This document shows positions 1 to 64,000 of a stretch of 64,000 bases of DNA, one piece after another; position 1 is the first letter of the stretch; every line of letters begins with the position of its first letter. A program made the position numbers and the translations under genes. The DNA comes from Candidatus Marinacidobacterales bacterium (GTDB lineage Bacteria; Acidobacteriota; Vicinamibacteria; Marinacidobacterales; DATDRI01). The stretch lies in NCBI GenBank assembly GCA_965226495.1, contig OZ245365.1, positions 1,056,001 to 1,120,000 on the forward strand, given 5' to 3'. The notes under the pieces were generated by a model. That model did no database searches. It saw nothing but the letters and a program-made list of their open reading frames with translations, and was not told the origin of the DNA.

Positions 1-299
1 CACCGCACCCACGAACTGACGACCGTCGAGCTCGAAGGTACCGAGCTTGAAAGGAATCTGATCGGGAGGCGTCTGCGCGGAGAGGACTTCCGCGACTACA
101 AACAGTGCGAGCCAAGCTCTCTTCATTTTCGTTTCCTCACGAGACTGTCTCGAAACGGGACGGCAGTGTAACATAGGCCACCAGCAGAGGAGGTCTTGGG
201 CCCGTGATTGCCAAACGTTGGGCATTCGGGCGTTCCTCGTCATTCTCGTCCTCCCGCCCGAACGGGCAGACGCGCAGAAATCAAAACAGCTCTACGAGA

Positions 300-488
300 T
301 CATGCGACTCATCCGCCATTAAAAAATGGATCTCATTTCTTCCCGGCGCCATGCGGGACAACAACGTCGACATGTGGATTCATATGGTGCAGAGCGGAAA
401 CCGCGATCCTCTCGCTCTGGACCTGGGCGGGTGGTTCGAGTACAGAGTATGGGAGCGTTATGGCTATCATATTTTTACGGACCGGGCG
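300..488 (+). pseudogene. Fragment resembling the N-terminal region of an M24-family peptidase, joined to a GMC fragment
   Basis: Frame of ORF 204..575 reads LPGAMRDNNVDMWIHMVQSGNRDPLALDLGG...GYHIFTDR, then the sequence switches abruptly to GMC-type sequence near 488. Confidence 0.35.
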
Positions 489-895
489 CCTCTATCGAAC
501 AGTTCGAAAGCCCCGAAAACAGGGTCAGTCTCGGCGCTGATACGGGCAAGTTTGGGCTGCGGGGTACGGAAATAGACTTTGGCCTCAACGAAACAACTGA
601 AAGGACCCACCAATCCTATGCACAGAACCTGGTCGAGATTCTGAAAGCGGCGGGCTGCAAAGAAGACAGCATCAGCGTCGAAATTGACGGGCCAACCGGT
701 GCCCACGCCGCATCGGCCTGTCGCATGAGCAGTTCGGACACCGACGGTGTGGTCGACGGGAACTTACGGGTACATGGTACGGATAATCTTTATGTCTGCT
801 CGAACGCCGTCTATCCTAACGTTACTGCCACGAACCCGACGCTGACCGTGGGCGCTCTTGCGGTGCGGTTGGCGGAGCATATTGGCACCGCATGA
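489..895 (+). pseudogene. GMC oxidoreductase C-terminal fragment (copy 1)
   Basis: ASIEQFESPENRV...AHAASACRM...GVVDGNLRVHGTDNLYVCSNAVYP...NPTLTVGALAVRLAEHI is GMC_oxred_C-like; N-terminal FAD-binding part absent. Confidence 0.75.
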
Positions 896-933
896 GGCAG
901 CTAGAGATCGCGTCATGAAATCCATCCTTAATA

Positions 934-1860
934 ATGGTGTCCGGCGTGGTCGGTGCGTTATTGGCGAGACGGCTCCTCGAAACGAAGAAGGATGGCAAGA
1001 AGAGAGCCAGAGGGGTCAGCTTCTTGAATCGCAAGACCGGCGTCACGGAATCGATGGAGGGGGACTGCGTCGCGGTTTGCAGCGGCACGGTTGAATCCAC
1101 CAAGCTCCTCCTGGCCTCCGCTAGTACGGATTGGAAGGAGGGCATTGGTAACGATTCAGGGCACCTCGGCAGGCACCTGGTAGGCCATCCGCTTGTTTAT
1201 GTCGAAGGTATCCGGCCTGGCAATCCGGAAAAAATGGCGCGGGAGCTCGGCTTCATCACGTTGGCAAGCCGGCATTTCGATACACCGGAGTACCAGAGGG
1301 AAGGCAAGATGTTGATTGCCGGGGTTGGGGGTGGCACCCTGACCTCTCTAAAAAGCGAGATATTGGGCAACACCTCGAGATCGGATATCGAGGCGAAGAT
1401 GGCGTCAGGTATTCATCTAGCCCTGGAGGCCTCGATCGAACAGTTTGAGAGCCCAGAGAACAGGGTGGGCCTCGGCGCGGACACCGACCGGTTTGGATTA
1501 CGTAGCACGGAGTTGGATTTCGGTATGAACGAAATTACCAAGAAAGCCAACCAAACCCATGCGCAGAACATGGTTGAGATTTTGAAAGCGGCAGGCTGCA
1601 AAGAGGACAGCATCAACGTCGAGTTCATCAAACCCGATGGTGCTCACGCTACCTCAACTTGTCGTATGAGCGGCTCCGACGCGGACGGTGTAGTCGACAG
1701 AGAGCTACGGGTTCACGGCACCGACAACCTGTATGTGTGCTCGAATGCCGTTTATCCCAACGTCACGGGAGTGAACCCGACGTTGACGCTAGGCGCTCTC
1801 GCGGTGCGGTTGGCGGAACACATTGATGCCGCGGCGAGAGGGGTTACGCCGGACCCATGA
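934..1860 (+). CDS. GMC family oxidoreductase, N-terminally truncated (copy 2)
   Basis: GTVESTKLLLAS, GIGNDSGHLGRHLVGHP, HATSTCRM, GVVDRELRVHGTDNLYV, NPTLTLGALAVRLA; no GxGxxG dinucleotide-binding N-terminus. Confidence 0.75.
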   Translation: MVSGVVGALLARRLLETKKDGKKRARGVSFLNRKTGVTESMEGDCVAVCSGTVESTKLLLASASTDWKEGIGNDSGHLGRHLVGHPLVYVEGIRPGNPEKMARELGFITLASRHFDTPEYQREGKMLIAGVGGGTLTSLKSEILGNTSRSDIEAKMASGIHLALEASIEQFESPENRVGLGADTDRFGLRSTELDFGMNEITKKANQTHAQNMVEILKAAGCKEDSINVEFIKPDGAHATSTCRMSGSDADGVVDRELRVHGTDNLYVCSNAVYPNVTGVNPTLTLGALAVRLAEHIDAAARGVTPDP

Positions 1861-1870
1861 CTATGGCGGA

Positions 1871-3109
1871 CTAGTTCGGTTTGGCGACCGCCGCTTGCTC
1901 CCCGAGATGGCGAATGTAAGCCATGAGCGGCTGGTAGTGCTCGTCTTGGATGACGCCGCGCCACGTCGGCATCTTCGTCCCCGGTTTGACCGCAGATGGA
2001 TCCTCGATCCATCGCCTCAACTCTGCATCCGTAGGATACTTCGTTGATGCCTTGCGCAGGTCCGCAATGCCGAGTCCATCGTCGCCGTGACAGGCGTAGC
2101 AACCATAATGGTAGTACTGCTCCTGGCCCTCATTTCTTGCTGCTAGGCTCGGCCGCTCTCGTCGCGGTACGGCGCGGTCGATCTCGGGGACGGTTCGAAG
2201 GTAAGCGTACATGGCGCCGACCTCCGCCTCACTGAGCTCGGGCATGGGCGCCATCGGATACAGAACCGGCGTATCGTCCGGGCGGAATCCTTCGCGTACT
2301 GCGCGCACGAATTCGTCTCTCGTCCAAAGGCCAATGCCGGTGTTCTTATGCGGCGTTAGATTCGCCGAATAAACGTTCTCCCCGGTGAGGCCAATCAACC
2401 GGTTGCCGCCGCCCAGGTAGCCTGGCGTCTTTTCCGGCTCAGCCACATTCTGCGTCTTGAAGTCTTCGGAATGGCAGCCGTAGCAGTCGAGGGTCACCAA
2501 TAGATATCGGCCCAAGGCAACCTCGTCGCCAGCCGGAGGGCCCGTGACAGGCTCGTCCGGGTAGGGAAGTGGCGCGAAGACGAAACGAGTAAGGAGCTTG
2601 GTAAGAAGAGTCGGCTCGGTGACTCCCGGCGGATCGACCGCTTCCGCCGCTACCAGAGGATCGTCCGAGCGCAGGAAAGCGATGATCGACGCGAGGTCTT
2701 CATCCGACATGTGAGGCAGCTTGATCATGTATGGCGGGATGTATGAGCCGTCGCGAGTGATTCCGGTTCGAAGAAGGTAGGCGAGCTCTCCGTCCGACCA
2801 GCTACCGATTCCCTTTTCGGAGTGCCGGGTGATGTTCTTGGAAAAGATCGGGCCGAACTCCGGTGGGGCATCGGACATGTGCTTTCCAGTGACCTTCATG
2901 GTCACTGGATCCATGTGACAACCTACGCAGATCGCGGTGGCAAGTACCTTCCCTCTGGCGACTCTTTCTGGACTCGCTTCGATTCGGAGATCGAGCGCCG
3001 GCGGGTCGAAAGTGGGTGGGTGACCGAAGTGGACGAAGGCGACCAGTCCCGCGCCCACCATGAAGAGAAATGCAGCCAGTCGTCCAGTCCACCTCAGCAC
3101 TTTACTCAT
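1871..3109 (-). CDS. Membrane-anchored triheme cytochrome c
   Basis: N-terminal TM helix; three CxxCH motifs (CVGCH, CYGCH, CYACH); NITRHSEKGIGSWS and NLTPHKNTGIGLW repeats typical of dehydrogenase cytochrome c subunits. Confidence 0.85.
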   Translation of the reverse strand: MSKVLRWTGRLAAFLFMVGAGLVAFVHFGHPPTFDPPALDLRIEASPERVARGKVLATAICVGCHMDPVTMKVTGKHMSDAPPEFGPIFSKNITRHSEKGIGSWSDGELAYLLRTGITRDGSYIPPYMIKLPHMSDEDLASIIAFLRSDDPLVAAEAVDPPGVTEPTLLTKLLTRFVFAPLPYPDEPVTGPPAGDEVALGRYLLVTLDCYGCHSEDFKTQNVAEPEKTPGYLGGGNRLIGLTGENVYSANLTPHKNTGIGLWTRDEFVRAVREGFRPDDTPVLYPMAPMPELSEAEVGAMYAYLRTVPEIDRAVPRRERPSLAARNEGQEQYYHYGCYACHGDDGLGIADLRKASTKYPTDAELRRWIEDPSAVKPGTKMPTWRGVIQDEHYQPLMAYIRHLGEQAAVAKPN

Positions 3110-3116
3110 GTCTACC

Positions 3117-4103
3117 TCAGTTCCAACTCAGCCCGCGGAGCTGCTCGACGTCGAGATTGCCACCGCTCAGAACGCAAACGACCTTGGTCCCGGCAGGGGC
3201 CTCGATCAATCCCTGGAGGAGTGCCCCGACCGGAGCCGCCGCTGCCCCCTCGGCGACCAGCTTCGTCCGGGACATCAACCAGAGCACCGCCTCGAAAATC
3301 TGGGCATCTGGTAGTGTAACGATCTCGTCCACAAACCGGGAGACCACCGACATTGTGTTCTCACCGACCGTCTTCACGCGCAGACCATCGATGATGCAAT
3401 CAACCTGGCTCAACGTGATGAGTTGGCCTGCTTCGACGCTCCGTTTCATGGCCGGTGCGCCGGACGACTCGACTCCGATCACGCGGACTTCCGGCTTGCT
3501 ACTCTTCAGTGCCATGGAAACGCCGGAGATCAAACCACCGCCGCCGATCGGGACGATCACGAGCTCCACGTCGGGAAAGTCCTCGAGGATCTCCAGCCCG
3601 ACCGTACCCTGCCCGGCAATCAAGTCCGGATCGTCGAAGGGGTGGATGTAGGTGAGGCCCCGCTCCGCGACCAGCTCGAGCGCCTTCTCGTTGGCCTCGT
3701 CCCATATGCTCCCATGGAGCACGACCTCGGCTCCGTACCCCTTGGTGGCCGCGATCTTGGAAGGAGTGGCGTTTTTCGCCATCACCACGATCGCCTTGAC
3801 GCCGTATTGCCGGGCCGCGATCGCGACCCCCTGCGAATGGTTGCCGGCCGAAGAACAAATGACGCCCCGTGTGCGCTCAGCCTCCGTGAGTAGGGCGATT
3901 TTGTGCGTCGGCCCTCGAACCTTGTACGACCCGCCCTTCTGGAACATCTCGGCCTTCAAGCGAATGTCGAATCCGGTGGCCTCGCTGAGCGAGCGAGAGG
4001 TGAGCAGCGGTGTGTGGTAAACGTGAGGTGCCACGTTCTCGCGGGCTTTGTCGAAGTCCGCGCGAGTGAGGGTGAGTTCAGCGTCTGCGTCCAGTCCTCT
4101 CAT
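3117..4103 (-). CDS. Threonine/serine dehydratase (PLP fold II, no ACT domain)
   Basis: LKAEMFQKGGSYKVRG PLP lysine, SSAGNHSQG, HPFDD...GQGT, PIGGGGLISG, SGGN. Confidence 0.9.
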   Translation of the reverse strand: MRGLDADAELTLTRADFDKARENVAPHVYHTPLLTSRSLSEATGFDIRLKAEMFQKGGSYKVRGPTHKIALLTEAERTRGVICSSAGNHSQGVAIAARQYGVKAIVVMAKNATPSKIAATKGYGAEVVLHGSIWDEANEKALELVAERGLTYIHPFDDPDLIAGQGTVGLEILEDFPDVELVIVPIGGGGLISGVSMALKSSKPEVRVIGVESSGAPAMKRSVEAGQLITLSQVDCIIDGLRVKTVGENTMSVVSRFVDEIVTLPDAQIFEAVLWLMSRTKLVAEGAAAAPVGALLQGLIEAPAGTKVVCVLSGGNLDVEQLRGLSWN

Positions 4104-4186
4104 GTTCCTTCTGCGCGAAAAACTCTACAACACCCGGCGAAGGTTAATCAAGAACCTGCTCCGTGTGGGCCACCGTCGCCGGTTAG

Positions 4187-5027
4187 CTGACGCGCGTCAA
4201 CCCATGGCTCGAGTCGGATATTGAGCTCGGTCAGAGTCGGGTCATTCGATGGACGAGCAGCGATGACCTCGAGATCGAAGGAATTCTTACCGTTCCGGCG
4301 GGCTACGAAGAGGACGAACGGGTGCCGCTGCTCGTGCTGATCCATGGTGACCCGCCCCAACAGTGGGGAAACGAGTTCTACTATGAATCTAACCTCTATG
4401 CCGGCCTAGGCTATGCGGTCTTGGCTCCCAATGTGAGGGGGAGCAGTGGATACGGCGATGATTTCGTAAGAGCGTTGATCGGTGATCTCGGAGGCGGTGA
4501 GTACGAGGATATCATGACCGGCGTGGATCATGTCATTGATATGGGCATCGCGGACCCGGAGCGTCTCGCAATCCGAGGCTGGAGCTGGGGCGGTGTCCTG
4601 TCGAGGTGGGCAATCACTCAGACCGATCGGTTCAAGGCTGCCTCCGTTGGCGCGGGGGTTATGAGCTTGCTCTCGGAAATGGGCCCTGGGTTCAACTGGG
4701 ATCTTACGGAATGGTACATGGAGAAGTCCCACTGGGACGACCCGGAAGCGTGGCGAAACGTGTCCTCGCTGACCTACGTTCAAAACGTGACTACGCCGAC
4801 ATTGATCTTTCATGGCGACCAGGACTGGTTCAGTAGCTACAACCAAAGCCTCATCTTCTTTACTGGCCTGCGCGACATCGGTAAGGCACCGGTTCGATTC
4901 ATCAGCTACCCGGGGCGAGGGCACGAGCGATTCGACCCCTGGGGGAGCGGGCCCGATACGTGGAAGAGATCCGTTGGATGCAAAAGTACGTGAATAGTGT
5001 TGACTGGCGACCGCCGCCGAGGGATTA
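4187..5027 (+). pseudogene. S9 family (acylaminoacyl/prolyl oligo)peptidase C-terminal fragment
   Basis: IEGILTVP..PLLVLIHG, PNVRGSSGYG, GWSWGG nucleophile, HGDQD, YPGRGH; propeller domain missing, in-frame TAG upstream, frameshift near 4940. Confidence 0.75.
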
Positions 5028-5056
5028 GCGGGGCGTGGCTAGGACTCTGGTAACCT

Positions 5057-6853
5057 TCAATCGGGTCGGGAGAAGAGATCGAAGGGAACCGGGTCGATAA
5101 CGGTACTCTGGCCAATGGCAGGGAGCTCAAACGGAACGTAGCGTCCGTCCTGGTAGCGCACCCACCTGAGAGCCTCAGCCTCGAGGACTTCTTCGAACGC
5201 GAAGTTCACTTTCTCGGGCCGACCGTCCGGGGTCACGGTTGCCACCTGGATCGAAACACCTGAGAGCCTGATTTGGTAGTCATCCGGTAGTTTGCGCGCT
5301 GGGTCGCGGTAGACGATGTCGAAGGGCGAGGCGAGCCAGCCATTCTCCGCCTCGATGGACAGCATGCGTTGGGAGATGCGGGCTACGGTTAGGGTAGTCG
5401 CTCCAGGCGCCATCAGCAGGATGCTCTCGGGGGTTGGCTTCGAATCGAACAGGCGGACGATCAACGTGTACTGCGCGTAGAAGGCATTGGGAGTGTTGAC
5501 GATGAGCAGTCTCTGGTTCTCGAGCTTGGGATCGTCTGGGAGACTTCGAGGCGCATCGGCGTAAAAGGGCTCTTGGGAAGCGACGGCCGTGTTCATCACT
5601 ATCTGGAACGGCGCCGCTATGAAGACGTGAACCACGACCAACACCCAGGCAAAGAGGCGGCGGCTGAAGCCGGGCGTTATCGAACGGTCGAAAAGCCGGA
5701 CCAGCAACATCGCGAGCAGGGCCATGGCTCCGATACCGACGAAGAACGAAAGCCGATCATGAGGGAATCCAGCCGTTATTGGAACGACCGCGAGCAGCAT
5801 TCCGAAGGCGAAAAAGCGCGCCGTCGGATCGTTTTTCAGGATGGGTCGCAAAAGCATGAAGACCAGTGTCAGGAACACGACTCCGAAGATCGAGACCGCG
5901 ATCGTTTGTTCCGGCGTCCATGAGAAGGCAAAGCTCGCCGGGGGCAGAAACCACTGGCCTAACAACAATAGCGGAGCCCGGATGAGAAACTGCGGGAACC
6001 ATTCCGTTGGTTGGCCGATGGGGTCCAGATAGAAGCCACTTCCGAAGGTTCCATACCCGCCTAACTTGTAGAAGACGAGCCAGGAGATTCCGACCACGGC
6101 GTGAGGGGCGATGCTCGCGAAGCGTGCCGAGCCGGTTTTTCGCTCCAGAAAGAGCGCGTACCCTAGCAAGTAGGGCGCGATACCGAGCCCACTCTCGCCA
6201 CCCAAAAGCGCCGCCAGGAAGGCGAGGGGGCTCAAGATGGCACCGGGAGTCCATCCGTCCCGCCGATGACGATCGTGCCACCAAAGGCTGAGCACCCCGA
6301 AGGTGGCCGCCACCATCGCGTTGCGGTTGGCGAGGAAGGCGGTTGGCATCCCATGTGCGTCGTCGAGCGCATAGAGGAGCGCGGCGAGTCCGGCCACTAG
6401 GGGAGCCACAATCAGGCGGCGGTAGAGCAGGGCGGTCGCGACGATGAGGCTCACCAGCCACGCAAGGCTGTGTAGGTGCATCCAGGCACCGCTGCTCGGC
6501 CAAAGGTGATAATCGACGACGTGCGTGAACGAAGAGAGGGGCCGCCAGAAGCGGATCCTCAGTTGGTCTTCGGCCCACCAGGGCAAGACACCCAGGTCCT
6601 TGTACGCCAAGATTTCCTCGGGCTCACCGGACAGGAAGTCGAACATACCGTTGGTCATATCCGATGAATCGGACAGGGGGCCGACTTCTAGAAAATTGGC
6701 TCGATGTACGAGATCGTCTAGGTACCAACCGGTAGGAATTGCGGGGAGGTTCAGAACGACCGCGATGCCTGCTGCGATCATTACGATTCGCGGCGATGCG
6801 ATGAACGCCGCGACGCGATCCTTGATCTGGCGCATCGACGTTATCTTTGCCAA
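5057..6853 (-). CDS. Multi-pass membrane protein, possibly GT-C type glycosyltransferase-like
   Basis: About 10-12 hydrophobic helices, acidic LDD motif after first TM, FWRPLSS motif, soluble C-terminal domain. Confidence 0.55.
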   Translation of the reverse strand: MAKITSMRQIKDRVAAFIASPRIVMIAAGIAVVLNLPAIPTGWYLDDLVHRANFLEVGPLSDSSDMTNGMFDFLSGEPEEILAYKDLGVLPWWAEDQLRIRFWRPLSSFTHVVDYHLWPSSGAWMHLHSLAWLVSLIVATALLYRRLIVAPLVAGLAALLYALDDAHGMPTAFLANRNAMVAATFGVLSLWWHDRHRRDGWTPGAILSPLAFLAALLGGESGLGIAPYLLGYALFLERKTGSARFASIAPHAVVGISWLVFYKLGGYGTFGSGFYLDPIGQPTEWFPQFLIRAPLLLLGQWFLPPASFAFSWTPEQTIAVSIFGVVFLTLVFMLLRPILKNDPTARFFAFGMLLAVVPITAGFPHDRLSFFVGIGAMALLAMLLVRLFDRSITPGFSRRLFAWVLVVVHVFIAAPFQIVMNTAVASQEPFYADAPRSLPDDPKLENQRLLIVNTPNAFYAQYTLIVRLFDSKPTPESILLMAPGATTLTVARISQRMLSIEAENGWLASPFDIVYRDPARKLPDDYQIRLSGVSIQVATVTPDGRPEKVNFAFEEVLEAEALRWVRYQDGRYVPFELPAIGQSTVIDPVPFDLFSRPD

Positions 6854-6907
6854 TTAGTTAATTATGTACGTCTTCCCTTTTGGAGAGAGGTTCATGATTA
6901 AGGTCCA

Positions 6908-7092
6908 CCCCTCACCCGGCCGCCTGCGGCTCTGACCTCTCCGACTTTTATTGAAGGGGGGGAGAGGTACATAATTACCCCTCACCCGGCCGCCGGTGGC
7001 GGTCGCTGGTGGTTCTTTTTGAAGGGGGGGAGAGGTACAAGCTCAAGTTTCACCGGCCACTCTCCCCGAAAGGGAGAGGTACAAGCTCAAGT
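6908..7092. repeat. Cluster of three degenerate REP-like hairpin repeats (CCCCTCACCCGGCCGCC...CTCTCC...GGGAGAGGTACA)
   Basis: cccctcacccggccgcc occurs at ~6908 and ~6978; gggagaggtaca occurs three times; a related copy lies at 41694-41749. Confidence 0.75.
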
Positions 7093-8448
7093 CTGTTCCG
7101 CTTTCTTCAGCAGGTCCTTTCGCTGCAGATGGATCTTGTCGAAGCTGTCGGAGGCGATCACGTAGTACCAAGGGGCGAAACGCTTCGAGAGCGCTTCCGC
7201 CTTCTCTTTCCCTTTGGCTACGTCCTCTTCCCACCTTTTATGATCGTCGGCCAGCTTCTTGTTCTCCTTGTCGGCGTCGGTGAGCTCGCTTTCTTCCTTG
7301 TCTTCGAAGTCCGTACTGGACGGCTTCGGTGGTTCGGGAACGGCGGTGGAATCGAAATCCGCCGTGATGAATAAGTAGCGGTTCTCGCCCGGCCCGCTCG
7401 CCTCCTCCGACGAGCTCTCCGCTCCGGCACTGATGGCTTCGCCGCTTCCGAAGAGAACCTCCCCGAACCTGAGCGTGTAAAGAAGCCCCTCGTTGGTGCG
7501 CGCCTGAAGCTCGCCCTCGTTCGATAGGAGCTCACCACTCCGGGTCAAGTAGTATCCGCGACTCTGAAGAGACAGAGCGTCCGTGCGAGAGATCGTGAGG
7601 CCGGATAGACGCTCGTCGATTCCCTCCGGCTTCGGTCGCACGCCGACGATCTCGAGGTTGTCGACTCCTCCCAACAGGGAGTTCATCTTTGTCGTGTCTA
7701 GCTCCTGACCTCCCGGCGTGCGGGCCATGGTCCAGTCACCGTCTTTGGCGAGATCGACCGTGTCATTCGTGTCGACCATAAGCGTGCGCTCGTTGATGGA
7801 GTAGTCTTTGAGAACTACTTTATCGATCTGGCCCTGATCGACCTGCAAGAGATCCTTTTCGATCCAGTCCTCGAACCTCGTCGAGATCTCGGTGTCGATC
7901 TTCGCGGCATAGACGCGCTTCTGATCGGGGACGCGGACGAAGTGAAAGCCTTCGCGTCCTTCGAGAGCGTTGCCGACGATCAGATCGGCTAGGACGACTT
8001 CGTTGTCTCCCTTGATGGTGATGCGTTTTCCACGGCCCTGAAGGCCGGCCGTTGTCTCGTCGAGAGGATCGACGACTCCCAATGCCTCGTGATCCGACAC
8101 GTTGTCGGAGCGGAAGTCGTCCTTCACGATGCTGATGACGCCGGCGGCCGTCTCCGCCAGCCGGTCCTCACCGTCCGCGGGGTAGTCGTGATGCGACGGG
8201 ATCGTCCACAGACCGTTCTGGTTCGTGACTTTGAAGGGCCGCGCCGCAGCGGTCGCATCGTCGAACTCGATGACCTCCAGCGTGCGCGCCGTGTTGGGGT
8301 CTTGGAAAGCGGGGAAAAACGGCTCACCCTGATCGAGGAAGGCGTCGGGAGTGATGTTCTTTGGGGCGGTGATGACGGCCACGATGGCGAGAAGCACGGC
8401 AGCCCCCGCCAGATGCCTGGTAAGCTTTAGCTCACTCTTCATCGCCAT
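7087..8448 (-). CDS. DUF4340 domain protein (partner of Gld-type ABC system)
   Basis: N-terminal TM, WTIPSHHDYPAD motif, position after GldG-like gene, overlapping stop/start with upstream gene. Confidence 0.75.
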   Translation of the reverse strand: MAMKSELKLTRHLAGAAVLLAIVAVITAPKNITPDAFLDQGEPFFPAFQDPNTARTLEVIEFDDATAAARPFKVTNQNGLWTIPSHHDYPADGEDRLAETAAGVISIVKDDFRSDNVSDHEALGVVDPLDETTAGLQGRGKRITIKGDNEVVLADLIVGNALEGREGFHFVRVPDQKRVYAAKIDTEISTRFEDWIEKDLLQVDQGQIDKVVLKDYSINERTLMVDTNDTVDLAKDGDWTMARTPGGQELDTTKMNSLLGGVDNLEIVGVRPKPEGIDERLSGLTISRTDALSLQSRGYYLTRSGELLSNEGELQARTNEGLLYTLRFGEVLFGSGEAISAGAESSSEEASGPGENRYLFITADFDSTAVPEPPKPSSTDFEDKEESELTDADKENKKLADDHKRWEEDVAKGKEKAEALSKRFAPWYYVIASDSFDKIHLQRKDLLKKAEQT

Positions 8449-11168
8449 TATGCTCCCTCCCTTAGCCTTCGGGCCGCCGCCGCTCCTTCGCGCGCGTTCC
8501 TCTGCCGGCGTACAAAAATGTAGACCCCAAGCAGGAATACGGGAATGGGCGGTAAGAGGACGGCGGACGTGCGAATGCCGCTCTGGATGCGGCGAATCTG
8601 GGATTCCATTCGCTCCTCGCTGGCTCGAATCTCGACTTCCTTTTCGGACTCGATATTGGTCTTCAAGACTTCGAATCGGCGGTTCTCTACCTCTTGTAGA
8701 TTGCGCGCCATGATCTGTTTCGTTTGCGCGTCGAGGTCGGCCCGATTCTGTACTTCCGCGATGCGTTCGTCGAGACGTCCCTGGGCCTCGGCGAGCGCCT
8801 GCTCGGCTTTTTGCTCCGCTTCGCCCTCTTCCTGGGTGCGCTGCTCGATGAACGCCTGCGTTTGATCCTCCACGCGCGCGAGTGTCCGGTGTCGGACGCG
8901 CCGGTTCCGAAGGGCGATGAACGACTCGTCGCCGACGAGCGTGTCAATGGCGTTCAGGAATAAAGTCACGTTGTCGAAGTTCAGGTTGGCCGGGCCCACA
9001 CGGCGGATCTCGAAGAACTGCTCGGAGATGAAGTCGAGATCGGTGATGGTGATGACGTGGAGCGGTGTCGCCTTCCCGGAACTTTCCTCACCTTCCGTGT
9101 CATCCTCTTTCTGTTCGGCGTTATTTTCCGTGCTCTTTGCGCCTTCTCGAATTTCCGCGGCGAGCGTATAAACCATCGAATCGGGACGGTGCGGCAGGTT
9201 GCGGTTCAAACTGGCCCCGAGAAAGTTTCGTTGCACTATCTGGGAGAAGTGAAAGCTTCCCGAGAACGTGCCGGATTGCAGGAGTGGGCTATAGGTGAGT
9301 CCCTCTTTGGAAGCCGAGTCGATTTGGCCCGGGTAGAGGAGGACGAGCTGCTGAAGCTCCGACGCCGCAGCGTGGCTCGAGCTGAACACTTCTTCGTTCT
9401 CGTTGCCCCTACCGAGGAAAACCACTTCGGGAGGTAGGTGTGCGAGATCGGGATGGGGATTGTAGCCGTCCCAAGTAATCATCGCGGGGTCCCAGCGGAA
9501 GCCGAGCTCGCTCATGAATGTCCGAATATCGCCCTTGGGTTGCGGCGGCGGCTGACCCTGGCGCATGAGGGGATTCATGGTGGCACCCGGCTGCTCCGAA
9601 GGTGCCAGACCCAGGTTCACGATCGGCAGAGGATCGACGAGGAGAAGTGTCGGTACTCCTTGCTTGATGAAGGCCAGGACGTTGTCCATCTCTCCTTGAG
9701 TAAGAGAGGAGGGGAGTGGGACGAGGAGGCCGTCGACTTCCTCCGCGATCGCGCTGGCGGGGGCGATCTGTACGACTTCGTACTGCTTCTTCAGCTCGTC
9801 GACGACAGACCAAGACGGTGACGGCCGCATCGTGTTGAAGTCGAGACCTCCAAAGAGACGGAGCTGAGTCGTGATGACTCCGACTTTCTTGCGTTCCGTG
9901 TCGGCGACAACCCGGATGCTGCGAGCGATCTCGTACTCCGCTGGCAAACCGCGGTCGAAGAACTGGATGACTTGTTCCTTGCCGCCACAAGTGAACGCGA
10001 GCCCAAGGAAGACTTCCTTGAAGCCCGCCCGCGCGCTCTGGAGGTTAGGGATTTCACGGGGCTGGATGCCGAATTTCTCGCGCGCTTCCCGAGACTCCTC
10101 ACTGAAAGGCTCTGTGTCATGGATGGCGACCTGCACGCGGCCGCCACTGGCAGAGGACATTTCCTTGAGAAGTCCGAGCACGTTGGCGCGGGTCTGGACA
10201 TATTGCTCGGGCACCTCTGGGCTGATGTAGGCCTGGACGAACACTGGCCTGTCTTCGTTGATTTGTCGTAAGAGGCCCTTCGTTTCTCGGCTGAGTGAGT
10301 GGAGCCTCTCCGCCGTCGTATCGGCACGAAGACCAAGACGACCGATGATGGCGATCGCGCTCACGAGGATGACGACGATGGAGACGACGCGAATGATCTG
10401 GTGCGTCGACATACGCATTCCCTCTGCCTCGCGCGGCCAGTGTCTCCGGCTCACCAGGAGCACGTTTAGATACAAGAAGAGGCCTGCGACCGAGAGAAAA
10501 TACAGGAGTCCTGTAAAACTCACGATTCCGCGGCCGAAGTCCTCGAAGTGCAGAAAGACACCCAAAGGCTCGAGGAGTCGCGCAAGACCCGTGCTCAGGA
10601 TTGCCGCCGCCGGCTCAATGAAGACGCCGATCCCGCAAAAGACGGCACCCAAGATGAAGGCGATCGTCACGTTCGACGAGAGTTGGGAAGCGAGCATGCC
10701 AACTGCGATGAGCGCCACACCAATAAGCCAGAAGCCAAAGTAGTTCGCGACCATCAGTCCGAGGTCGGGACTACCGAGAAACAGCAGGACCAGCACGTGG
10801 CTCAGCGAGAGGGCGAGCGACGCCGTGTAGATGGACAAGGTGGCGAAGTACTTTCCGAGAACGATCTCGAGGTCGGTGGCGGGTAGCGTGAATAGGAGCT
10901 CGTCCGTGCCTTGCTTCTTCTCCTCCGCCCAGACGGACATCGTCAGTGCCGGGACGAAGAAAACGAGGAGGTAGGGGAAGATCGCGTAGAGTTGGTCCAG
11001 GTTTGCGAGGTTGTTCAGGAAGAAGCGATCCTGCCAAAAGGCGGCAGCCGCGCTCAAGAAAATGAAGAGCGTGATGAAGACGTAGCCGGTAGGACTGCTG
11101 AAATACATTCGCAGGTCGCGTTTCGCGATGGCGCGCACGATGTTGAAGTTCACGTTCTTCGGCATCAC
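8448..11168 (-). CDS. ABC-2 permease fused to GldG-like auxiliary domain (GldF-GldG fusion)
   Basis: YFSSPTGYVF, WAEEKKQGTDELLFTLP, DTTAERLHSLS, EYEIARSI, C-terminal coiled coil and TM. Confidence 0.85.
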   Translation of the reverse strand: MMPKNVNFNIVRAIAKRDLRMYFSSPTGYVFITLFIFLSAAAAFWQDRFFLNNLANLDQLYAIFPYLLVFFVPALTMSVWAEEKKQGTDELLFTLPATDLEIVLGKYFATLSIYTASLALSLSHVLVLLFLGSPDLGLMVANYFGFWLIGVALIAVGMLASQLSSNVTIAFILGAVFCGIGVFIEPAAAILSTGLARLLEPLGVFLHFEDFGRGIVSFTGLLYFLSVAGLFLYLNVLLVSRRHWPREAEGMRMSTHQIIRVVSIVVILVSAIAIIGRLGLRADTTAERLHSLSRETKGLLRQINEDRPVFVQAYISPEVPEQYVQTRANVLGLLKEMSSASGGRVQVAIHDTEPFSEESREAREKFGIQPREIPNLQSARAGFKEVFLGLAFTCGGKEQVIQFFDRGLPAEYEIARSIRVVADTERKKVGVITTQLRLFGGLDFNTMRPSPSWSVVDELKKQYEVVQIAPASAIAEEVDGLLVPLPSSLTQGEMDNVLAFIKQGVPTLLLVDPLPIVNLGLAPSEQPGATMNPLMRQGQPPPQPKGDIRTFMSELGFRWDPAMITWDGYNPHPDLAHLPPEVVFLGRGNENEEVFSSSHAAASELQQLVLLYPGQIDSASKEGLTYSPLLQSGTFSGSFHFSQIVQRNFLGASLNRNLPHRPDSMVYTLAAEIREGAKSTENNAEQKEDDTEGEESSGKATPLHVITITDLDFISEQFFEIRRVGPANLNFDNVTLFLNAIDTLVGDESFIALRNRRVRHRTLARVEDQTQAFIEQRTQEEGEAEQKAEQALAEAQGRLDERIAEVQNRADLDAQTKQIMARNLQEVENRRFEVLKTNIESEKEVEIRASEERMESQIRRIQSGIRTSAVLLPPIPVFLLGVYIFVRRQRNAREGAAAARRLREGA

Positions 11169-11941
11169 GACAGCTCTCCCGCGGCAGGCTCGGGACGTTC
11201 CGAAGGGGGCGCCATAGTGGAGGTCAGCCGGTAGAAGGGCTTCTCGAGAGATCCCCCTTCTTCGAGCTCTCGAGGCGTACCTTCGAACACGAGCCGTCCG
11301 TTGTGGACGAAAAGCACGTAGTCCGCGACTGCGTCTACTTCTTGCAGAATGTGGGTCGAGATGAGGATGGTCTTATTGCTGCCGAGATTGCGGATGTTCT
11401 CGCGGAACTGTCGGATCTGATTGGGGTCCAGACCGGCGGTGGGCTCATCCATGATGAGGACCTCCGGATCGTGGAGGAGCGCCTGCGCGAGCCCCACTCT
11501 CTGCTTGAGTCCTCTCGAGAGTTTGCCTATGGGCTTCTCCATCACTTGGTGGAGTGCACAAAAACTGCGAACGAAATCGAGGCGGTCTTTCAACTGCTGC
11601 GGACTCATCTCACGCGCTTCGCCGAAGAACTCGAGGAGCTCCTTCGGTGTCATGTCCGGGTAGAGCGGACCGTTCTCCGGAAGATAGCCGAGCTTCTTGG
11701 ACGCCTCGATGCGCTCCTTGTGTACATCGAGCCCGGCGATGCGCGCGGCCCCGGCGCTCGGGGCGAGATAGCCCGTTAGCATCTTCATCGTCGTGGTCTT
11801 GCCGGCACCATTTGGTCCCAGGAAAGCGACGATCTGCCCTTCCGGAATGGAAAAGCTGATGTTCTCTGTGGCGACGAAGGGCCCGTAGTACTTCGTCAGA
11901 CCCTGCGCCTCGATCATCGGTTTCGAGGAAGCGGTTTCCAT
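11165..11941 (-). CDS. ABC transporter ATP-binding protein (GldA-like)
   Basis: Walker A GPNGAGKTT, signature LSRGLKQR, Walker B ILMDEPT-type (LIMDEPT), H-loop ISTH. Confidence 0.92.
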   Translation of the reverse strand: METASSKPMIEAQGLTKYYGPFVATENISFSIPEGQIVAFLGPNGAGKTTTMKMLTGYLAPSAGAARIAGLDVHKERIEASKKLGYLPENGPLYPDMTPKELLEFFGEAREMSPQQLKDRLDFVRSFCALHQVMEKPIGKLSRGLKQRVGLAQALLHDPEVLIMDEPTAGLDPNQIRQFRENIRNLGSNKTILISTHILQEVDAVADYVLFVHNGRLVFEGTPRELEEGGSLEKPFYRLTSTMAPPSERPEPAAGELS

Positions 11942-12238
11942 GGAACGTGTACCTCCTTAATTAGTGTGAGTTTGCGGGGCTCTGTCGGCTGAGTTCGTTC
12001 CGAGCGCCCCCCAAGCCCAAATGGTAGGAACGTCCGATTCTACTCAAACGCTCTCATCAATACAAGTCTCGATAGCGTTATAACAGTTATGAACAAAGGG
12101 GTTAACTGGTTGGGGCACCGAGTGGTGCGTGAAAAAGGTAGGAACCCCTTTGAAGAGGCGAGATTGCGCCCCCCGGGAACGCCTCGTCCAGACGAAGCTA
12201 TCGCGAGGGGGGAGAAACCCAAGTGAGGCTAACAAGGG

Positions 12239-12265
12239 GCTTACCAGGTGGGTGGCACCTGGTGG
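12239..12265. repeat. Left copy of 27-bp imperfect inverted repeat flanking the MNIO operon
   Basis: gcttaccaggtgggtggcacctggtgg vs reverse complement of 14681-14707 (gcttaccaaatgggtggcacctggtag): 24/27 identical. Confidence 0.8.
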
Positions 12266-12322
12266 TCGACTGCAGCTGGTGGTCGACTGCAGCTGGTGGT
12301 CGACTGCACCTGGTGGTCGACT
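12255..12322. repeat. 17-bp tandem repeat x4 (gca[c/g]ctggtggtcgact)
   Basis: Four consecutive units without spacers, abutting the stop codon of the DUF2063 gene. Confidence 0.9.
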
Positions 12323-13154
12323 ATTCGACGGCCTGGAAGATGCCTTCGCGAACCCAATCCCGGAACCAGCGAAAGAGCTGCTCCTCGCCCACCACCCCTC
12401 GTCCTCGCATTTTCCGAGTTGCAGCCACCGCATCGCCCAGGGCGGTCCCCTCGGCGAGAGCTTGGAGCAGGTCGTGCGCTGACCGGGATAGCTCGAGGCG
12501 CCAACAAGCGTAGTTGCGGCGGAAGACGGCGACCCTCGTGTCCTTCTTCCGGGCGTTCGGATGATCGTGGTCGTCTTCCTTCACCGATGTCAGGTAGGCG
12601 TTAACCGGGTACTGAAAGGACAGCAATTGAAAGGCTTCGATAGGCCGGAGCCGCGCGTCCGCCCAAGCCTCCGTCGGAACCTGAGCGATTTGTTCCGTGG
12701 TGAGAACAGGGGACTCGGGTGCATCGAAAACCTGACTCACGGCGAGCTCTAGTCGCGCCAGATCATGGAGAAACCCTCGTCGCGCGATCCCCGAGGCGGC
12801 ACGGATGTACTCCGGCAAATGATCTCCCAGACGATTGAGGGTATAGCTCCGCGAGGGGAAGGCCTCGACGTACGCGGCGACAAGCTCGTTGAACGCCTCG
12901 TCACCCAAGAAATGGGCGAGGGCGGGGTAGTCCGTCTCCAGGGCTTCCGCGAGGCGAACGAGATACATTCCGCGATAGACGTCCAGGCGCTCGAGCGATG
13001 TCAGCGTCGAGGAGGGCAGGATGATCCTCGTGACCTCGTCGGCGGGAATTCCTTCCGATGCCGCCGCGTCGAGCGCGTCCTCCTCGCTACCCGGGTGGAC
13101 GATGAACGTCTGCATCCACCGCTGGAATTGTTCCAGCTGGATCTCAGTTGCCAT
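12321..13154 (-). CDS. DUF2063 / HvfC-BufC-like MNIO partner protein
   Basis: LEQFQRWMQTFI, ERLDVYRGMYLVRL.EAL..DYPAL...LG...F..L..AY....PSRSYTL, DLARLE; overlaps end of DUF692 gene. Confidence 0.88.
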   Translation of the reverse strand: MATEIQLEQFQRWMQTFIVHPGSEEDALDAAASEGIPADEVTRIILPSSTLTSLERLDVYRGMYLVRLAEALETDYPALAHFLGDEAFNELVAAYVEAFPSRSYTLNRLGDHLPEYIRAASGIARRGFLHDLARLELAVSQVFDAPESPVLTTEQIAQVPTEAWADARLRPIEAFQLLSFQYPVNAYLTSVKEDDHDHPNARKKDTRVAVFRRNYACWRLELSRSAHDLLQALAEGTALGDAVAATRKMRGRGVVGEEQLFRWFRDWVREGIFQAVE

Positions 13155-14007
13155 GGGTGTTCGCCGCCAATGGTTTGATCACGGTCTCACGATAGGCGCT
13201 GGCTTTCAAGACTTCGTCGTGCACGACGCCGAACTCCGGAATGTCGGCGTCCCATTCGAGAAGCGTAGCCACACCGCCTGTTCGCTGACAGCTCTGTCGG
13301 TAGAGCTCCCAGACCTCGTCGATCACATGGTCATTGTGCGTGTCGATGATGTGAGTCCCCTTGTTGGTGTGTCCCGCGAGGTGATATTGGACCACGCGAT
13401 CGGCGGGGATGGCATCGATGTAGACGCGCGAGTCGAATCCGTGGTTGAAAGAGCTGACGTAGACGTTGTTCACGTCGAACAAGATCCCGCAGTCAGCCTC
13501 TTCGAGGAGCCGCACGAGAAAGTCCCACTCCGTCATCGCGGAGGACTCAAACTCCAGGTAAGTCGACGCGTTCTCCAAAATCAGCGGTCGTTCCAAAAAG
13601 TCCGAGACTTCTTTGACCCGCGATACTGTGTGCCGGAGCGCCTCTTCTGTATACGGCATCGGCAGGAGATCGTGGACGTTCTGGCCCGCGACTCCCGTCC
13701 AACACAGGTGATCGGAGATCCAATGCGCCTTGGCGCGCGCCGCCAGCTCCTTCAGCTTGCGCAGGTAATCCCAGTCGAGAGGGTCGCCGCTGCCGATATT
13801 CATGGACACGCCGTGCATGGCGATGGGATAGCGCTCCGCCACCTGGTCGAGGATGTAGAGCGGCCTTCCTCCCGTGTCCATGAAATTCTCGGATAGGATC
13901 TCGAACCAATCCACGTCGGGATGATTGGCGAGGATGTGCCCAAAGTGGACAGTACGCAGGCCAACCCCCAGCCCGAGATCGGGGAAGTTCCAACGATTGG
14001 CAGTCAT
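13144..14007 (-). CDS. DUF692 multinuclear non-heme iron oxidative enzyme (MNIO; MbnB/BufB family)
   Basis: GVGLRTVH, WFEILSENFM, HGVSMNIGS, SDHLCW, HDLLPMPY, LEN, DVNNVYVS, QYHLAGH, IDTH, LLEWD; likely start ATG at 14007. Confidence 0.95.
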   Translation of the reverse strand: MTANRWNFPDLGLGVGLRTVHFGHILANHPDVDWFEILSENFMDTGGRPLYILDQVAERYPIAMHGVSMNIGSGDPLDWDYLRKLKELAARAKAHWISDHLCWTGVAGQNVHDLLPMPYTEEALRHTVSRVKEVSDFLERPLILENASTYLEFESSAMTEWDFLVRLLEEADCGILFDVNNVYVSSFNHGFDSRVYIDAIPADRVVQYHLAGHTNKGTHIIDTHNDHVIDEVWELYRQSCQRTGGVATLLEWDADIPEFGVVHDEVLKASAYRETVIKPLAANTHGN

Positions 14008-14090
14008 AGGAAGGACGTTCGTGTAGCCACACCAACAGGGAACGAGGGAGGTCACGGGGACGCCCGTGACCTCCTATCAGAACACAGCGA

Positions 14091-14450
14091 CTACTTTTTC
14101 TTCTGGTGCTCGGGCTTCAGAGGAACTTCGCAACCGCCCTGACCCTTGCAGTCGTTCTTGCCTTCTTTGCCACCGCAACCGCCCTGGCCCTTGCACTCGT
14201 TCTTGCCCTTGCAATCGTGCTTGGCGGCGGCAGAGGCGCAGCCGCCCTTGCCTTTACAGTCGTTCTTCCCCGCGCACTCGTTGTTATCGGTTTTGCAGCC
14301 ACCTTGCCCCTTACACTCGTTGTGGCCCTTACAGATATGCTTGGCCTCTTTCTCCTCCTCGGCCTTCTTTTCCTGCCCAAAGGCCTTGGAGCCGACGAGC
14401 ATGCCCGCAACCGTGGCGCCCATCAGCTTGTTAAAATCTCTCCTATCCAT
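14091..14450 (-). CDS. Cys-rich MNIO RiPP precursor, BufA2/bufferin-like, with Tat-type leader
   Basis: MDRRDFNK twin-arginine leader, AFG cleavage site, 11 Cys in CKGHNECKGQGGC / CAGKNDCKGKGGC / CKGKNECKGQGGC / GKNDCKGQGGC; GGAGGA RBS; directly upstream of DUF692. Confidence 0.88.
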   Translation of the reverse strand: MDRRDFNKLMGATVAGMLVGSKAFGQEKKAEEEKEAKHICKGHNECKGQGGCKTDNNECAGKNDCKGKGGCASAAAKHDCKGKNECKGQGGCGGKEGKNDCKGQGGCEVPLKPEHQKKK

Positions 14451-14578
14451 CAGTCCTCCTCCCCCGGCTCAACGCTCACATCCGGGCCCTCACACCTTGT
14501 AGTACGTCGTGGCCGGCATAACGGATTACATCTCTCGAAGGCGAGAAGCCCGGTCCGCTGTCGCGCCGGTAGGCGACT

Positions 14579-14606
14579 AATATACGGCGCCCCGCGTTAA
14601 AGTCAA
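14579..14606 (-). promoter_or_regulatory. Putative sigma70-type promoter of the MNIO operon
   Basis: Minus strand TTGACT-N16-TATATT about 130 bp upstream of the precursor start. Confidence 0.5.
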
Positions 14607-14680
14607 TGACTAACTTCTTGGGTCCGTTACAACTGGACAAGGCTATGTTTTACAATGGGTTGTAGCCGTTCGCCACGGAT

Positions 14681-14707
14681 CTACCAGGTGCCACCCATTT
14701 GGTAAGC
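14681..14707. repeat. Right copy of 27-bp imperfect inverted repeat flanking the MNIO operon
   Basis: ctaccaggtgccacccatttggtaagc, inverted relative to 12239-12265. Confidence 0.8.
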
Positions 14708-14880
14708 ATGCCAATCGTGGTCGGCAACGCACCTGATTACGACCTGCTGCCCCCGCAGGTCGGTGCCGCCTGGAAGACTGATCATCAATAAGAATGGCCG
14801 GCCAGGCGTCCTACAGAAACGAGCAAACGACGAAGGCAGGTCCGCGCCGTGCTAACTCGCCCGATGAGAACGGCACGGAA

Positions 14881-15366
14881 TCACATGCGAATCTCCCGGT
14901 TTTTGATGAGCAGGTTTCCCGCGGCGTCGAAAGCGTTCTTGAGAGTGAAGGCTCGCGGAGACGGTCCAGCCTCCCACAGCCGGTCAAACCGTCCCAAAGC
15001 CTGCTCTACCGTCGGAAGCTGGCCCGCTTCGATCCACCACAGCACCAGCGATGGGCGCTCGGCCGAATGAAACCACTCGCGTCGCTTGCGAAAGAAATCT
15101 CCATGCAGCTCTCGGTACGTGTAGCGCTTGAGGTCTTCAATGGATTGCCACACCGACATGTTGAAGAGAACAAGCGGATCGCCGAGCACCCGCACGTCGG
15201 TGGCGTCCCCCACTTCGGTTTGAAACCTCCAGACGAAGCCCGGGGCCTGCTCCGCGGTGGCATTCACCCGCGCGAGGCCTTCCCGAAATTCGAACATGCT
15301 TGCATCTTGAAGTGGATGAAGCATCCAGGCCAGGTTGGCTTGCGCCAGATGTTTCGCTCGAGCCAT
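14881..15366 (-). CDS. DUF3291 domain protein
   Basis: HLAQAN, AEQAPGFVWR, NMSVWQSIEDL..YTY...H..F..KRREWF, LWWI, GPSPRAFT. Confidence 0.85.
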   Translation of the reverse strand: MARAKHLAQANLAWMLHPLQDASMFEFREGLARVNATAEQAPGFVWRFQTEVGDATDVRVLGDPLVLFNMSVWQSIEDLKRYTYRELHGDFFRKRREWFHSAERPSLVLWWIEAGQLPTVEQALGRFDRLWEAGPSPRAFTLKNAFDAAGNLLIKNREIRM

Positions 15367-15403
15367 GCCTCCATTTTGTCAACGGCAAGAACGGAAGTAT
15401 AGG

Positions 15404-16210
15404 ATGGGGCTGAGGATGGGACAGGATTTGCTTCAACTGACGCGATTTCGAATCGACGATCAGACGCATGGGGCGGGGCAAGTGCTTCCATGGCACACCC
15501 ACGATGCGCCGCTGTTGAGCCTCGTTCTGGAAGGTCGGTACGAGGAGGTGTACCCCCACCGTCACTTCAACTGCGGGCCGTTCGACCTGGTGTTGAAGCC
15601 GGGAGGCGAACGCCACTCCGATCAGGTGGGTGACGGGGGTGCACGTTCCCTGTTGGTCGCTCTATCGACCGGTCACGACCTGGAGATGGAGAGATTCGTG
15701 AGCTCTCTCTCCGAGCCGCGGGTTGTCTCCGACCCGCGTGTGCGCCATCTCGTGCGGCGCACTGCCCGCGAGTGGCGGATGAGGGACGAGCTGACGTCCC
15801 TTGCGCTCGAAGCGGGATTGCTCGAGCTCGTCGTGAGTCTCGCACGTGGATCCCGGCCACGAAACCGTTCGCGCGGCAGGCCACCGAGATGGTTGACGCG
15901 AGCCGACGAACTCATCAGCGACACCTACCGAGGAACCGTCGTCCTCGACGAGGTGGCGAAGGAATGCGGCGTCCATCCCGCGCATCTCGCTCGCGCGTTT
16001 CGCAAGTGGCGCGGGTGTTCGATTGGCGAGTACGTTCGCGCGCTGCGAATCGAAACGGCGGTGCGGGCGCTCACCGACACCGATCTGCCGCTTACGGAGA
16101 TTGCGCTCTCTTCGGGGTTCTACGACCAGAGCCACATGGGACGCGCACTGCGGCGAAGCCTCGGGGCGACGCCCCTCGAGATCCGGAGTCGGCGTGGAAG
16201 GTGCGAGTAA
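15404..16210 (+). CDS. AraC family transcriptional regulator with cupin sensor domain
   Basis: WHTHD cupin motif; VHPAHLARAFRK...EYVRALRI...IALSSGFYDQSH AraC HTH; divergent from DUF3291; start uncertain. Confidence 0.88.
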   Translation: MGLRMGQDLLQLTRFRIDDQTHGAGQVLPWHTHDAPLLSLVLEGRYEEVYPHRHFNCGPFDLVLKPGGERHSDQVGDGGARSLLVALSTGHDLEMERFVSSLSEPRVVSDPRVRHLVRRTAREWRMRDELTSLALEAGLLELVVSLARGSRPRNRSRGRPPRWLTRADELISDTYRGTVVLDEVAKECGVHPAHLARAFRKWRGCSIGEYVRALRIETAVRALTDTDLPLTEIALSSGFYDQSHMGRALRRSLGATPLEIRSRRGRCE

Positions 16211-16249
16211 GCCGCCGTTTCGACTCAAACCAGCGGGCCGTGGGCGCGA

Positions 16250-17023
16250 TCAGCAACCTCGCGTGAAGTACCACACCCAGGGACCCTTGTCCTGCGAGCG
16301 CCAGCGTATCCACCCTTCGGTAACTTTCGTCTCGATCGCCTCGCCGGCGCAGTAATCCGAAGGCTGGGTGACGCGAGCCTTCATCCAGTCACCTCGAAAC
16401 TCGATGGGCTCGAGATGGTGGTCGCCAGCGATCCAATGAAGGCGTTCAGCGGTCTCGTCGGGACCGGATCGCAGAGCGTGGGGCACCTCGGTCCGGAAAT
16501 GGAGCGGCGAGATTTCGCCACTCGTGAAGCGCTCCTCCCAGCCCTCGAGCCGCAGTCTTTGATCCTGTAAGTGACAAGTGTGGAGCCACGCCGTTCCGTC
16601 CTGATCGCCCGCTGGCTTCCCGTACCTAAACCGTATCCATCCGTCGCTTTGCTCCAGGACGACAAAGCTCATCGACTCGTAGCCGGTCTCGACCATTCCG
16701 GCGGTGCCTGCTGCGACGGACTCAGTCGACTCATCTGCATCCACGAGCCACCCGTTGATGAACCAAGCAAAAGGCTCACCTCTCGGGTTCTCGTAGAGGG
16801 GGAGGGCGACCTTCAACCACCAGTCCCAGATGTCCTCGCGGCCATTTAGAGTCAAATGGCCGATACCCAACGGCGACTCGGTGTAGCCGCCGGCCCAATC
16901 GTAAAGCGAGCCGAAGGAGGTGTTGGCGTCGAGTGGCGGAGGAACTCGGGGCGCTTCGTCAGAATGCCCGTCATCACAGGGTGAGGGAGCCACGAGCAAA
17001 AGGGCGAAGAGAATTCCGCTCAC
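16250..17023 (-). CDS. Secreted hypothetical protein (possible SH3-like modules)
   Basis: Short signal-like N-terminus; GDWMKARV...GWIRWR and GWIRFRY...AWL patterns; ends FTRGC. Confidence 0.55.
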   Translation of the reverse strand: MSGILFALLLVAPSPCDDGHSDEAPRVPPPLDANTSFGSLYDWAGGYTESPLGIGHLTLNGREDIWDWWLKVALPLYENPRGEPFAWFINGWLVDADESTESVAAGTAGMVETGYESMSFVVLEQSDGWIRFRYGKPAGDQDGTAWLHTCHLQDQRLRLEGWEERFTSGEISPLHFRTEVPHALRSGPDETAERLHWIAGDHHLEPIEFRGDWMKARVTQPSDYCAGEAIETKVTEGWIRWRSQDKGPWVWYFTRGC

Positions 17024-17032
17024 GCGACGCGT

Positions 17033-17359
17033 TCAGCCCTTAGGAACGATCTTCCCGGCAAGCGTTTGGGTGACGATCTTGCCGTCGCGAATGACGAACG
17101 TGTCGGTGGCGAGCTCGTAGACATTGTCTGCGGTCTCGCCGTCGACGATTTGGGTCTTCATCTCGAACGAAGCTCCCGGTTTTGCGAACTCCGCAAAGAA
17201 AGCTTCGAACAACGATCGCATCTCGCCCGGACCCCGCAAGATTCCGTCGGACGTAAAGAGAACGGACTCTTCGGTATAGTCTTCGAGAATGCCGTCCAAG
17301 TCGCCTTCTCCGAAGGACTTCAAATGGTGCTCGAGTATTTGCTGCGTGGTTGCTGGCAT
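17033..17359 (-). CDS. SnoaL/NTF2-like protein with an apparent internal deletion
   Basis: LEHHLKSFGEGDLDGILEDY...ATDTFVIRDGKIVTQT; a segment appears missing at GETADNVYE. Confidence 0.75.
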   Translation of the reverse strand: MPATTQQILEHHLKSFGEGDLDGILEDYTEESVLFTSDGILRGPGEMRSLFEAFFAEFAKPGASFEMKTQIVDGETADNVYELATDTFVIRDGKIVTQTLAGKIVPKG

Positions 17360-17464
17360 ACCGTCATCGAAACCGTAGTTAAATAAATGTTACGAGGTCG
17401 GTGGAAGTGTCAAGCGTGCGCTTGGCCGTTCGGCTGAGGTGTAGATGCTCCGTCGTCGATATCC

Positions 17465-18364
17465 TTAGCGTTCCGACACTAACCCCGAGCCCAGAAGCTC
17501 GAGGGCAGCATCACGAACGAGAGGCCAGGTCGATGAAGCTGGATCGATCAGCTCGAAGTGCCCGGACTCCGGCGCTTCGATGAGTCGCACGTCATCGCCG
17601 GCCGCTTTCGCTGCCTCGAAGTAGCGAACGCCGATGGGGGCCCAGTCGTAGTCGTACTTACCGTTGATGAGGATCTGAGGCAAGCCGAGGGGCACGAGCT
17701 CCACGAGGGAAGCCTGGGCATAGTGGTCCGGAACGTCTTCTGGTGATCCTCCCACCAGTCTGTCGACCGCTCCTTCACAGGGACGTTTCTCATGAAGGTA
17801 GGCAAGGTCGGGAACCGAGGCAAGCGCAAGGACTCCCTTCAGCGGGATCGGATTTCCGAAACGGATGGGGCTATCGTCGGTCAGGCGGTGTCGAGCCGCG
17901 ACCCACAACGCGAGGTGGCCGCCCGCCGAATGGCCGATCGAAATGACGTGCTCGAGGTCGAGCGGGTAGTCCTTCGCTAGGATCCGGAGATGGTCGGCGC
18001 CGCGTGCAATGTCCTCGAAGGTCCCCGGCCACCCGCCGCCCTCGTTGCCGACTCTGCGGTACTCGAGGTTCCAGACGGCGATGCCGCTGTCAGCAAGGGC
18101 CTCGGCGAATCGCGCGTTGTGCTCGATGTTGTACATCGAGAGGAAGCAGCCGCCGTGGATCAAGATTGCGACCGGATAGGGTCCCGGTCCTTCGGGAAGT
18201 CTCAGATCGCCGAACTGGAGCTCGTCGTCACCATAGGGGATCCGCACATCGGCGGGCGGGGAATCCCATTTCGAGATGTCGTCCACCGTCAAGATTCGAG
18301 GTTGGGCAGCCGCCGCGGCGTTCCACCCCAGGATGATCCCGATGATAGTGACAGTAGTTTTCAT
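17465..18364 (-). CDS. Secreted alpha/beta hydrolase (esterase/lipase-like)
   Basis: Signal peptide, IHGGC oxyanion loop, EYRRVG, GHSAGGHLALW nucleophile, GHFELIDP. Confidence 0.88.
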   Translation of the reverse strand: MKTTVTIIGIILGWNAAAAAQPRILTVDDISKWDSPPADVRIPYGDDELQFGDLRLPEGPGPYPVAILIHGGCFLSMYNIEHNARFAEALADSGIAVWNLEYRRVGNEGGGWPGTFEDIARGADHLRILAKDYPLDLEHVISIGHSAGGHLALWVAARHRLTDDSPIRFGNPIPLKGVLALASVPDLAYLHEKRPCEGAVDRLVGGSPEDVPDHYAQASLVELVPLGLPQILINGKYDYDWAPIGVRYFEAAKAAGDDVRLIEAPESGHFELIDPASSTWPLVRDAALELLGSGLVSER

Positions 18365-18505
18365 GGGCTTGGATCCTAGCCTGTCTCCATCAGTTCAATC
18401 AAATCCCAGCGAAGGGCCCGTTCGGAAATCCCGACCAGGTACTATCAATACTTTCGTTTTTGCTTTATCTTGCGAACCGCGCGCACAAAGCGGCAGGAGG
18501 CGATT

Positions 18506-20335
18506 ATGAAACTGAGGTTCGTGGAGTCGAAATGGCGAACGCGGGTAGCGGTCGGCTTGATTTTGGTGCCGCTGCTATCGTGCGCGCCGTCGGCGGATCC
18601 TGCGCCGGATCTCATTCTGTTCAACGGCAAGATTCTCACCGTGAACGAAACGTTCGCGATTGCCGAGGCGGTTGCGATCGCCGGTGGACGGTTCGTTGCC
18701 GTCGGCGCATCCGAGGAGGTGCGCGCACTAGCCGGGGCTCGGACTAGGCAAGTCGATCTCGGCGATCTGACCGTCGTACCGGGCCTCTGGGATTCGCACA
18801 ATCACCAGTACAGCCGAGTGGCTCGCGAGCTTTCGAACGCGTCGCACGTGCGACATGTGGATCTCTCGCAGGTTCAGTCCGTCAAGGAGATCCAGGCGGC
18901 TATCGCCGAGCGGGCGCGGGACACCGAACCCGGTGTGTGGATCTACGGCTCACGGGGATGGTGGGAATACCGTTTGGCCGAGCAGCGCCTTCCGAATCGT
19001 CTGGATCTCGACGAAGCCGCTCCGCGCAATCCGGTGGTGATCCCGGGGCCGTCTCACTACGTCATTGCTAACACGATGGCGCTGACTCTCTCTGAAATAG
19101 ACCGGGATACTCCAGACCCGTACGGCGGGATTATCGAACGAGACGAAAAGACCGGAGAACCGACCGGCGTGCTCTTCGATCGTGCCGGAGCGTTGGTTCA
19201 GGGCGAGCCGCCGCCTTCGCTTAGCGCAGAAGAAGAGCTCGAAGGGCTTCGCCAAATCATCGATCGCCAGCACTCCCATGGCATTACATCCATTCGCGAG
19301 GCCGGTGTGGGCCCGGTCGCGGTCGACGCTTACAGGGCCCTCCTCGACGCAGGACGATTAACGCAGCGCGTCGATCTCTGGTATCGGCTCGACCCCTTGA
19401 GCAAGAAACCGGGAAGCGATGGCCATGTGCCCGGACTGCCGACCCTCGAACCGGCCGACCCGAGCGCCCTAAAGACGATGGGCGAAATAGAGGAAGAAGC
19501 TAACTCGCTACTGAGCCCGGGGACGATCTTCGGCGACGGCATGATCCGTATCGGCGGCATCAAAATGATCCTCGACGGCGCCGAGCGTAAGGCTTTCTTG
19601 AGAGAGGAATATCCGGGCCAGCCGGGCTATCACGGTGTCCTGTTTATTCCCGAGGAACAACTCACACGAGTTTCCATCCGGCTCAATCGCATGGGCTGGC
19701 CGGTCACAGCCCACGCAGTCGGGGATGCGGCCATCGACGTGCTTCTGAACGCCTACGAAGCGGCGAACGAAGACTCCAGCATTGTGGGCAAGCGCTGGGG
19801 CATCGAACATGCGTTTCTGGTCAGGCCGGAGCACTTCGATCGTGCGAGTCGGTTGAGGCTGACGGTCAACTCACAGTACCCGCACAACGCCCAGCTCGGT
19901 TCCATGATGATTCGCTCCTGGGGCGAGCGGATGGCGAATATGTGCTTACCGTTCAAGAGCTGGATGGAGCACGGCATCACATTGGCTGGCGGCTCCGACG
20001 GTCCGATCTCCTACCATTCCGATCCGATGCTGATTCTCTGGGGGTCGGTGACGCGTGGGACGTTGTGGGGTGGGGTGTTGGGGCCAGAGGAAGGGTTGGA
20101 TCGGGAACAGGCGCTCCGCACACTGACCATCAATGCTGCCTATGCTTCATTCTGGGAAGAGGAGCTCGGCTCGATTGAACCGGGCAAGTACGCGGATCTC
20201 GTGGTCCTCTCGGATGATTACCTGAATGTGCCCGAAGATGCGATCAGGGACATCGAGGTTTTGGTTACCGTGGTCGGAGGCGAACCTGTCCACGGTACGT
20301 TCGACAGACTTTCCGTAGCAGAAACCGAACCATAG
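18506..20335 (+). CDS. Amidohydrolase_3 (YtcJ-like) lipoprotein
   Basis: LLSC lipobox, VVPGLWDSHNH, HAVGDAA, IEHA, GSDGP, GSIEPGKYADLVVL; GGAGG RBS before ATG 18506. Confidence 0.88.
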   Translation: MKLRFVESKWRTRVAVGLILVPLLSCAPSADPAPDLILFNGKILTVNETFAIAEAVAIAGGRFVAVGASEEVRALAGARTRQVDLGDLTVVPGLWDSHNHQYSRVARELSNASHVRHVDLSQVQSVKEIQAAIAERARDTEPGVWIYGSRGWWEYRLAEQRLPNRLDLDEAAPRNPVVIPGPSHYVIANTMALTLSEIDRDTPDPYGGIIERDEKTGEPTGVLFDRAGALVQGEPPPSLSAEEELEGLRQIIDRQHSHGITSIREAGVGPVAVDAYRALLDAGRLTQRVDLWYRLDPLSKKPGSDGHVPGLPTLEPADPSALKTMGEIEEEANSLLSPGTIFGDGMIRIGGIKMILDGAERKAFLREEYPGQPGYHGVLFIPEEQLTRVSIRLNRMGWPVTAHAVGDAAIDVLLNAYEAANEDSSIVGKRWGIEHAFLVRPEHFDRASRLRLTVNSQYPHNAQLGSMMIRSWGERMANMCLPFKSWMEHGITLAGGSDGPISYHSDPMLILWGSVTRGTLWGGVLGPEEGLDREQALRTLTINAAYASFWEEELGSIEPGKYADLVVLSDDYLNVPEDAIRDIEVLVTVVGGEPVHGTFDRLSVAETEP

Positions 20336-20348
20336 GAGGTAGTTTGCG

Positions 20349-21344
20349 ATGTTGAAGAGCAAATACGCGCGGGTAACGATTTGCTTCAGTTTCGTTCTTG
20401 CACTCATGTCAACTTCATTCGTTGCGGCCCAAGACGGCGAGGAGCATCGAGGACCCGCTGGGGACGCCGAGGAACTGCAGTTCACTCGCGTCAATGGCGT
20501 CAGACTTGCTTACCGTATCGAAGGGGCTGGCGTTCCGGTCATTTTTCTCCATGCCGAGCCCGGGTCGCATGAGCAGTGGAGCTCCCAGATGGAGGCCTTT
20601 AGTCAAGAGTACCTCTTCATCAGCTATGACCGCCGCGGCAACGGTTCGTCCGAAGCGCCGGTCTACAGTTATTCGCCCCGTGCTCACGCCGAGGACCTAA
20701 ATCAGCTGATGAATTTTCTCGGCCTCCGCGACGCACACTTCGTCGCGACTTCCCGGAGCGGAATGATCATCCTCATATTCCTCAAGCACTACCCGGAGAA
20801 GGTGCGAAGCATTATTTTTGCAGACGCGATGACACCTCTCGTGAAGCTCCCACCGCTCTGGCAACACATCATCGACCGGCGATTGACGGAACCGGTTCCG
20901 TCTCTGGAAGAGGTTCTGAAGCGACGCGAGGCTCGGAAGCATCTACCGGGGTTGAAAGTGGCAAGGTCTATGCCGCATGTGCGAGAAATCTTGGATCGAA
21001 TGGTAGATCAGTACAGTCCTCGCATCTACCTCACACCGCAGAGGTCCGACATTACGTCTACTCTAGACATCGGTCCTTGGAACCATCGCGACTTTCCGGA
21101 GATGACGAAGATGTATCAGCCAATGCTCTTGCTGGTTGGCGAGCTGACCGATCCTCTCTTTGCAGAAGGCTCCAAGGAGGCGCACAAGCTTTGGCCGAAC
21201 TCTCGTTACCACGTGATTCCCGGAACGGATCATCTGCTGATGCTCGAGGCGCCCGAAGAGTTTAATCGTCTTTCTCTGGAATTCCTGGCCGGCGTGGACG
21301 AGCGTAGGAGACAGAGGGACGAGTGGGTGGGACAGGTCCCGTAA
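20349..21344 (+). CDS. Secreted alpha/beta fold hydrolase with non-canonical nucleophile elbow
   Basis: Signal peptide; YDRRGNGSS, VGELTD, HLLMLEAPEEFN; ATSRSG in place of GxSxG. Confidence 0.8.
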   Translation: MLKSKYARVTICFSFVLALMSTSFVAAQDGEEHRGPAGDAEELQFTRVNGVRLAYRIEGAGVPVIFLHAEPGSHEQWSSQMEAFSQEYLFISYDRRGNGSSEAPVYSYSPRAHAEDLNQLMNFLGLRDAHFVATSRSGMIILIFLKHYPEKVRSIIFADAMTPLVKLPPLWQHIIDRRLTEPVPSLEEVLKRREARKHLPGLKVARSMPHVREILDRMVDQYSPRIYLTPQRSDITSTLDIGPWNHRDFPEMTKMYQPMLLLVGELTDPLFAEGSKEAHKLWPNSRYHVIPGTDHLLMLEAPEEFNRLSLEFLAGVDERRRQRDEWVGQVP

Positions 21345-21366
21345 CGGCCCGTATGGAGAAAACGTC

Positions 21367-22437
21367 GTGAACAAACAATCAATAATCCACTCGCTCTCCT
21401 TCCTTTTTCTGGCGGTGACGGGTTTCGCTCAAGAACCGGCGGAATGGAGCGATGGACTGTACTTCCACACTTTCTCCATCGCTGCCGTGGATCCCATCAC
21501 GGGAGAATCAGGTGTTGCCGTTACTACCCGCGTGCCATGTGTGGGAAACGGTGTTCCTTGGGTGAGAGCTGGAGTCGGTGCGGTCGCCACCCAGGCCAAC
21601 ACTAGAGTGGAGTACGGTATCGAGCTTCTGGATTCGCTGGCCGCCGGTATGAGCGCGAAAGAAGCGTTGGCCAAGGCCGTCGCCGCGGATGAAGAGGCCG
21701 CCCATCGACAGGTTGGGGTCATCGGTCTTCAAGGAGGTGGCGCGCAACACACTGGAGACGAGACTTACGATTGGGCGGGGCATCGCGCGGGATCGAATTA
21801 TGTCGCGCAGGGGAACCTTCTCGTCGGTCCCCAAGTCGTGGAAGCGGTTGCCGCGTCGTTCGAAAGCACGGAAGGGAGCGGTCGTCATCTGGCCGACCGG
21901 CTGGTTGAAGCGCTCGCCGCCGGCCAGCTCGCGGGAGGGGATGCTCGAAAGGGTCGCTTGCAATCCGCCGCTGTCATCGTCGCCGATCCCAGGCCGGGGC
22001 GTTCGAGGCGACCCGACGGACAGACAACCAACATTAATGTATGCGAGAACCCCGAGCCGGTGGCGGAGCTCCGCCGGATCTACGACTCCATTTCCCGGAC
22101 GCTCGGCTATCGTACTCTGGAGCAATTCTCGGGAAACGACGTCTGGCAACTCAAGCTGATCCTGCACGCTCTAGGCCGTTACCGGGCCGACGAGCCGATG
22201 CCGGAGCCTGGGCCTGGGCGTGGGCCTGGGAACGAAGCGAACGTCTATACCCTCGAAGCGGTGGAGGCAGTCGACGCCTTTAGGGAAGCGGAGGGACTTT
22301 CGACTTCCGACCTCGGCTCACCGCCGGGCTTAGTCGATGAGGAGACCGTCGAGCGATTGTGGGCGGCGCTGGAGCGGGCGGGAAAGGCCGAGGCAGTTCG
22401 CGCGCGGATCCGAGAGCTGACGGCCGTCCGCCGATAG
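21367..22437 (+). CDS. DUF1028 (Ntn-hydrolase-like) protein with C-terminal peptidoglycan-binding-like domain
   Basis: TFSIAAVDP.TGESGVAV, GVGAVATQA, HTG, QGNLLVG, GGDARKG.LQSAA; GLVDEET C-terminal motif. Confidence 0.88.
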   Translation: MNKQSIIHSLSFLFLAVTGFAQEPAEWSDGLYFHTFSIAAVDPITGESGVAVTTRVPCVGNGVPWVRAGVGAVATQANTRVEYGIELLDSLAAGMSAKEALAKAVAADEEAAHRQVGVIGLQGGGAQHTGDETYDWAGHRAGSNYVAQGNLLVGPQVVEAVAASFESTEGSGRHLADRLVEALAAGQLAGGDARKGRLQSAAVIVADPRPGRSRRPDGQTTNINVCENPEPVAELRRIYDSISRTLGYRTLEQFSGNDVWQLKLILHALGRYRADEPMPEPGPGRGPGNEANVYTLEAVEAVDAFREAEGLSTSDLGSPPGLVDEETVERLWAALERAGKAEAVRARIRELTAVRR

Positions 22438-22454
22438 CGCGTTCCAAGAAGCTC

Positions 22455-23105
22455 TTATGGCTGGTGGGTATAGGGCTCTATCGTGAGCTTCGTTCCTGTG
22501 TAGTTCCCATCTGGAGCCACGGAGGGAAATTTGTACTCAGGTCGACTTAGTATCTCAAACACGGCGGGGTCTCTTTCCTTCAGAAGCTCTCTCGTATTGA
22601 GTTTCCATTCGTGCCCAATCTGCTCCAAACGTCCGGGAATGTCCTGCGCCCCGAGGAAGGAAGTAAAATAGGCACCTCCCCATCCGTAGTCCGAGACCAT
22701 GTGCAAGATCTCCTCGAGCGCCGTATCGAAAACGCCCTTTGCTTTTGCATTGGGACGTGTTTCCTCGTCATACAGGCCCTGTCCATTTGGACGCGAGTCT
22801 CTGGGTATGTTCCTACGTTCTTCCTGCGTCTTCGTCATGACGATGGCGCCCTTTGCCTCGATGATAGCTTCCAGGATCTTCGGGTTGTCGGGCTTCCCAT
22901 CCTCGTCGTTATCGATGTACTGAGCGAGAACACCAGCCGCATGCATCAGTTTGTCGTCGCCCGTCGTGTTGGTTGCATAGATCGGCACGCCCAATACATT
23001 CACTTTCTTAGTGAATGCCACTTGCTGCGCAAGTAGAACCGAACCGTCGACAGACAGCACCACAACACAGGCGAGCGTCGCGATTACGCCAATCCGCGAT
23101 CTCAT
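22455..23105 (-). CDS. Secreted hypothetical protein with EEILH (zincin-like) motif, probably internally deleted
   Basis: Signal peptide, HAAGVLAQYIDNDEDG, LEEILH, TSFLGAQ, EWKLNT. Confidence 0.55.
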   Translation of the reverse strand: MRSRIGVIATLACVVVLSVDGSVLLAQQVAFTKKVNVLGVPIYATNTTGDDKLMHAAGVLAQYIDNDEDGKPDNPKILEAIIEAKGAIVMTKTQEERRNIPRDSRPNGQGLYDEETRPNAKAKGVFDTALEEILHMVSDYGWGGAYFTSFLGAQDIPGRLEQIGHEWKLNTRELLKERDPAVFEILSRPEYKFPSVAPDGNYTGTKLTIEPYTHQP

Positions 23106-23960
23106 AGTCCCCAGCCTTCTCTGAACGCGGGTTTGATGGACTGGTCGGCTTCCGGTGCATCGGTGGCCTTCATGTTCGGGCCATCCCAGTAGATCTTCTT
23201 GCCCGTCCGCAGCGCGACATTGCCTAGCAAGATTGTTTCGGTCATGGGCCCGGAGTAGTCGAAGTTGCCGTGCACGGGATCGCCGCTCTTGCAGGCGTCT
23301 ATCCAGCCTCGATGGTGGCCGGGAACCCGGAGGATCGTTTTGGGTGGTCGCTGGTAGGCCTTCATCTTGGACTCAGGAATAATCCGGGGGGAGCCAGCCC
23401 AACCACCGCACATAATGACGCCGTGGTCGCCTACAAAATAGATTCCGTTCTCTCCCATTCTGCGACCCTCTCCAACTCGCTGGGGCGTGGGGGCATCAAG
23501 CCGCCGTCGTACCATTTCATAGTTACCGGCGACATGTTGCCGCGGGCCGGGAACTCATAATGATAGAGCGCGCCAGCGGGCACGGTGTCATCACTGAATC
23601 GGGTGGAGGTTGCTTCTACATTAGTAGGAGGACTCAAGTCCAGGGCCCAAAAGGCGGGATCCAGATTGTGACAGGCCATGTCGCCGATCGCGCTGGTGCC
23701 GAACTCCCACCAACCGCGCCAATTGTACGGTGCGTAGGCAGAGTGATAGGGCCGTTCCGAGGCGGGGCCGAGCCAGAGATCCCAGTTCATCCCCTCCGGT
23801 ACCGGTTCCGCCTCCCGCGGTCTCCGGTCCGTTTCCAGCCAAGAGAGTCCTCCCGAGCTACTCCAACCGTGGACTTCCCGTACCGGCCCAATCGCGCCGT
23901 CTCGTATCCACTCTCGCGTCAAGCGGATCCCCTCCTCAGAGTGACCATGACCTTGCGATC
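23102..23960 (-). pseudogene. Gfo/Idh/MocA oxidoreductase, truncated and frameshifted
   Basis: WDLWLGPA, NWRGWWEFGTSAIGDMACH in 23431..23922; continues in another frame (23102..23515); NAD-binding N-terminus missing. Confidence 0.8.
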
Positions 23961-24009
23961 TATCGGTTCCTCACCGTCGGGGATTTACGACAATAGTGAA
24001 CGAAACCGA

Positions 24010-25461
24010 CTATGCAGTCGCGGATGCTCGAGCGATCTCGGCCGCGGCTTCCAATGAGCCGACAGACCAGCAGAGGGAGATGAGCTTCTCCGTCTGTTTG
24101 GAGCTCAAGATTCCCTCGGCTTGACCTCGAAACTTGGCCTCCAAGTCGGCGTCCGTCATGGGGCGTTTCAGACTTCCGATGGCGTGTTCGATATGCTCTG
24201 TCAGCTTGCGTCCGTCGCTGAGCACGATCGTCACGTAAGCTTCGTCCTCGCGTATGCCACTTTCAGTCACGGCAGTGACGCGATCGCGCAAGGCGATGAC
24301 CTCGGGAGCCTGGACGGTGGCGTCGGTGAATTCCTTTTGTCCGGCGGCGCCGCGAAGGATGGCCACGGCGCTCGAGTGGTAGACGCTGAACTTTCCCTCT
24401 AGACCAGTAGAGGGGGACTTCTTGCCAGTAAGCTCCAAAACCAAAGGGTGTACACGGAGCTCCACCCGCTCGATACTCTCGGCCACGAGTTGGTGCTCGC
24501 GACGCAATTGAATGCAGCCGTCGATCACGGGATGTATCACGATGCCGCAGGCGAACGGCTTGTAGGTGTTGCGGGTGATCTCGAAGTTTTCTCCCAAGCC
24601 TTCGGTGATTGCTGAGAAATCACGTTCCTCGGATAGAACATAGGCGAAACCACGAGGCGCTTCGAGAACTCGTTCGGAGCTGGTGAAGTCCTTGGACGCC
24701 AGCAAGGCCGAGGTGAGTCCGTTCTGGGCAGCCCGGCCAGGGTGGAAGGATTTGCACATCGTGCCGAACATCTCCCGAAGTCCCGCCGATTGAGTGCCCG
24801 CAATCCCGAGAGCCCAAGTCATCTGCCGCTCATCGAGCCCGATTAGCTTGCCTGCCGCGGCGGCCGCTCCGAACACACCCGCGGTTCCAGTGATGTGGTA
24901 CCCCCGGTCGTAGTGCCATGGATAAACGGATCGACCGATGCGGCACTCTACATCCACGCCGAGGGTGAAGGCGTGAAGGAACTGTTCGCCGCTCACCGGT
25001 CGTTTTTCCGCGAGGGCTAGGATCGCCGAAGCCACCGGTCCAGCCGGGTGAATGATTGTTTCGAGATCGGTGTCGTCGAAGTCCAGGACGTGCGAGCTGA
25101 TCCCATTCACGAGGGAGGCGTGCAAGACGTCGAGGCGCTCCCCCCGGCCGATGACGGTCGCCACCCGGGGCCCGGAGAACTCCGACAAAGCTGCCAAGGC
25201 TCGCTCGACCGTCTCTTGGTGAGAGCCGCCCACGGCGCAGCCGACCCAGTTCAGGACGGATCGGGTCGCCTCCTTTCGCGCCGGTTCGGGAACGTCGGAC
25301 CATTTCGAGGCCACCACATATCGGGCGAGCTGGCGGGTCACGTCGCCATCTGGTGTGGGACGGCTTGATTTCGCCATGCCCATCGGAGCGGCCTGGGAAA
25401 CACCGAGTACAGCGGATGTCTTAAGGAACGTTCGTCTCGAGATATTTCTCTCTTGGTTCAT
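24010..25461 (-). CDS. MmgE/PrpD family protein with Tat signal
   Basis: ISRRTFLK leader; NGISSHVLDFDDT...HP, GYHITGT, KSFHPG, KPFACG, EGKFS. Confidence 0.88.
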   Translation of the reverse strand: MNQERNISRRTFLKTSAVLGVSQAAPMGMAKSSRPTPDGDVTRQLARYVVASKWSDVPEPARKEATRSVLNWVGCAVGGSHQETVERALAALSEFSGPRVATVIGRGERLDVLHASLVNGISSHVLDFDDTDLETIIHPAGPVASAILALAEKRPVSGEQFLHAFTLGVDVECRIGRSVYPWHYDRGYHITGTAGVFGAAAAAGKLIGLDERQMTWALGIAGTQSAGLREMFGTMCKSFHPGRAAQNGLTSALLASKDFTSSERVLEAPRGFAYVLSEERDFSAITEGLGENFEITRNTYKPFACGIVIHPVIDGCIQLRREHQLVAESIERVELRVHPLVLELTGKKSPSTGLEGKFSVYHSSAVAILRGAAGQKEFTDATVQAPEVIALRDRVTAVTESGIREDEAYVTIVLSDGRKLTEHIEHAIGSLKRPMTDADLEAKFRGQAEGILSSKQTEKLISLCWSVGSLEAAAEIARASATA

Positions 25462-25657
25462 GAGTCTCCCCAGCTTTGTGTCGTGGCCGCCATATCGGCG
25501 TTGGCACGATCGTTGCCGTTTCCCGGTGGCAGGTCAAGTGCGCGATGAGGGTTGAGAAGCTGCGGCGTGTCGCGCCCCCACCGTGGTAACATCTGCTGCC
25601 ACCCCTGAGTGGCGTACCTCGAGAACCAACGTTCTTCCACGGATTCAAGGAGACATC

Positions 25658-28135
25658 ATGCGGATCCTCTTAGCATCGCCCGCGCTCTTTATGATCACGG
25701 CGGGTTTGGCTAGTTTGACAAGCTTGGCAGGGGCCCAAGTGCGGCCGACCGACCCGGGTGCTGGCAGAAGCATTACCATCGCCGTCGTTCGCGACGGGCC
25801 GATGCCAGAAGACTTCTCGACGCGCGTCGAAAGCGAGCTACGGGAAGTGGCGGCTCCCGACACCGAGCTCCATTTCGTGAGGACTCCGGAGCTCGACGGG
25901 CAGTGGGATCCCGCGAGCGCTCGAGAAGCGCTTCGCGCCGCACTCGATAACCCGGACATTGACTTCGTCCTGGCACTTGGAGCCGGTGTTAGCGCCGCGG
26001 CCGCCGAAGTGCCCCTGTCGAAGCCGGTCGTCGCGACGTGGGCCCAGCGGCCCGACTTTGGCGTCATCCATGAGCACGAAAACAATCGCTCGCAAACCGA
26101 GAACCTCGCGTTCATGGCGATACCGCAACTACTAGAAACCGATTTAGGCTCGCTGCGGAGTATCTTCCCGTTTCCCGAAGCGGCTCACCTGCTCTTGCCG
26201 GAATCGTATATCGGTGCCAACGAGAATCTCAGCTCGGAAATACAGGCCCTCGAAGAGGGTGTCGGAGTTCGAATCCAGCTGGTCCCTCTCGGGGCGAGCG
26301 TCTCCGAATCGATGGCGACAATGCCAGCTGATGCCGTCGTCGCATTCGTTGGACGCACTCCAGAGTGGGCGGCCTCCGATCGACGCGCGCTCTTCGAGGC
26401 GCTGACCGCCCGCGGTATCCCAACCTATGGTCTCGTCGGCCACGCCGACGTCGAGATAGGCGCTCTCGCCGGAAGGACGCCCGATATTTCTCAGCTCGTC
26501 GCGCGGCGCGCAGCACTCAACTTGAACGAGCTCATTCGAGGTAGCTCCACCGACGTTCTCCCGGTCATGCTCGACGTCGATCCGGTGCTCTTGGTCAATG
26601 GAAAAACGGCGACGGCACTAGACTATGTGCCGACCTATGAAGCACTCGTCACCGCTCGGTTTCTTTTCGAGGACGTGATGCGCAAGGATGAACAGCCCCT
26701 GAGTTTCCCGGAAGCACTCACCCAAGCGAACGAAGGCAACCCGTTCCTCCGAGCTTCCGAGCAAGCAGTGCAAACGTCCTATCACTCGTGGAAGCTCGCC
26801 AAGAGCCCGCTTCTCCCTCAAGCATTTGCCGGACTGGCAGCGTCCGGTCGTAACGTCCGCGGACTCGAGGGGTTGATTCCGGACAAAATCTTGAATGGCG
26901 GCTTTAGCGTGCGCCAGATGATCTACGATGACGCCCGCGTCACCGACTACAAGTCCGAGGGCCGCCTCTATGAGGGGAGTCAGGAAGGGTTCGAAGTCGA
27001 TCGGCTGGATGTATTGGCGGACGCGGGTAACGCATTTCTGAGCTTGGTGCTCTCGGAGATTCTGTTCCGTGTCGACGCCGACAACCTCCGGCTCACCCGC
27101 GACAATCTCGAGCTTTCAAAGGTTCGACTGGACGCAGGCTATTCGGGGCTCGACGAAGTGTATCGGTGGGAGTCGGAGCTCAACTCGCGCCAGAGCATCC
27201 TCTTTAGGAGCCGATCGAATATCGAACAGGAGCGGATCGCGCTCAACCAGATTCTCGGGCTCCACCAGTACCTACGCTGGCGGCCCGAGGAGATCGACGT
27301 CGATCCGAAAGTGTTTCCCTTTCTGGGCGGCGGCCTGAGCGGTTACCTGAAGGATCCGCAAAAATTGGACAGCTTTCGTCAGTTCTTGGTACAGTTCGCG
27401 TTCGAGAACACGCCGGAGCTTTCCGTGCTGCAGAAAGCCCTCGAAGCTCGGCAGCTTCAGCGCGACCAGCGTGGGCGGCGGTGGTGGCTGCCCGTCTTCG
27501 ACACCGGCTTCCAGTGGGGCTACGACATCGCTCGCACTCCAGATCTGCCTGACTTGGATCGGAGCGACTGGATGTGGGACATTCAGGCCGCCTATCCCAT
27601 TTTCGAAGGGGGCGCGCGTGCTGAAGACGAGAAGCTCAATGTCTCCGAGGTAGCGCGGCTCGAGAAGGAGATCATCGATGCCCGTCAGATCGTCGAGCGT
27701 CGGGTGCGCACTTCGGTGCGCGCCATCGAGGGTTCCTTTCCCAGTATCGGCTATCTGAACGCGGCGGCGGAGGCGGCGCGGCGGAACTTCGAGATCGTCC
27801 AAGACCGGTACACTGAGGGGCTGGTCAACGTGACCGACCTCCTGGACGCTCAGAACGATCGTTTCATTACCGAGCGGACCGCACGCGGTGCGCAGTACGC
27901 GTTCCTGCTCGATTTGGTCGCGCTCCAGCGAGCCATCGCGTGGTTCGAAGATATGAAAACCAAAGAAGAACGGGATCAACTTCTGGAACAGGCACGAGCC
28001 TATGTCGACAGTCCGACGCCTCCGCCTCCAGAGGGCGATGCGGCTAGGGTTTTCGACCTGGTAGCGCCTAGTGGGCCCGCACCGAATCGAGCGCGGGCCG
28101 GAGTTGAGAGCGTTTTCTCGGGGAGGAAGCCATGA
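25658..28135 (+). CDS. TolC-family outer membrane protein with N-terminal ABC substrate-binding-like domain
   Basis: About 330-aa N-terminal alpha/beta domain, then OEP repeats (DVYRWESEL, RYTEGLVNVTDLLDAQ); RBS GGAG before ATG 25658. Confidence 0.82.
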   Translation: MRILLASPALFMITAGLASLTSLAGAQVRPTDPGAGRSITIAVVRDGPMPEDFSTRVESELREVAAPDTELHFVRTPELDGQWDPASAREALRAALDNPDIDFVLALGAGVSAAAAEVPLSKPVVATWAQRPDFGVIHEHENNRSQTENLAFMAIPQLLETDLGSLRSIFPFPEAAHLLLPESYIGANENLSSEIQALEEGVGVRIQLVPLGASVSESMATMPADAVVAFVGRTPEWAASDRRALFEALTARGIPTYGLVGHADVEIGALAGRTPDISQLVARRAALNLNELIRGSSTDVLPVMLDVDPVLLVNGKTATALDYVPTYEALVTARFLFEDVMRKDEQPLSFPEALTQANEGNPFLRASEQAVQTSYHSWKLAKSPLLPQAFAGLAASGRNVRGLEGLIPDKILNGGFSVRQMIYDDARVTDYKSEGRLYEGSQEGFEVDRLDVLADAGNAFLSLVLSEILFRVDADNLRLTRDNLELSKVRLDAGYSGLDEVYRWESELNSRQSILFRSRSNIEQERIALNQILGLHQYLRWRPEEIDVDPKVFPFLGGGLSGYLKDPQKLDSFRQFLVQFAFENTPELSVLQKALEARQLQRDQRGRRWWLPVFDTGFQWGYDIARTPDLPDLDRSDWMWDIQAAYPIFEGGARAEDEKLNVSEVARLEKEIIDARQIVERRVRTSVRAIEGSFPSIGYLNAAAEAARRNFEIVQDRYTEGLVNVTDLLDAQNDRFITERTARGAQYAFLLDLVALQRAIAWFEDMKTKEERDQLLEQARAYVDSPTPPPPEGDAARVFDLVAPSGPAPNRARAGVESVFSGRKP

Positions 28136-29283
28136 AGGGGTTCAGAACGAACAGCACAATTTGGGTCTCGCTGTTTGCCGCGGCATTGACACTGCCCGGC
28201 TGCGGTTCCGACCAGATCGTCGAGCGCGAGCCGGTGGTAAGACCTGTCAAAACGATGGTAGTGGGAGGGGGACAAGGTGAAAGTCTTTCCTTCCCGGGTA
28301 CCGTAAGACCTGTCAAAACGATGGTAGTGGGAGGGGGACAAGGTGAAAGTCTTTCCTTCCCGGGTACCGTTCAAGCTGCCGACCGGGCCGAGCTCTCGTT
28401 TCGCGTCGCGGGGCCGCTCGTCGAGCTCCCGGTGAACGAGGGCGACGAGGTTCGCCGAGGACAACTTCTGGCTCGCATCGATCCTCGCGATTTCGAGATT
28501 GCGCTGGCAGAATCACGAGCCGCTTTCGAGAAAGGCGAAGCCGATTACAATCGCTACAAGAACCTCTACGAACGGAATGCGGTGCCTCTGGCGGAACTAG
28601 AGCTTCGCCGGGCGCAGCGCGACGTTTCGGCGGCTGGGTTCGATCAGGCGCAGGCGAACCTTCGCGATACGAGGTTGTTGGCACCCTTCAGCGGCCGCGT
28701 GGGCCGGAAGTTCGTCGAGAACTTCGAAGACGTGGTCGCGAAGGAACGAATTCTCACGCTTCATGACATCAACCGGGTCGAGGCCGTCATCGATGTTCCC
28801 GAGTACGTGATGGCCACCTTCCGAGATCGTAGCGACCGGCGGTTCACCGCGAGCTTTACCTCCGCACCCGGAGTCGAGTTCGAACTCAGCTTCAAGGAGG
28901 CCGCCGCCGAGGCCGACATTCAGACCCAGACGTTCCGGGTGACGTTCTCGATGCCGCAACCCGAAGAGCTTCGTGTGCTCCCGGGGATGACCGCGGAAGT
29001 GAACGCCTACGTTGAAGCCCCCGTCGACGAGGCCGGCGGTCCTGCGGAGTTCCTCATCCCCGCCGAGGCGCTTTTCGCTTCCCCGGGCGGCGATCCTCAA
29101 GTGTGGGTGGTAGACACGGGCGATCTCACTGTTCACCAACGAGAGGTACGGGTGGGTCCGGTAACCGGAGAAAACTCCATCCGCGTCCTCGAGGGGTTGG
29201 AACGGGGAGAAACGATTGCAGTCGCGGCCGTGCACCAGCTACAAAATGGCTCAAAGATCCGGCTGATGGCGCGCCGCAATTAG
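28132..29283 (+). CDS. RND efflux periplasmic adaptor (MFP) lipoprotein
   Basis: LPGC lipobox, LSFRVAG, EGDEVRRGQLLARID, APFSG, PGMTAEV. Confidence 0.92.
   Translation: MKGFRTNSTIWVSLFAAALTLPGCGSDQIVEREPVVRPVKTMVVGGGQGESLSFPGTVRPVKTMVVGGGQGESLSFPGTVQAADRAELSFRVAGPLVELPVNEGDEVRRGQLLARIDPRDFEIALAESRAAFEKGEADYNRYKNLYERNAVPLAELELRRAQRDVSAAGFDQAQANLRDTRLLAPFSGRVGRKFVENFEDVVAKERILTLHDINRVEAVIDVPEYVMATFRDRSDRRFTASFTSAPGVEFELSFKEAAAEADIQTQTFRVTFSMPQPEELRVLPGMTAEVNAYVEAPVDEAGGPAEFLIPAEALFASPGGDPQVWVVDTGDLTVHQREVRVGPVTGENSIRVLEGLERGETIAVAAVHQLQNGSKIRLMARRN
28237..28368 (+). repeat. Exact 66-bp in-frame tandem duplication
   Basis: VRPVKTMVVGGGQGESLSFPGT encoded twice by identical DNA (28237-28302, 28303-28368). 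Confidence 0.92.
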
Positions 29284-29295
29284 CGGGGGACGCTG

Positions 29296-32200
29296 ATGCT
29301 TGCTAAGTTCGCCATAGAAAAGAGCGTTATCACGTGGACGTTCACGCTCGTACTTCTCGTCGCAGGTTGGATTTCGTTCCAAAACCTCGCGCGACTAGAA
29401 GACCCCGAGTTCACGATCAAGAACGCCATCATTACGACACCCTATCCCGGTGCCTCGGCGGTCGAAGTCGAACAGGAAGTCACCGACGTCATCGAGCGGG
29501 CCGTCCAGGAGCTCGGCCAGCTCCTTCGGGTCGAGTCGACTTCCTCCCGCGGCGTGTCCAGCGTCAAGGTCACTATCAAAGATCAGTACGACAAGAACGG
29601 GTTGCCTCAGGTGTGGGACGAGCTGCGAAGAAAGGTCAACGATTACCAGAGCCGGCTTCCACCCGGCGCTGGGCCGTCGACCGTCAATGACGACTTCGGC
29701 GATGTCTACGGCATCTACCTGGTACTGACCGGTCCGGGCTACTCCTACGCGGAGCTCAACGAGACCGCGAAACTTATGAGGCGCGATCTGCTACAGGCGG
29801 AAGATGTGAAGCGCATCGTCCTCTGGGGCGTGTGGCAAGAGGCCGTCTACGTCGAGATGTCACGACCGAAAATGGCGGCTCTCGGCATCTCGCAAGAAGA
29901 GATTTACAACAAACTCAGCGCCAAGAACCTTCCCGCTGATGCGGGAAGGGTGCGGTTGCCGCCCGAGTATATTCCCATCAACCCGACCGGAGAGTTCACC
30001 TCGGAACAGCAGTTCGGAGACCTCCTACTCACCACCCGCGAAGGAGGGCAGCAGGTTTTCCTTCGGGACGTCGCGACGATCCGGCGCGGCTACGTCGAGC
30101 CGCCGCGGAACATCGTGCGGTTCAACGGAGAACGAGGCATCGGTCTCGGCATCTCCACGGTGCAAGGAGGCAACGTGGTGGTGATGGGCCAGGCGATTGA
30201 AGACAAGCTCTACCAGCTCGAGACCCAAATTCCTCTCGGGATGAAGCTGAACGTCATGTCCCTGCAATCGCAATCGGTGACCGACTCCATCAACAGCTTT
30301 CTCGTCAACCTGGTCGAGGCGATCATCATCGTCCTGGTGGTGCTCTTTCTGTTCATGGGCGTGAAGAGTGGATTGATCATCGGCGGCATTCTCGTTCTTA
30401 CTATATTCGGGACGTTTCTCTTCATGGGCCTCTACGAGGTCACGCTGGAACGCATCTCACTCGGAGCACTGATCATCGCGCTCGGCATGCTGGTCGACAA
30501 TGCGATTGTGATCGTCGAGGGTATGAAGGTACGCATCGAGGCCGGCATGGAGCGTCTCAAGGCCGCTACGGAGGTTGTCAATCAAAACGCCATACCACTT
30601 CTCGGTGGCACCGCGGTGGCCATCACCGCTTTCGCCGCCATCGGAACGTCGGATGACAGTACGGGCGAGTATTGCCGATCGCTCTTCACCGTTATTCTGA
30701 TCTCACTTGGCTTGAGTTGGCTCACCGCCGTAACCGTTACACCGCTCGTCTCCTACTTGTTGTTCAAACCGAAGGAAGGTGGCGGCGGTGATGCGGAAGA
30801 CGCCTACAGCGGCGGGATGTTCCGGCTTTACAAAACCGGTCTCATGACGGCGATTCGCTTCCGCGGCGTGACTATGGCAATCGTTTTGGGTATCTTTGTC
30901 GCTTCTCTCGTCGGCTTTGGATCGGTGAAGCAGCTGTTCTTCCCAGACTCCACACGGCCGCAGTTCTTCGTCGAGTTCTATTTTCCCGAGGGAACCCACA
31001 TCTTCGATACCGAGAAGCGCATGGGGCGGGTCGAGGAATACCTGAAGGCTTTGGAAGGTGTGACCGACGTGACCACCGCGATTGGCGGAGGCGACCTGCG
31101 CTTCCTTCTAACCTACGAGCCGTTAGGCGCGTCGAGCGCCAACGCCAGTGTTTTCGCGTCGGTGGAGGAGTACGGGATGATCGCAGCGCTTGCCCCGCAG
31201 GTGCAGGCCGACATCGAGGAGCTCGTGCCCGAGGCGGTGGTGAACGTACGCCAATTCCGCCTGGGACCGGGCGAAGGCGGCCGGATTCAACTCCGTGTCA
31301 GCGGAACGGATCCGGCGCTGTTGCGCGAGATGTCCGAGAGGGTCAAGGACATCATCAAGGAAGAGGGTGGGCAAGGTGTTCGTGACGAATGGCGAGAGCA
31401 GGTCAAAGTGGTGCGGCCCCAGCTTGCCGAAGCCCAGGCACGGCAGCTCGGTATCGACCGACCGCAGCTCGCCCGGGCACTTCAAAGCGCCTTTGACGGC
31501 ACCCAGACCAGCGTCTATCGCGAGGGGGATGAGCTGTTGCCTATTGTTGCCCGCTCTCCCGAGTTCGAGCGCGACAACGTGGACAACATCCGGGCGCTCC
31601 AGATCTGGAGCGATGCCGCTGGCCAGATGGTTCCGATGCGTCAGGTGCTGACCGGGTTCGAGACCGTGTACGAGGACGCCAATATTTGGCGCCGCGACCG
31701 CCGGACCACGGTGCGAATCCATGCCGACGCGGCGCAGGAGCTTCCGAGTGAGCTCATGGTGCGGATCAAACCGCGGATCGAAGAGGCATTGAACGTGGAT
31801 CTGGACGCCTACTTCGGGCGCTCGCTCGGCGAGGATCCGTTTGCCAATCACACCGCGAGCACCATCCCCATCCGCTTTTCGGACCTGATCCCGATCAAGA
31901 ACTTGCCTGGTTACTACATGGCCTGGGGCGGTGAGGACGAGGATTCCGCGAAGGCGCTGAGCTATCTCGCGACCTCGTTCCCGATCTTCATCGCCATCAT
32001 GATCGTCATCGTGGTGGCCCTTTTCAACTCGGTCCGTGAGCCTCTCATCATTTGGCTGACCGTCCCACTCTCGATCATCGGCGTTACCTTTGGGCTTCTC
32101 ACATTCAGCCAGCCATTCGGGTTCATGGCTCTTCTCGGGCTCATGAGCCTGACCGGAATGCTCATCAAGAACGCCATCGTGTTGATGGACGAGATCAACT

Positions 32201-32454
32201 TGAATCGGAGTAAGGGGAAACGGCAGTTCTGGGCGGTTGTCGATGCCGGCGTTAGTCGCATGCGCCCGGTCATGATGGCGGCGGCGACGACCATTCTTGG
32301 CATGATTCCACTATTGACGGATGCGTTCTTTGTCGCGATGGCGGTGACGATCATGGTCGGATTGCTGGTGGCTACGGTATTGACGCTCGTCGTCGTACCG
32401 GTGCTCTATACGATCCTCTTCCGAGTGCCGTACGAGGGGGATACGCCAGCGTGA
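29296..32454 (+). CDS. RND efflux permease (AcrB/AcrD/AcrF family)
   Basis: 1052 aa, EDPEFTIK, GMLVDNAIVIVE, GMLIKNAIVL, RMRPVMM. Confidence 0.95.
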   Translation: MLAKFAIEKSVITWTFTLVLLVAGWISFQNLARLEDPEFTIKNAIITTPYPGASAVEVEQEVTDVIERAVQELGQLLRVESTSSRGVSSVKVTIKDQYDKNGLPQVWDELRRKVNDYQSRLPPGAGPSTVNDDFGDVYGIYLVLTGPGYSYAELNETAKLMRRDLLQAEDVKRIVLWGVWQEAVYVEMSRPKMAALGISQEEIYNKLSAKNLPADAGRVRLPPEYIPINPTGEFTSEQQFGDLLLTTREGGQQVFLRDVATIRRGYVEPPRNIVRFNGERGIGLGISTVQGGNVVVMGQAIEDKLYQLETQIPLGMKLNVMSLQSQSVTDSINSFLVNLVEAIIIVLVVLFLFMGVKSGLIIGGILVLTIFGTFLFMGLYEVTLERISLGALIIALGMLVDNAIVIVEGMKVRIEAGMERLKAATEVVNQNAIPLLGGTAVAITAFAAIGTSDDSTGEYCRSLFTVILISLGLSWLTAVTVTPLVSYLLFKPKEGGGGDAEDAYSGGMFRLYKTGLMTAIRFRGVTMAIVLGIFVASLVGFGSVKQLFFPDSTRPQFFVEFYFPEGTHIFDTEKRMGRVEEYLKALEGVTDVTTAIGGGDLRFLLTYEPLGASSANASVFASVEEYGMIAALAPQVQADIEELVPEAVVNVRQFRLGPGEGGRIQLRVSGTDPALLREMSERVKDIIKEEGGQGVRDEWREQVKVVRPQLAEAQARQLGIDRPQLARALQSAFDGTQTSVYREGDELLPIVARSPEFERDNVDNIRALQIWSDAAGQMVPMRQVLTGFETVYEDANIWRRDRRTTVRIHADAAQELPSELMVRIKPRIEEALNVDLDAYFGRSLGEDPFANHTASTIPIRFSDLIPIKNLPGYYMAWGGEDEDSAKALSYLATSFPIFIAIMIVIVVALFNSVREPLIIWLTVPLSIIGVTFGLLTFSQPFGFMALLGLMSLTGMLIKNAIVLMDEINLNRSKGKRQFWAVVDAGVSRMRPVMMAAATTILGMIPLLTDAFFVAMAVTIMVGLLVATVLTLVVVPVLYTILFRVPYEGDTPA

Positions 32455-32492
32455 GCGGCGCCTGACATGTTGACGGGTGGGAGGTGTAGCCC

Positions 32493-32900
32493 ATGAGAAA
32501 GAAAGTCTGGCTTGTCGCGATTGGTTGTGCCGCTATTTGTCTGGTGGGCAGTTTCACGTCGGCACAAGAACCGGTCCATTGGGACGTATTCGAGCAGATC
32601 CTCGACGAGGCGTTCGAACGATCCGAGGTCATGTCGAACGCCGGCTGGTTGACCGACGTCTACGGGCCGCGAAACTCGAAGTCGAGCGGCTACGTTGCGG
32701 CGTCGAAGTGGGCTCGCCAAAAACTAGAGGACTACCGGGCTCTCGAACGCCCGGTTGGAGCCGTTCGAGTTCGGTCGCGGTTGGGAGAACCTGTACTCGT
32801 CGTTCCACATGGTCGCTCCGACGTACATGCCCATCATCGGCTACCCCGCGGCTTGGTCGGCGGGCACCGAGGGGAAGATCCGACTGCAGGCGGCGTTCCT
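32493..32900 (+). pseudogene. M28-type peptidase N-terminal fragment, frameshifted
   Basis: Signal peptide, SEVM.NAGWLTDVYGPR..S.GY..A..WA, then EPFEFGRGWEN...PIIGYPAAWSAGTEG in another frame. Confidence 0.65.
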
Positions 32901-32959
32901 CCAGCGTCACTCCGCTGCGCGGGATCGCCGACGCTCGCGGGGCTCGGCGGGACCGATTC

Positions 32960-33204
32960 TCGCCGACCAGGTCGGCATCTCTGCCGCCCAATTGGCGGTC
33001 CTCTGGTGTAAGGACCAACCTGGGATTACGGCGCCCCTTCTGGGGACGAGAACGCTAGAGCATCTCGAGCACCTCCTGCCGGTCGCCGAAATGAAGCTGG
33101 ACGATGAGACGCGCGCCGCCTGTGATCGCTTGGTGCCACCGGGTAGCGTTGTCGCCAATTTCCACAATACCGCGTGCTGGATGAAGACCTCCGTGCCCGA
33201 ATGA
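32960..33204 (+). pseudogene. Aldo/keto reductase C-terminal fragment
   Basis: GISAAQLAVLWCKDQPGITAPLLGTRTLEHLEH.L. Confidence 0.7.
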
Positions 33205-33249
33205 GCCGCTCTCTCGGGCTGTTTCAATGAAAACCTTTGAGTTTAGAGG

Positions 33250-34572
33250 GTGATGGCAATGAGACTATGCAAAACCGCATTGTTCGTACTGATGCTCACA
33301 TCAGCTAGGCTAGGGTTTGCTCAAGAAGTCGCGCAAACTACCGTCTTAACCAATGTCACGGTGATCGACGCCACCGGGCAACCCCCCATTGAAAATGCCA
33401 CCGTCATTATCGAAGGCAATCGAATATCAGAAATACTCCAAACTCCTTATGCGGGCTCTCGCGCAGGCGAGAACACACGCGTCCTAGATCTAGGAGGCGG
33501 TTACGTTTTGCCTGGTCTGTGGAACAACCATTCTCACTTGGCCGACCTCCTACCGGACCCCAAGGGTCTGCTGGTCGATGAACCGCTCCTGCGTGCGACG
33601 ATACGGGCGGGCCGCAACGCCATGGACGCTTTGAAGGGCGGGTTCACATCCCTGAGGATGACGGGCGAACGCGACTTTGTCGACGTTGCGTGGAAGGAAG
33701 CCTTCGATGCAGGTGTTTTCGCAGGACCACGCATCGTTCCCTCTGGCAATCCCATTTCGGTTGGAGTCGATGATGACTGGTTGGTCGTCTCGGCGAGCGG
33801 TCCAGAGGAAATCCGACAGATAGTCAGGAGCCACGTCCAAAACGGTGCCGAAATCATCAAGATCATCGCCAGTCGGATGAACTCCCAGGAGATCTTCGCC
33901 GCCATCGACGAGGCTCACACACAAGGGGTTCCAATCACCGCCCATTCGGGGGGCGAAACGGCCCGCATAGCCGTCGTGCACGGGGTGGACGGCATAGAGC
34001 ATGGGAATCAATTGACCGATGAGACGATTCGCTTGATGGCCGAAAAGAATGTCTTCCTGGATCCCACGATCGTTTGCAACCTGAGCGCGGAATACATTGC
34101 CGAACGGGAACAACTCATAGAGGATGCAGGTTTCGCAGCCCCCGACGACGTGGTCGAGGGGAGGATCTTGGTGGCCTACGCCGATGAAAGATCTCCCGAG
34201 ATGGCTCGCAGTGCCCGTGTGGTTTTGAACAAAGCCTTCGAAGCCGGTGTCAAGATCATCACCGGAAGCGACTCCAATCCCATCGACGAGATTGGCATGT
34301 TGGAGATTGAACAGTTGGTATTTTCCGGCCTCAGCGAAATGGCCGCCATCATGGCGGCGACGAGAAACTCCGCGGAGATGGTTGGAAAACTGGACGATTT
34401 GGGAACCGTCGAAGCCGGCAAGCTGGCCGACCTCATTGTCCTCGAGAAGAACCCACTCGAGAACATCTCCAACCTTCGGACGTTGTCGATGGTCATCAAG
34501 GACGGCAAGCTCGTTAATCTCACGGAAGATGAAGGACAGACGAGTTTCTGGAAACTGTATTTCTTGGATTGA
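33250..34572 (+). CDS. Secreted amidohydrolase family protein
   Basis: Signal peptide, LPGLWNNHSH, IEHG, GSD, GTVEAGKLADLIVL..NPL. Confidence 0.88.
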   Translation: MMAMRLCKTALFVLMLTSARLGFAQEVAQTTVLTNVTVIDATGQPPIENATVIIEGNRISEILQTPYAGSRAGENTRVLDLGGGYVLPGLWNNHSHLADLLPDPKGLLVDEPLLRATIRAGRNAMDALKGGFTSLRMTGERDFVDVAWKEAFDAGVFAGPRIVPSGNPISVGVDDDWLVVSASGPEEIRQIVRSHVQNGAEIIKIIASRMNSQEIFAAIDEAHTQGVPITAHSGGETARIAVVHGVDGIEHGNQLTDETIRLMAEKNVFLDPTIVCNLSAEYIAEREQLIEDAGFAAPDDVVEGRILVAYADERSPEMARSARVVLNKAFEAGVKIITGSDSNPIDEIGMLEIEQLVFSGLSEMAAIMAATRNSAEMVGKLDDLGTVEAGKLADLIVLEKNPLENISNLRTLSMVIKDGKLVNLTEDEGQTSFWKLYFLD

Positions 34573-34654
34573 GGAAGACGCCGCGTCGCAGAATAAAAAC
34601 TCGTCCGGACGAGGTTTTCCATGTCGTGTGGACGCCGCTCGAAGGGGAAACGAA

Positions 34655-36136
34655 ATGAAATCGAGCTCTTTTCGGGCAGTCGCGAGCCTGTTGCTATTGT
34701 TATCGGTAGCGTTTGCGTTCCCTTTGAAGTGCTTGTTCGGGCAGGGGGCAGGAAGGAAGGTGGAGCAGAAATCGTTGCCCGAGGGTAAAGACGTTTTCGA
34801 TCTAACTCTCAGCGAAACGGCAGCTTTTTCGAGTTCAAAGAATTTCGAGTTAGTGGGTCATAGCTACTTCAAAGGCCCTTGGCTGACTCTGTTCGCACGA
34901 CAGAACGGCCTGGGGGCCGGCTTCAATACGCCGCGGATTCACGAGGGCATCGCCTTCTTGGGCGGCTACGATAGCCCGCCAACGCTCTTCGGAATTCTCA
35001 TCGCCGACGTGTCCAATCCGAAGAAAATGGAGGCGTTGAGCTTCATCCCGTGCAATCCGGGAACGCGTTGCAACTACATTCGACTGAACGCGAGTCGGCA
35101 GATCTTGGTAGCGACACAGGATACGCGGGCGACGAACCCCACCCAGCCACGCCCAGGCGAACCGGTCAGGGCTGGCATAAGCTTCCATGATGTTTCCGAT
35201 CCGCGGGACCCGCAGCCTTTGGCATTCTTCCAGACTCGAGAGAGTGGGAGGACGCACGGGTTCGAGATCGACGAAAGTTTTGTCTATGCCTGTGCGAATA
35301 CGCCGGACAGCAAAGTGGGCGCTCCCGGAGGAAACCAGGAGCTGCTCATCATCGACTATCGAGATTCGGCATCTCCCACGCTCGCCAGCTCATTACACAT
35401 CGCGGGGCAACATCAAGGGGAGGAGTTTGAAGAACCCGATCGGTTCAATCCTGACGGAACCGAACAGAAAGTCTGGTGCCACGAGGTAACGCTTCACAAG
35501 AAGCGACTCTACATCGCGTGGCGGGACGCAGGCCTTGTGATCGTGGATGTGAGTAACCCCTTCGAGCCAACGATTATCTCGAGGCTCGATTACGTGCCCC
35601 CCTTTAGTGGCGGTTCGATTGGAGCCGCTCACACGTCCGCTCCGGTCGTCACTGATCCGGACGAACATCCAAGCTTGCTCGTACTCACCGACGAGATCTT
35701 TGACTGCCCGCCTGGTTTTGGTCGCCTTGTCGATATCTCGGACTTGTCTAATCCGCAAGTAGTTTCGAGTTACCGTATTCCTCACGTAGACGACGACTTC
35801 AATTCAATGGAAGGAGAGTTTGAATGCCCGCCGGGTGAACAATCGGTTCACTTGCCGTGGTTCGACTTCCGTGCGCCGAGCCTTCTCTATCAAGCATGGT
35901 ATGACCAGGGCGTGCGGGTCTGGGATATCTCAAACCCATTCCTTCCGCGGGAAATCGGTTTTTATCTGTCGCCGCGCTACGCGGCTCCCGGTAGAGTTGA
36001 CCGGCACACTCGGGAGGTTTTTCAGGATCCCGATACCGAACTCCTCTACGTTACCGACGGAAGTGGCGGGGGGTTGACCGTACTGCGGTGGATCGGGCCG
36101 ATTCCCAAGGGCGATCTAATCCCGGCGGCACGCTAA
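34655..36136 (+). CDS. Secreted LVIVD-repeat protein
   Basis: Likely start ATG 34655 with signal peptide; repeats ADVSNP, HDVSDP, LVIVDVSNP, VDISDLSNP, WDISNP. Confidence 0.82.
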   Translation: MKSSSFRAVASLLLLLSVAFAFPLKCLFGQGAGRKVEQKSLPEGKDVFDLTLSETAAFSSSKNFELVGHSYFKGPWLTLFARQNGLGAGFNTPRIHEGIAFLGGYDSPPTLFGILIADVSNPKKMEALSFIPCNPGTRCNYIRLNASRQILVATQDTRATNPTQPRPGEPVRAGISFHDVSDPRDPQPLAFFQTRESGRTHGFEIDESFVYACANTPDSKVGAPGGNQELLIIDYRDSASPTLASSLHIAGQHQGEEFEEPDRFNPDGTEQKVWCHEVTLHKKRLYIAWRDAGLVIVDVSNPFEPTIISRLDYVPPFSGGSIGAAHTSAPVVTDPDEHPSLLVLTDEIFDCPPGFGRLVDISDLSNPQVVSSYRIPHVDDDFNSMEGEFECPPGEQSVHLPWFDFRAPSLLYQAWYDQGVRVWDISNPFLPREIGFYLSPRYAAPGRVDRHTREVFQDPDTELLYVTDGSGGGLTVLRWIGPIPKGDLIPAAR

Positions 36137-36331
36137 TTATTCAACCCGGAGGACTTTCCCCCCGGTACCTAACGCGTGCAAGATAGCCTCGATAAGCCAA
36201 CCCTAAGAAAACAAAACGGATAGACCCGCAGCTGGTCACCCGGCGTGCCGGCACGTCCCTTGCTACTGCTGCCCGTACGTCCGGCGAATTCCGTCTAGAT
36301 CCACCGATCGAAACCGTCACCAGGGAGGTTC

Positions 36332-37207
36332 GTGATGTCATGGCATCGTCCGCTTTCGGGAATAGCGAAGCACCTGAAGCTCGGAGTATTGCTCCTACTT
36401 GTCGCCACGGCACTGCATTGCAAGGGAGCTAACATCCAGGGGCCGGAGGACATGGAAGAGGAGGCGATGTCCTCTGAAGCTTCCGAACCTAGCACAGCGA
36501 GCTCGGACGTGGGCCCTTCTGAGCAGGGCGCCGTGGGATCGGTGGTTGGAACTGTCGAAGTGGACGGCAGACCCATGCCCGGTGTCGAGGTCGCGGCGAC
36601 GCCCGACCTCTTTGGTCCGAGAGGGGGTACTCCGGCTCGATCGACGATGACGGGGCCGGGAGGAGAGTTTGGTTTCTCCGATTTAGAATCAGGCGTATTC
36701 GCGATCGAGGCCGGGGCCACTATGCTCGACAGTCTCGAATGCACCGGAGGGACCGTGGTCGAGTTCGCGTTCGAGGGGCAGGTCAAAACGGTAAATATCA
36801 AGTGCCCAGGGCACTCTGGCACGTTCGCCGGCACGCTTCGTTTCAGCGGAGGGGATCGGACCCACGACCCCTTTGTCTTCAGTGCCGGAGACGGTCGTGA
36901 CGTAAAAGTTACGTACCGGATGGGCGGTTCCGTCGACACTCTTGTGATCCAAGGACCAGCCTTTGCTCCTTCCTCGCTACCTCGTTTGAGCGGGCCGATC
37001 GACGCTTCGGGTCGCTTCACGATCCGGGGAGAAGGGCCAATCGCTGGTCACAAGGGAGTCAGCGTCGTGGCGACGGGGAGATTTATTGGTGCTGCTTTAT
37101 TCCAGGAAGCGGTCCTCGAGATCGACAAGATCGTCGTGGGCGGAGCCGGGGAGCTCCCCAAGGGGACGCCGATTAACTACGAGTTCACCGCCGCAACTCA
37201 GGAGTGA
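36332..37207 (+). CDS. Putative lipoprotein with carboxypeptidase-regulatory-like domain
   Basis: Hydrophobic leader ending in Cys; VGTVEVDGRPMPGVEV...TGPGGEFGFSDLESG. Confidence 0.55.
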   Translation: MMSWHRPLSGIAKHLKLGVLLLLVATALHCKGANIQGPEDMEEEAMSSEASEPSTASSDVGPSEQGAVGSVVGTVEVDGRPMPGVEVAATPDLFGPRGGTPARSTMTGPGGEFGFSDLESGVFAIEAGATMLDSLECTGGTVVEFAFEGQVKTVNIKCPGHSGTFAGTLRFSGGDRTHDPFVFSAGDGRDVKVTYRMGGSVDTLVIQGPAFAPSSLPRLSGPIDASGRFTIRGEGPIAGHKGVSVVATGRFIGAALFQEAVLEIDKIVVGGAGELPKGTPINYEFTAATQE

Positions 37208-37282
37208 GTTTCTCAGAACCAAGCTGTTAGTTTCGTTCGGTGGCTTGACACGCCATCGCCGCTCGAGGGCAAAAACGCGGCG

Positions 37283-39082
37283 TCACCAGCCGCAAGTTCG
37301 TCCCTTGTTCTGATCCTCCAGCCACGCCATCAGGGGCGCGAAGTAGTCGATGATGGCGCTCGCATCCATTTCGCGTCCGCCCGTGAACTCCTCCATGGTG
37401 TCTTGCCAGGGCTGGGACGTTCCTTTCTCCAGCATGGCTGCCAATCGCTCACCGGCTTCCTGGCTGCCATAGATGGAGCACTCGTGGAGTGGACCTTGCT
37501 CGCCCGCAGCCTTGCAGGCGGCTCGGTGGAACTGGAACTGAAGTATGCGGGCAATGAAGTAGCGTGTGTAGGAGACGTTTGCCGGTATGTGGTACTTGGC
37601 GCCCGGATCGAAGTCGGCTTCAGTGCGCTCAATAGGAGGAGCAATGCCTTGATAACGCTCACGAAGCTCCCACCAGGACGCGTTGTAATGCTCAGGAGCG
37701 ATTTCGCCCGCGAATACCAGCCAACGCCATTGATCAATGAGTTTGCCAAACGGTAGGAATCCGATCTTGTCTAGAGCCAAGTTCATCTGCTGGTTGATCA
37801 CCGCCTCGCGGCTAGTCTCGACGCCATCTGTGAGGCCGACCTGGTGAAGGTAGGCCGGTGTCATCGATAGATTGATTGTGTCGCCGATACCCTCATGGAA
37901 TCCCGGATTGGCACTCGTTTGATAAAGCGCCGGCAGGTGGCCGTAGTGCAGGTAGTAATAGACGTGCCCCAGCTCGTGATGCACGGTCACCAGCTGGTCC
38001 GCAGTGGGTTCGATGCATTGCTTGATGCGCACGTCCTTGCCGGAATCCATGTTCCAGGCACTGGCGTGGCATACCACCTCGCGGTCTTGTGGTTTGGTGA
38101 GCATGGAGCGTTCCCAGAAAGACTCCGGAAGCTTGGGCATCCCTAAGGAGACGAAGAAGCCCTCCGCGAGCTCGGTCATGCGAATCGGATCGTAGCCCTG
38201 ATCGACGAGGGCTTTGCCGACATCTAGCTCGGCCACGCCGGGATAAGGCTCCACCAAGTCGTAGATGTTGGCCCACTCTTGCGCCCACATGTTTCCGAGG
38301 AGATGCGCGGGGATGGGTCCATCGGAAGGGACTTTGTCCTCTCCGTAATGCTCGCCGAGTCGCGCTCTGACGTAGCAGTGCAGCTGCTCGTACAGAGGCT
38401 CCACCTGGCTCCAAAGCCGCTCCGTTTCTTGCGCAAACTCATCGGGAGTCATGTCGTAGGCGGAACGCCACATCTGGCCGAGATCCCCAAAGCCAAGGTT
38501 TCGCGCGCCCTCGTTCGCCAGCTCCGCGAACCGCTTGTAGGCCGAACGCATGGGCGGTGAGACGGTCCGCCAGCCTCTCCAAGCGTCCAAGAGCTCGCCA
38601 TAATCACGGCTTTCAGCTAGTACTCGCTCGAGCTCAGGCAAATTCTTGCAGGTCTCCTCCCCGCCGGAACAGTACTTGCCTTCGCCGTAAGCGCCGGTGA
38701 GCTCCTGGTACAGGCTGGTGAGCTCCTCGCGATTTCTGGCATCCGCGGGCGCCGGGCGCCGCGTGTCCTGTAGCTTTAGCAGCTTGAGCGAACGTGCGAC
38801 GTCGGCCCCCAAGTCTTGGTCCAGGTAACGCCTCGATTCGGCTACCACTTGATTCTGATACTCGAGGAAGCGCTACTGTGCTTTAGCTGCGAGAATTGCG
38901 GTGTCCGGCGTTATATAGGTTGCGCGGACCCAAGCGGCGGCGGCCGCCTCTTTCTCGAGCTCCTCGAGCTCCCGATTGACGCGCGTGATGAACTCCTCGG
39001 CGGTCTCTTCGGTGGCCCGCGCCCCTTGACATGTCGCAACCAAGAACGCCAGCATGAGTAGCATCCGGTTCGTTGACATCAA
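37283..39082 (-). CDS. M2 family peptidyl-dipeptidase (ACE-like), split by a frameshift near 38850-38880
   Basis: AHLLGNMWAQ, VCHASAW, HHELGH, ANPGFHEGIGD, FDPGAKYHIP, YTRYF; N-terminal part in ORF 38873..39082. Confidence 0.88.
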
Positions 39083-39093
39083 ATCACCTTTCG

Positions 39094-39612
39094 CTAGTAG
39101 ATTCCCTTCACCAGCTCTTCATCGGTGGGAACGTAGTTCAACGCATCATGCTTTGGCTTCGAAGTTCCCTGAGTCACGAGCGAAACCGTGACGAAAGTAA
39201 TGAGGCTTACCACCGGTGGAATTAGTGTGTCGAGGCCCGCGTACGGTTCCGGAATCAAGAAGTACAGAACGACTCGCGTTAGGGTGCCGACGACGATGGC
39301 GGCAATCGCCCCCGGAGTGTTGGAACGTCTCCAATAGATGCCCAGCGCCATCGGTACAAAGCATCCGGCGAGAACGACGTCGAACGCGAGAATCAGCAGG
39401 ATACCAGGCTCTGGCCTGGAAGTAGGCGAAGGCGATCGAAGCGGCCATCGTAGGGAGTGCGATGAAGCGAGAGAAGCGCAGCATCGTGTCATCGCCCCAG
39501 GTCGATTTCGTGTAGCGCTGTACGAGATTCCGGGTGATGACGTTGGCTAGATCGAGGACCACTCCGGCGGCCGCGGACATACTCGCTGCGATCACGCCCA
39601 GGAGAATGGCGG
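39094..39612 (-). pseudogene. Sodium:solute symporter C-terminal fragment, frameshifted
   Basis: AILLGVIAASMS...LANVITRN; PGILLILAFDVVLAG.FVP.ALGIYWRRSN..GAIAAI. Confidence 0.75.
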
Positions 39613-39614
39613 TC

Positions 39615-41689
39615 CCGACGACGGCGGGAAGTCTTGGCGAAGAGTCGAGAACGGCTTGCCCGGCGGTATGCTCGGGAAGATCGGCATCGACATCTATTCG
39701 AGGAATCCCCGTATTCTCTATGCGACGATCGATAACGCCAACTCGCCCGGAGTTTCCGACGACGCCAGGCGGCGCGAGTTCTTCGACGAAAAGCGGGCCA
39801 GTAAGCCGACGGTTGGCCATGCGATCTATCGCTCGGACGACGCCGGAGACTCGTGGCGTCAAGTCAGCCCGCCAGGCGAAAGCATCGGCAATCGGTCCAA
39901 CTACTATGGCCAGATCATCATCGACCCCAATGACGAGAACCACCTTTACGTACTGAGCTCGAGGGTGGATGTGTCTGTGGACGGTGGCAAGACCTGGACC
40001 CATCCGCTTCGTTACGGAGGCGATAATCACGTCCTGTGGATCGATCCGGCGGACTCCCGGCACATGATCATGGGTTATGACTATGGAATGGCGATCACCT
40101 ACGACGCGGGGGCGCGCTGGTACCACCCCGATGAGCTTTCGATGGCGCAGCTTTACGCGGTGGGCGTCGATATGGATTACCCCTATAACGTCTACGGCGG
40201 AACGCAGGACTTCGGCTCCTGGAAAGGGCCGAGCACGAAAAAGGGTCGTTTTCCGATTCGGTTCGAAGATTGGGAGCACATGAACGGAGGGGATGGGTTC
40301 TACAACCAGGTAGATCCAACCGACAGTCGGTGGCTCTACAGCGGCTCTCAGTTCGGGCACATCCAGCGGATCGATCAGAAGACCGGCGTTCGAAAGACGA
40401 TTCTCGGTGACCGTGACTCCGACCAGCGGTTCAATTGGAATACGCCGCTTCTGATCTCGCCGCATAACAGCGACGTCCTATACGTGGGGGCCAACGTTTT
40501 GCTCCGGTCTCCGTTTCGAGGCGAGCGTTGGGAGACAGTGAGTCCCGATCTGACGAAGAGCGACGCTAGCAAGTTCAAGGGTGTTGGTGCGGTGAGCTAC
40601 GGCACCATCACCACCGTCGACGAATCGCCTATTGAACAGGGGGTTCTCTGGGTGGGGACCGACGATGGCAACGTGCAGCTCTCTCGAGACGGCGGTGAAA
40701 CGTGGACGGACCTGAGCGAGAATGTCACCGGCAATCCCGGATACTGGGTGACCCGAATCACCGCCTCTCATCACGACGTGGGAACTGCCTACTTGAGCTA
40801 CACGGGTCTGCGCCGCGACGACTTCCGCTCTTTCGTCTACCGGACTACCGACTTCGGGAAGTCCTGAAGTTCGATTGCCTCCAACTTGCCCCCTGAGTCC
40901 GTCAACGTCATCAAAGAAGATCGAAAGAATCCCAATTTGCTTTTTGTCGGAACCGACAGGGGAGTCTACGCGAGCCTAAATGGGGGTCGGAATTGGGTCC
41001 GCATGACAAACAACCTACCCACCGTGGCGGTTCGTGATCTCGTAATACACCCACGGGAGAATGATCTCGTGGTGGGGACTCACGGCCGGGGATTCTACAT
41101 CACCGACATCTCTCCTCTGCAGGAGCTCACCCAAGAGGTATTGGCGTCCGAAGTGCACTTGTTCGAGATCGAGCCCAAGGTGCAATGGGTCATGCCGAGC
41201 CAGCCGTCGGTGAGCGCTCAGAACTTCGAGGGCGATAACGAGCCTCACGGTGTGGTGATCAACTATTACTTGAAGAAGGAACCCCCGGGCGACGTGTCGA
41301 TCCGGATCTACGATGGGACGCGGCTCATCAATGAGATAAGCGTGTCAGGATCGGTCGGGCTCAACACCGTCGAGTGGGGCATGACTAAGCGAAGACCCCG
41401 AACGTCTGAGGAAATCGGGCGTTGGGACGAGCGGAACGATGAGTCGGCGGAAGAGGAAGAGTTTTTCGATTACTACGACACGGTGGACTTTTACGGCGCT
41501 CCCGACGAAGAGGTGGACAAGTGGGGGCGATCGCTCGAGACGAGGGTTCACGCCGAGGCCGGTATCACCGAGCGCGAGTACGCCTATTTCCGCGTTCCGC
41601 CAGGCGCATACACTATCGAGCTTTTGGTTGGTGGTACAGAGCTGCGCGGCGAGGCGCTCATCTTGCAGGACCACTGGTATGACAAGTGA
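39615..41689 (+). pseudogene. BNR/Asp-box (VPS10-like) beta-propeller protein, 5'-truncated, with in-frame TGA at 40865
   Basis: Asp-boxes SDDAGDSW, SVDGGKTW, SRDGGETW, SLNGGRNW; ORFs 39656..40867 and 40886..41689 are in the same frame. Confidence 0.8.
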
Positions 41690-41693
41690 TATC

Positions 41694-41749
41694 CCCCTCA
41701 CCCGGCCGCCTTTGGCGGCCGACCTCTCCCCGGAAGGGGAGAAGTACAT
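41694..41749. repeat. REP-like double-hairpin repeat of the same family as 6908-7092
   Basis: cccctcacccggccgcctttggcggccgacctctccccggaaggggagaagtaca. Confidence 0.75.
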
Positions 41750-41939
41750 CAACCACACTTTTGAATATGAGTGCAAGGCACTCAACCAACTTGCGTCGCC
41801 CTTCTTTTCCCACTAGGATCGCCTAGAGCCTAACGGCTTTGAATCCTGGCGTTACGAAGACGACAACCTGAATGAATTTACCTAATCGGGGAAATATTCG
41901 GCCGTGCGGCGGTTTGGCCGTTGCTACGAGGGGATTTCC

Positions 41940-44900
41940 ATGAGCCAAAGCGAAACCGAAACCGTTCTAGACCCAATCGAAGAACAGAAGAAGGAGCTCG
42001 AGTGGAAAAGCGCCATCTGCGGAATCTGTCCCGCCGGTTGTTGGGTGGAAGTGGGGCTAGACGGCGAGCAGTTGGTGAACATCAAGCAGGACACCTCTCA
42101 TCCCCTCGGCATGATTTGCCGCCGTGGTCAGCACTCTCCCGAGATCATCTACTCCGAAAATCGCCTCAAATACCCGATGCGGCGGGTGGGCCCAAAAGGC
42201 AGCCATGAGTTTGAGCGCATCACCTGGGACGAAGCCTACGACCTCATCACCAAGAACCTAACCAAAATCAAAGAAGAATCAGGGCCAGAAGCGGTCGCGA
42301 TTTACACCGGTCGCGGCACCTTCGAGTTGTCCCTCTGCGACATGTTCCAGCCTAAAGGGGTTGGAGTGTCCTCCGCCTCGAACGTGCTGTTCCCATTCGG
42401 TTCGCCGAACACAATGGGAGTCGGGGCTCTCTGCTACGTGTCCTTCGCCGTCATCGCTCCCCACGTGACCATGGGACGGATGCTCGTCAACATGTTCACC
42501 GACATGGAAAATGCCGAGATGTTGATAGTGTGGGGGGCAAACCCGGCTACCGATTCTCCTCCCCTCGACATGCACCGACTGGAAGCTGCGGCGAAACGCG
42601 GGGCTGAGATCGTGGTCATCGATCCGCGTAATACCGAGAACCGCAACACGGACCAACGCCAAATGGGTTCCGATCCGACCTGGTACCGACGGCGCTCTCG
42701 CTCTTAGCATGATCGAGGTCATGATCGACGAGGAGCTTTACGACGAGGATTTTGCAGAGAACTGGTGTCATGGGTTCGACGAGCTGAAGACCTACGTACA
42801 GCACTTCCGTCCCGAGGTCGCAGAGTCCATTACCGGTGTTCCGGCGGAGACGATCCGGGAACTGGCGCGACGACTTTGTTACGCGACCGGGGCCTGCCCG
42901 GTGATGTACACCGGACTCGAGTATTCCAACACCGGAATTCAGGCGATTCGTGCCGTGCACACTTTGTTCGCCTTGGCCGGTCAACTGGATGTGCCCGGCG
43001 GCATCGGGCTCGGGATGCTCGACGGCAGTTTCCCCATCAACCGCTCTGCGAATCAAGAAAACCCGGACACCGACCTGGCGGTGGCGCGGGATAAGTTCCC
43101 CCTCTACACGCACTATCGCGAGGAGTCCCACGCTAGCGGGCTTCTGGATTCCGTTTTGAAGGGAGAGCCTTATCGTATTCGAGGCCTGCTGATTCACGGC
43201 GCATCGCTTTTGACTTCTTGGCCGGCGACGCCTACCTGGCGCGAGACTCTTTCCAAGTTGGATTTTGTCGTTTGCATCGACCGCCAGCTCACCGCCGATT
43301 CCGCCTATGCCGACGTCGTTCTGCCTGCGACCACGATGTTCGAGATCGACTCCTACCTCACCTACGGTCCCATCTTCAGGCTGAGGGAAAAAGTAATCGA
43401 GCCGGTCGGGGAGTCCCGAAACGACTATCTGATTATGGCGGAGCTTGCCAAGCGACTTGGCTACGGACATCTTTACCCTCAGACCGAAGAAGAGATGATC
43501 CGCCTTGCCCTAGACGGTTCTGGCTACACGCTCGAGGACGTCAAGGCTCAGGGTGGTTGGGTTAAGATTCCCACTTCGATGATGGAGTACAGGAAATGGG
43601 AGAAAGGGGCTCTACGACCGGACGGGAAGCCGGGCTTCGATACCCCAACCGGTAAGTTCGAGATCTGGTCCACTGTTCTCGAGGACTACGGGTACGAGCC
43701 GCTACCGAAGTACGTTGAGCCCAAAGAAGGACCCATTGCCAGTCCCGACGTGGCGGCGAGTTTCCCCCTCGTTTTCAACTCCGGCGCACGACCCCATACC
43801 GATTTCCGCTCCCAGCATCACGGCGTCGAGGGACTCGCCAAGGACAATCCCGAGCCCACCGTAGAGATCAACCTCGAGGATGCGGAGGAGAGGGGCATCA
43901 AGACCGGCGACCTCGTGGAAGTGCGCTCGCCGAGAGGCGCGGTTCCTTTCCGCGCTCGGGTCACCAAAGACATCGTCAAGGGTGCCGTCGAATGCAATAT
44001 GGGCGGCGGCGGACCCGTAGGACCGAAGGCATGGCAGGAGTGGAACGTCAACGAGCTGACGGACATTGCAAACTACGACGAGATTTCCGGGTTTCCGGTC
44101 TATAAGGCGCTTCTTTGTGACGTGGTTCGGACCGAAGAGGGTACCGAGGCCACGCGACGCACTGCGGTGCGGTCGGGGAGCGTTTGCGAGCCGCTACTGT
44201 TTTCGCCCCACGAAAGGAAAGGGCCGGAGAGGAGAATCTATCTCGACAACAACGCGACCACACGGGTCGCCGATGAAGTGCGCGAAGCCATGCTTCCCTT
44301 CTTGGAAGCCGTCCATGGCAACCCTTCGAGTATCCATGGGGTGGGTCGCGATGCACGGGAGGCCGTCGATAATGCACGTCGGCAAGTGGCCAAGCTCATC
44401 AACACGCGGCCGCGGCGGATCATATTCACGGGCGGGGGATCGGAAGCGGACAATTTGGCGTTCAAAGGGATTGCCTTCGCGCATCAGGACAAAGGCAAGC
44501 ACATCATCACGACGTCGATCGAGCATCCCGCCATTCTCGGAGCCGGCAGCTTCTTGCAGAAGCTCGGTTACGAAGTAACGTACCTGGACGTGGACGAGGA
44601 CGGTTGCCTATCTCCAGAGAAACTGACGAAGGCCATCCGAGACGACACCATCCTGGTCTCCATCATGATGGCCAACAACGAGGTGGGGACCATTCTCCCG
44701 ATCAAGGAGTTGTGTGCTATCGCGCACGATAGGGGCGTTTTGTTCCACACCGACGCGGTTCAGGCGGTTGGCAAAATCAAGGTCGATGTCGAGGACCTCG
44801 GCGTAGACTTGCTCAGCATGTCGGGCCACAAGTTCCACGGACCCAAGGGGATTGGTGTGCTCTACGTCAAGAGCGGCGTCCGACTCGAGCCGCTCATCCA

Positions 44901-45387
44901 CGGTGGCAAACAGGAGAACGGTATCCGGGCAGGGACCGAGAACGTCCCCGCGATCGTGGGCTTGGGCAAGGCGGCAGAGCTAGCGGCTCAGGCCGTCAAG
45001 GACGGCGAGAAACTCAGGGCTCTCAGAGACAAACTGGAGGCTGGAATCAGGAAGCTCGTGCCGAAAGCCAAATTGAACGGCCCTGCCGAAAACCGGCTTC
45101 CCAACACCCTCAACTTGACCTTGCCGGCGCTGCGCGGTGAATCGCTGGTGGTGGCACTCGACCAACACGGGATCTCGCTGTCATCGGGCTCGGCGTGCAA
45201 ATCGGGCTCACCCAAACCGACTCATGTGCTGATGGCTATGGGGCGAACCGAGGAGGAGGCGCACTGCGCGGTAAGGTTGTCTTTATCTCACGACGTGACG
45301 GAGGAAGATATCGGCGAGACGATATCGGCTTTGGAGCACGTGCTCGAGGAGATGGAAACAACCGTCCGGTTCCTCCCCTGCAAGTAG
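41940..45387 (+). CDS. Molybdopterin (bis-MGD) oxidoreductase fused to IscS/NifS-type cysteine desulfurase; one frameshift near 42630-42700
   Basis: CGICPAGC...C 4Fe-4S motif, RLKYPMRR, WGANP, IDPR, ADVVLPATT, TPTGKFE, molydop_binding domain; in-frame IYLDNNATT, GNPSSIH, HTDAVQ, SGHKFHGPKG, RAGTEN, SSGSAC. Confidence 0.88.
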
Positions 45388-45389
45388 AA

Positions 45390-46283
45390 CTACTGAAACA
45401 AAGCCTTGAAGACGTAGCCGGCGACGGCCGGGTTTTCTCTAAACCGCCTCAGAGAGTAGGGATACCACGCGGGGCCGAACGGAACCGCTACCCGAAGTCG
45501 GTGTCCGGCATCTCGAATGATTTGTCGCAAGGGTGCTCCTACTCCGAGCAACATTTGAAACTCGTACTGTGAAGCATCGAGGCCGAAACGGTCGACGATG
45601 CGGAACCCTTCCCACACTAGCCTCTCGTCGTGAGTGGCAATGCCGACGTAGCAGCCCTCGCCCAACAACTCCTCCAGCAACCGCGTGAAGTTGGAACGCA
45701 CAATCTCCTTGTCTTGGTACGCGACATCGTGAGGCTCGATATAGATGCCCTTACATACACGAACGTTCGCCTTCACTTTAGCGAGCCGGCGCGCATCGGC
45801 CACGCTGCGTCTCATATAGGCTTGAAGGACCGCACCCACGTTGTCGAACTCCTCGCGGAGCCGGAAGAAGATGTCGAGCGTATCGTCGGTGCAGCCCGAG
45901 TCCTCCATGTCGATGCGGACGAAATTCGAGTGCTCACGCGCGAAGACAGCCAGGCGGCGGATAGTTTGGTAGCAGAACTCTTTGTCGATCTTGAGCCCGA
46001 GATGCGTCGGCTTGACGTGGATGTTGCTGTCCAGTTTGTCTTGGCCGATCCGGGTAAGAACGTCCTGGTAGTCCTTGGCCGCCGCTTCGGCTTCTTCGCG
46101 ACGCTCCACGAACTCACCGAGCATGCCGCTGGCCGCCATGAAGCCCTCGCTGTTTAATGAACGCACCACCCGTACCTGGTCCTCGAGCGTCTCACCCGCG
46201 ATATAAGAGCGAGCGAAATGTCCGACCAACGGTTTCGGGACCAGGGGAAGGGAAGATGCGATGAGGCGATCGAAGAGGCTCAT
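45390..46283 (-). CDS. Monofunctional proline dehydrogenase
   Basis: YIAGETL, VKPTHLG, RIDMEDS, VLQAYMRR, RVCKGIY.EP, IATHD, EFQMLLGV, VPFG, RRFRENP. Confidence 0.9.
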   Translation of the reverse strand: MSLFDRLIASSLPLVPKPLVGHFARSYIAGETLEDQVRVVRSLNSEGFMAASGMLGEFVERREEAEAAAKDYQDVLTRIGQDKLDSNIHVKPTHLGLKIDKEFCYQTIRRLAVFAREHSNFVRIDMEDSGCTDDTLDIFFRLREEFDNVGAVLQAYMRRSVADARRLAKVKANVRVCKGIYIEPHDVAYQDKEIVRSNFTRLLEELLGEGCYVGIATHDERLVWEGFRIVDRFGLDASQYEFQMLLGVGAPLRQIIRDAGHRLRVAVPFGPAWYPYSLRRFRENPAVAGYVFKALFQ

Positions 46284-46362
46284 GCGTGCGAATGAGAAGT
46301 TAACATAGGGCAAAAGCAAAAAGAAGAGCCCACCGTTTCCGGCGGGCTCTTCGGACTAGAGA
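45894..46362. repeat. Copy A of ~470-bp direct repeat (5' part of proline dehydrogenase plus upstream terminator)
   Basis: Near-identical to 53324-53791 with scattered substitutions and an indel. Confidence 0.9.
46318..46352 (-). terminator. Intrinsic terminator (copy 1 of 3)
   Basis: aagagccc-accgtttccggc-gggctctt hairpin with A-run on plus strand (U-tract on minus). Confidence 0.75.
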
Positions 46363-46587
46363 GAAGGAGATCTCGCCCTCCTGCGTGGCGTAACGGATGA
46401 TGATAGAGCTTGATCCCTCGAGCCAGATTGTCGGCAGAGGCCCCGGAGGCTACAAGAAGAAGCAAGAAGCTTGCGATCCAGCGTTTCATTTGTCTCCTCC
46501 GCCTGTCTTTGCGTCCACCCCGGGTGACATCTAGTTTCCCGAGACAGGTCGTTATCCGTTCGCAACCCTAGGCATTGCAACCCCGGT

Positions 46588-46617
46588 GCCGGAGAGGTAT
46601 GAAATTTCCTATCCTTT
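46588..46617 (+). mobile_element. Isolated IS91-like element end motif
   Basis: gccggagaggtatgaaatttcctatcctt, nearly identical to 50672-50699 downstream of the IS91-like transposase remnant. Confidence 0.55.
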
Positions 46618-46633
46618 ATCCTTCGAACCAGCT

Positions 46634-46790
46634 TCACGGCGTTTTGGACGCCTGGGCGGCCGGCCACTCGATCTCGACCTCGTAGTCTTTCAGCAGTTGC
46701 TCGTTGACCATCCGTCGGGTTTCGAGACGTTTTTCATTGGCCCATTCGCGCTCCACCACTGGCCTGATTTCGGACAGTTCCGGCAGTGTG
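46634..46790 (-). pseudogene. C-terminal fragment of a parvulin-type PPIase-like protein
   Basis: LPELSEIRPVVEREWANEKR...LLKDYEVEIEWP resembles the C-terminus of PPIases often encoded next to DUF3604 genes. Confidence 0.45.
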
Positions 46791-47084
46791 CTCCCGACGC
46801 GTGCAGCGTGGCGTGTGCCAACTGTGGATTGCAAGCGACAAGGATGGTGTGGGGACGAAACTTAGCGCGAGTTTTTTGCGGAACCACTGGTCGATATCGA
46901 TTCGCGTTAATACTCCAAAGCCTTAAGTTTGTAACGCTTCAGTGACCTTGCCGATCGCATCATCAGGTGAAGCGCTCACTAGAACTGTAAAGGCCAAATC
47001 TTGACTCATCCTTATTCCTCAAATATCAAAGCTGCCGCCATTTTGTCCCGTAACCAGGTCGGCATGATGAAACCGACGGTGACA

Positions 47085-47243
47085 TTAACCGCAAATGCGA
47101 TCAGAAAAAACCATGTAACGCAGTTGCCGAGTACTGACACGCAATTCCTCGCTGACCCGAACAGCAGTCATGCCTTCTTCGCTGGCCCGCTTCACGGCTT
47201 CGCGCTTGAACTCCGCGCTATATCGCTTTCTCCTCGTTCTCAC
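47085..47243 (-). mobile_element. IS3-family OrfA (HTH) remnant
   Basis: Manual translation VRTRRKRYSAEFKREAVKRASEEGMTAVRVSEELRVSTRQL; below the ORF-track cutoff. Confidence 0.65.
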
Positions 47244-47320
47244 TACGCACCGCCCAGCGCATTATCGCACCACTAGAGGAGCGGTCATTCCAATTGCAGT
47301 AGAGAATCGACCGGTATTAA

Positions 47321-49285
47321 CTATGGCGTATACCAGATCGGCGAGGTATAGGCGCGCTCCTGGAGTGTCATCGATCGGCGAGGTATAGGCGCGCTCCTGG
47401 AGTGTCATCGGTCTTTCGGCATCGTCACGCCAAAACGCTTGGAGTCGTACGCCGTCCAGCGTGGCGTTGGAATCTCAAGCACGCGCACATAATAGAAGGC
47501 GCGCTGTTTCGGGTCGAAGTCCGGGTCCTTCCAGTAGGCCATCATCAGCGGGTCGCCTATCGAGTTGCGATACGTCGCGTTCGGGACGTCAACCGTCGAG
47601 CCAACAGGGGTCTTGCAGCGCCCGTCGGTACCGATCTTGCGGCCGTCAGACACGGCCGTGTCGTAGACGCGCTCGTGCACTTCGCCTTCGCTGTCGAGCC
47701 AACCCTTAATGATCTGCACCCGGTCGAGGTTCGCGCCGTCAACATCGCGCAGCGTCCGTACCATTAACGTTGGCGCTTTACCGGCAGGAGCTTCTCTCAG
47801 GTCGCCCCCCATGGGCACGCCACGCCTGTAGCCCTGCGCCGCGAAGTCGGGCCGTTCGACTTCCTCCGGCTGGAAGTCCCAGCCGGCAAAGACCCGCACT
47901 GTGATGCGCGTGCCAGTCGTGCCATAGACTTCTTTGCGCGCCATCGCGTCAAAGAGCGACTCCCGTGTGTTCTCGCGGGACCAGATACCGAGCAGGCCCC
48001 CAGCCTGGACATTCCAGGTGGACGCGACAACCTCGCCGTCCTGGCCGCGCATGAAGACGTGTTTCCAGCGAATCGGGCTCGGCTCGTCGGACGCCCATTT
48101 GCCGAAAAAGTTGTCTTCCTCGACGGTTGACATCGAAGTGTGCGTGTCGGTCGAGCCGATCATGCCGAACTTGAACGGGTTGGCGCCGAGTTTCTGCGTC
48201 CACTGCAGCCCGAGCTTCAGGGCCGAGCGCGCATATTCGGTCCGCAGCATCTCATTTTCCTTCGGGTCGCTCGGCGAGTTGAAGTTGCCGAAATCCCAAG
48301 TCTCGAAGTCAGCGAACTCGTCGTCGGTAGACAGGAACGGATGAGTCTCACCGTCGCCCTTGCTTTGTGTGATTTCGAGCAACGGCTCGCGCCGCGCCCG
48401 CTCTTCGGCGTAAGCGCGGGTAAAGGCTTTGCCCGTATACGTCTCTCCCTGGAACATGCGCCCATTACTCATGTTCCCGTTGTGCGGGATCGCGAGCACC
48501 TGCCCGTCCGTCTTCTGCTCGTAGGCAGCCATGTATTTCCACAGGTCTTCGGGATCGGCACTGTCGATGGCGGAAAACGGCAGGACCTGGTTCACTCGGC
48601 CCGGGCCGTCACGGAAGATCACGACGCGGTGGAGGTTATTGGCACCGGGAAAGCTGGTCCACTCAAAGCCGTTGAAAGCGGTGAACTTCCCGGGCTCGTT
48701 GTAATTGGTGGCGATGGCCGTTACTCGTTCCCAGATGGAGCGCCTCGTCTTTGGGCCCAATTCCTTTCCCGTGCCCGGATAGATGACCGCTTTGGCAACG
48801 TCGAACGCTGCCATGAGAGCTTTCTCGCCCCCGGCCTGGACCGCTTCATACCACCGCTTACCCTCAGGCGTGGCCAGCATGGCGGGATCAGCTCCTAAGA
48901 TCAGGTCCGCTAGGCCCATCATCTCCGCGTGGTCAGACACGACCAGGAAATCGAACGGCCGATTGAGCCTCACGCGCAAGCCGGTGTTCGACAGTACCTC
49001 CTCACCTCGCGCGAAGCGGTAAGAGTCTTCCGGCCCAAGCCTAGTGCCCATGAATCCATCGTCGTAGGACAAGTTGGAGTGGTGGTGCGTATCGCCCCAG
49101 AACACACGATTGGGAAAATGCTGATCCACGTAGGGCGAGTACTCGACTTTCTTGGCAGGAGCGTCCTCCGCGCGGGGCAGTGTCTCCTGCGCCCGCGCAG
49201 GCGGCGCCAGAGTGAGCCCGACGGCAAAACAAATTGCCACTAGAGCCGTCAGGGCTGAACTTCTGAGTTTTGAGGTTCTGATCAT
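47321..49285 (-). CDS. DUF3604 domain protein (secreted), C-terminus frameshifted and duplicated
   Basis: Signal peptide, FWGDTHHHS, DFLVVSDHAE, NLHRVV, IPHNGN, KGDGETHP, TDTH, YYVRVLEIPTPRW; QERAYTSPIWYTP lies out of frame ending at 47321. Confidence 0.85.
47336..47409. repeat. Exact 37-bp tandem duplication
   Basis: gatcggcgaggtataggcgcgctcctggagtgtcatc x2. Confidence 0.9.
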
Positions 49286-49769
49286 TTTTAATTCCTCTCG
49301 ATGGCCCAGTTGTGGTTTGTCATCTCCAGATAAAGCATCCCCCCGAAATCGAGGCTCTTAAAGTTGTCGCCGGGACCAACGTCAACACTGGCTGAAACGG
49401 CTCGCACGGTCACATACCGTTCATGTGGGGGAACAACAGATAAGGAGCCACCGTAACCCCAACCGTCTTCAGAGATCGATGAAGTCTGCGCAATGGCAGG
49501 CTACCAATCAAAAACAGAGTCATCAAGGTGACGAGCGGTGTTGAATTTCGGATAGTGTTTCACAAGACTCTCGAGAAAATCATGTGGAGATCTAGTACTT
49601 TAACGTATTTTATAAATCTGTGCTTAGTCCTTCAAGTGGAAGAAGCCGAAAAATGGTGGCAAGGTAACAAAGAGGTATCTGCCCGTCCTGCGACGCCAAA
49701 CGAGCCGCCGCCTTCCTCAAAGACGAGCTGCTGGAAAACGTTGGCCATAGTCTCTGGACATTTACCCTT

Positions 49770-50700
49770 CCAAGGATGCTCGGACCCTATTTCATGCGCC
49801 AGCGAGAGCTTCTAGGTGATCTGGCCCGCCTTGCTTATGAGACCATCAAGGAGTTGATGGCCGAAGCTGCCGGTACCTACTTCGCTGCCCTCTCAGCCTG
49901 TCTCGCATTCACTGGACACCGGGCTCTAAGACCCTCTTCTATGAAGCGAAAGGCTCCCATGACGACCCCCTCGCTTCTCATCCGCAAGGCGAGACGCTCG
50001 ATGTCTTCGAGTTCCTGGCCCGAGTCCTCACCCAAATCCCCAAGCCTCGGCAACACGGCGTCCACTACATGGGCGCCTACTCCTCGAGAGCGCGCGCCTT
50101 TCGAAAAAGGAAAAACCTCCCCCTGCAATCGCTCCCCAGCCAACAGGACCCCAAAGCCAAGCCTGAGCCGAAACGGTCCCCAAAAAAGCGCGCCGCGCTC
50201 AGGAAAAGATGGGCACAGCTCATCAAGGCTCATCAGGCTCATCAAGCTCATCAGGCGCGTTCATTAGACTGTGACCCTCTCCGGTGCGACTGCGGAGGCA
50301 CCTATCGCGTCAGCGCCTTCATCACCGAGCAGAAGGTGATTTTGCCGAGAGTAGCCCTTCGAAGCAGCCCGGCAACATCTGATTCCCTCGAAGGAGCCCG
50401 AATGCGGACGATTCGGAAAATCTTGGCTCATCTCGAAGAAAGAAAAAGCGACTCGCGTTTGCCACCCGAGCCCTAGCCACTGGCTTCACACCACGCCACT
50501 TGTCCGATACCCCGACGCCAGACGGCCGGAGTGTTTCTTCAAGACCCAACTCCCCCGGCGCGAGACACTTCTCAACCGCCTTGCATCGTTTGCTCGCGTT
50601 CTGCTACCCTCACCAGGACTCACTCGGACTGCACAGCCCTATCCTGGTGGGGAAATTTCGTGCGGACCGGGGCCGGAGAGGTATGAAATTCCTATCCTTC
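49770..50700 (+). mobile_element. IS91-family (Y2 rolling-circle) transposase remnant with downstream end motif
   Basis: PRMLGPYF...ELLGDLARLAYET; RYLLRCP; LDVFEFLARVLTQIP.PR.HGVHYMGAYSSR; WAQLI; DPLRCDCGG..R..AFITE...IRKILAHL; GAAATTCCTATCC at ~50690. Confidence 0.8.
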
Positions 50701-50877
50701 CCAACGAACACGCGCATCTTTGGACCGACGTACCCGGTTCTTTTTGTCCTGGCAGGGGTTTGCTGGTACTGGCATCCACGGAGGGTGATTGCACGCCCAA
50801 CGGACATGTAGGTTTTTTATTTGCGTGATCGCAACACCGGCAAAGACAACAAATCTATAAAAAGAATGTGGAGAAGA

Positions 50878-52779
50878 ATGATGAAAGCTCTATCAACCGC
50901 CGCCATCACATGGCTCGTATTAATAGCGCCCAATTATGTCCTTGCTCAGGATTACACGCCCCAGCAAGACCAGGTGCCGGAAAAAAAGCACGAATATTCA
51001 CCGTACGTCGAACAGCATTTCCCAATGCGAGTGTACTTTGGCGATACACATCACCATTCATCCTATTCCTTCGATTCCGGCATGTTCGGAAACACACTTG
51101 GGCCGGAGGAATCGTTCCGTTTCGCCCGGGGTGACGTAGTCGTTGCGACCAATGGAATGAAAGCCAAACTCATTCGACCGCTGGATTTTCTGGCGGTCAC
51201 CGATCATGCTTCATACCTTGGATTTACTGAGTTAATGGCCAATTCCGATCCCCGTTTGATGGCCACCAAGGGCGGCCGAGAGATGGTCGAGGGTTACCAG
51301 GCCGGCGGTGAAGAAGCCTGGTTGTTAGTGGTAAGCATGATGAAGGATTTCGACATCGGTAAGCCCCGTCTCGAAGACCCCGACCTCAGCCGGAGCGTTT
51401 GGGAGCGTGTGGTGGATATTGCCTCCGAATACAATGAACCCGGATTTTTTACCGCTTTCAATGGCTACGAGTGGACATCTGCGCCTACCGGAAACAACTT
51501 GCACCGCAACGTGATCTTTCGTGACGGCCCGATTCGTGTGAAGCAAATCGTACCGTTCTCGGCATTTGATAGCCCCGACCCTGAACCCCTTTGGGAGTTT
51601 ATGGCCGCTTACGAAGCGAAGACGGGAGGACAAGTACTGGCAATTCCCCACAACCCGAATATCAGCAACGGTATAACGTTTGCAGAGACCATGAGCAATG
51701 GAAAACGACTTACCCGGGAATACGCTGAGAAGCGCGCCTTGTGGGAACCGCTGCTGGAAGTCACCCAAGCAAAAGGGGACAGCGAAGCCCATCCTTTCTT
51801 ATCTACCGAGGACGAGTTTGCAGATTTTGAAACATGGGATTTCGGCAATGCCGGATCGCCAATGAAGCCGAAAGAGAACGATATGCTGCAATATGAATAC
51901 GCTCGCTCGGCTCTGCAATGGGGTATGAAACATAAATTGAAATTGGGCGTAAATCCCTTCAAATTCGGCATGGTCGGCGGCACTGACACCCACACTAGCC
52001 TGTCAACAACCAGAGAAGAGAATGTTTTCGGAAAACTGCCAGCCTTGCTGCCAGGTCCAGACCGAACCGGAGAAGCCATGGTGATGAAAGCGGACGGTAC
52101 ACCCGCGGTGGAGTCATGGGAGACAAGTGCGTCCGGCCTTACCGGCGTCTGGGCGCAGGAAAACACTCGCGAGTCCTTGTGGGATGCCATGGCTCGTAAG
52201 GAAGTTTACGCCACCACCGGTACCCGCATCACTGTCCGCGTTTTTGCCGGATGGGATTTCGAAGCAGATGAAGTAGAACGCCCGGATTTTGCCAAGCAGG
52301 GCTACAGTCGCGGGGTACCCATGGGTGGCGACCTTACTGCAGCGCCAGCCGGTAAGACGCCGACCTTCATGGTACGGGCTCTGCGCGACGTCGACGGGGC
52401 CAACCTCGACCGCCTCCAGGTCATCAAGGGCTGGATCGATGCCAATGGCCTACCGCGAGAGAAAATATATGATATCGCGGTTTCAGACGGACGGACCATC
52501 GGTCCCAATGGCCGCTGTAAAACGCCGGTCGGAAGTACTGTGAATGTTGCCAACGCAGACTATACGAACTCGATCGGCGATGCTTTGCTGATGGGCCACT
52601 GGAAAGATCCGGAATTCGATGCAGATTTGCACGCCTTTTACTACGTTCGCGTAATCGAAATCCCAACGCCGCGCTGGACGGCTTATGATGCCGAGCGCTT
52701 TGGCATCACGATGCCGGATAAGGTAACGATGACAGTTCAGGATCGGGCCTATACGTCGCCGATCTGGTATACGCCATAG
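50878..52779 (+). CDS. DUF3604 domain protein (secreted), intact paralog
   Basis: Signal peptide, YFGDTHHHS, DFLAVTDH, NLHRNV, IPHN, TDTH, QDRAYTSPIWYTP. Confidence 0.88.
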   Translation: MMKALSTAAITWLVLIAPNYVLAQDYTPQQDQVPEKKHEYSPYVEQHFPMRVYFGDTHHHSSYSFDSGMFGNTLGPEESFRFARGDVVVATNGMKAKLIRPLDFLAVTDHASYLGFTELMANSDPRLMATKGGREMVEGYQAGGEEAWLLVVSMMKDFDIGKPRLEDPDLSRSVWERVVDIASEYNEPGFFTAFNGYEWTSAPTGNNLHRNVIFRDGPIRVKQIVPFSAFDSPDPEPLWEFMAAYEAKTGGQVLAIPHNPNISNGITFAETMSNGKRLTREYAEKRALWEPLLEVTQAKGDSEAHPFLSTEDEFADFETWDFGNAGSPMKPKENDMLQYEYARSALQWGMKHKLKLGVNPFKFGMVGGTDTHTSLSTTREENVFGKLPALLPGPDRTGEAMVMKADGTPAVESWETSASGLTGVWAQENTRESLWDAMARKEVYATTGTRITVRVFAGWDFEADEVERPDFAKQGYSRGVPMGGDLTAAPAGKTPTFMVRALRDVDGANLDRLQVIKGWIDANGLPREKIYDIAVSDGRTIGPNGRCKTPVGSTVNVANADYTNSIGDALLMGHWKDPEFDADLHAFYYVRVIEIPTPRWTAYDAERFGITMPDKVTMTVQDRAYTSPIWYTP

Positions 52780-53066
52780 ATAACCCCGCTAACGCCTACC
52801 CAAGCGAGAATTGAGAATCCCGTTCTCTAGCAGCGTTATTCTCAGCCAGCGAATAACCGCTCTTGGCCGTTAGCCGCCGGTCGGGCCTTGATCCTTGAGT
52901 GACTGCTACTGGTGAAAGCAGACGTTCAGAATCCAAGTTCTCGAAAACTCACCAACGAACGACCCGCTATACACTCGAAAGCAGCCGCCCAGGGTGTAAG
53001 ATGCTGACTGGCTGCTACTGACCCAAAGCGGACCTATGTATATTTGCGTGAAGAGCAAAGACCTTT

Positions 53067-53335
53067 TTGAGTGACGAACGCATCGCTCGGCTCAATTCGT
53101 TTCGACATAGCGGCTTTTCCGTCGACCCATCCGTGACCGTTTGGCCTCAGGACACCGAAGGGCTCGAGCGCCTCTGCCGGTACCTACTTCGCTGCCCCTC
53201 AGCCTGTCTTGCATCCACTGGACACCGGGCTCTAAGACCCTCTTCTATGAAGCGAAAGGCTCCCATGACGACCCCCTCGCTTCTCATCCGCAAGGCGAGA
53301 CCCTCGATGTCTTCGAGTTCCTGGCCCGAGTCCTC
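53067..53335 (+). mobile_element. Second IS91-family transposase fragment
   Basis: SFRHSGFSVD.SV...LERLCRYLLRCP; 53177-53335 nearly identical to 49870-50028. Confidence 0.78.
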
Positions 53336-53791
53336 CATGTCGATGCGGACGAAATTCGAGTGCTCATGCGCGAAGGCAGCCAGGCGGCGGATATTCTGGT
53401 AGCAGAACTCTTTGTCGATCTTGAGCCCGAGATGAGTCGGCTTGACGTGGATGTTGCTGTCCAGTTTGTCTTGGCCGATCCGGGTAAGAACGTCCTGGTA
53501 GTCCTTGGCCGCCGCTTCGGCTCTTCGCGACGCTCCACGAACTCACCGAGCATGCCGCTGGCCGCCATGAAGCCCTCGCTGTTTAATGAATGCACCACAC
53601 GTACCTGGTCCTCGAGCGTTTCGCCCGCGATATAAGAGCGAGCGAAATGTCCAACCAACGGTTTCGGGACCAGGGGAAGGGAAGATGCGATGAGGCGATC
53701 GAAGAGGCTCATGCGTGCGAATGAGAAGTTAACATAGGGCAAAAGCAAAAAAAAGAGCCCACCGTTTCCGGCGGGCTCTTCGGGCTAGAGA
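53324..53791 (-). pseudogene. Copy B: truncated, frameshifted proline dehydrogenase 5' end plus terminator (copy 2)
   Basis: Same N-terminal peptide as the 45390..46319 ORF, cut at gcccgagtcctc. Confidence 0.88.
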
Positions 53792-53951
53792 ATCCTTTTG
53801 TCTAGACGTCGATCTTCTCGTTGTGAGAGAAGCCAATGACACGAGTGCCTCCGAAGGTCTCCTCGAAAGCCAACTTGTAGCCAATAGGCTCCAAGGCCTT
53901 GGAGTAGAACGCTCTTTTCGATGTCGTTTACACGCATGGTCAGATGGTCAA

Positions 53952-54584
53952 TCATCTTGCTCTCCCCACTCGTTGATTAATATATTTTGCCCACGCCTGG
54001 TAGGTCTTCGGGGCATCGATCTCCTTCAACTCATTCCAGGCCTCAATCATCTGTTTCCTGTCCGCCTTCTTGTTTGCCTTCAGGAAATCCGCAACGAAGT
54101 TGTTGTATCGGCCATGTGTTGTGCGAAGAGGCTTTCTCGGCCCCTTATTGAGTTTGACGAAGTGTTTGACCAGGTCGCCGTACGTTATCTTGTTCCCCTT
54201 GGCAATTTGCTCTTCTCGCCATCGGTTGAGTGGATAGCGAGTACCCGATTGCAGCGTAAAACTGGGGTCCATCTTCTTGGCTTGCTTCAAAAGAAACTCT
54301 TTTGTCTCCTTGTCGTTGGTGTAGTTCTCAATTCGACGATTGAGCTTCAGTCTTTTTTTGGTGTCTCTGGAGCCCAGACTGCGTGAGCTTTGTTTGCGGG
54401 GAGATTTGAGTTTGCCTGTGCGGAGGAAAGTCTTGATAGTTTTTTCGAGTTCATCCTTTCGAAGCTTGCTCGAAGACGGAATGCCCAAATTGGCAGCAAA
54501 TCTCTTCAGTTCTATTGCGTACCAATATCCGTTGTCGAATTGGACTTCGGTCATTGCTTCTGACAGTTTGGTTTTCTTAGCCAT
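53952..54584 (-). CDS. SAP-like / DUF6434-type basic protein
   Basis: FDNGYWY..ELK.FA..LGI......KDEL...I..FL.TG; ITYGDLV; YNNFVADF; W.ELK....PKTY; lower GC than flanks. Confidence 0.65.
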   Translation of the reverse strand: MAKKTKLSEAMTEVQFDNGYWYAIELKRFAANLGIPSSSKLRKDELEKTIKTFLRTGKLKSPRKQSSRSLGSRDTKKRLKLNRRIENYTNDKETKEFLLKQAKKMDPSFTLQSGTRYPLNRWREEQIAKGNKITYGDLVKHFVKLNKGPRKPLRTTHGRYNNFVADFLKANKKADRKQMIEAWNELKEIDAPKTYQAWAKYINQRVGRAR

Positions 54585-54714
54585 CACCCTCACGACGTGT
54601 TCAAATGTGGTTCAAGCACCTCTAGGCCAATGACAGTCGATTCAAGAGTGGTCGATTTGCATATCGTTTGGGAAGGGCTTTCCCGTTCCTGTAATGAGAA
54701 GTTAACACAGGGCG

Positions 54715-54749
54715 AAAAAAAAGAGCCCACCGTTTCCGGCGGGCTCTTC
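54715..54749 (-). terminator. Intrinsic terminator after the radical SAM gene (copy 3)
   Basis: Same hairpin plus A8 run about 20 bp after the stop codon. Confidence 0.85.
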
Positions 54750-54769
54750 GGACTAGAGAATCCTTTGGT

Positions 54770-56854
<2,085 letters not shown>

Positions 56855-57185
56855 GAGAAACTCCACCTCTTTTGGTTATAGGGCGGTTATGGTTGGGGGC
56901 GTCTGGGAAATAAGTTGTTTCCCCCCACCAACATAAACGAACATATGAAGTGACACGCGATACAGAATAGGGGAGTCGAGCCGTGCAAGCTACCAGAAAT
57001 GAACGAACTAGCCGGAATCCGGATTGTAAGGGCCTCGGGGGCCATTGAACGGTCCCCAAAGGCCGGGAAGCGCGCGTCTCGGGCCAAGAAGTGCTTTGTT
57101 TGCCTGCCTTTAGAGCCGTCGGGAATTCCCCGCGACCGGGCGGTCAGTCCGCAACTGCCTGTATCGATTCGAGTTATGGGTGCAG

Positions 57186-57791
57186 CTAATGTAGGGTGCT
57201 ATGTCCTTCGACTCCCATGTCGCTGGGGATCACGTTCCTATTGATGTGGTTATCCAGATTGATCACGTACGTCTCTTTGGCCTCAATTAGGGTCGGGGAG
57301 TGGGTGGCGGCGATGATCCGGAAGTTCTTCTGGTCCACGAGCTCCAAGAGCATCTTGAGCACGCGCCTCTGATTGGACGTCGAAAGCGCCATTTCTGGTT
57401 CGTCGAGGAGGAGCACCGTGCCATCCGGCAATTTGGGAAAGCTCTCCTTGAACAGGGTCAACATCACTTGGCCATGGCTGGCCATTTCAAGAAACTCTTT
57501 CATTTCCGGCTGGTCTTCGAAGAAGCCGAGTTGGTTGCGCGGGTTGTGCTGCTCAGCATCGAACAAAAAAGTCTTCGTGGCATTGATGCCCTCGAGCTCG
57601 GCTTTGTAGACATACCCGTCGGCCTGTTCCCCCTTGAAAGCCAAATACAAAGAGTGGAGGAGTGTCGATTTCCCGGATGCGTTCTCTCCCTGGAGGAGGA
57701 TCAGAGGATGAGACAGGTCCACGATCATGGGCATGTGGAAGCCGAGATCGGTAAACACCGGGTGGGCTAAGATTTTGAGATGCATGTTCAT
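57186..57791 (-). CDS. Small ABC-type/AAA ATPase
   Basis: GENASGKST, SHGQ signature, LLLDEPE, IAATHSP. Confidence 0.82.
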   Translation of the reverse strand: MNMHLKILAHPVFTDLGFHMPMIVDLSHPLILLQGENASGKSTLLHSLYLAFKGEQADGYVYKAELEGINATKTFLFDAEQHNPRNQLGFFEDQPEMKEFLEMASHGQVMLTLFKESFPKLPDGTVLLLDEPEMALSTSNQRRVLKMLLELVDQKNFRIIAATHSPTLIEAKETYVINLDNHINRNVIPSDMGVEGHSTLH

Positions 57792-58135
57792 GATAAAGCG
57801 TTCTCCTTGTCGGGGCTCTCGGTTGGTCGCCGGCTTGCCGCCAGCTTGCCGCGAGGCTTGCAGCCGACCCCATACTGTACATTATTAGGTGCTGGCCGCA
57901 ACACCGACGCCTGGCTACATCCGGTTGTAGCACCGTCCTATTTTGGCGTCCGAAAGCGCTTGCATCGCGTCTGGCTAGGTCGATAGCGGCAACCGCCTCG
58001 ATTGACGCCGAGCGCGGGCAGCGCTCGTTCCACAGGCGCTGCCACTGGCGGGAGGTCGAGAATCCGTTGTGCTAGGATGGGGGCGTCCTCGGTAGGCGGG
58101 GAGGTTTCCCCCTAAGGAGTTTTCAAAAGAAGTCG

Positions 58136-59143
58136 ATGAGCGTCAAAGAAAAGAGTCGGTTCGTTTCCTTTCTGCAAGAACACAACCAACAGACTTGGAA
58201 CGAAGCATTGAGTAGCCTCGTTCCTTCTATTCATCCCGTCGACCGGACCGCCGCCCGCATCTGGTTCGGCTTCTGGCCCCTCGAGCTCCAGGAATCGCTC
58301 GGCGAGTCTGCCGGACCTGAGGAGATGGCGCGAGCGATGGATCTGGAAGGGAAGTGGCAACTCGAAGAACAGGTCGACGCGTCCGTGGACTTTCTCTACG
58401 GCTCGCGGTATTGGGCGGCTGTCAAGAAGGCGGTTCTCGCTCAGGCCGAAGGTTACGACAAGCCGGAGGGCAAGAGCCTCGAACAGCGCATTCGAGAAGT
58501 CGCGAGCCGTGTAGCGTCCCAGGAAAAGACCAAGGAATCGACCGTTCTAGGCGTTACTGCGGTTGCGTTCATGATCTTGCAGCAAGTAGGGATGGAGTCC
58601 TTTGCCGCAGTTGCCGAAAAGCCCGCTCCCCCCGCTCGCAAAACTTGGGCATCCCGCACGCCTGACGAAGTCGTTAAGAAGCGCGAAAAGAAGCGTGGGG
58701 GAGGGTTGATCGGATTCCTGAAGGGGTTGGGGCAGAGCTATCGGGTGGTTTGGGACGAGAGCAAGGGAGACGGGTTCTTTCAAGCCCGACACGGACAAGA
58801 CTTGGCTATGGCCGCCGCGACCGATACGCGCGACTACCGGGCGATGGATTACCGCTGCGTCGACGGGCCGATCCCCGTGGAGTGCCGGGTTGCATCTTGC
58901 GGATATTGTTGGATCGGCGTGATCCAGGGGAACAGCAACTTGTCCGACATCTCCGACTTCGAAAAAGGGCGGTTGAACTACTTCGGATACGACGCGGTCA
59001 ACGGTGCCGACGACTCGAAGCCTCTGATTCGCCTTGCGTGTCAAAGTCAGTGCCTGGGAGACGTCACTGTTGTGACGCCACCCTGGAACGGCGAGCTAAA
59101 GCGGCGCCATGACAAGTCCCGCGACGAGCTCGGGACCGCCTGA
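58136..59143 (+). CDS. Protein with unknown helical N-terminal domain and C-terminal 2Fe-2S ferredoxin-like domain
   Basis: ECRVASCGYC (Cx4Cx2C) and RLACQ motifs. Confidence 0.75.
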   Translation: MSVKEKSRFVSFLQEHNQQTWNEALSSLVPSIHPVDRTAARIWFGFWPLELQESLGESAGPEEMARAMDLEGKWQLEEQVDASVDFLYGSRYWAAVKKAVLAQAEGYDKPEGKSLEQRIREVASRVASQEKTKESTVLGVTAVAFMILQQVGMESFAAVAEKPAPPARKTWASRTPDEVVKKREKKRGGGLIGFLKGLGQSYRVVWDESKGDGFFQARHGQDLAMAAATDTRDYRAMDYRCVDGPIPVECRVASCGYCWIGVIQGNSNLSDISDFEKGRLNYFGYDAVNGADDSKPLIRLACQSQCLGDVTVVTPPWNGELKRRHDKSRDELGTA

Positions 59144-59179
59144 CAGCCTGAGAGGCTGACAGGCTGACAACCTGACGCT
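59140..59179. repeat. Degenerate 8-bp tandem repeat x5 (ctgacagg-like)
   Basis: ctgacagc ctgagagg ctgacagg ctgacaac ctgacgct. Confidence 0.7.
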
Positions 59180-59239
59180 CCCTTTCTTGACGCTAGCTCC
59201 GTAGGGCTCCCTGTAATAAAGTAGGCCTCACGGTTTCCC

Positions 59240-60007
59240 ATGGCAGAAGAACCCAAGCTCGCCCTGTTCGTCGACCTCGAGAACATCGCCCTCGGTGTGA
59301 GGGACGCGACGCCCAAGGGCAAAGGCTTCGAGATCCATCGAATTCTGGAGCGGCTCGTCGAAAAGGGCAAGATCATCGTCAAGAAGGCCTATGCCGACTG
59401 GGGAAGCTACCGAGATTTCAAGCGTCCCTTTCACGAAGCTGGCATCGAGCTCATCGACATCCCGCAACGACGCTACAGCGGCAAGAACAGCGCTGACATC
59501 AAAATGGTGGTCGACGCCATCGACCTGTCATACTCAAAGGAGCACGTTAACTACTTCGTGATCGCCTCGGGAGACAGCGACTTCGTCCCCTTGGTGTCCA
59601 AGCTCAAGGAAAACGACAAGACGGTGATCGGCGTGGGAGTTAAGAACTCTACGTCCGAGCTCTTGGCTTCGAACTGTGACGAGTTCATTTATTACGACGA
59701 TTTGGTAAGGCAAACGCCTCGCGAACTCCCCCGCATGGCCAAGCTCCCCAAGAAGAAGCAAGAATGCTTCAAGCTGGTCTTGGACGCTATCGAAGCTCTG
59801 GAGCGCGAAAACAAGGAAGTGATCTGGGGGTCGATGGTCAAGCAGACCATCAAGCGAAAGAATCCATCCTTCAGCGAGTCCTACTACGGCTATAGTCGGT
59901 TCAATAGTCTGCTCGAAGACGCGGCGCGGTTGGACCTCATCAAGATCAGCAAAGACCAGAAGAGCGGTACCTATATTGTTGCCGGTCTTGGCGAGGAAGT
60001 CGCCTAG
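59240..60007 (+). CDS. NYN (LabA/DUF88) PIN-fold nuclease with C-terminal OST-HTH/LOTUS domain
   Basis: FVDLEN, AYADW, GKNSADIKMVVDA, SGDSDF, CDEFIYY, PSFSESYYGYSRF. Confidence 0.9.
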   Translation: MAEEPKLALFVDLENIALGVRDATPKGKGFEIHRILERLVEKGKIIVKKAYADWGSYRDFKRPFHEAGIELIDIPQRRYSGKNSADIKMVVDAIDLSYSKEHVNYFVIASGDSDFVPLVSKLKENDKTVIGVGVKNSTSELLASNCDEFIYYDDLVRQTPRELPRMAKLPKKKQECFKLVLDAIEALERENKEVIWGSMVKQTIKRKNPSFSESYYGYSRFNSLLEDAARLDLIKISKDQKSGTYIVAGLGEEVA

Positions 60008-60178
60008 GTCCGACGCTTATGCCACTTTGATTAGTGGCTACTTCCCATTTTGGTGTCCGCACGGACACTGGGCTAGTTAATGGCACGCCGCATTTTAAGT
60101 CCACCCGAACAGCCGGTACGATCGGTCGCTATCTGCACAAAGACGGGTAACAGATTAGAAATCTAACGGTAGAAGCCC

Positions 60179-61837
60179 ATGACAAAGCCGGTTCTGCTCA
60201 CCGTCGATGACGATGTCGATGTGCTCGCCGCCGTCGCGCGGGACCTGCGTACGCGCTACGGCCGGGACTACCGCATCCTGCGGGCGGACTCTGGGATTGG
60301 CGCTCTCGAGCTCCTCGGCGAACTGAAGGAGCGGGGGGAGCCAGTTGCGCTCATGCTCTCGGACCAACGCATGCCGAAAATGGACGGGGTGGCATTCTTG
60401 TCCGAGGCGAAGAAGTTGTACCCCAAGAGCAAGCGGGCGTTGCTTACAGCCTATGCCGACACCGAGGCGGCGATTGGAGCGATCAACGAATCGCAAGTGG
60501 ATTACTACCTATTGAAGCCATGGGACCCCCCGGACGAAAAACTCTACCCCGTGCTCGACGAAATGCTCGACGGGTGGCGTGCAGGCTTTCGACCTGGCTA
60601 CGGCGGCGTTCGCGTCGTCGGGGAACGATGGTCGGCACGGTGCCACCGCATTCGCGACTTTCTTGCGCGCAATCAGGTTCCGTACCGCTTCCTTGACGTG
60701 GAATCCTCGCTAGAGGCGGGCGAGCTCGTGTCGGATCAAGGCGGCGATGCGTCTAACCTGCCGTTTGTCGTGCTGCCGGGCGGGGTGAGACTCGCTCGGC
60801 CCGAGCTAGCAGAGATTGCGGAACATATCGGCCTGAAGACGAAGGCCAAAGAAAACTTCTACGATCTCGCCATCGTCGGTGCCGGTCCCGCAGGTTTGGC
60901 ATCGGCGGTCTACGGCGGCTCGGAGGGACTGCGCACGGTGCTCATCGAGCGAGAGGCTCCGGGAGGACAGGCTGGGACCAGCAGCAAGATCGAGAACTAC
61001 CTTGGTTTTCCGTCGGGGATCTCGGGCGGCGATCTCGCCCGGCGCGCGGTCGATCAGGCACGCAGATTCGGTGTCGAGATCCTGACGCCGCAGGAGACCA
61101 CCGCTCTCAGAGTCGAGGGACCTTACAAGCACTTGACGCTTTCCGACGGATCCGAGATTTCCTGCCACGTCCTCATGCTCTCCATGGGGGTGTCATGGAA
61201 CCTGCTCACCGCCGCCCGCGCGGACCGTTTCACTGGTGTGGGAATCTTCTATGGCGCGGCGATGATTGAGGCTCCCCACGTCAAGGGGCAGACCATCTGC
61301 ATCGTCGGTGGAGGAAATTCCGCCGGCCAGGCCGCGATGTACTTCAAAGATTACGCCGACGAAATCGTGATGATCCTCCGCGGCAGTTCTCTGGGCGCGA
61401 AGATGTCGCATTACCTCGTCAACCGGATCGAGTCTACCGAGAATATCCAGGTGCGACTGAACACCGAGATACGAGCCTGCCACGGGGGTGAACGGTTGGA
61501 AGCTCTGGAGCTCCGGGACAACCAGACCGGGAATACCGAGGTTCTGGCGACCGGCTATCTGTTTGCATTTCTTGGAGCCACGCCCCGTACCGGATGGTGC
61601 GACGGCAACGTGGCCTGCGACGCGCGCGGGTTCATTCTCACCGGTCCCGATCTGGACGCCGCCACGCACCTTCGTGACTGGCCCCTCGAAAGATCGCCCT
61701 ATCTCCTAGAGACGAACATGCCCGGGATATTCGCCAGCGGGGACGCGCGACACAATTCCGTGAAGCGTGTGGCGTCGGCGGTGGGCGAAGGTTCGGTCGC
61801 TGTCTATTTCATGCACGAGTTTCTGGCTGCCCGCTGA
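60179..61837 (+). CDS. Receiver domain fused to thioredoxin-reductase-like FAD oxidoreductase
   Basis: VDDD, SDQRMP, LTAY, KPW REC motifs; GAGPAG, GGQ...IENYLGFP, GGGNSA, PGIFASGD. Confidence 0.9.
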   Translation: MTKPVLLTVDDDVDVLAAVARDLRTRYGRDYRILRADSGIGALELLGELKERGEPVALMLSDQRMPKMDGVAFLSEAKKLYPKSKRALLTAYADTEAAIGAINESQVDYYLLKPWDPPDEKLYPVLDEMLDGWRAGFRPGYGGVRVVGERWSARCHRIRDFLARNQVPYRFLDVESSLEAGELVSDQGGDASNLPFVVLPGGVRLARPELAEIAEHIGLKTKAKENFYDLAIVGAGPAGLASAVYGGSEGLRTVLIEREAPGGQAGTSSKIENYLGFPSGISGGDLARRAVDQARRFGVEILTPQETTALRVEGPYKHLTLSDGSEISCHVLMLSMGVSWNLLTAARADRFTGVGIFYGAAMIEAPHVKGQTICIVGGGNSAGQAAMYFKDYADEIVMILRGSSLGAKMSHYLVNRIESTENIQVRLNTEIRACHGGERLEALELRDNQTGNTEVLATGYLFAFLGATPRTGWCDGNVACDARGFILTGPDLDAATHLRDWPLERSPYLLETNMPGIFASGDARHNSVKRVASAVGEGSVAVYFMHEFLAAR

Positions 61838-61844
61838 CGTTCCC

Positions 61845-63257
61845 ATGAAGTTCACAGTAGACGAATTGCGTCCACTGAAGATTTTCGAAGGGTTGTCCGA
61901 CAATCAGCTCGCCTGGTTCGGCGAGCACGGCGCGAAGCTAGAGCTCGTTCCCGGCGATCGCATGCTCGAACGAGGTCAACCCGCCGATTTCATGTTCGTT
62001 GTCGTCACGGGTTGCATCGAAGGCTATGAGGAGGTCGGAGGGCAGTGGCTGCTCGTAGCCACAACGGAACGGGGGCAGGTAACGGGCATGCTCCCCTTTT
62101 CGCGGATGACCCATTATCCCCGCTACGCCGTCGCGGCCGAGCCTTCCCAGGTGCTTCGCGTTAAGAAGAGCGACTTCCGCGAAATGTTGGACGTCGGCTG
62201 GGACGTCGTCCAGCGGCTTGTCGCGCAGATGTCGGATCGCGTGCGCGGAGATGTTCGTCTCGAGCAGCAGCAGGAAAAGCTGATGGCCTTGGGCAAGCTC
62301 TCCGCTGGTCTGGCGCACGAGCTCAACAACCCGGCCGCCGCCGTGCGGCGCGCGGCCGCCTCGCTCTCCGAGCACCTCGCGAAACTGCCGGCTTGTCTCT
62401 CCGGGCTGGCGGGCGCGCACCTGGATGAGGTAGCGATCGGCGCCATCCAGCAACTCCCGGCGCTGCTCCGGGAGCGTGAAGCCGTCGTGCTTTCACCGCT
62501 CGAGCGGGCCGAGCGGGAAGAGGATCTCGCCTCTTCGCTGGAAGATTGTGGAGTCGCCGACGGCTGGCACATCGCTGGGACGTTCGCCGATGCCGACCTG
62601 ACCGTCGAGGATTTGGAGACTTTCAGAGGCAAAGTTCCGCCGAATGCCCTCGGCGATGCGCTCGTCTGGCTCGAGTGCGGGCTCGCAGCAGAGCGGGTGG
62701 TAGCCGAGATCGCATCCTCTTCGGGGCGGATCTCCGCGCTAATTGCTTCCGTCAAGACGTACTCGCACATGGATCGCTCGGGCGAGCACAAACTCACCGA
62801 CGTCCGGGAGGGGCTCGACAACACGCTCACGATGCTCCGCCACAAGATCGAGAAGAAGAACATCCGACTGGCGCGTGACTACCAGGAGGACCTGCCGAGG
62901 CTCACTGGCAATGCCGGTGAGCTCAACCAGGTCTGGACCAACCTTATCGACAACGCAGTGGACGTCATGGAGGAGGGCGGTGAACTTCGCATCGAGGCGA
63001 AACAAAAAGACACGGGCGTCGTGGTGAACGTGATCGACGACGGTCCCGGTATTCCGGACGATCTACGCAACCGTATCTTCGACCCTTTCTTCACGACGAA
63101 GGCAGTCGGCGAGGGCACGGGGCTAGGTCTAGACATCGCGCTGCGCATCGTCAGGACCCACCGGGGCCGCATTGACGTTCGCTCGAGGCCTGGTCGTACC
63201 GAGATGCGTGTGTACGTACCTGTCAGCAGTCGCAACGACCCGCCCGAAAGCGGGTAA
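61845..63257 (+). CDS. cNMP-binding-domain cytoplasmic sensor histidine kinase
   Basis: N-terminal cNMP-like domain, LAHELNNP H-box, NLIDNA, DDGPGIP, FFTTK.VGEGTGLGL; likely start 61845. Confidence 0.9.
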   Translation: MKFTVDELRPLKIFEGLSDNQLAWFGEHGAKLELVPGDRMLERGQPADFMFVVVTGCIEGYEEVGGQWLLVATTERGQVTGMLPFSRMTHYPRYAVAAEPSQVLRVKKSDFREMLDVGWDVVQRLVAQMSDRVRGDVRLEQQQEKLMALGKLSAGLAHELNNPAAAVRRAAASLSEHLAKLPACLSGLAGAHLDEVAIGAIQQLPALLREREAVVLSPLERAEREEDLASSLEDCGVADGWHIAGTFADADLTVEDLETFRGKVPPNALGDALVWLECGLAAERVVAEIASSSGRISALIASVKTYSHMDRSGEHKLTDVREGLDNTLTMLRHKIEKKNIRLARDYQEDLPRLTGNAGELNQVWTNLIDNAVDVMEEGGELRIEAKQKDTGVVVNVIDDGPGIPDDLRNRIFDPFFTTKAVGEGTGLGLDIALRIVRTHRGRIDVRSRPGRTEMRVYVPVSSRNDPPESG

Positions 63258-63362
63258 GGGGACGGATCGGAACTTGTATCTCGTGAGCCTGCTGACCGCG
63301 TGTCAGCTCAATCATGGCAAAGGGGATTTTGGCGGCCGCACGGAGACCTGTACACTAAAGAC

Positions 63363-64000
63363 ATGCACCGAAAGGCGTTCATCGCCTGTCTCATAACGTC
63401 GCTCGCGGCGTGTCAGGGAGATCCCAACGTGGCCTTGGTCGAGGCCTCGAAACAAGGTGACGCCGACCAGATACCGGACCTCTTGGAGGCCGGCGCCGAC
63501 CCGAACCTTCGAGACGAGGATGGGTCTTCGGTGCTCATGTTGGCGGTTGTTTCTGGCAAGCACGACGCCGTGCGTGCCTTGCTCGAAGGCGGAGCCGAGC
63601 CTCAAGCGACGATCGAAAACGGATCGACAGCATTGCACGTCGCGGCCGGAACCGGCGATGCGGCGGTGGTACGCACGCTGCTCGAACTAGGTGCCGACGT
63701 TAATAGCAGGACCAGCTCCGGCACGACCTCTTTAATGATGGCGGCCCTTTGGGGGCATCTCGACGCGCTCCAAGTCTTGCTAGAGGCGGGTGCGCAGAAG
63801 AACCTCAAGAACGAGGACGAATCCTCGGCACTGATGCTTGCCACGATGGAACGCCGTCCCGAGATCGTTAGAGCACTTCTGGACGCCGGCGCCAACCCGA
63901 GGATCGAGAGAAGGGGACTCACTCCTTTAATGATGGCCCGGCGGGAGGGCTATACCGAGATCGAGATCATGCTGCGCGATGCACTAGGGCTTGGCAAAAA
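63363..64000 (+). CDS. Ankyrin-repeat lipoprotein (runs off window end)
   Basis: Manual translation MHRKAFIACLITSLAAC lipobox, then LLEAGADPN, GSTALHVAA...LLELGADVN, GTTSLMMAA, LLDAGANP, GLTPLMMA. Confidence 0.85.
   Translation, partial: MHRKAFIACLITSLAACQGDPNVALVEASKQGDADQIPDLLEAGADPNLRDEDGSSVLMLAVVSGKHDAVRALLEGGAEPQATIENGSTALHVAAGTGDAAVVRTLLELGADVNSRTSSGTTSLMMAALWGHLDALQVLLEAGAQKNLKNEDESSALMLATMERRPEIVRALLDAGANPRIERRGLTPLMMARREGYTEIEIMLRDALGLGK

Follow-up and report, generated by a model that had tools for sequence, protein, structure and literature searches.

In the literature, bufferins are introduced as the first RiPPs that are exported by way of Sec. The described system closest to the locus studied here is the buf2 operon of C. 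vibrioides (bufA2-bufB2-bufC2; partial texts of PMC11626156 and PMC12452194), in which genes for a precursor, an MNIO and a DUF2063 protein follow one another in this order and which, according to the available part of PMC11626156, has neither DoxX nor an adjoining sigma/anti-sigma pair. Published Buf2 clusters are described as lacking sigma genes. The core of Caulobacter Buf2 consists of C-x5-C-x5-C cassettes with Cys-Lys dyads; Cys I and VI are unmodified, the central Cys are shifted by -4.03 Da each, and the system is copper-induced (PMC11626156, in part). A doubled, 12-Cys form makes up ~10% of Buf2 (available part of PMC12452194). In the 'Cys-Lys' captophorins (PMC13097082), Lys follows Cys and the cluster combines an MNIO with a PME-type 1 protein; HNDCK and NACKG are among their common 5-mers, and Asp251 of BufB2 is the reported specificity residue. 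The terms 'signal peptide', 'Tat' and 'periplasm' are absent from that paper.

According to the available part of PMC12452194, Buf2 signals were termed Sec following SignalP 6 analysis, the signal peptide forms, on preliminary data, part of the BufB-BufC recognition sequence, and PME-type 1 partners are suggested in the discussion to mask it; how the precursor escapes export ahead of modification is named there as an open problem. The BufA1 signal peptide was dispensable for modification under overexpression (PMC11626156, in part).

Two further groups of proteins bear comparison. Oxazolin/HvfA and fontiphorin (EGKCG, 'Lys-Cys') are made with a related MNIO and DUF2063 pair, and are repeat-rich, Cys-rich, exported copper-binding products. 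Csp1 (TIGR04401), a Tat-exported copper storage protein, is likewise rich in Cys, binds copper and has a twin-arginine leader. It is a four-helix bundle of unrelated fold that undergoes no enzymatic modification, and serves as an analogy only.

Results

A compact precursor-MNIO-DUF2063 operon

The window, a stretch of 64,000 nucleotides of contig OZ245365.1 from a Candidatus Marinacidobacterales bacterium, carries three minus-strand ORFs at 12321-14450 (precursor, MNIO and DUF2063 in the ORF list). The features of the locus are the following.

12321..13154 (-): bufC, DUF2063 partner (published name PME-type 1); PF09836
13144..14007 (-): bufB, MNIO (DUF692) maturase; NF050167, PF05114; frame open to GTG 14055
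14047..14074 (-): GC-rich intercistronic hairpin between the precursor and MNIO genes; 12-bp stem, 4-nt loop
14091..14450 (-): bufA2-like precursor gene, 119 aa, 11 Cys, stop codon included; ORF, NF050166 and homologues
14094..14375 (-): predicted core, residues 26-119; charged linker and two 6-Cys-type modules
14376..14450 (-): predicted signal peptide, residues 1-25; n-region MDRRDFNK, h-region LMGATVAGMLVG, c-region SKAFG; read from sequence
14427..14444 (-): twin-arginine-type motif RRDFNK, residues 3-8; conserved in homologues
14454..14462 (-): Shine-Dalgarno-like GGAGGAGGA just upstream of the precursor ATG; read from sequence
14579..14606 (-): promoter-like site TTGACT-16 nt-TATATT, ~130 nt upstream of the precursor start; consensus match only

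As in Buf2 clusters, the precursor gene stands next to those for an MNIO and a DUF2063 (PME-type 1) protein on the same strand, with an overlap of 11 nt between the bufC ORF and the MNIO stop. The MNIO scored 359.1 bits against NF050167 (MNIO_BufB, cut-off 310) and 358 bits against PF05114, and BufC scored 76.1 bits against PF09836 (gathering score 27.2). These Pfam and NCBIfam matches confirm the DUF692 and DUF2063 genes of the compact operon that an earlier note on this DNA had described, and support its reading as a RiPP operon. Models of related systems gave scores under their cut-offs, both for the MNIO (HvfB model, 263 bits, cut-off 360; methanobactin MbnB TIGR04159, 58 bits, cut-off 325) and for BufC (HvfC equivalog NF050145, 45.9 bits, cut-off 142). 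The solved structure nearest to the MNIO is 3bww, a DUF692 protein (E 1.7e-51). The PF05114 match starts at residue 29 of the long (GTG) MNIO ORF and GTG 14055 falls within the intercistronic hairpin; ATG 14007 is the likelier start of bufB. A complex prediction for BufB, BufC and the precursor reached 0.79, compared to 0.70 for a control in which BufB was replaced, and is evidence neither way.

A Pfam scan of 30 neighbouring ORFs found no DoxX or sigma-factor domains, as the earlier note had stated, and no copper genes adjoin the operon among the neighbouring ORFs; the five DoxX matches over cut-off in the genome are all distant from the window. From this absence the note had suggested that the operon may be a distinct, undescribed subclass; this is not supported, as C. 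vibrioides buf2, described in the available part of PMC11626156, is also without DoxX. The A-B-C order with the same three gene types was seen again in related loci from at least 3 phyla. The nearest relatives among the named loci are Acidobacteriota MAGs. The closest relative, L032, matches the window over exactly the three-gene block (88% over 2420 nt) and no further. Two metatranscriptome runs contain 0.22 and 0.18 of the sampled words.

The promoter-like site is the only sigma-70-like site in 11900-14900, where shuffled sequences average 0.4. Both of its hexamers are retained in L032 (TTGACT, TATAGT), and the GGAGGAG of the Shine-Dalgarno-like site is retained in L032 and L042. The intercistronic hairpin has an MFE of -32.9 kcal/mol (z -2.7), and a strong hairpin of differing sequence occupies the same position in 11 of 12 folded loci, window included; it probably sets a high precursor-to-enzyme transcript ratio. 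A search of 11900-15000 against Rfam (E<=1) returned no match.

The precursor core corresponds to the doubled Buf2 form

The precursor, whose N-terminus reads MDRRDFNK and whose charged linker is QEKKAEEEKEAK, has Cys at residues 40, 46, 52, 59, 65, 71, 80, 86, 92, 101 and 107. Four copies of G.N[ED]CKG[QK]GGC lie at residues 42, 61, 82 and 97; two residues before the repeat stands a Cys in repeats 1-3 and a Glu in repeat 4. The twin-arginine-type leader, the linker, the four copies and the three extra Cys were thus all seen as first described. The Cys fall into two modules, one at residues 38-72 and one at 78-108, and each module consists of two C-x5-C-x5-C cassettes. Cassette 4 is without its first Cys, and an alignment with 12-Cys relatives shows a gap there: Cys IV of the second module has gone with a small deletion, a layout that recurs in the closest relatives, P0001-P0003, L032 and L042. 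Buf2 precursors have six or twelve Cys in the C-x5-C-x5-C layout, and this one carries 11 in two modules. Judged on these residues, the precursor is most probably the published doubled (12-Cys) Buf2 form minus one Cys, and its four repeats and 11 Cys give no support to a distinct subclass.

Profile searches agree with this assignment. The precursor matched NF050166 (BufA2) in two stretches with 54.5 bits (E 1e-14), in support of the earlier BufA2-like label, though under the equivalog cut-off of 60 bits; the missing Cys and this score are what set its core apart from Buf2. It shares with the Caulobacter peptide the cassettes with Cys-Lys dyads, and with the captophorins of PMC13097082 the Lys after Cys and the pairing of MNIO with PME-type 1. 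It differs from oxazolin/HvfA in that no EGKCG motif, the mark of the oxazolin/Buf_EGKCG group, occurs in its 119 residues, and in that Lys comes after Cys, not before. Homologues at E<=0.001 numbered 2071 among 2305 candidates, and in an exhaustive search 1586 cluster representatives matched the precursor at the same threshold; given these numbers, the pattern is not due to chance. Pfam returned no meaningful family for the precursor and five relatives, and PF10518 found no match in these proteins or in the first 35 residues of the precursor (E<=10). In an AlphaFold2 model from a 41-row alignment (mean pLDDT 46.3, pTM 0.17) only the signal-peptide helix, at residues 3-25, was moderately confident, overall confidence being low. 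Because confidence in the core was so low, the double-domain fold is taken from the sequence and the published work.

A second buf locus in this genome encodes a 6-Cys BufA2 that scores 63.2 bits on NF050166, over the cut-off, and has a plain Sec-type leader, MKKPSPRSLLVASLAG. Control genomes, including Caulobacter, gave no NF050166 match. Collectively, the residues and profiles point to the locus being, very probably, a Buf2-type bufferin operon (BUF_6/12Cys, 'Cys-Lys captophorin'). In itself the operon is unremarkable within this family, which counts thousands of members.

A conserved twin-arginine-type leader

The only unusual trait of the operon is a conserved twin-arginine-type signal that the published bufferin papers do not mention. 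In MDRRDFNK, RR is followed by Phe two residues on and Lys four on, and the small-residue -3/-1 rule gives a putative cleavage site after AFG. RRxF followed by a hydrophobic stretch is carried by 113 of the 120 closest homologues, by 76 of 150 cluster representatives and at 54 of 109 loci, window included. Two residues past the Phe, K/R is found in 91 of the 113 RRxF homologues and 58 of the 76 RRxF representatives. The canonical Tat consensus is RRxFLK. The family departs from it at the position behind Phe, which holds T, S, N, A or G; Leu stands there in just 2 of the 76 RRxF representatives. In the window leader this residue is polar.

All 48 RRxF rows of an MNIO tree lie within one 75-row clade, where RRxF alternates with MKK-type or lipobox leaders while the rest of the signal peptide is homologous. 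In comparisons that rest on related sequences and so overstate independence, leader type required only 7 changes on the tree of 96 MNIOs, where shuffling gave 32.3 on average and so few in none of 500 rounds, h-region hydrophobicity was 1.94 in RR-type leaders vs 2.21 in others, Gly made up 25% vs 14% and Leu 12% vs 22% of the h-region, and a basic c-region residue was present in 35/54 RR-type leaders vs 15/55 others.

When N-termini were compared with the Tat-signal model TIGR01409 (cut-off 16.7 bits), 12 of 54 RR-type sequences were listed, 3 of them over the cut-off, vs 0 of 51 others; any model that carries a Tat signal was matched by 27/54 vs 1/51. The isolated window N-terminus scored 14.0-14.3 bits. 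In a scan of the whole genome the precursor scored 12.5 bits, last among the 41 matches listed; 25 other Tat signals exceeded the cut-off, and the lower-scoring matches, down to 12.5 bits, all resemble N-terminal RRxF signals. The genome encodes TatC (PF00902, 229.4 bits). The Tat-type leader claimed in the earlier note therefore stands as a motif, present and conserved, and falls short of the curated cut-off. A length of 25 residues is low by the standards of Tat signals, and two Arg in the n-region are compatible with Sec as well. From the sequence features taken together, Tat export of the precursor is nonetheless fairly probable.

The RRxFxK leader differs from the Sec-type leader in print, and the earlier suggestion that it is unlike the published ones agrees with the texts. 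'Tat' is absent from the texts of PMC11626156, PMC12452194, PMC13097082 and PMC8692599, and only Sec is described; TAT, SignalP and SPI are likewise absent from the available part of the PMC12452194 supplement. Nothing in the literature searched linked twin-arginine signals to MNIO, DUF692 or bufferins, and a natural Tat-exported RiPP was not found, judged by titles only.

Discussion

The best overall explanation, which we hold to be quite likely, is that of a Buf2-type A-B-C operon with a Tat-exported, modified peptide. The same operon and product could also be served by Sec, with RRxF[T/S/N]K acting as n-region charge and as a docking motif for the DUF2063/RRE-like BufC. The low TIGR01409 score of the window leader would fit such a role, as would the fact that only 3 of 54 RR-type relatives exceed the cut-off and that nearly all members have a polar residue, not a hydrophobic one, behind the Phe. 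The SignalP 6 assignment of Buf2 signals to Sec and the preliminary evidence for the signal peptide in BufB-BufC recognition, both from the available part of PMC12452194, point the same way. In addition, the h-region AAVAGxxAG is common to RR-type and non-RR-type leaders, and the leader is therefore constrained beyond export. A docking motif, however, would not be expected to match RR-x-F-x-K directly after the start Met, nor to covary with a less hydrophobic h-region and a basic c-region. Among close relatives, with MNIO identities of 64-75% and a homologous BufC, the leader carries KK or lacks a basic pair altogether; RRxF is hence dispensable for the enzymes, and BufA1 was modified without its signal peptide on overexpression (PMC11626156, in part). 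We thus consider Sec export with a docking leader possible yet rather unlikely.

Within the Tat reading, the leader could be both a Tat signal and a BufC-binding element, BufC holding the precursor until the thiooxazoles are made. The evidence for the Tat motif and the masking of the signal peptide by PME-type 1 that is suggested in the available part of PMC12452194 speak for this sub-case, which has for a precedent only the analogy with redox-enzyme maturation proteins, and we regard it as improbable. A more distant reading takes the product as an unmodified, metallothionein-like Cys-rich periplasmic protein, with MNIO and DUF2063 acting elsewhere. Tat-exported Cys-rich copper stores do exist, the leaders of 5 relatives weakly match the opening 34-38 positions of TIGR04401, the model for Csp1 (E 0.02-0.09; no match is listed for the window leader), and many precursor genes do not adjoin MNIO genes (PMC12452194, in part). 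Against it stand the tight A-B-C arrangement with its B/C overlap, the closest relative with just this three-gene block in common, the recurrence of the order across phyla and a BufB over its equivalog cut-off, and we consider this reading very improbable.

By analogy with the described systems, the Buf2-type operon most likely makes an exported, cysteine-modified copper-binding peptide, copper being a moderately likely candidate for the metal bound. The precursor would be synthesised in the cytoplasm, where BufB with BufC would, as homology suggests, oxidise the central cysteines in each 6-Cys module, turning them into 5-thiooxazoles. On the pattern of Caulobacter Buf2 these would be C46, C52, C59, C65, C86, C92 and C101. 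MDRRDFNK, the Gly/Ala-rich h-region and the Lys of the c-region argue for post-translational export by Tat rather than Sec, which would leave the enzymes time to act before export. The 25-residue signal would then be cut after AFG, C40-C71 and C80-C107 would form disulfides following export, and the double-domain peptide would buffer excess periplasmic copper. The mass shift predicted for the 94-residue core is ~ -32 Da. Purely by inference, the peptide might leave the cytoplasm after folding or as a metal-loaded product.

The gain is modest in that the operon itself is an ordinary family member. What it may point to is a large, multi-phylum Buf2 branch that is Tat-exported and in which the leader doubles as the handle by which DUF2063 holds the precursor until the thiooxazoles are made, a proposal that we put forward tentatively and consider unlikely as a whole. 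Tat acts after translation and accepts folded or modified cargo; for this reason a Tat branch, which would cover about half of the representatives nearest the window precursor, would solve the problem of premature export. Tat proofreading chaperones such as TorD and DmsD are redox-enzyme maturation proteins, and a Tat leader with DUF2063 would, if the proposal is true, be their RiPP counterpart. Should the peptide exit folded or copper-loaded, cytoplasmic copper would be removed from the cell, beyond periplasmic buffering. The repeated RR/KK switches on a homologous signal peptide would in that case amount to experiments of nature in the re-routing of a RiPP between Sec and Tat, and the Tat-routed branch, with its natural RR/KK pairs, would be a simple test system.

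The operon is very probably of the Buf2 type

Three tightly packed ORFs fill window positions 12321-14450, with these features:

upstream part shared with locus L032, minus strand: candidate promoter TTGACT-16-TATATT, consensus-like and kept in L032
same shared part, before the precursor gene, minus strand: ribosome-binding site GGAGGAGGA, read from the sequence
14091-14450, minus strand: precursor gene (ORF), 119 aa
14047-14074, minus strand: GC-rich hairpin with a 12-bp stem (MFE -32.9 kcal/mol, z -2.7)
13144-14055, minus strand: MNIO (DUF692) gene, an open frame from GTG; ATG at 14007 is the likelier start
12321-13154, minus strand: DUF2063 gene, overlapping the MNIO stop by 11 nt

The Pfam match of the MNIO starts at residue 29 of the long ORF, and a start at ATG 14007 yields a protein beginning MTANRWNFPDLG, like its relatives. 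Nucleotide comparison showed that the operon is 88% identical over 2420 nt to L032, a locus in an acidobacterial MAG whose MNIO shares 94% identity with the one in the window. The match covers exactly 12315-14725, that is, the three genes and about 275 nt upstream, and the flanks are unrelated. Directly after the DUF2063 stop codon, at 12255-12322, a 17-bp unit (GCACCTGGTGGTCGACT) lies in four head-to-tail copies (96% matches), followed by an 8-bp hairpin; no further copy exists elsewhere in the 6.3-Mb genome, and the closest relative's locus lacks the unit.

The MNIO passes the BufB model NF050167 (359.1 bits, cut-off 310) and PF05114 (358 bits), and fails those for HvfB (263 bits, cut-off 360) and MbnB (58 bits, cut-off 325). 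Its DUF2063 partner passes PF09836 (76.1 bits, cut-off 27.2) and fails HvfC (45.9 bits, cut-off 142). The precursor scores 54.5 bits (E 1e-14) against the BufA2 model NF050166, just below the cut-off of 60, and matches in two stretches because it holds two copies of the module. On sequence grounds, 12321-14450 is an ordinary Buf2-type bufferin operon.

The precursor carries two copies of the 6-Cys module

ORFs and motif positions confirmed every element that the earlier note had described: operon, leader, linker, four repeats and 11 Cys. The precursor sequence begins MDRRDFNK-LMGATVAGMLVG-SKAFG and continues with a charged linker (QEKKAEEEKEAK) and a Cys-rich core in which G.N[ED]CKG[QK]GGC occurs four times (residues 42, 61, 82 and 97), three times with an extra upstream Cys. 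The two-cassette module occurs twice, at residues 38-72 and 78-108, as AKH[I/D]CKG.NECKGQGGC followed by a second C-x5-C-x5-C cassette. By alignment, the second copy has lost Cys IV with a small deletion (GGKEGKNDC vs KTDNNECAGKNDC in the first). Since the closest relatives (proteins P0001-P0003, loci L032 and L042) share the 11-Cys layout, we read it from these sequences as a trait of the lineage rather than an error. The predicted structure of the precursor was unusable (pLDDT 46.3).

PMC11626156 defines BUF_6/12Cys by "six or 12 conserved Cys" and gives C. vibrioides buf2 as bufA2-bufB2-bufC2, without a DoxX gene; copper induces both buf operons of that organism. PMC12452194 reports 12 Cys, from duplicated 6-Cys domains, in about 10% of Buf2 precursors, and sigma/anti-sigma genes in Buf1 and not in Buf2 clusters. 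Such precursors are grouped as 'Cys-Lys' captophorins in PMC13097082, with HNDCK and NACKG among common 5-mers.

The earlier note had reported no adjacent DoxX or ECF sigma/anti-sigma genes, which was borne out: Pfam analysis of the 30 surrounding ORFs found no DoxX or sigma domain near the operon. These ORFs hold ABC transporter parts, DUF3291, an AraC regulator, hydrolases and, 11 kb off, an RND pump; the five DoxX genes over cut-off in the genome are all distant. The proposal of a distinct undescribed subclass does not stand, since the doubled repeat and the missing DoxX and ECF pair are ordinary traits of published Buf2.

Two further observations concern other genes of the window. An RND efflux trio (outer-membrane factor, CusB/HlyD-like adaptor, AcrB-family pump) lies at 25583-32454 on the plus strand, 11 kb from the operon. 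A pair of large DUF3604 paralogues (737 and 768 bits) is found less than 4 kb apart at 47405-49285 (minus) and 50821-52779 (plus).

The twin-arginine-type leader has Tat-like features

Among the closest 120 homologues of the precursor, 113 have RRxF leading into a hydrophobic stretch; RR with no Phe is seen in 3, and 4 lack both. The precursor matched 1586 representatives of 50%-identity clusters (E<=0.001), and the best 150 of these divide into 76 RRxF, 11 with another RR motif and 63 with none. Lys or Arg stands two residues past the Phe in 91/113 RRxF homologues and 58/76 RRxF representatives. We further compared 109 genomic loci, the window counted, drawn from 30 loci in a sample of 301 genomes from the window's phylum and 80 named loci; RRxF is present in 54 and missing from 55. 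Leaders of the non-RR type are standard Sec or lipoprotein signals (e.g. MKKTKSALVSAAVAGLLFG...TSC, MKKGDLTTKAIGLAIAGVLAG), and the two types align position for position (MKKTNLNKALSAAVAGLVAG vs MDRRDFNKLMGATVAGMLVG).

Tat signals are expected to have a less hydrophobic h-region and a basic residue in the c-region. The best 12-residue Kyte-Doolittle window of the h-region averages 1.94 in RR-type vs 2.21 in non-RR leaders, with more Gly (25% vs 14%) and less Leu (12% vs 22%). A basic residue follows within 6 residues of the h-region in 35/54 RR-type vs 15/55 other leaders; the p-values (1e-8 for the h-region, 1e-4 for the basic residue) are overstated, the rows being related.

We also scored 54 RR-type and 51 non-RR N-termini against the Tat-signal model TIGR01409 (cut-off 16.7 bits), excluding L006, L102 and L108 as badly windowed or truncated. 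Twelve of the 54 RR-type N-termini were listed and three passed (L031, 19.3; L055, 17.0; L090, 20.7 bits), against none listed of the 51 others. At least one model that starts with a Tat signal (TIGR01409, formate_TAT, Csp1 TAT_Cys_rich, HmcB, DsrO and Rieske included) was matched by 27/54 vs 1/51. The window's isolated N-terminus stayed below the cut-off at 14.3 and 14.0 bits. The genome encodes TatC (229 bits), and the whole-genome TIGR01409 scan gave 41 matches at E<=10, 25 of them above cut-off, with the precursor last at 12.5 bits. Since the sub-threshold matches all look like N-terminal M..RRxF[L/I] signals, the cut-off is, by their sequences, conservative for this genome. Two features speak against Tat: Phe is followed by T, S, N, A or G, with Leu in only 2/76, and the precursor's signal is short. 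A canonical N-terminal Tat signal (ISRRTFLKTSAVLG, TIGR01409 20.1 bits) begins the MmgE/PrpD-family protein at 24010-25461, minus strand.

The Tat-type leader claimed in the earlier note thus stands as a conserved motif with correlated features, and does not reach the TIGR01409 cut-off. Judged by sequence, the Tat-like leader is a genuine conserved motif accompanied by the features that Tat signals should have; it is probably functional, at a score below the threshold of the curated model. About 16% of Buf2 precursors carry lipoprotein signals, "after Sec-dependent export" in the words of PMC12452194. The available texts of PMC11626156, PMC12452194, PMC13097082 and PMC8692599 make no mention of Tat or twin-arginine, and literature searches linking twin-arginine with MNIO, DUF692 or RiPP gave no relevant title; as far as searched, a Tat-like leader of bufferins has not been discussed in print.

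Leader type follows the MNIO phylogeny

We placed 96 linked MNIOs in a maximum-likelihood tree (quick search, SH-aLRT as sole support measure), in which a single clade of 75 rows (SH-aLRT 81) contains all 48 rows with RRxF. Leader state requires 7 changes on this tree, at least 2 of them forced by starred branches; with labels shuffled the mean was 32.3 changes, and 0/500 shuffles were as low as 7. From so few changes and a single clade, the RR state is heritable and clade-bound, and has switched several times. RR-type leaders were found in Acidobacteriota, Planctomycetota and Gammaproteobacteria (Steroidobacteraceae, Woeseiaceae). Some end in a lipobox-like ..G-C (L019, L049, L077, L081, L084, L086, L089, L090; proteins such as P0164 and P0216) and would be twin-arginine lipoprotein signals, unlike the signal-peptidase-I type of the window. 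The planctomycete locus L081 has two precursor-like genes flanking its MNIO gene, at about 3501 and 5567.

Both leader types occur in this one genome. A second buf locus at ~5.965 Mb (G000:C1:5964768-5966724, L010) has the order MNIO, DUF2063, precursor, and its MNIO is 51% identical to that of the window. Its precursor (92 aa, 6 Cys) passes NF050166 (63.2 bits), and its leader (MKKPSPRSLLVASLAGVLTVPLAMA) is of the plain Sec type, in contrast to the RR-type of the window. A YceI-like ORF comes next.

A conserved hairpin and a possible route to the mature peptide

Of the 12 loci folded, 11 (the window, L020, L023, L032, L033, L034, L036, L037, L041, L042 and L053) have a strong hairpin in this position between precursor and MNIO genes, with a sequence that is not conserved; the sole exception is L016, where the gap is just 27 nt. 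A comparable hairpin role is familiar from other RiPP operons, and by this analogy the hairpin probably attenuates transcription or stabilises the mRNA, raising the precursor-to-enzyme ratio.

In Buf2, according to PMC11626156, each central Cys loses 4.03 Da in becoming a 5-thiooxazole, and Cys I and Cys VI are left unmodified, probably as a disulfide. What the analysis itself shows are sequence features, family scores, conservation and gene context; the following route is proposed. After translation of the precursor, BufB and BufC would form 5-thiooxazoles from the central Cys residues in each module, seven in all if the Buf2 rule holds. The product would be exported post-translationally through Tat and its signal cut after AFG; the outer Cys pairs would then form disulfides, and the peptide would bind Cu in the periplasm.

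Follow-up and report, generated by a model that had tools for sequence, protein, structure and literature searches.

Two questions are raised by a gene in which a molybdopterin oxidoreductase runs directly into a cysteine desulfurase: is the join genuine, and what would such a chain make? The gene lies on the plus strand at 41940–45387 of the window, by which we mean the 64,000-nucleotide stretch of contig OZ245365.1 (positions 1,056,001 to 1,120,000) from Candidatus Marinacidobacterales bacterium that was analyzed here. A reading made from the sequence alone had described a cytoplasmic enzyme of unknown reaction. Our comparison with homologs, assembled contigs and the literature suggests that the gene very probably encodes a metallopterin-dependent ergothioneine synthase (MES), inactivated here by one surplus base. 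The MES family has been known since 2022, and the window gene is another, broken, member of it.

Architecture of the Fused Gene

The fused gene is composed of a bis-MGD (DMSO-reductase-family) module, a linker of about 30 residues and a complete NifS/IscS-type desulfurase. This order of MopB and class-V (NifS/IscS) desulfurase from the N- to the C-terminus within one gene is a feature of MES. The gene is spread over two plus-strand open reading frames (ORFs), 41904–42707 (267 aa) and 42709–45387 (892 aa), and the junction of the modules, with the linker at about 44140–44232, lies inside the second, which is uninterrupted. The first ORF opens at 41904, and homology places the true start at the ATG at 41940, in agreement with the start proposed earlier. 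As had also been proposed, a twin-arginine leader is absent; the N-terminus is MSQSETETVLDP, as in the homolog P0002. Read through, the gene has 1148 codons. The first 233 of them (41940–42638), with the Fe4S4 cysteines and the predicted Mo/W-ligand cysteine, are in the original frame, and the rest of the MopB module (42640–44109, with Molydop_binding at about 43789–44109) is in the +1 frame. The linker (44110–44232, LLCDVVRTEEGT ... ERKGPER and then RIYLDNNA) measures about 30–40 residues in an alignment of 19 homologs, where it varies and its flanks are kept. It is followed by the PLP cysteine desulfurase module with the stop codon (44233–45387).

Using Pfam, we found Molybdop_Fe4S4 (1.7e-07) and positions 1–152 of 353 of Molybdopterin (2e-21) in the first ORF. 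The second ORF contains the remaining Molybdopterin positions 196–353 (3.3e-12), Molydop_binding (1.6e-21) and Aminotran_5 (positions 1–368 of 371, 3.7e-85). The NCBIfam NifS model TIGR03402 matched over 373 of 379 positions with 517.8 bits, just under the curated cut-off of 530.75 bits for this housekeeping NifS equivalog. The desulfurase domain is complete. A stand-alone NifS/IscS gene, 50% identical, is located elsewhere in the same genome (2,126,165–2,127,289). With the formate dehydrogenase alpha model TIGR01591, whose cut-off is 666.25 bits, the two gene pieces scored 103.8 and 162.1 bits.

The motifs named beforehand (Fe4S4, GALCY, SGHK, SGSAC and PCK) were all located in the window. 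All nine diagnostic residues of MES are present there, as in 18 of the 19 aligned homologs. In the protein as read through, the Fe4S4 cysteines are C27, C30, C34 and C60 (codons at 42018, 42027, 42039 and 42117). The putative Mo/W ligand is C165 (codon at 42432) in GVGALCYVSF, a motif shared with CaMES, the enzyme of Caldithrix abyssi. The PLP lysine is K964 in SGHK (codon at 44830), and the predicted persulfide cysteine is C1086 in SGSAC (codon at 45196). The two conserved cysteines specific to MES, C1109 in EEAHCAV (codon at 45265) and the penultimate C1147 in the terminal FLPCK (codon at 45379), are both kept in 19 of 19 aligned homologs. Relative to Cys14/17/21/48, Cys153, Lys952, Cys1074, Cys1097 and Cys1135 of CaMES, the window residues show a constant offset of 12–13.

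Comparison with the Published Enzyme and Other Systems

MES was described by Beliaeva and Seebeck (JACS Au 2022, PMC9516567). The enzyme makes ergothioneine without oxygen. Its reaction, sulfur transfer onto N-alpha-trimethylhistidine to give ergothioneine, replaces the "unknown reaction" assumed at first (PMC9516567). Four homologs, bacterial and archaeal, yielded ergothioneine in E. coli (PMC9516567). Each of the substitutions C153S, K952A, C1074S and C1135S abolished ergothioneine production, and a pair of half-dead variants showed no complementation, sulfur transfer being obligatorily intramolecular (PMC9516567). Table S1 places Acidobacteria among the carriers, and EgtD is co-encoded with MES in 55 of about 80 genomes (PMC9516567).

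CaMES and the tested homologs AbMES, EaMES and hvMES are two-module chains like the window gene. The likeness of CaMES and the window protein over the whole length was judged by eye against the text of the supplement. CaMES has 1136 residues compared with the 1148 codons of the window gene, and it ends in PCR, whereas the window gene ends in PCK. Unlike CaMES, the window gene carries a 1-nt insertion after codon 233, and EgtD is not co-encoded with it but lies about 4 Mb away.

The following mechanism was shown for the C. abyssi enzyme (PMC9516567), and we infer it for the window gene. The C-terminal PLP desulfurase would take the sulfur of L-cysteine and form a persulfide on the loop cysteine. 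A relay dependent on the penultimate C-terminal cysteine would move the sulfur, within one polypeptide, to a Mo/W-bis-MGD centre to which a cysteine is bound as ligand. N-alpha-trimethylhistidine, the EgtD product, would then attack Mo(VI)=S through its imidazole C2, so that ergothioneine would be released and Mo(IV) left, to be re-sulfurated in every turnover. Since such a cycle would regenerate Mo(VI)=S from Mo(IV) by means of the persulfide, an external electron partner would not be needed. The missing partner subunits, which had seemed a puzzle, would fit this cycle, as it requires none; the functional partner, EgtD, is encoded elsewhere in the genome. The earlier idea of sulfur supply to the Mo/W centre stands as far as delivery of a cysteine persulfide is concerned. 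What does not stand is the analogy with FdhD/IscS maturation, since in the published enzyme delivery occurs in every turnover.

With P0002 as the query, the nearest solved MopB chains were 2vpw (6.8e-68), which comes from Thermus and bears the deposited name "thiosulfate reductase", and acetylene hydratase 2e7z (1.7e-67). Both share with the window gene the MopB fold, the N-terminal Fe4S4 and a cysteine metal ligand, but a fused desulfurase is absent from them, and their reactions are polysulfide/thiosulfate reduction and acetylene hydration. Polysulfide/thiosulfate reductases operate with partner subunits. CaMES is 27% identical to acetylene hydratase (PMC9516567).

A NifS-like desulfurase also gives the Mo cofactor its terminal sulfido ligand in ABA3 of Arabidopsis, in human MOCOS, in XdhC with a NifS-type protein and in FdhD with IscS. 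ABA3 is a NifS-like domain fused to a Moco-binding domain. However, these systems carry out a one-off maturation of the cofactor, which is then inserted into another enzyme, and their cofactor-binding domain is MOSC or XdhC. In MES, sulfuration accompanies every turnover, the product carries the sulfur away, and the cofactor-binding domain has the MopB bis-MGD fold. The comparison with Moco sulfurases is also drawn in the MES paper (PMC9516567). EgtB/Egt1 (O2-dependent, non-haem iron) and EanB (rhodanese-like) use trimethylhistidine from EgtD in pathways that end in ergothioneine, as MES does (PMC9516567), but their folds and chemistry are unrelated to those of MES.

The Surplus Base and Its Alleles

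The sequence does contain the frameshift suspected at about 42630–42700. Here the window has gagaaccgc, and the homolog protein (DPRNTETATRTNA.W) requires one A fewer, so that one A at 42639/42640 is surplus: the window has AA where homologs have a single A. Past the insertion, the original frame runs to a TAG at 42705–42707. The surplus A would break the frame after codon 233 and part the Fe4S4 and metal-ligand region from everything else. Since the published enzyme requires both modules intact on one chain, the window allele should make no ergothioneine. The window gene appears to be a MES member by descent, with a predicted loss of function in this allele.

We compared alleles in assembled contigs of several runs, one of which may be the source of the window itself. 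The contigs of X1, X2 and X4, which come from three studies and have depths of 11.3, 3.65 and 10.4, are identical to the window over 3484 bases, surplus A included. The contig of X5, from a fourth study, differs from the window only in that the surplus A at 42639 is missing. The uninterrupted chain typical of MES is absent from the window allele and is found in the X5 allele and in the sister species G020. The gene of G020 is intact, with an open frame of 1164 aa and 86.5% nucleotide identity, and the window and G020 have common neighbors across 39620–46284.

These allele states have to be weighed against a sequencing or consensus error in the assembly, with the gene intact in the organism. 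The genome is a single 6.34-Mb contig, which suggests long reads. Breaks also occur in other assemblies: the relative G022 is split as well, and among 67 full-length loci of other MAGs, whose matches were translated straight, 5 have internal stops. The surplus A is also missing from the X5 contig. Since there is no record of the libraries behind the runs, one run may be the window's own source and the comparison covers contigs only, a reproducible sequencing artefact may be present at 42639. However, an error would have had to arise alike in the separate assemblies of three runs, each from its own study, with no other difference, at a site that reads A versus AA and contains no long homopolymer. 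We therefore regard an error as rather unlikely. For the split at 42639/42640, a polymorphism that arose recently and inactivates the gene is the most likely cause; we judge the break to be very recent because an otherwise letter-identical intact allele occurs in another sample.

EgtD, Selenoneine Genes and the Host

The EgtD of the window's genome is encoded at 5,046,279–5,047,208 (TIGR03438, 369.5 bits with a cut-off of 290.9). In a set of 41 genomes from this order, EgtD exceeded its cut-off in 30, SenA was found in 25 and MES in 3. Thus, EgtD tracks SenA far more than MES, and its presence lends weak support to MES function here; SenA could also account for it. SenA (selenoneine synthase) adjoins SenB in the window's genome. 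It scored 487.5 bits with its own model (cut-off 420) and 335.9 bits with the EgtB model, below the cut-off of 360. No EgtB over the cut-off of the model was found in this genome. An EgtB route was rejected, as SenA is the best EgtB-like gene and the only one in this genome to exceed a curated cut-off.

The host belongs to the Acidobacteriota and shares its genus with a MAG labelled Candidatus Marinacidobacterales. The genome also carries two haem-copper oxidases (COX1 genes). Since these oxidases and SenA/SenB are encoded, a strictly anaerobic life is unlikely for this host. The MES paper states that the enzyme occurs in anaerobes only (PMC9516567); the genome considered here bears MES together with two COX1 genes and SenA. 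The aerobic genes, the selenoneine pathway and the freshly broken MES of this carrier bear on the anaerobe-only statement, and also on the coexistence of two routes that consume trimethylhistidine. The wider importance of the result is small.

A speculative reading, which we consider improbable, is that marine Acidobacteriota with O2 respiration and SenA/SenB are losing, in real time, a horizontally acquired O2-free ergothioneine synthase. It rests on the otherwise identical intact and frameshifted alleles across samples and on a second family member with its split at another place. In a bolder form, the fused desulfurase would also take selenocysteine, which would open an O2-independent route from the EgtD product to selenoneine.

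The Junction and the Spread of the Family

A search for full-length homologs, as proposed in the sequence-only reading, returned proteins of the same architecture. All 120 proteins among the database matches listed cover the junction region, each with PF00266 and PF01568, and they are 71–93% identical over query residues 330–680, which straddle the junction. Most of these listed homologs have 1129–1157 aa. The window gene is 94% identical to P0002 in the first piece and 92% identical in the piece 42640–45384. The junction is spanned in 73 of the 80 genome loci kept, from more than 10 named phyla. Contigs of four runs cross the linker at 44110–44232, including the stretch at about 44120–44230 that had been marked for checking, with no differing letter. 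Thus, the fusion is genuine.

In a tree of 63 rows, the window gene pairs with the locus L019 (support 100). Both belong to a clade of 7 rows (support 97) that includes two Dehalococcoidia genes adjoining EgtD. The branches are short, and the Calditrichia genes form a neighboring clade. A search across 17 genomes of the Caldithrix-like family recovered MES genes, CaMES itself not being among them; three short CaMES motifs from the supplement had no match in the fetched loci.

A MES-like enzyme with another job in this lineage might sulfurate another heterocycle, transfer selenium from selenocysteine onto trimethylhistidine, or only sulfurate its own cofactor, as the sequence-only reading had proposed. 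Such a job could be imagined because EgtD is non-adjacent here and in most of the loci that extend 1100 nt or more downstream (50 of 63; it adjoins MES in the other 13), because the genome invests in selenoneine genes, and because the Conclusions of the paper put forward the sulfuration of other heterocycles as a possible role of related Mo enzymes (PMC9516567). We consider it very improbable. The family is tight, with high identity of the listed proteins over the junction region and short branches; genes adjoining EgtD stand inside the clade of the window gene; the diagnostic residues are all kept; and even distant homologs, archaeal ones included, made ergothioneine (PMC9516567).

The outcome that the sequence-only reading had named as its own refutation, a chimeric assembly join of two genes at the molybdopterin–NifS junction, is practically ruled out: its sole hint is the database protein P0005, whose last 75 or so residues are unrelated, so that chimeric contigs do exist publicly, but hundreds of independent full-length homologs, with the genome loci among them, and the contigs of four runs refute it, and the fusion was expressed and active in the published work (PMC9516567). 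A programmed +1 ribosomal frameshift, by which the full-length enzyme would still be made, was rejected as having a negligible chance: the frames overlap and a +1 step at 42639 would restore the full protein, but a slippery codon is absent (GAG is unable to re-pair on AGA), the site has neither a stop nor a rare codon, and every aligned homolog, like the sister species and the intact allele, encodes the protein in a single frame.

What remains is the MES family itself, with the window gene as a member carrying a probable inactivating base. Of 599 pattern matches in a collection with one genome per species, at least 588 encode a relative. This makes the family far wider than the approximately 80 genomes given in the paper (PMC9516567), and it is still under-annotated in public databases. 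The public names of these proteins of about 1140 aa are "IscS subfamily cysteine desulfurase" or "aminotransferase class V-fold".

An Interrupted Member of the MES Family

The ORF scan gave two open reading frames on the plus strand, 41904–42707 (267 aa) and 42709–45387 (892 aa), the second in a different frame from the first. According to Pfam, the first contains an Fe4S4 domain and positions 1–152 of the 353 positions of the Molybdopterin domain, and the second contains Molybdopterin positions 196–353, Molydop_binding and a complete Aminotran_5 domain (3.7e-85). The top NCBIfam model for the C-terminal part was NifS (517.8 bits, 373 of 379 positions), and the matches of the N-terminal parts to the formate dehydrogenase alpha, PhsA and DmsA-type models were all below threshold. 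By homology, the gene starts with the ATG at 41940, which is also where the sequence-only reading had begun its molybdopterin oxidoreductase fused to a cysteine desulfurase. Reading through the frame change gives 233 + 915 = 1148 codons. The fusion was borne out in every detail: the GALCY, SGHK, SGSAC and terminal PCK motifs were all found, and the N-terminus lacks a twin-arginine leader, as had been claimed.

The reaction had been considered unknown. This does not hold, since exactly this two-module architecture was described in 2022 for MES, an ergothioneine synthase that depends on metallopterin (Beliaeva and Seebeck, JACS Au 2022, PMC9516567). The window gene, carried by an Acidobacteriota genome, adds a new member to the MES family, but a broken one. 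According to the available part of that paper, four MES homologues, of bacterial, archaeal and vent-metagenome origin, gave ergothioneine in E. coli fed trimethylhistidine, and the C-terminal module, when isolated, is a cysteine desulfurase. The substitutions C153S (metal ligand), K952A (PLP), C1074S and C1135S each lowered production about 2000-fold, and C1097S only two-fold. Co-expression of desulfurase-dead and metallopterin-dead variants did not restore activity, and sulfur transfer is therefore intramolecular. In K952A the 34S exchange between ergothioneine and trimethylhistidine persists; thus, the metallopterin site performs the C–S chemistry, and does so reversibly. In the cycle proposed there, the imidazole would attack Mo(VI)=S, ergothioneine would depart, and Mo(IV) would be re-sulfurated by the protein persulfide.

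The available text of the same source gives nine diagnostic residues for the Caldithrix abyssi type enzyme (CaMES, 1136 aa), and all of them have counterparts in the 1148-residue window protein at a constant offset of 12–13. The Fe4S4 cysteines C27, C30, C34 and C60 match CaMES Cys14, 17, 21 and 48, the metal ligand C165 matches Cys153, the PLP lysine K964 matches Lys952, and C1086, C1109 and C1147 match Cys1074, Cys1097 and Cys1135. When 21 rows were aligned, the set of nine residues was complete in 18 of the 19 database homologues; one protein (P0110) has R at the persulfide position. Compared by eye only with the CaMES sequence in the supplement text (PMC9516567), the window protein shares long identical runs, for example FPFGSPNT.GVGALCYVSFA.IAPHVTMG. 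CaMES ends in PCR and the window protein in PCK. CaMES itself was absent from the MES loci fetched.

The Fusion Junction Is Conserved

With a query that reaches across the junction (residues 330–680 of the 892-aa ORF), we found 3201 proteins at E <= 0.001 among 8000 scored candidates. PF00266 and PF01568 occurred together in all 120 matches listed (table read by eye), with an identity of 71–93%. Query coverage was 100% in 119 of these 120 and 90% in one, and their length was mostly 1129–1157 aa. With one genome per prokaryote species, there were at least 599 pattern matches, 588 of which encode a relative. The junction is spanned in 73 of the best 80 loci, and in the remaining seven the contig ends before it. 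By record title, the carriers belong to Acidobacteriota, Gemmatimonadota, Chloroflexota, Calditrichota, KSB1, Aminicenantes, Fidelibacterota, Latescibacterota, Krumholzibacteriia, Planctomycetales, Methylomirabilia and others. In four public sequencing runs, contigs match the window letter for letter across the linker. Homologues of the same architecture, for which the sequence-only reading had proposed a search, thus exist both as junction-spanning proteins and as genome loci; together with the contigs, they rule out a chimeric join. In one 92% identical database protein (P0005), the last ~75 residues are unrelated and resemble another NifS-type C-terminus without the PCK end. Its source is a 4.9-kb contig, and it is probably the product of a chimeric contig.

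Two Alleles of the MES Gene

A frameshift had been suspected at about 42630–42700, and it is indeed present. In the three-frame translation of 42540–42780, frame 0 reads ...EIVVIDPRNTE and frame +1 reads ...TATRTNAKWVPIRPGTDGALALSMIEV, and a 93% identical database protein (P0002) has DPRNTETATRTNARWIPIRPGTD within a single frame. Therefore, the window carries one surplus A at 42639/42640 (gagaaccgc). At least half of the stretch's words occur in 20 public runs from seven studies, none of them recorded as RNA. We compared alleles over 3484 bases in contigs of four runs, each from a different study. All 3484 bases are spanned by a single contig in X1 (depth 11.3) and in X2 (depth 3.65, which is low), and by two overlapping contigs in X4 (depth 10.4). 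These three runs showed no other letters and no gaps, so the surplus A is present in each of them. The fourth, X5 (depth 7.24), also had no other letters, and its single gap omits one letter at 42639. Two MES alleles therefore exist, with and without the surplus A, and they are identical elsewhere over the stretch. The chief rival explanation is an assembly artefact. The allele data are contigs rather than reads, from unrecorded libraries, and one run is possibly the source of the window itself; the surplus A nevertheless recurs in three runs, and we regard an artefact as unlikely. A real, recent and inactivating polymorphism is the explanation that we favor with fair confidence.

If the frameshift is real, the first product would consist of 233 native and 22 out-of-frame residues, and the remaining piece would lack the Fe4S4 cluster and the metal-ligand Cys. 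Ergothioneine output would then be nil, as predicted from the published C153S and complementation results. The TAG stop of the first piece (42705–42707) lies one base before the ATG at 42709 that opens the 892-aa ORF. With this spacing, re-initiation could give the 892-aa piece; no Shine-Dalgarno-like run is evident upstream of this ATG. By analogy with the isolated CaMES module, the desulfurase module of this piece might be active alone.

Neighbors and Relatives of the MES Gene

Upstream lies a BNR/sortilin-like gene (39656–41689, plus strand); downstream are a convergent proline dehydrogenase gene (Pro_dh 4.3e-29) and, beyond it, a DUF3604 gene. These neighbors are uninformative on function. 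The sister species has an intact MES gene with the same neighbors (86.5% nucleotide identity over 39620–46284). An in-frame TGA at 40865–40867 interrupts the BNR/sortilin-like gene (...TTDFGKS*), and the frame continues to 41689. The TGA occupies the Trp place of the Asp-box motif S-x-D-x-G-x-x-W. The broken MES gene thus seems to have another damaged gene as its immediate neighbor.

In a FastTree tree of 63 rows, the window gene pairs with locus L019 (support 100) within a seven-row clade (support 97), two of whose members are Dehalococcoidia genes lying next to EgtD; EgtD makes trimethylhistidine, the MES substrate. EgtD directly adjoins MES in 13 of 63 loci with at least 1100 nt downstream, and this adjacency requires at least four changes on the tree. 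MES proteins of more than ten named phyla share 70–80% identity over ~1140 residues. The tree is not congruent with the phyla: a Thiobacillus gene falls within Gemmatimonadota, and 'Eubacteriales' genes fall within Aminicenantes. This mismatch and the high identity suggest frequent horizontal transfer or binning errors. The tree omits 13 truncated loci and, of the 67 full-length loci from other genomes, five whose matched stretch contained internal stops when translated straight (30, 1, 2, 1 and 8 in L032, L057, L077, L089 and L098); in the last three, match lengths are not multiples of three. Thus, broken or mis-assembled MES genes are not rare in MAGs. A same-family relative, G022 (73% complete), has MES in two frames (G022:C20:130531-133912; L114, L115). 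Its pieces match residues 21–537 and 534–1146 and overlap by 11 nt; the break is at another place than in the window, and the split is either decay or an assembly error.

The window's own genome (G000) also encodes a cytoplasmic, stand-alone MopB paralogue with a length of 702 aa (G000:C1:4303113-4305182, minus strand; L012 1495-3606). Over its whole length it shares 33% identity with the metallopterin module of MES; it has Cys at the aligned metal-ligand position (GHMCYI), lacks a desulfurase and adjoins a sulfatase-like gene. It passed no curated family cut-off.

EgtD and Its Possible Consumers

In G000, EgtD (5,046,279–5,047,208; TIGR03438, 369.5 bits, cut-off 290.9) lies ~4 Mb from MES. 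On the minus strand, two selenoneine genes adjoin each other (G000:C1:2238398-2240618; L018 8381-10706): SenB scored 389.9 bits (cut-off 300) and SenA 487.5 bits (cut-off 420). Identification of SenA as EgtB was rejected, since it scored 335.8 bits where that family requires 360. SenA binds trimethylhistidine, according to the abstract of a structure paper (PMC11237966), and so can be a second consumer of the EgtD product. Among 41 genomes of the order, the window's own included, EgtD exceeded its cut-off in 30, SenA in 25 and MES in three (29, 25 and three of the 40 without the unpublished G025). MES is therefore sporadic in this order and was probably acquired horizontally in this lineage. 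Since EgtD can serve SenA and MES is sporadic, EgtD gives weak support to MES function in G000. SenA-type enzymes need O2. Two COX1-family genes are present in G000 as well (478.2 and 278.3 bits). These COX1-family genes sit uneasily with the statement, in the available text of PMC9516567, that MES is exclusive to anaerobes.
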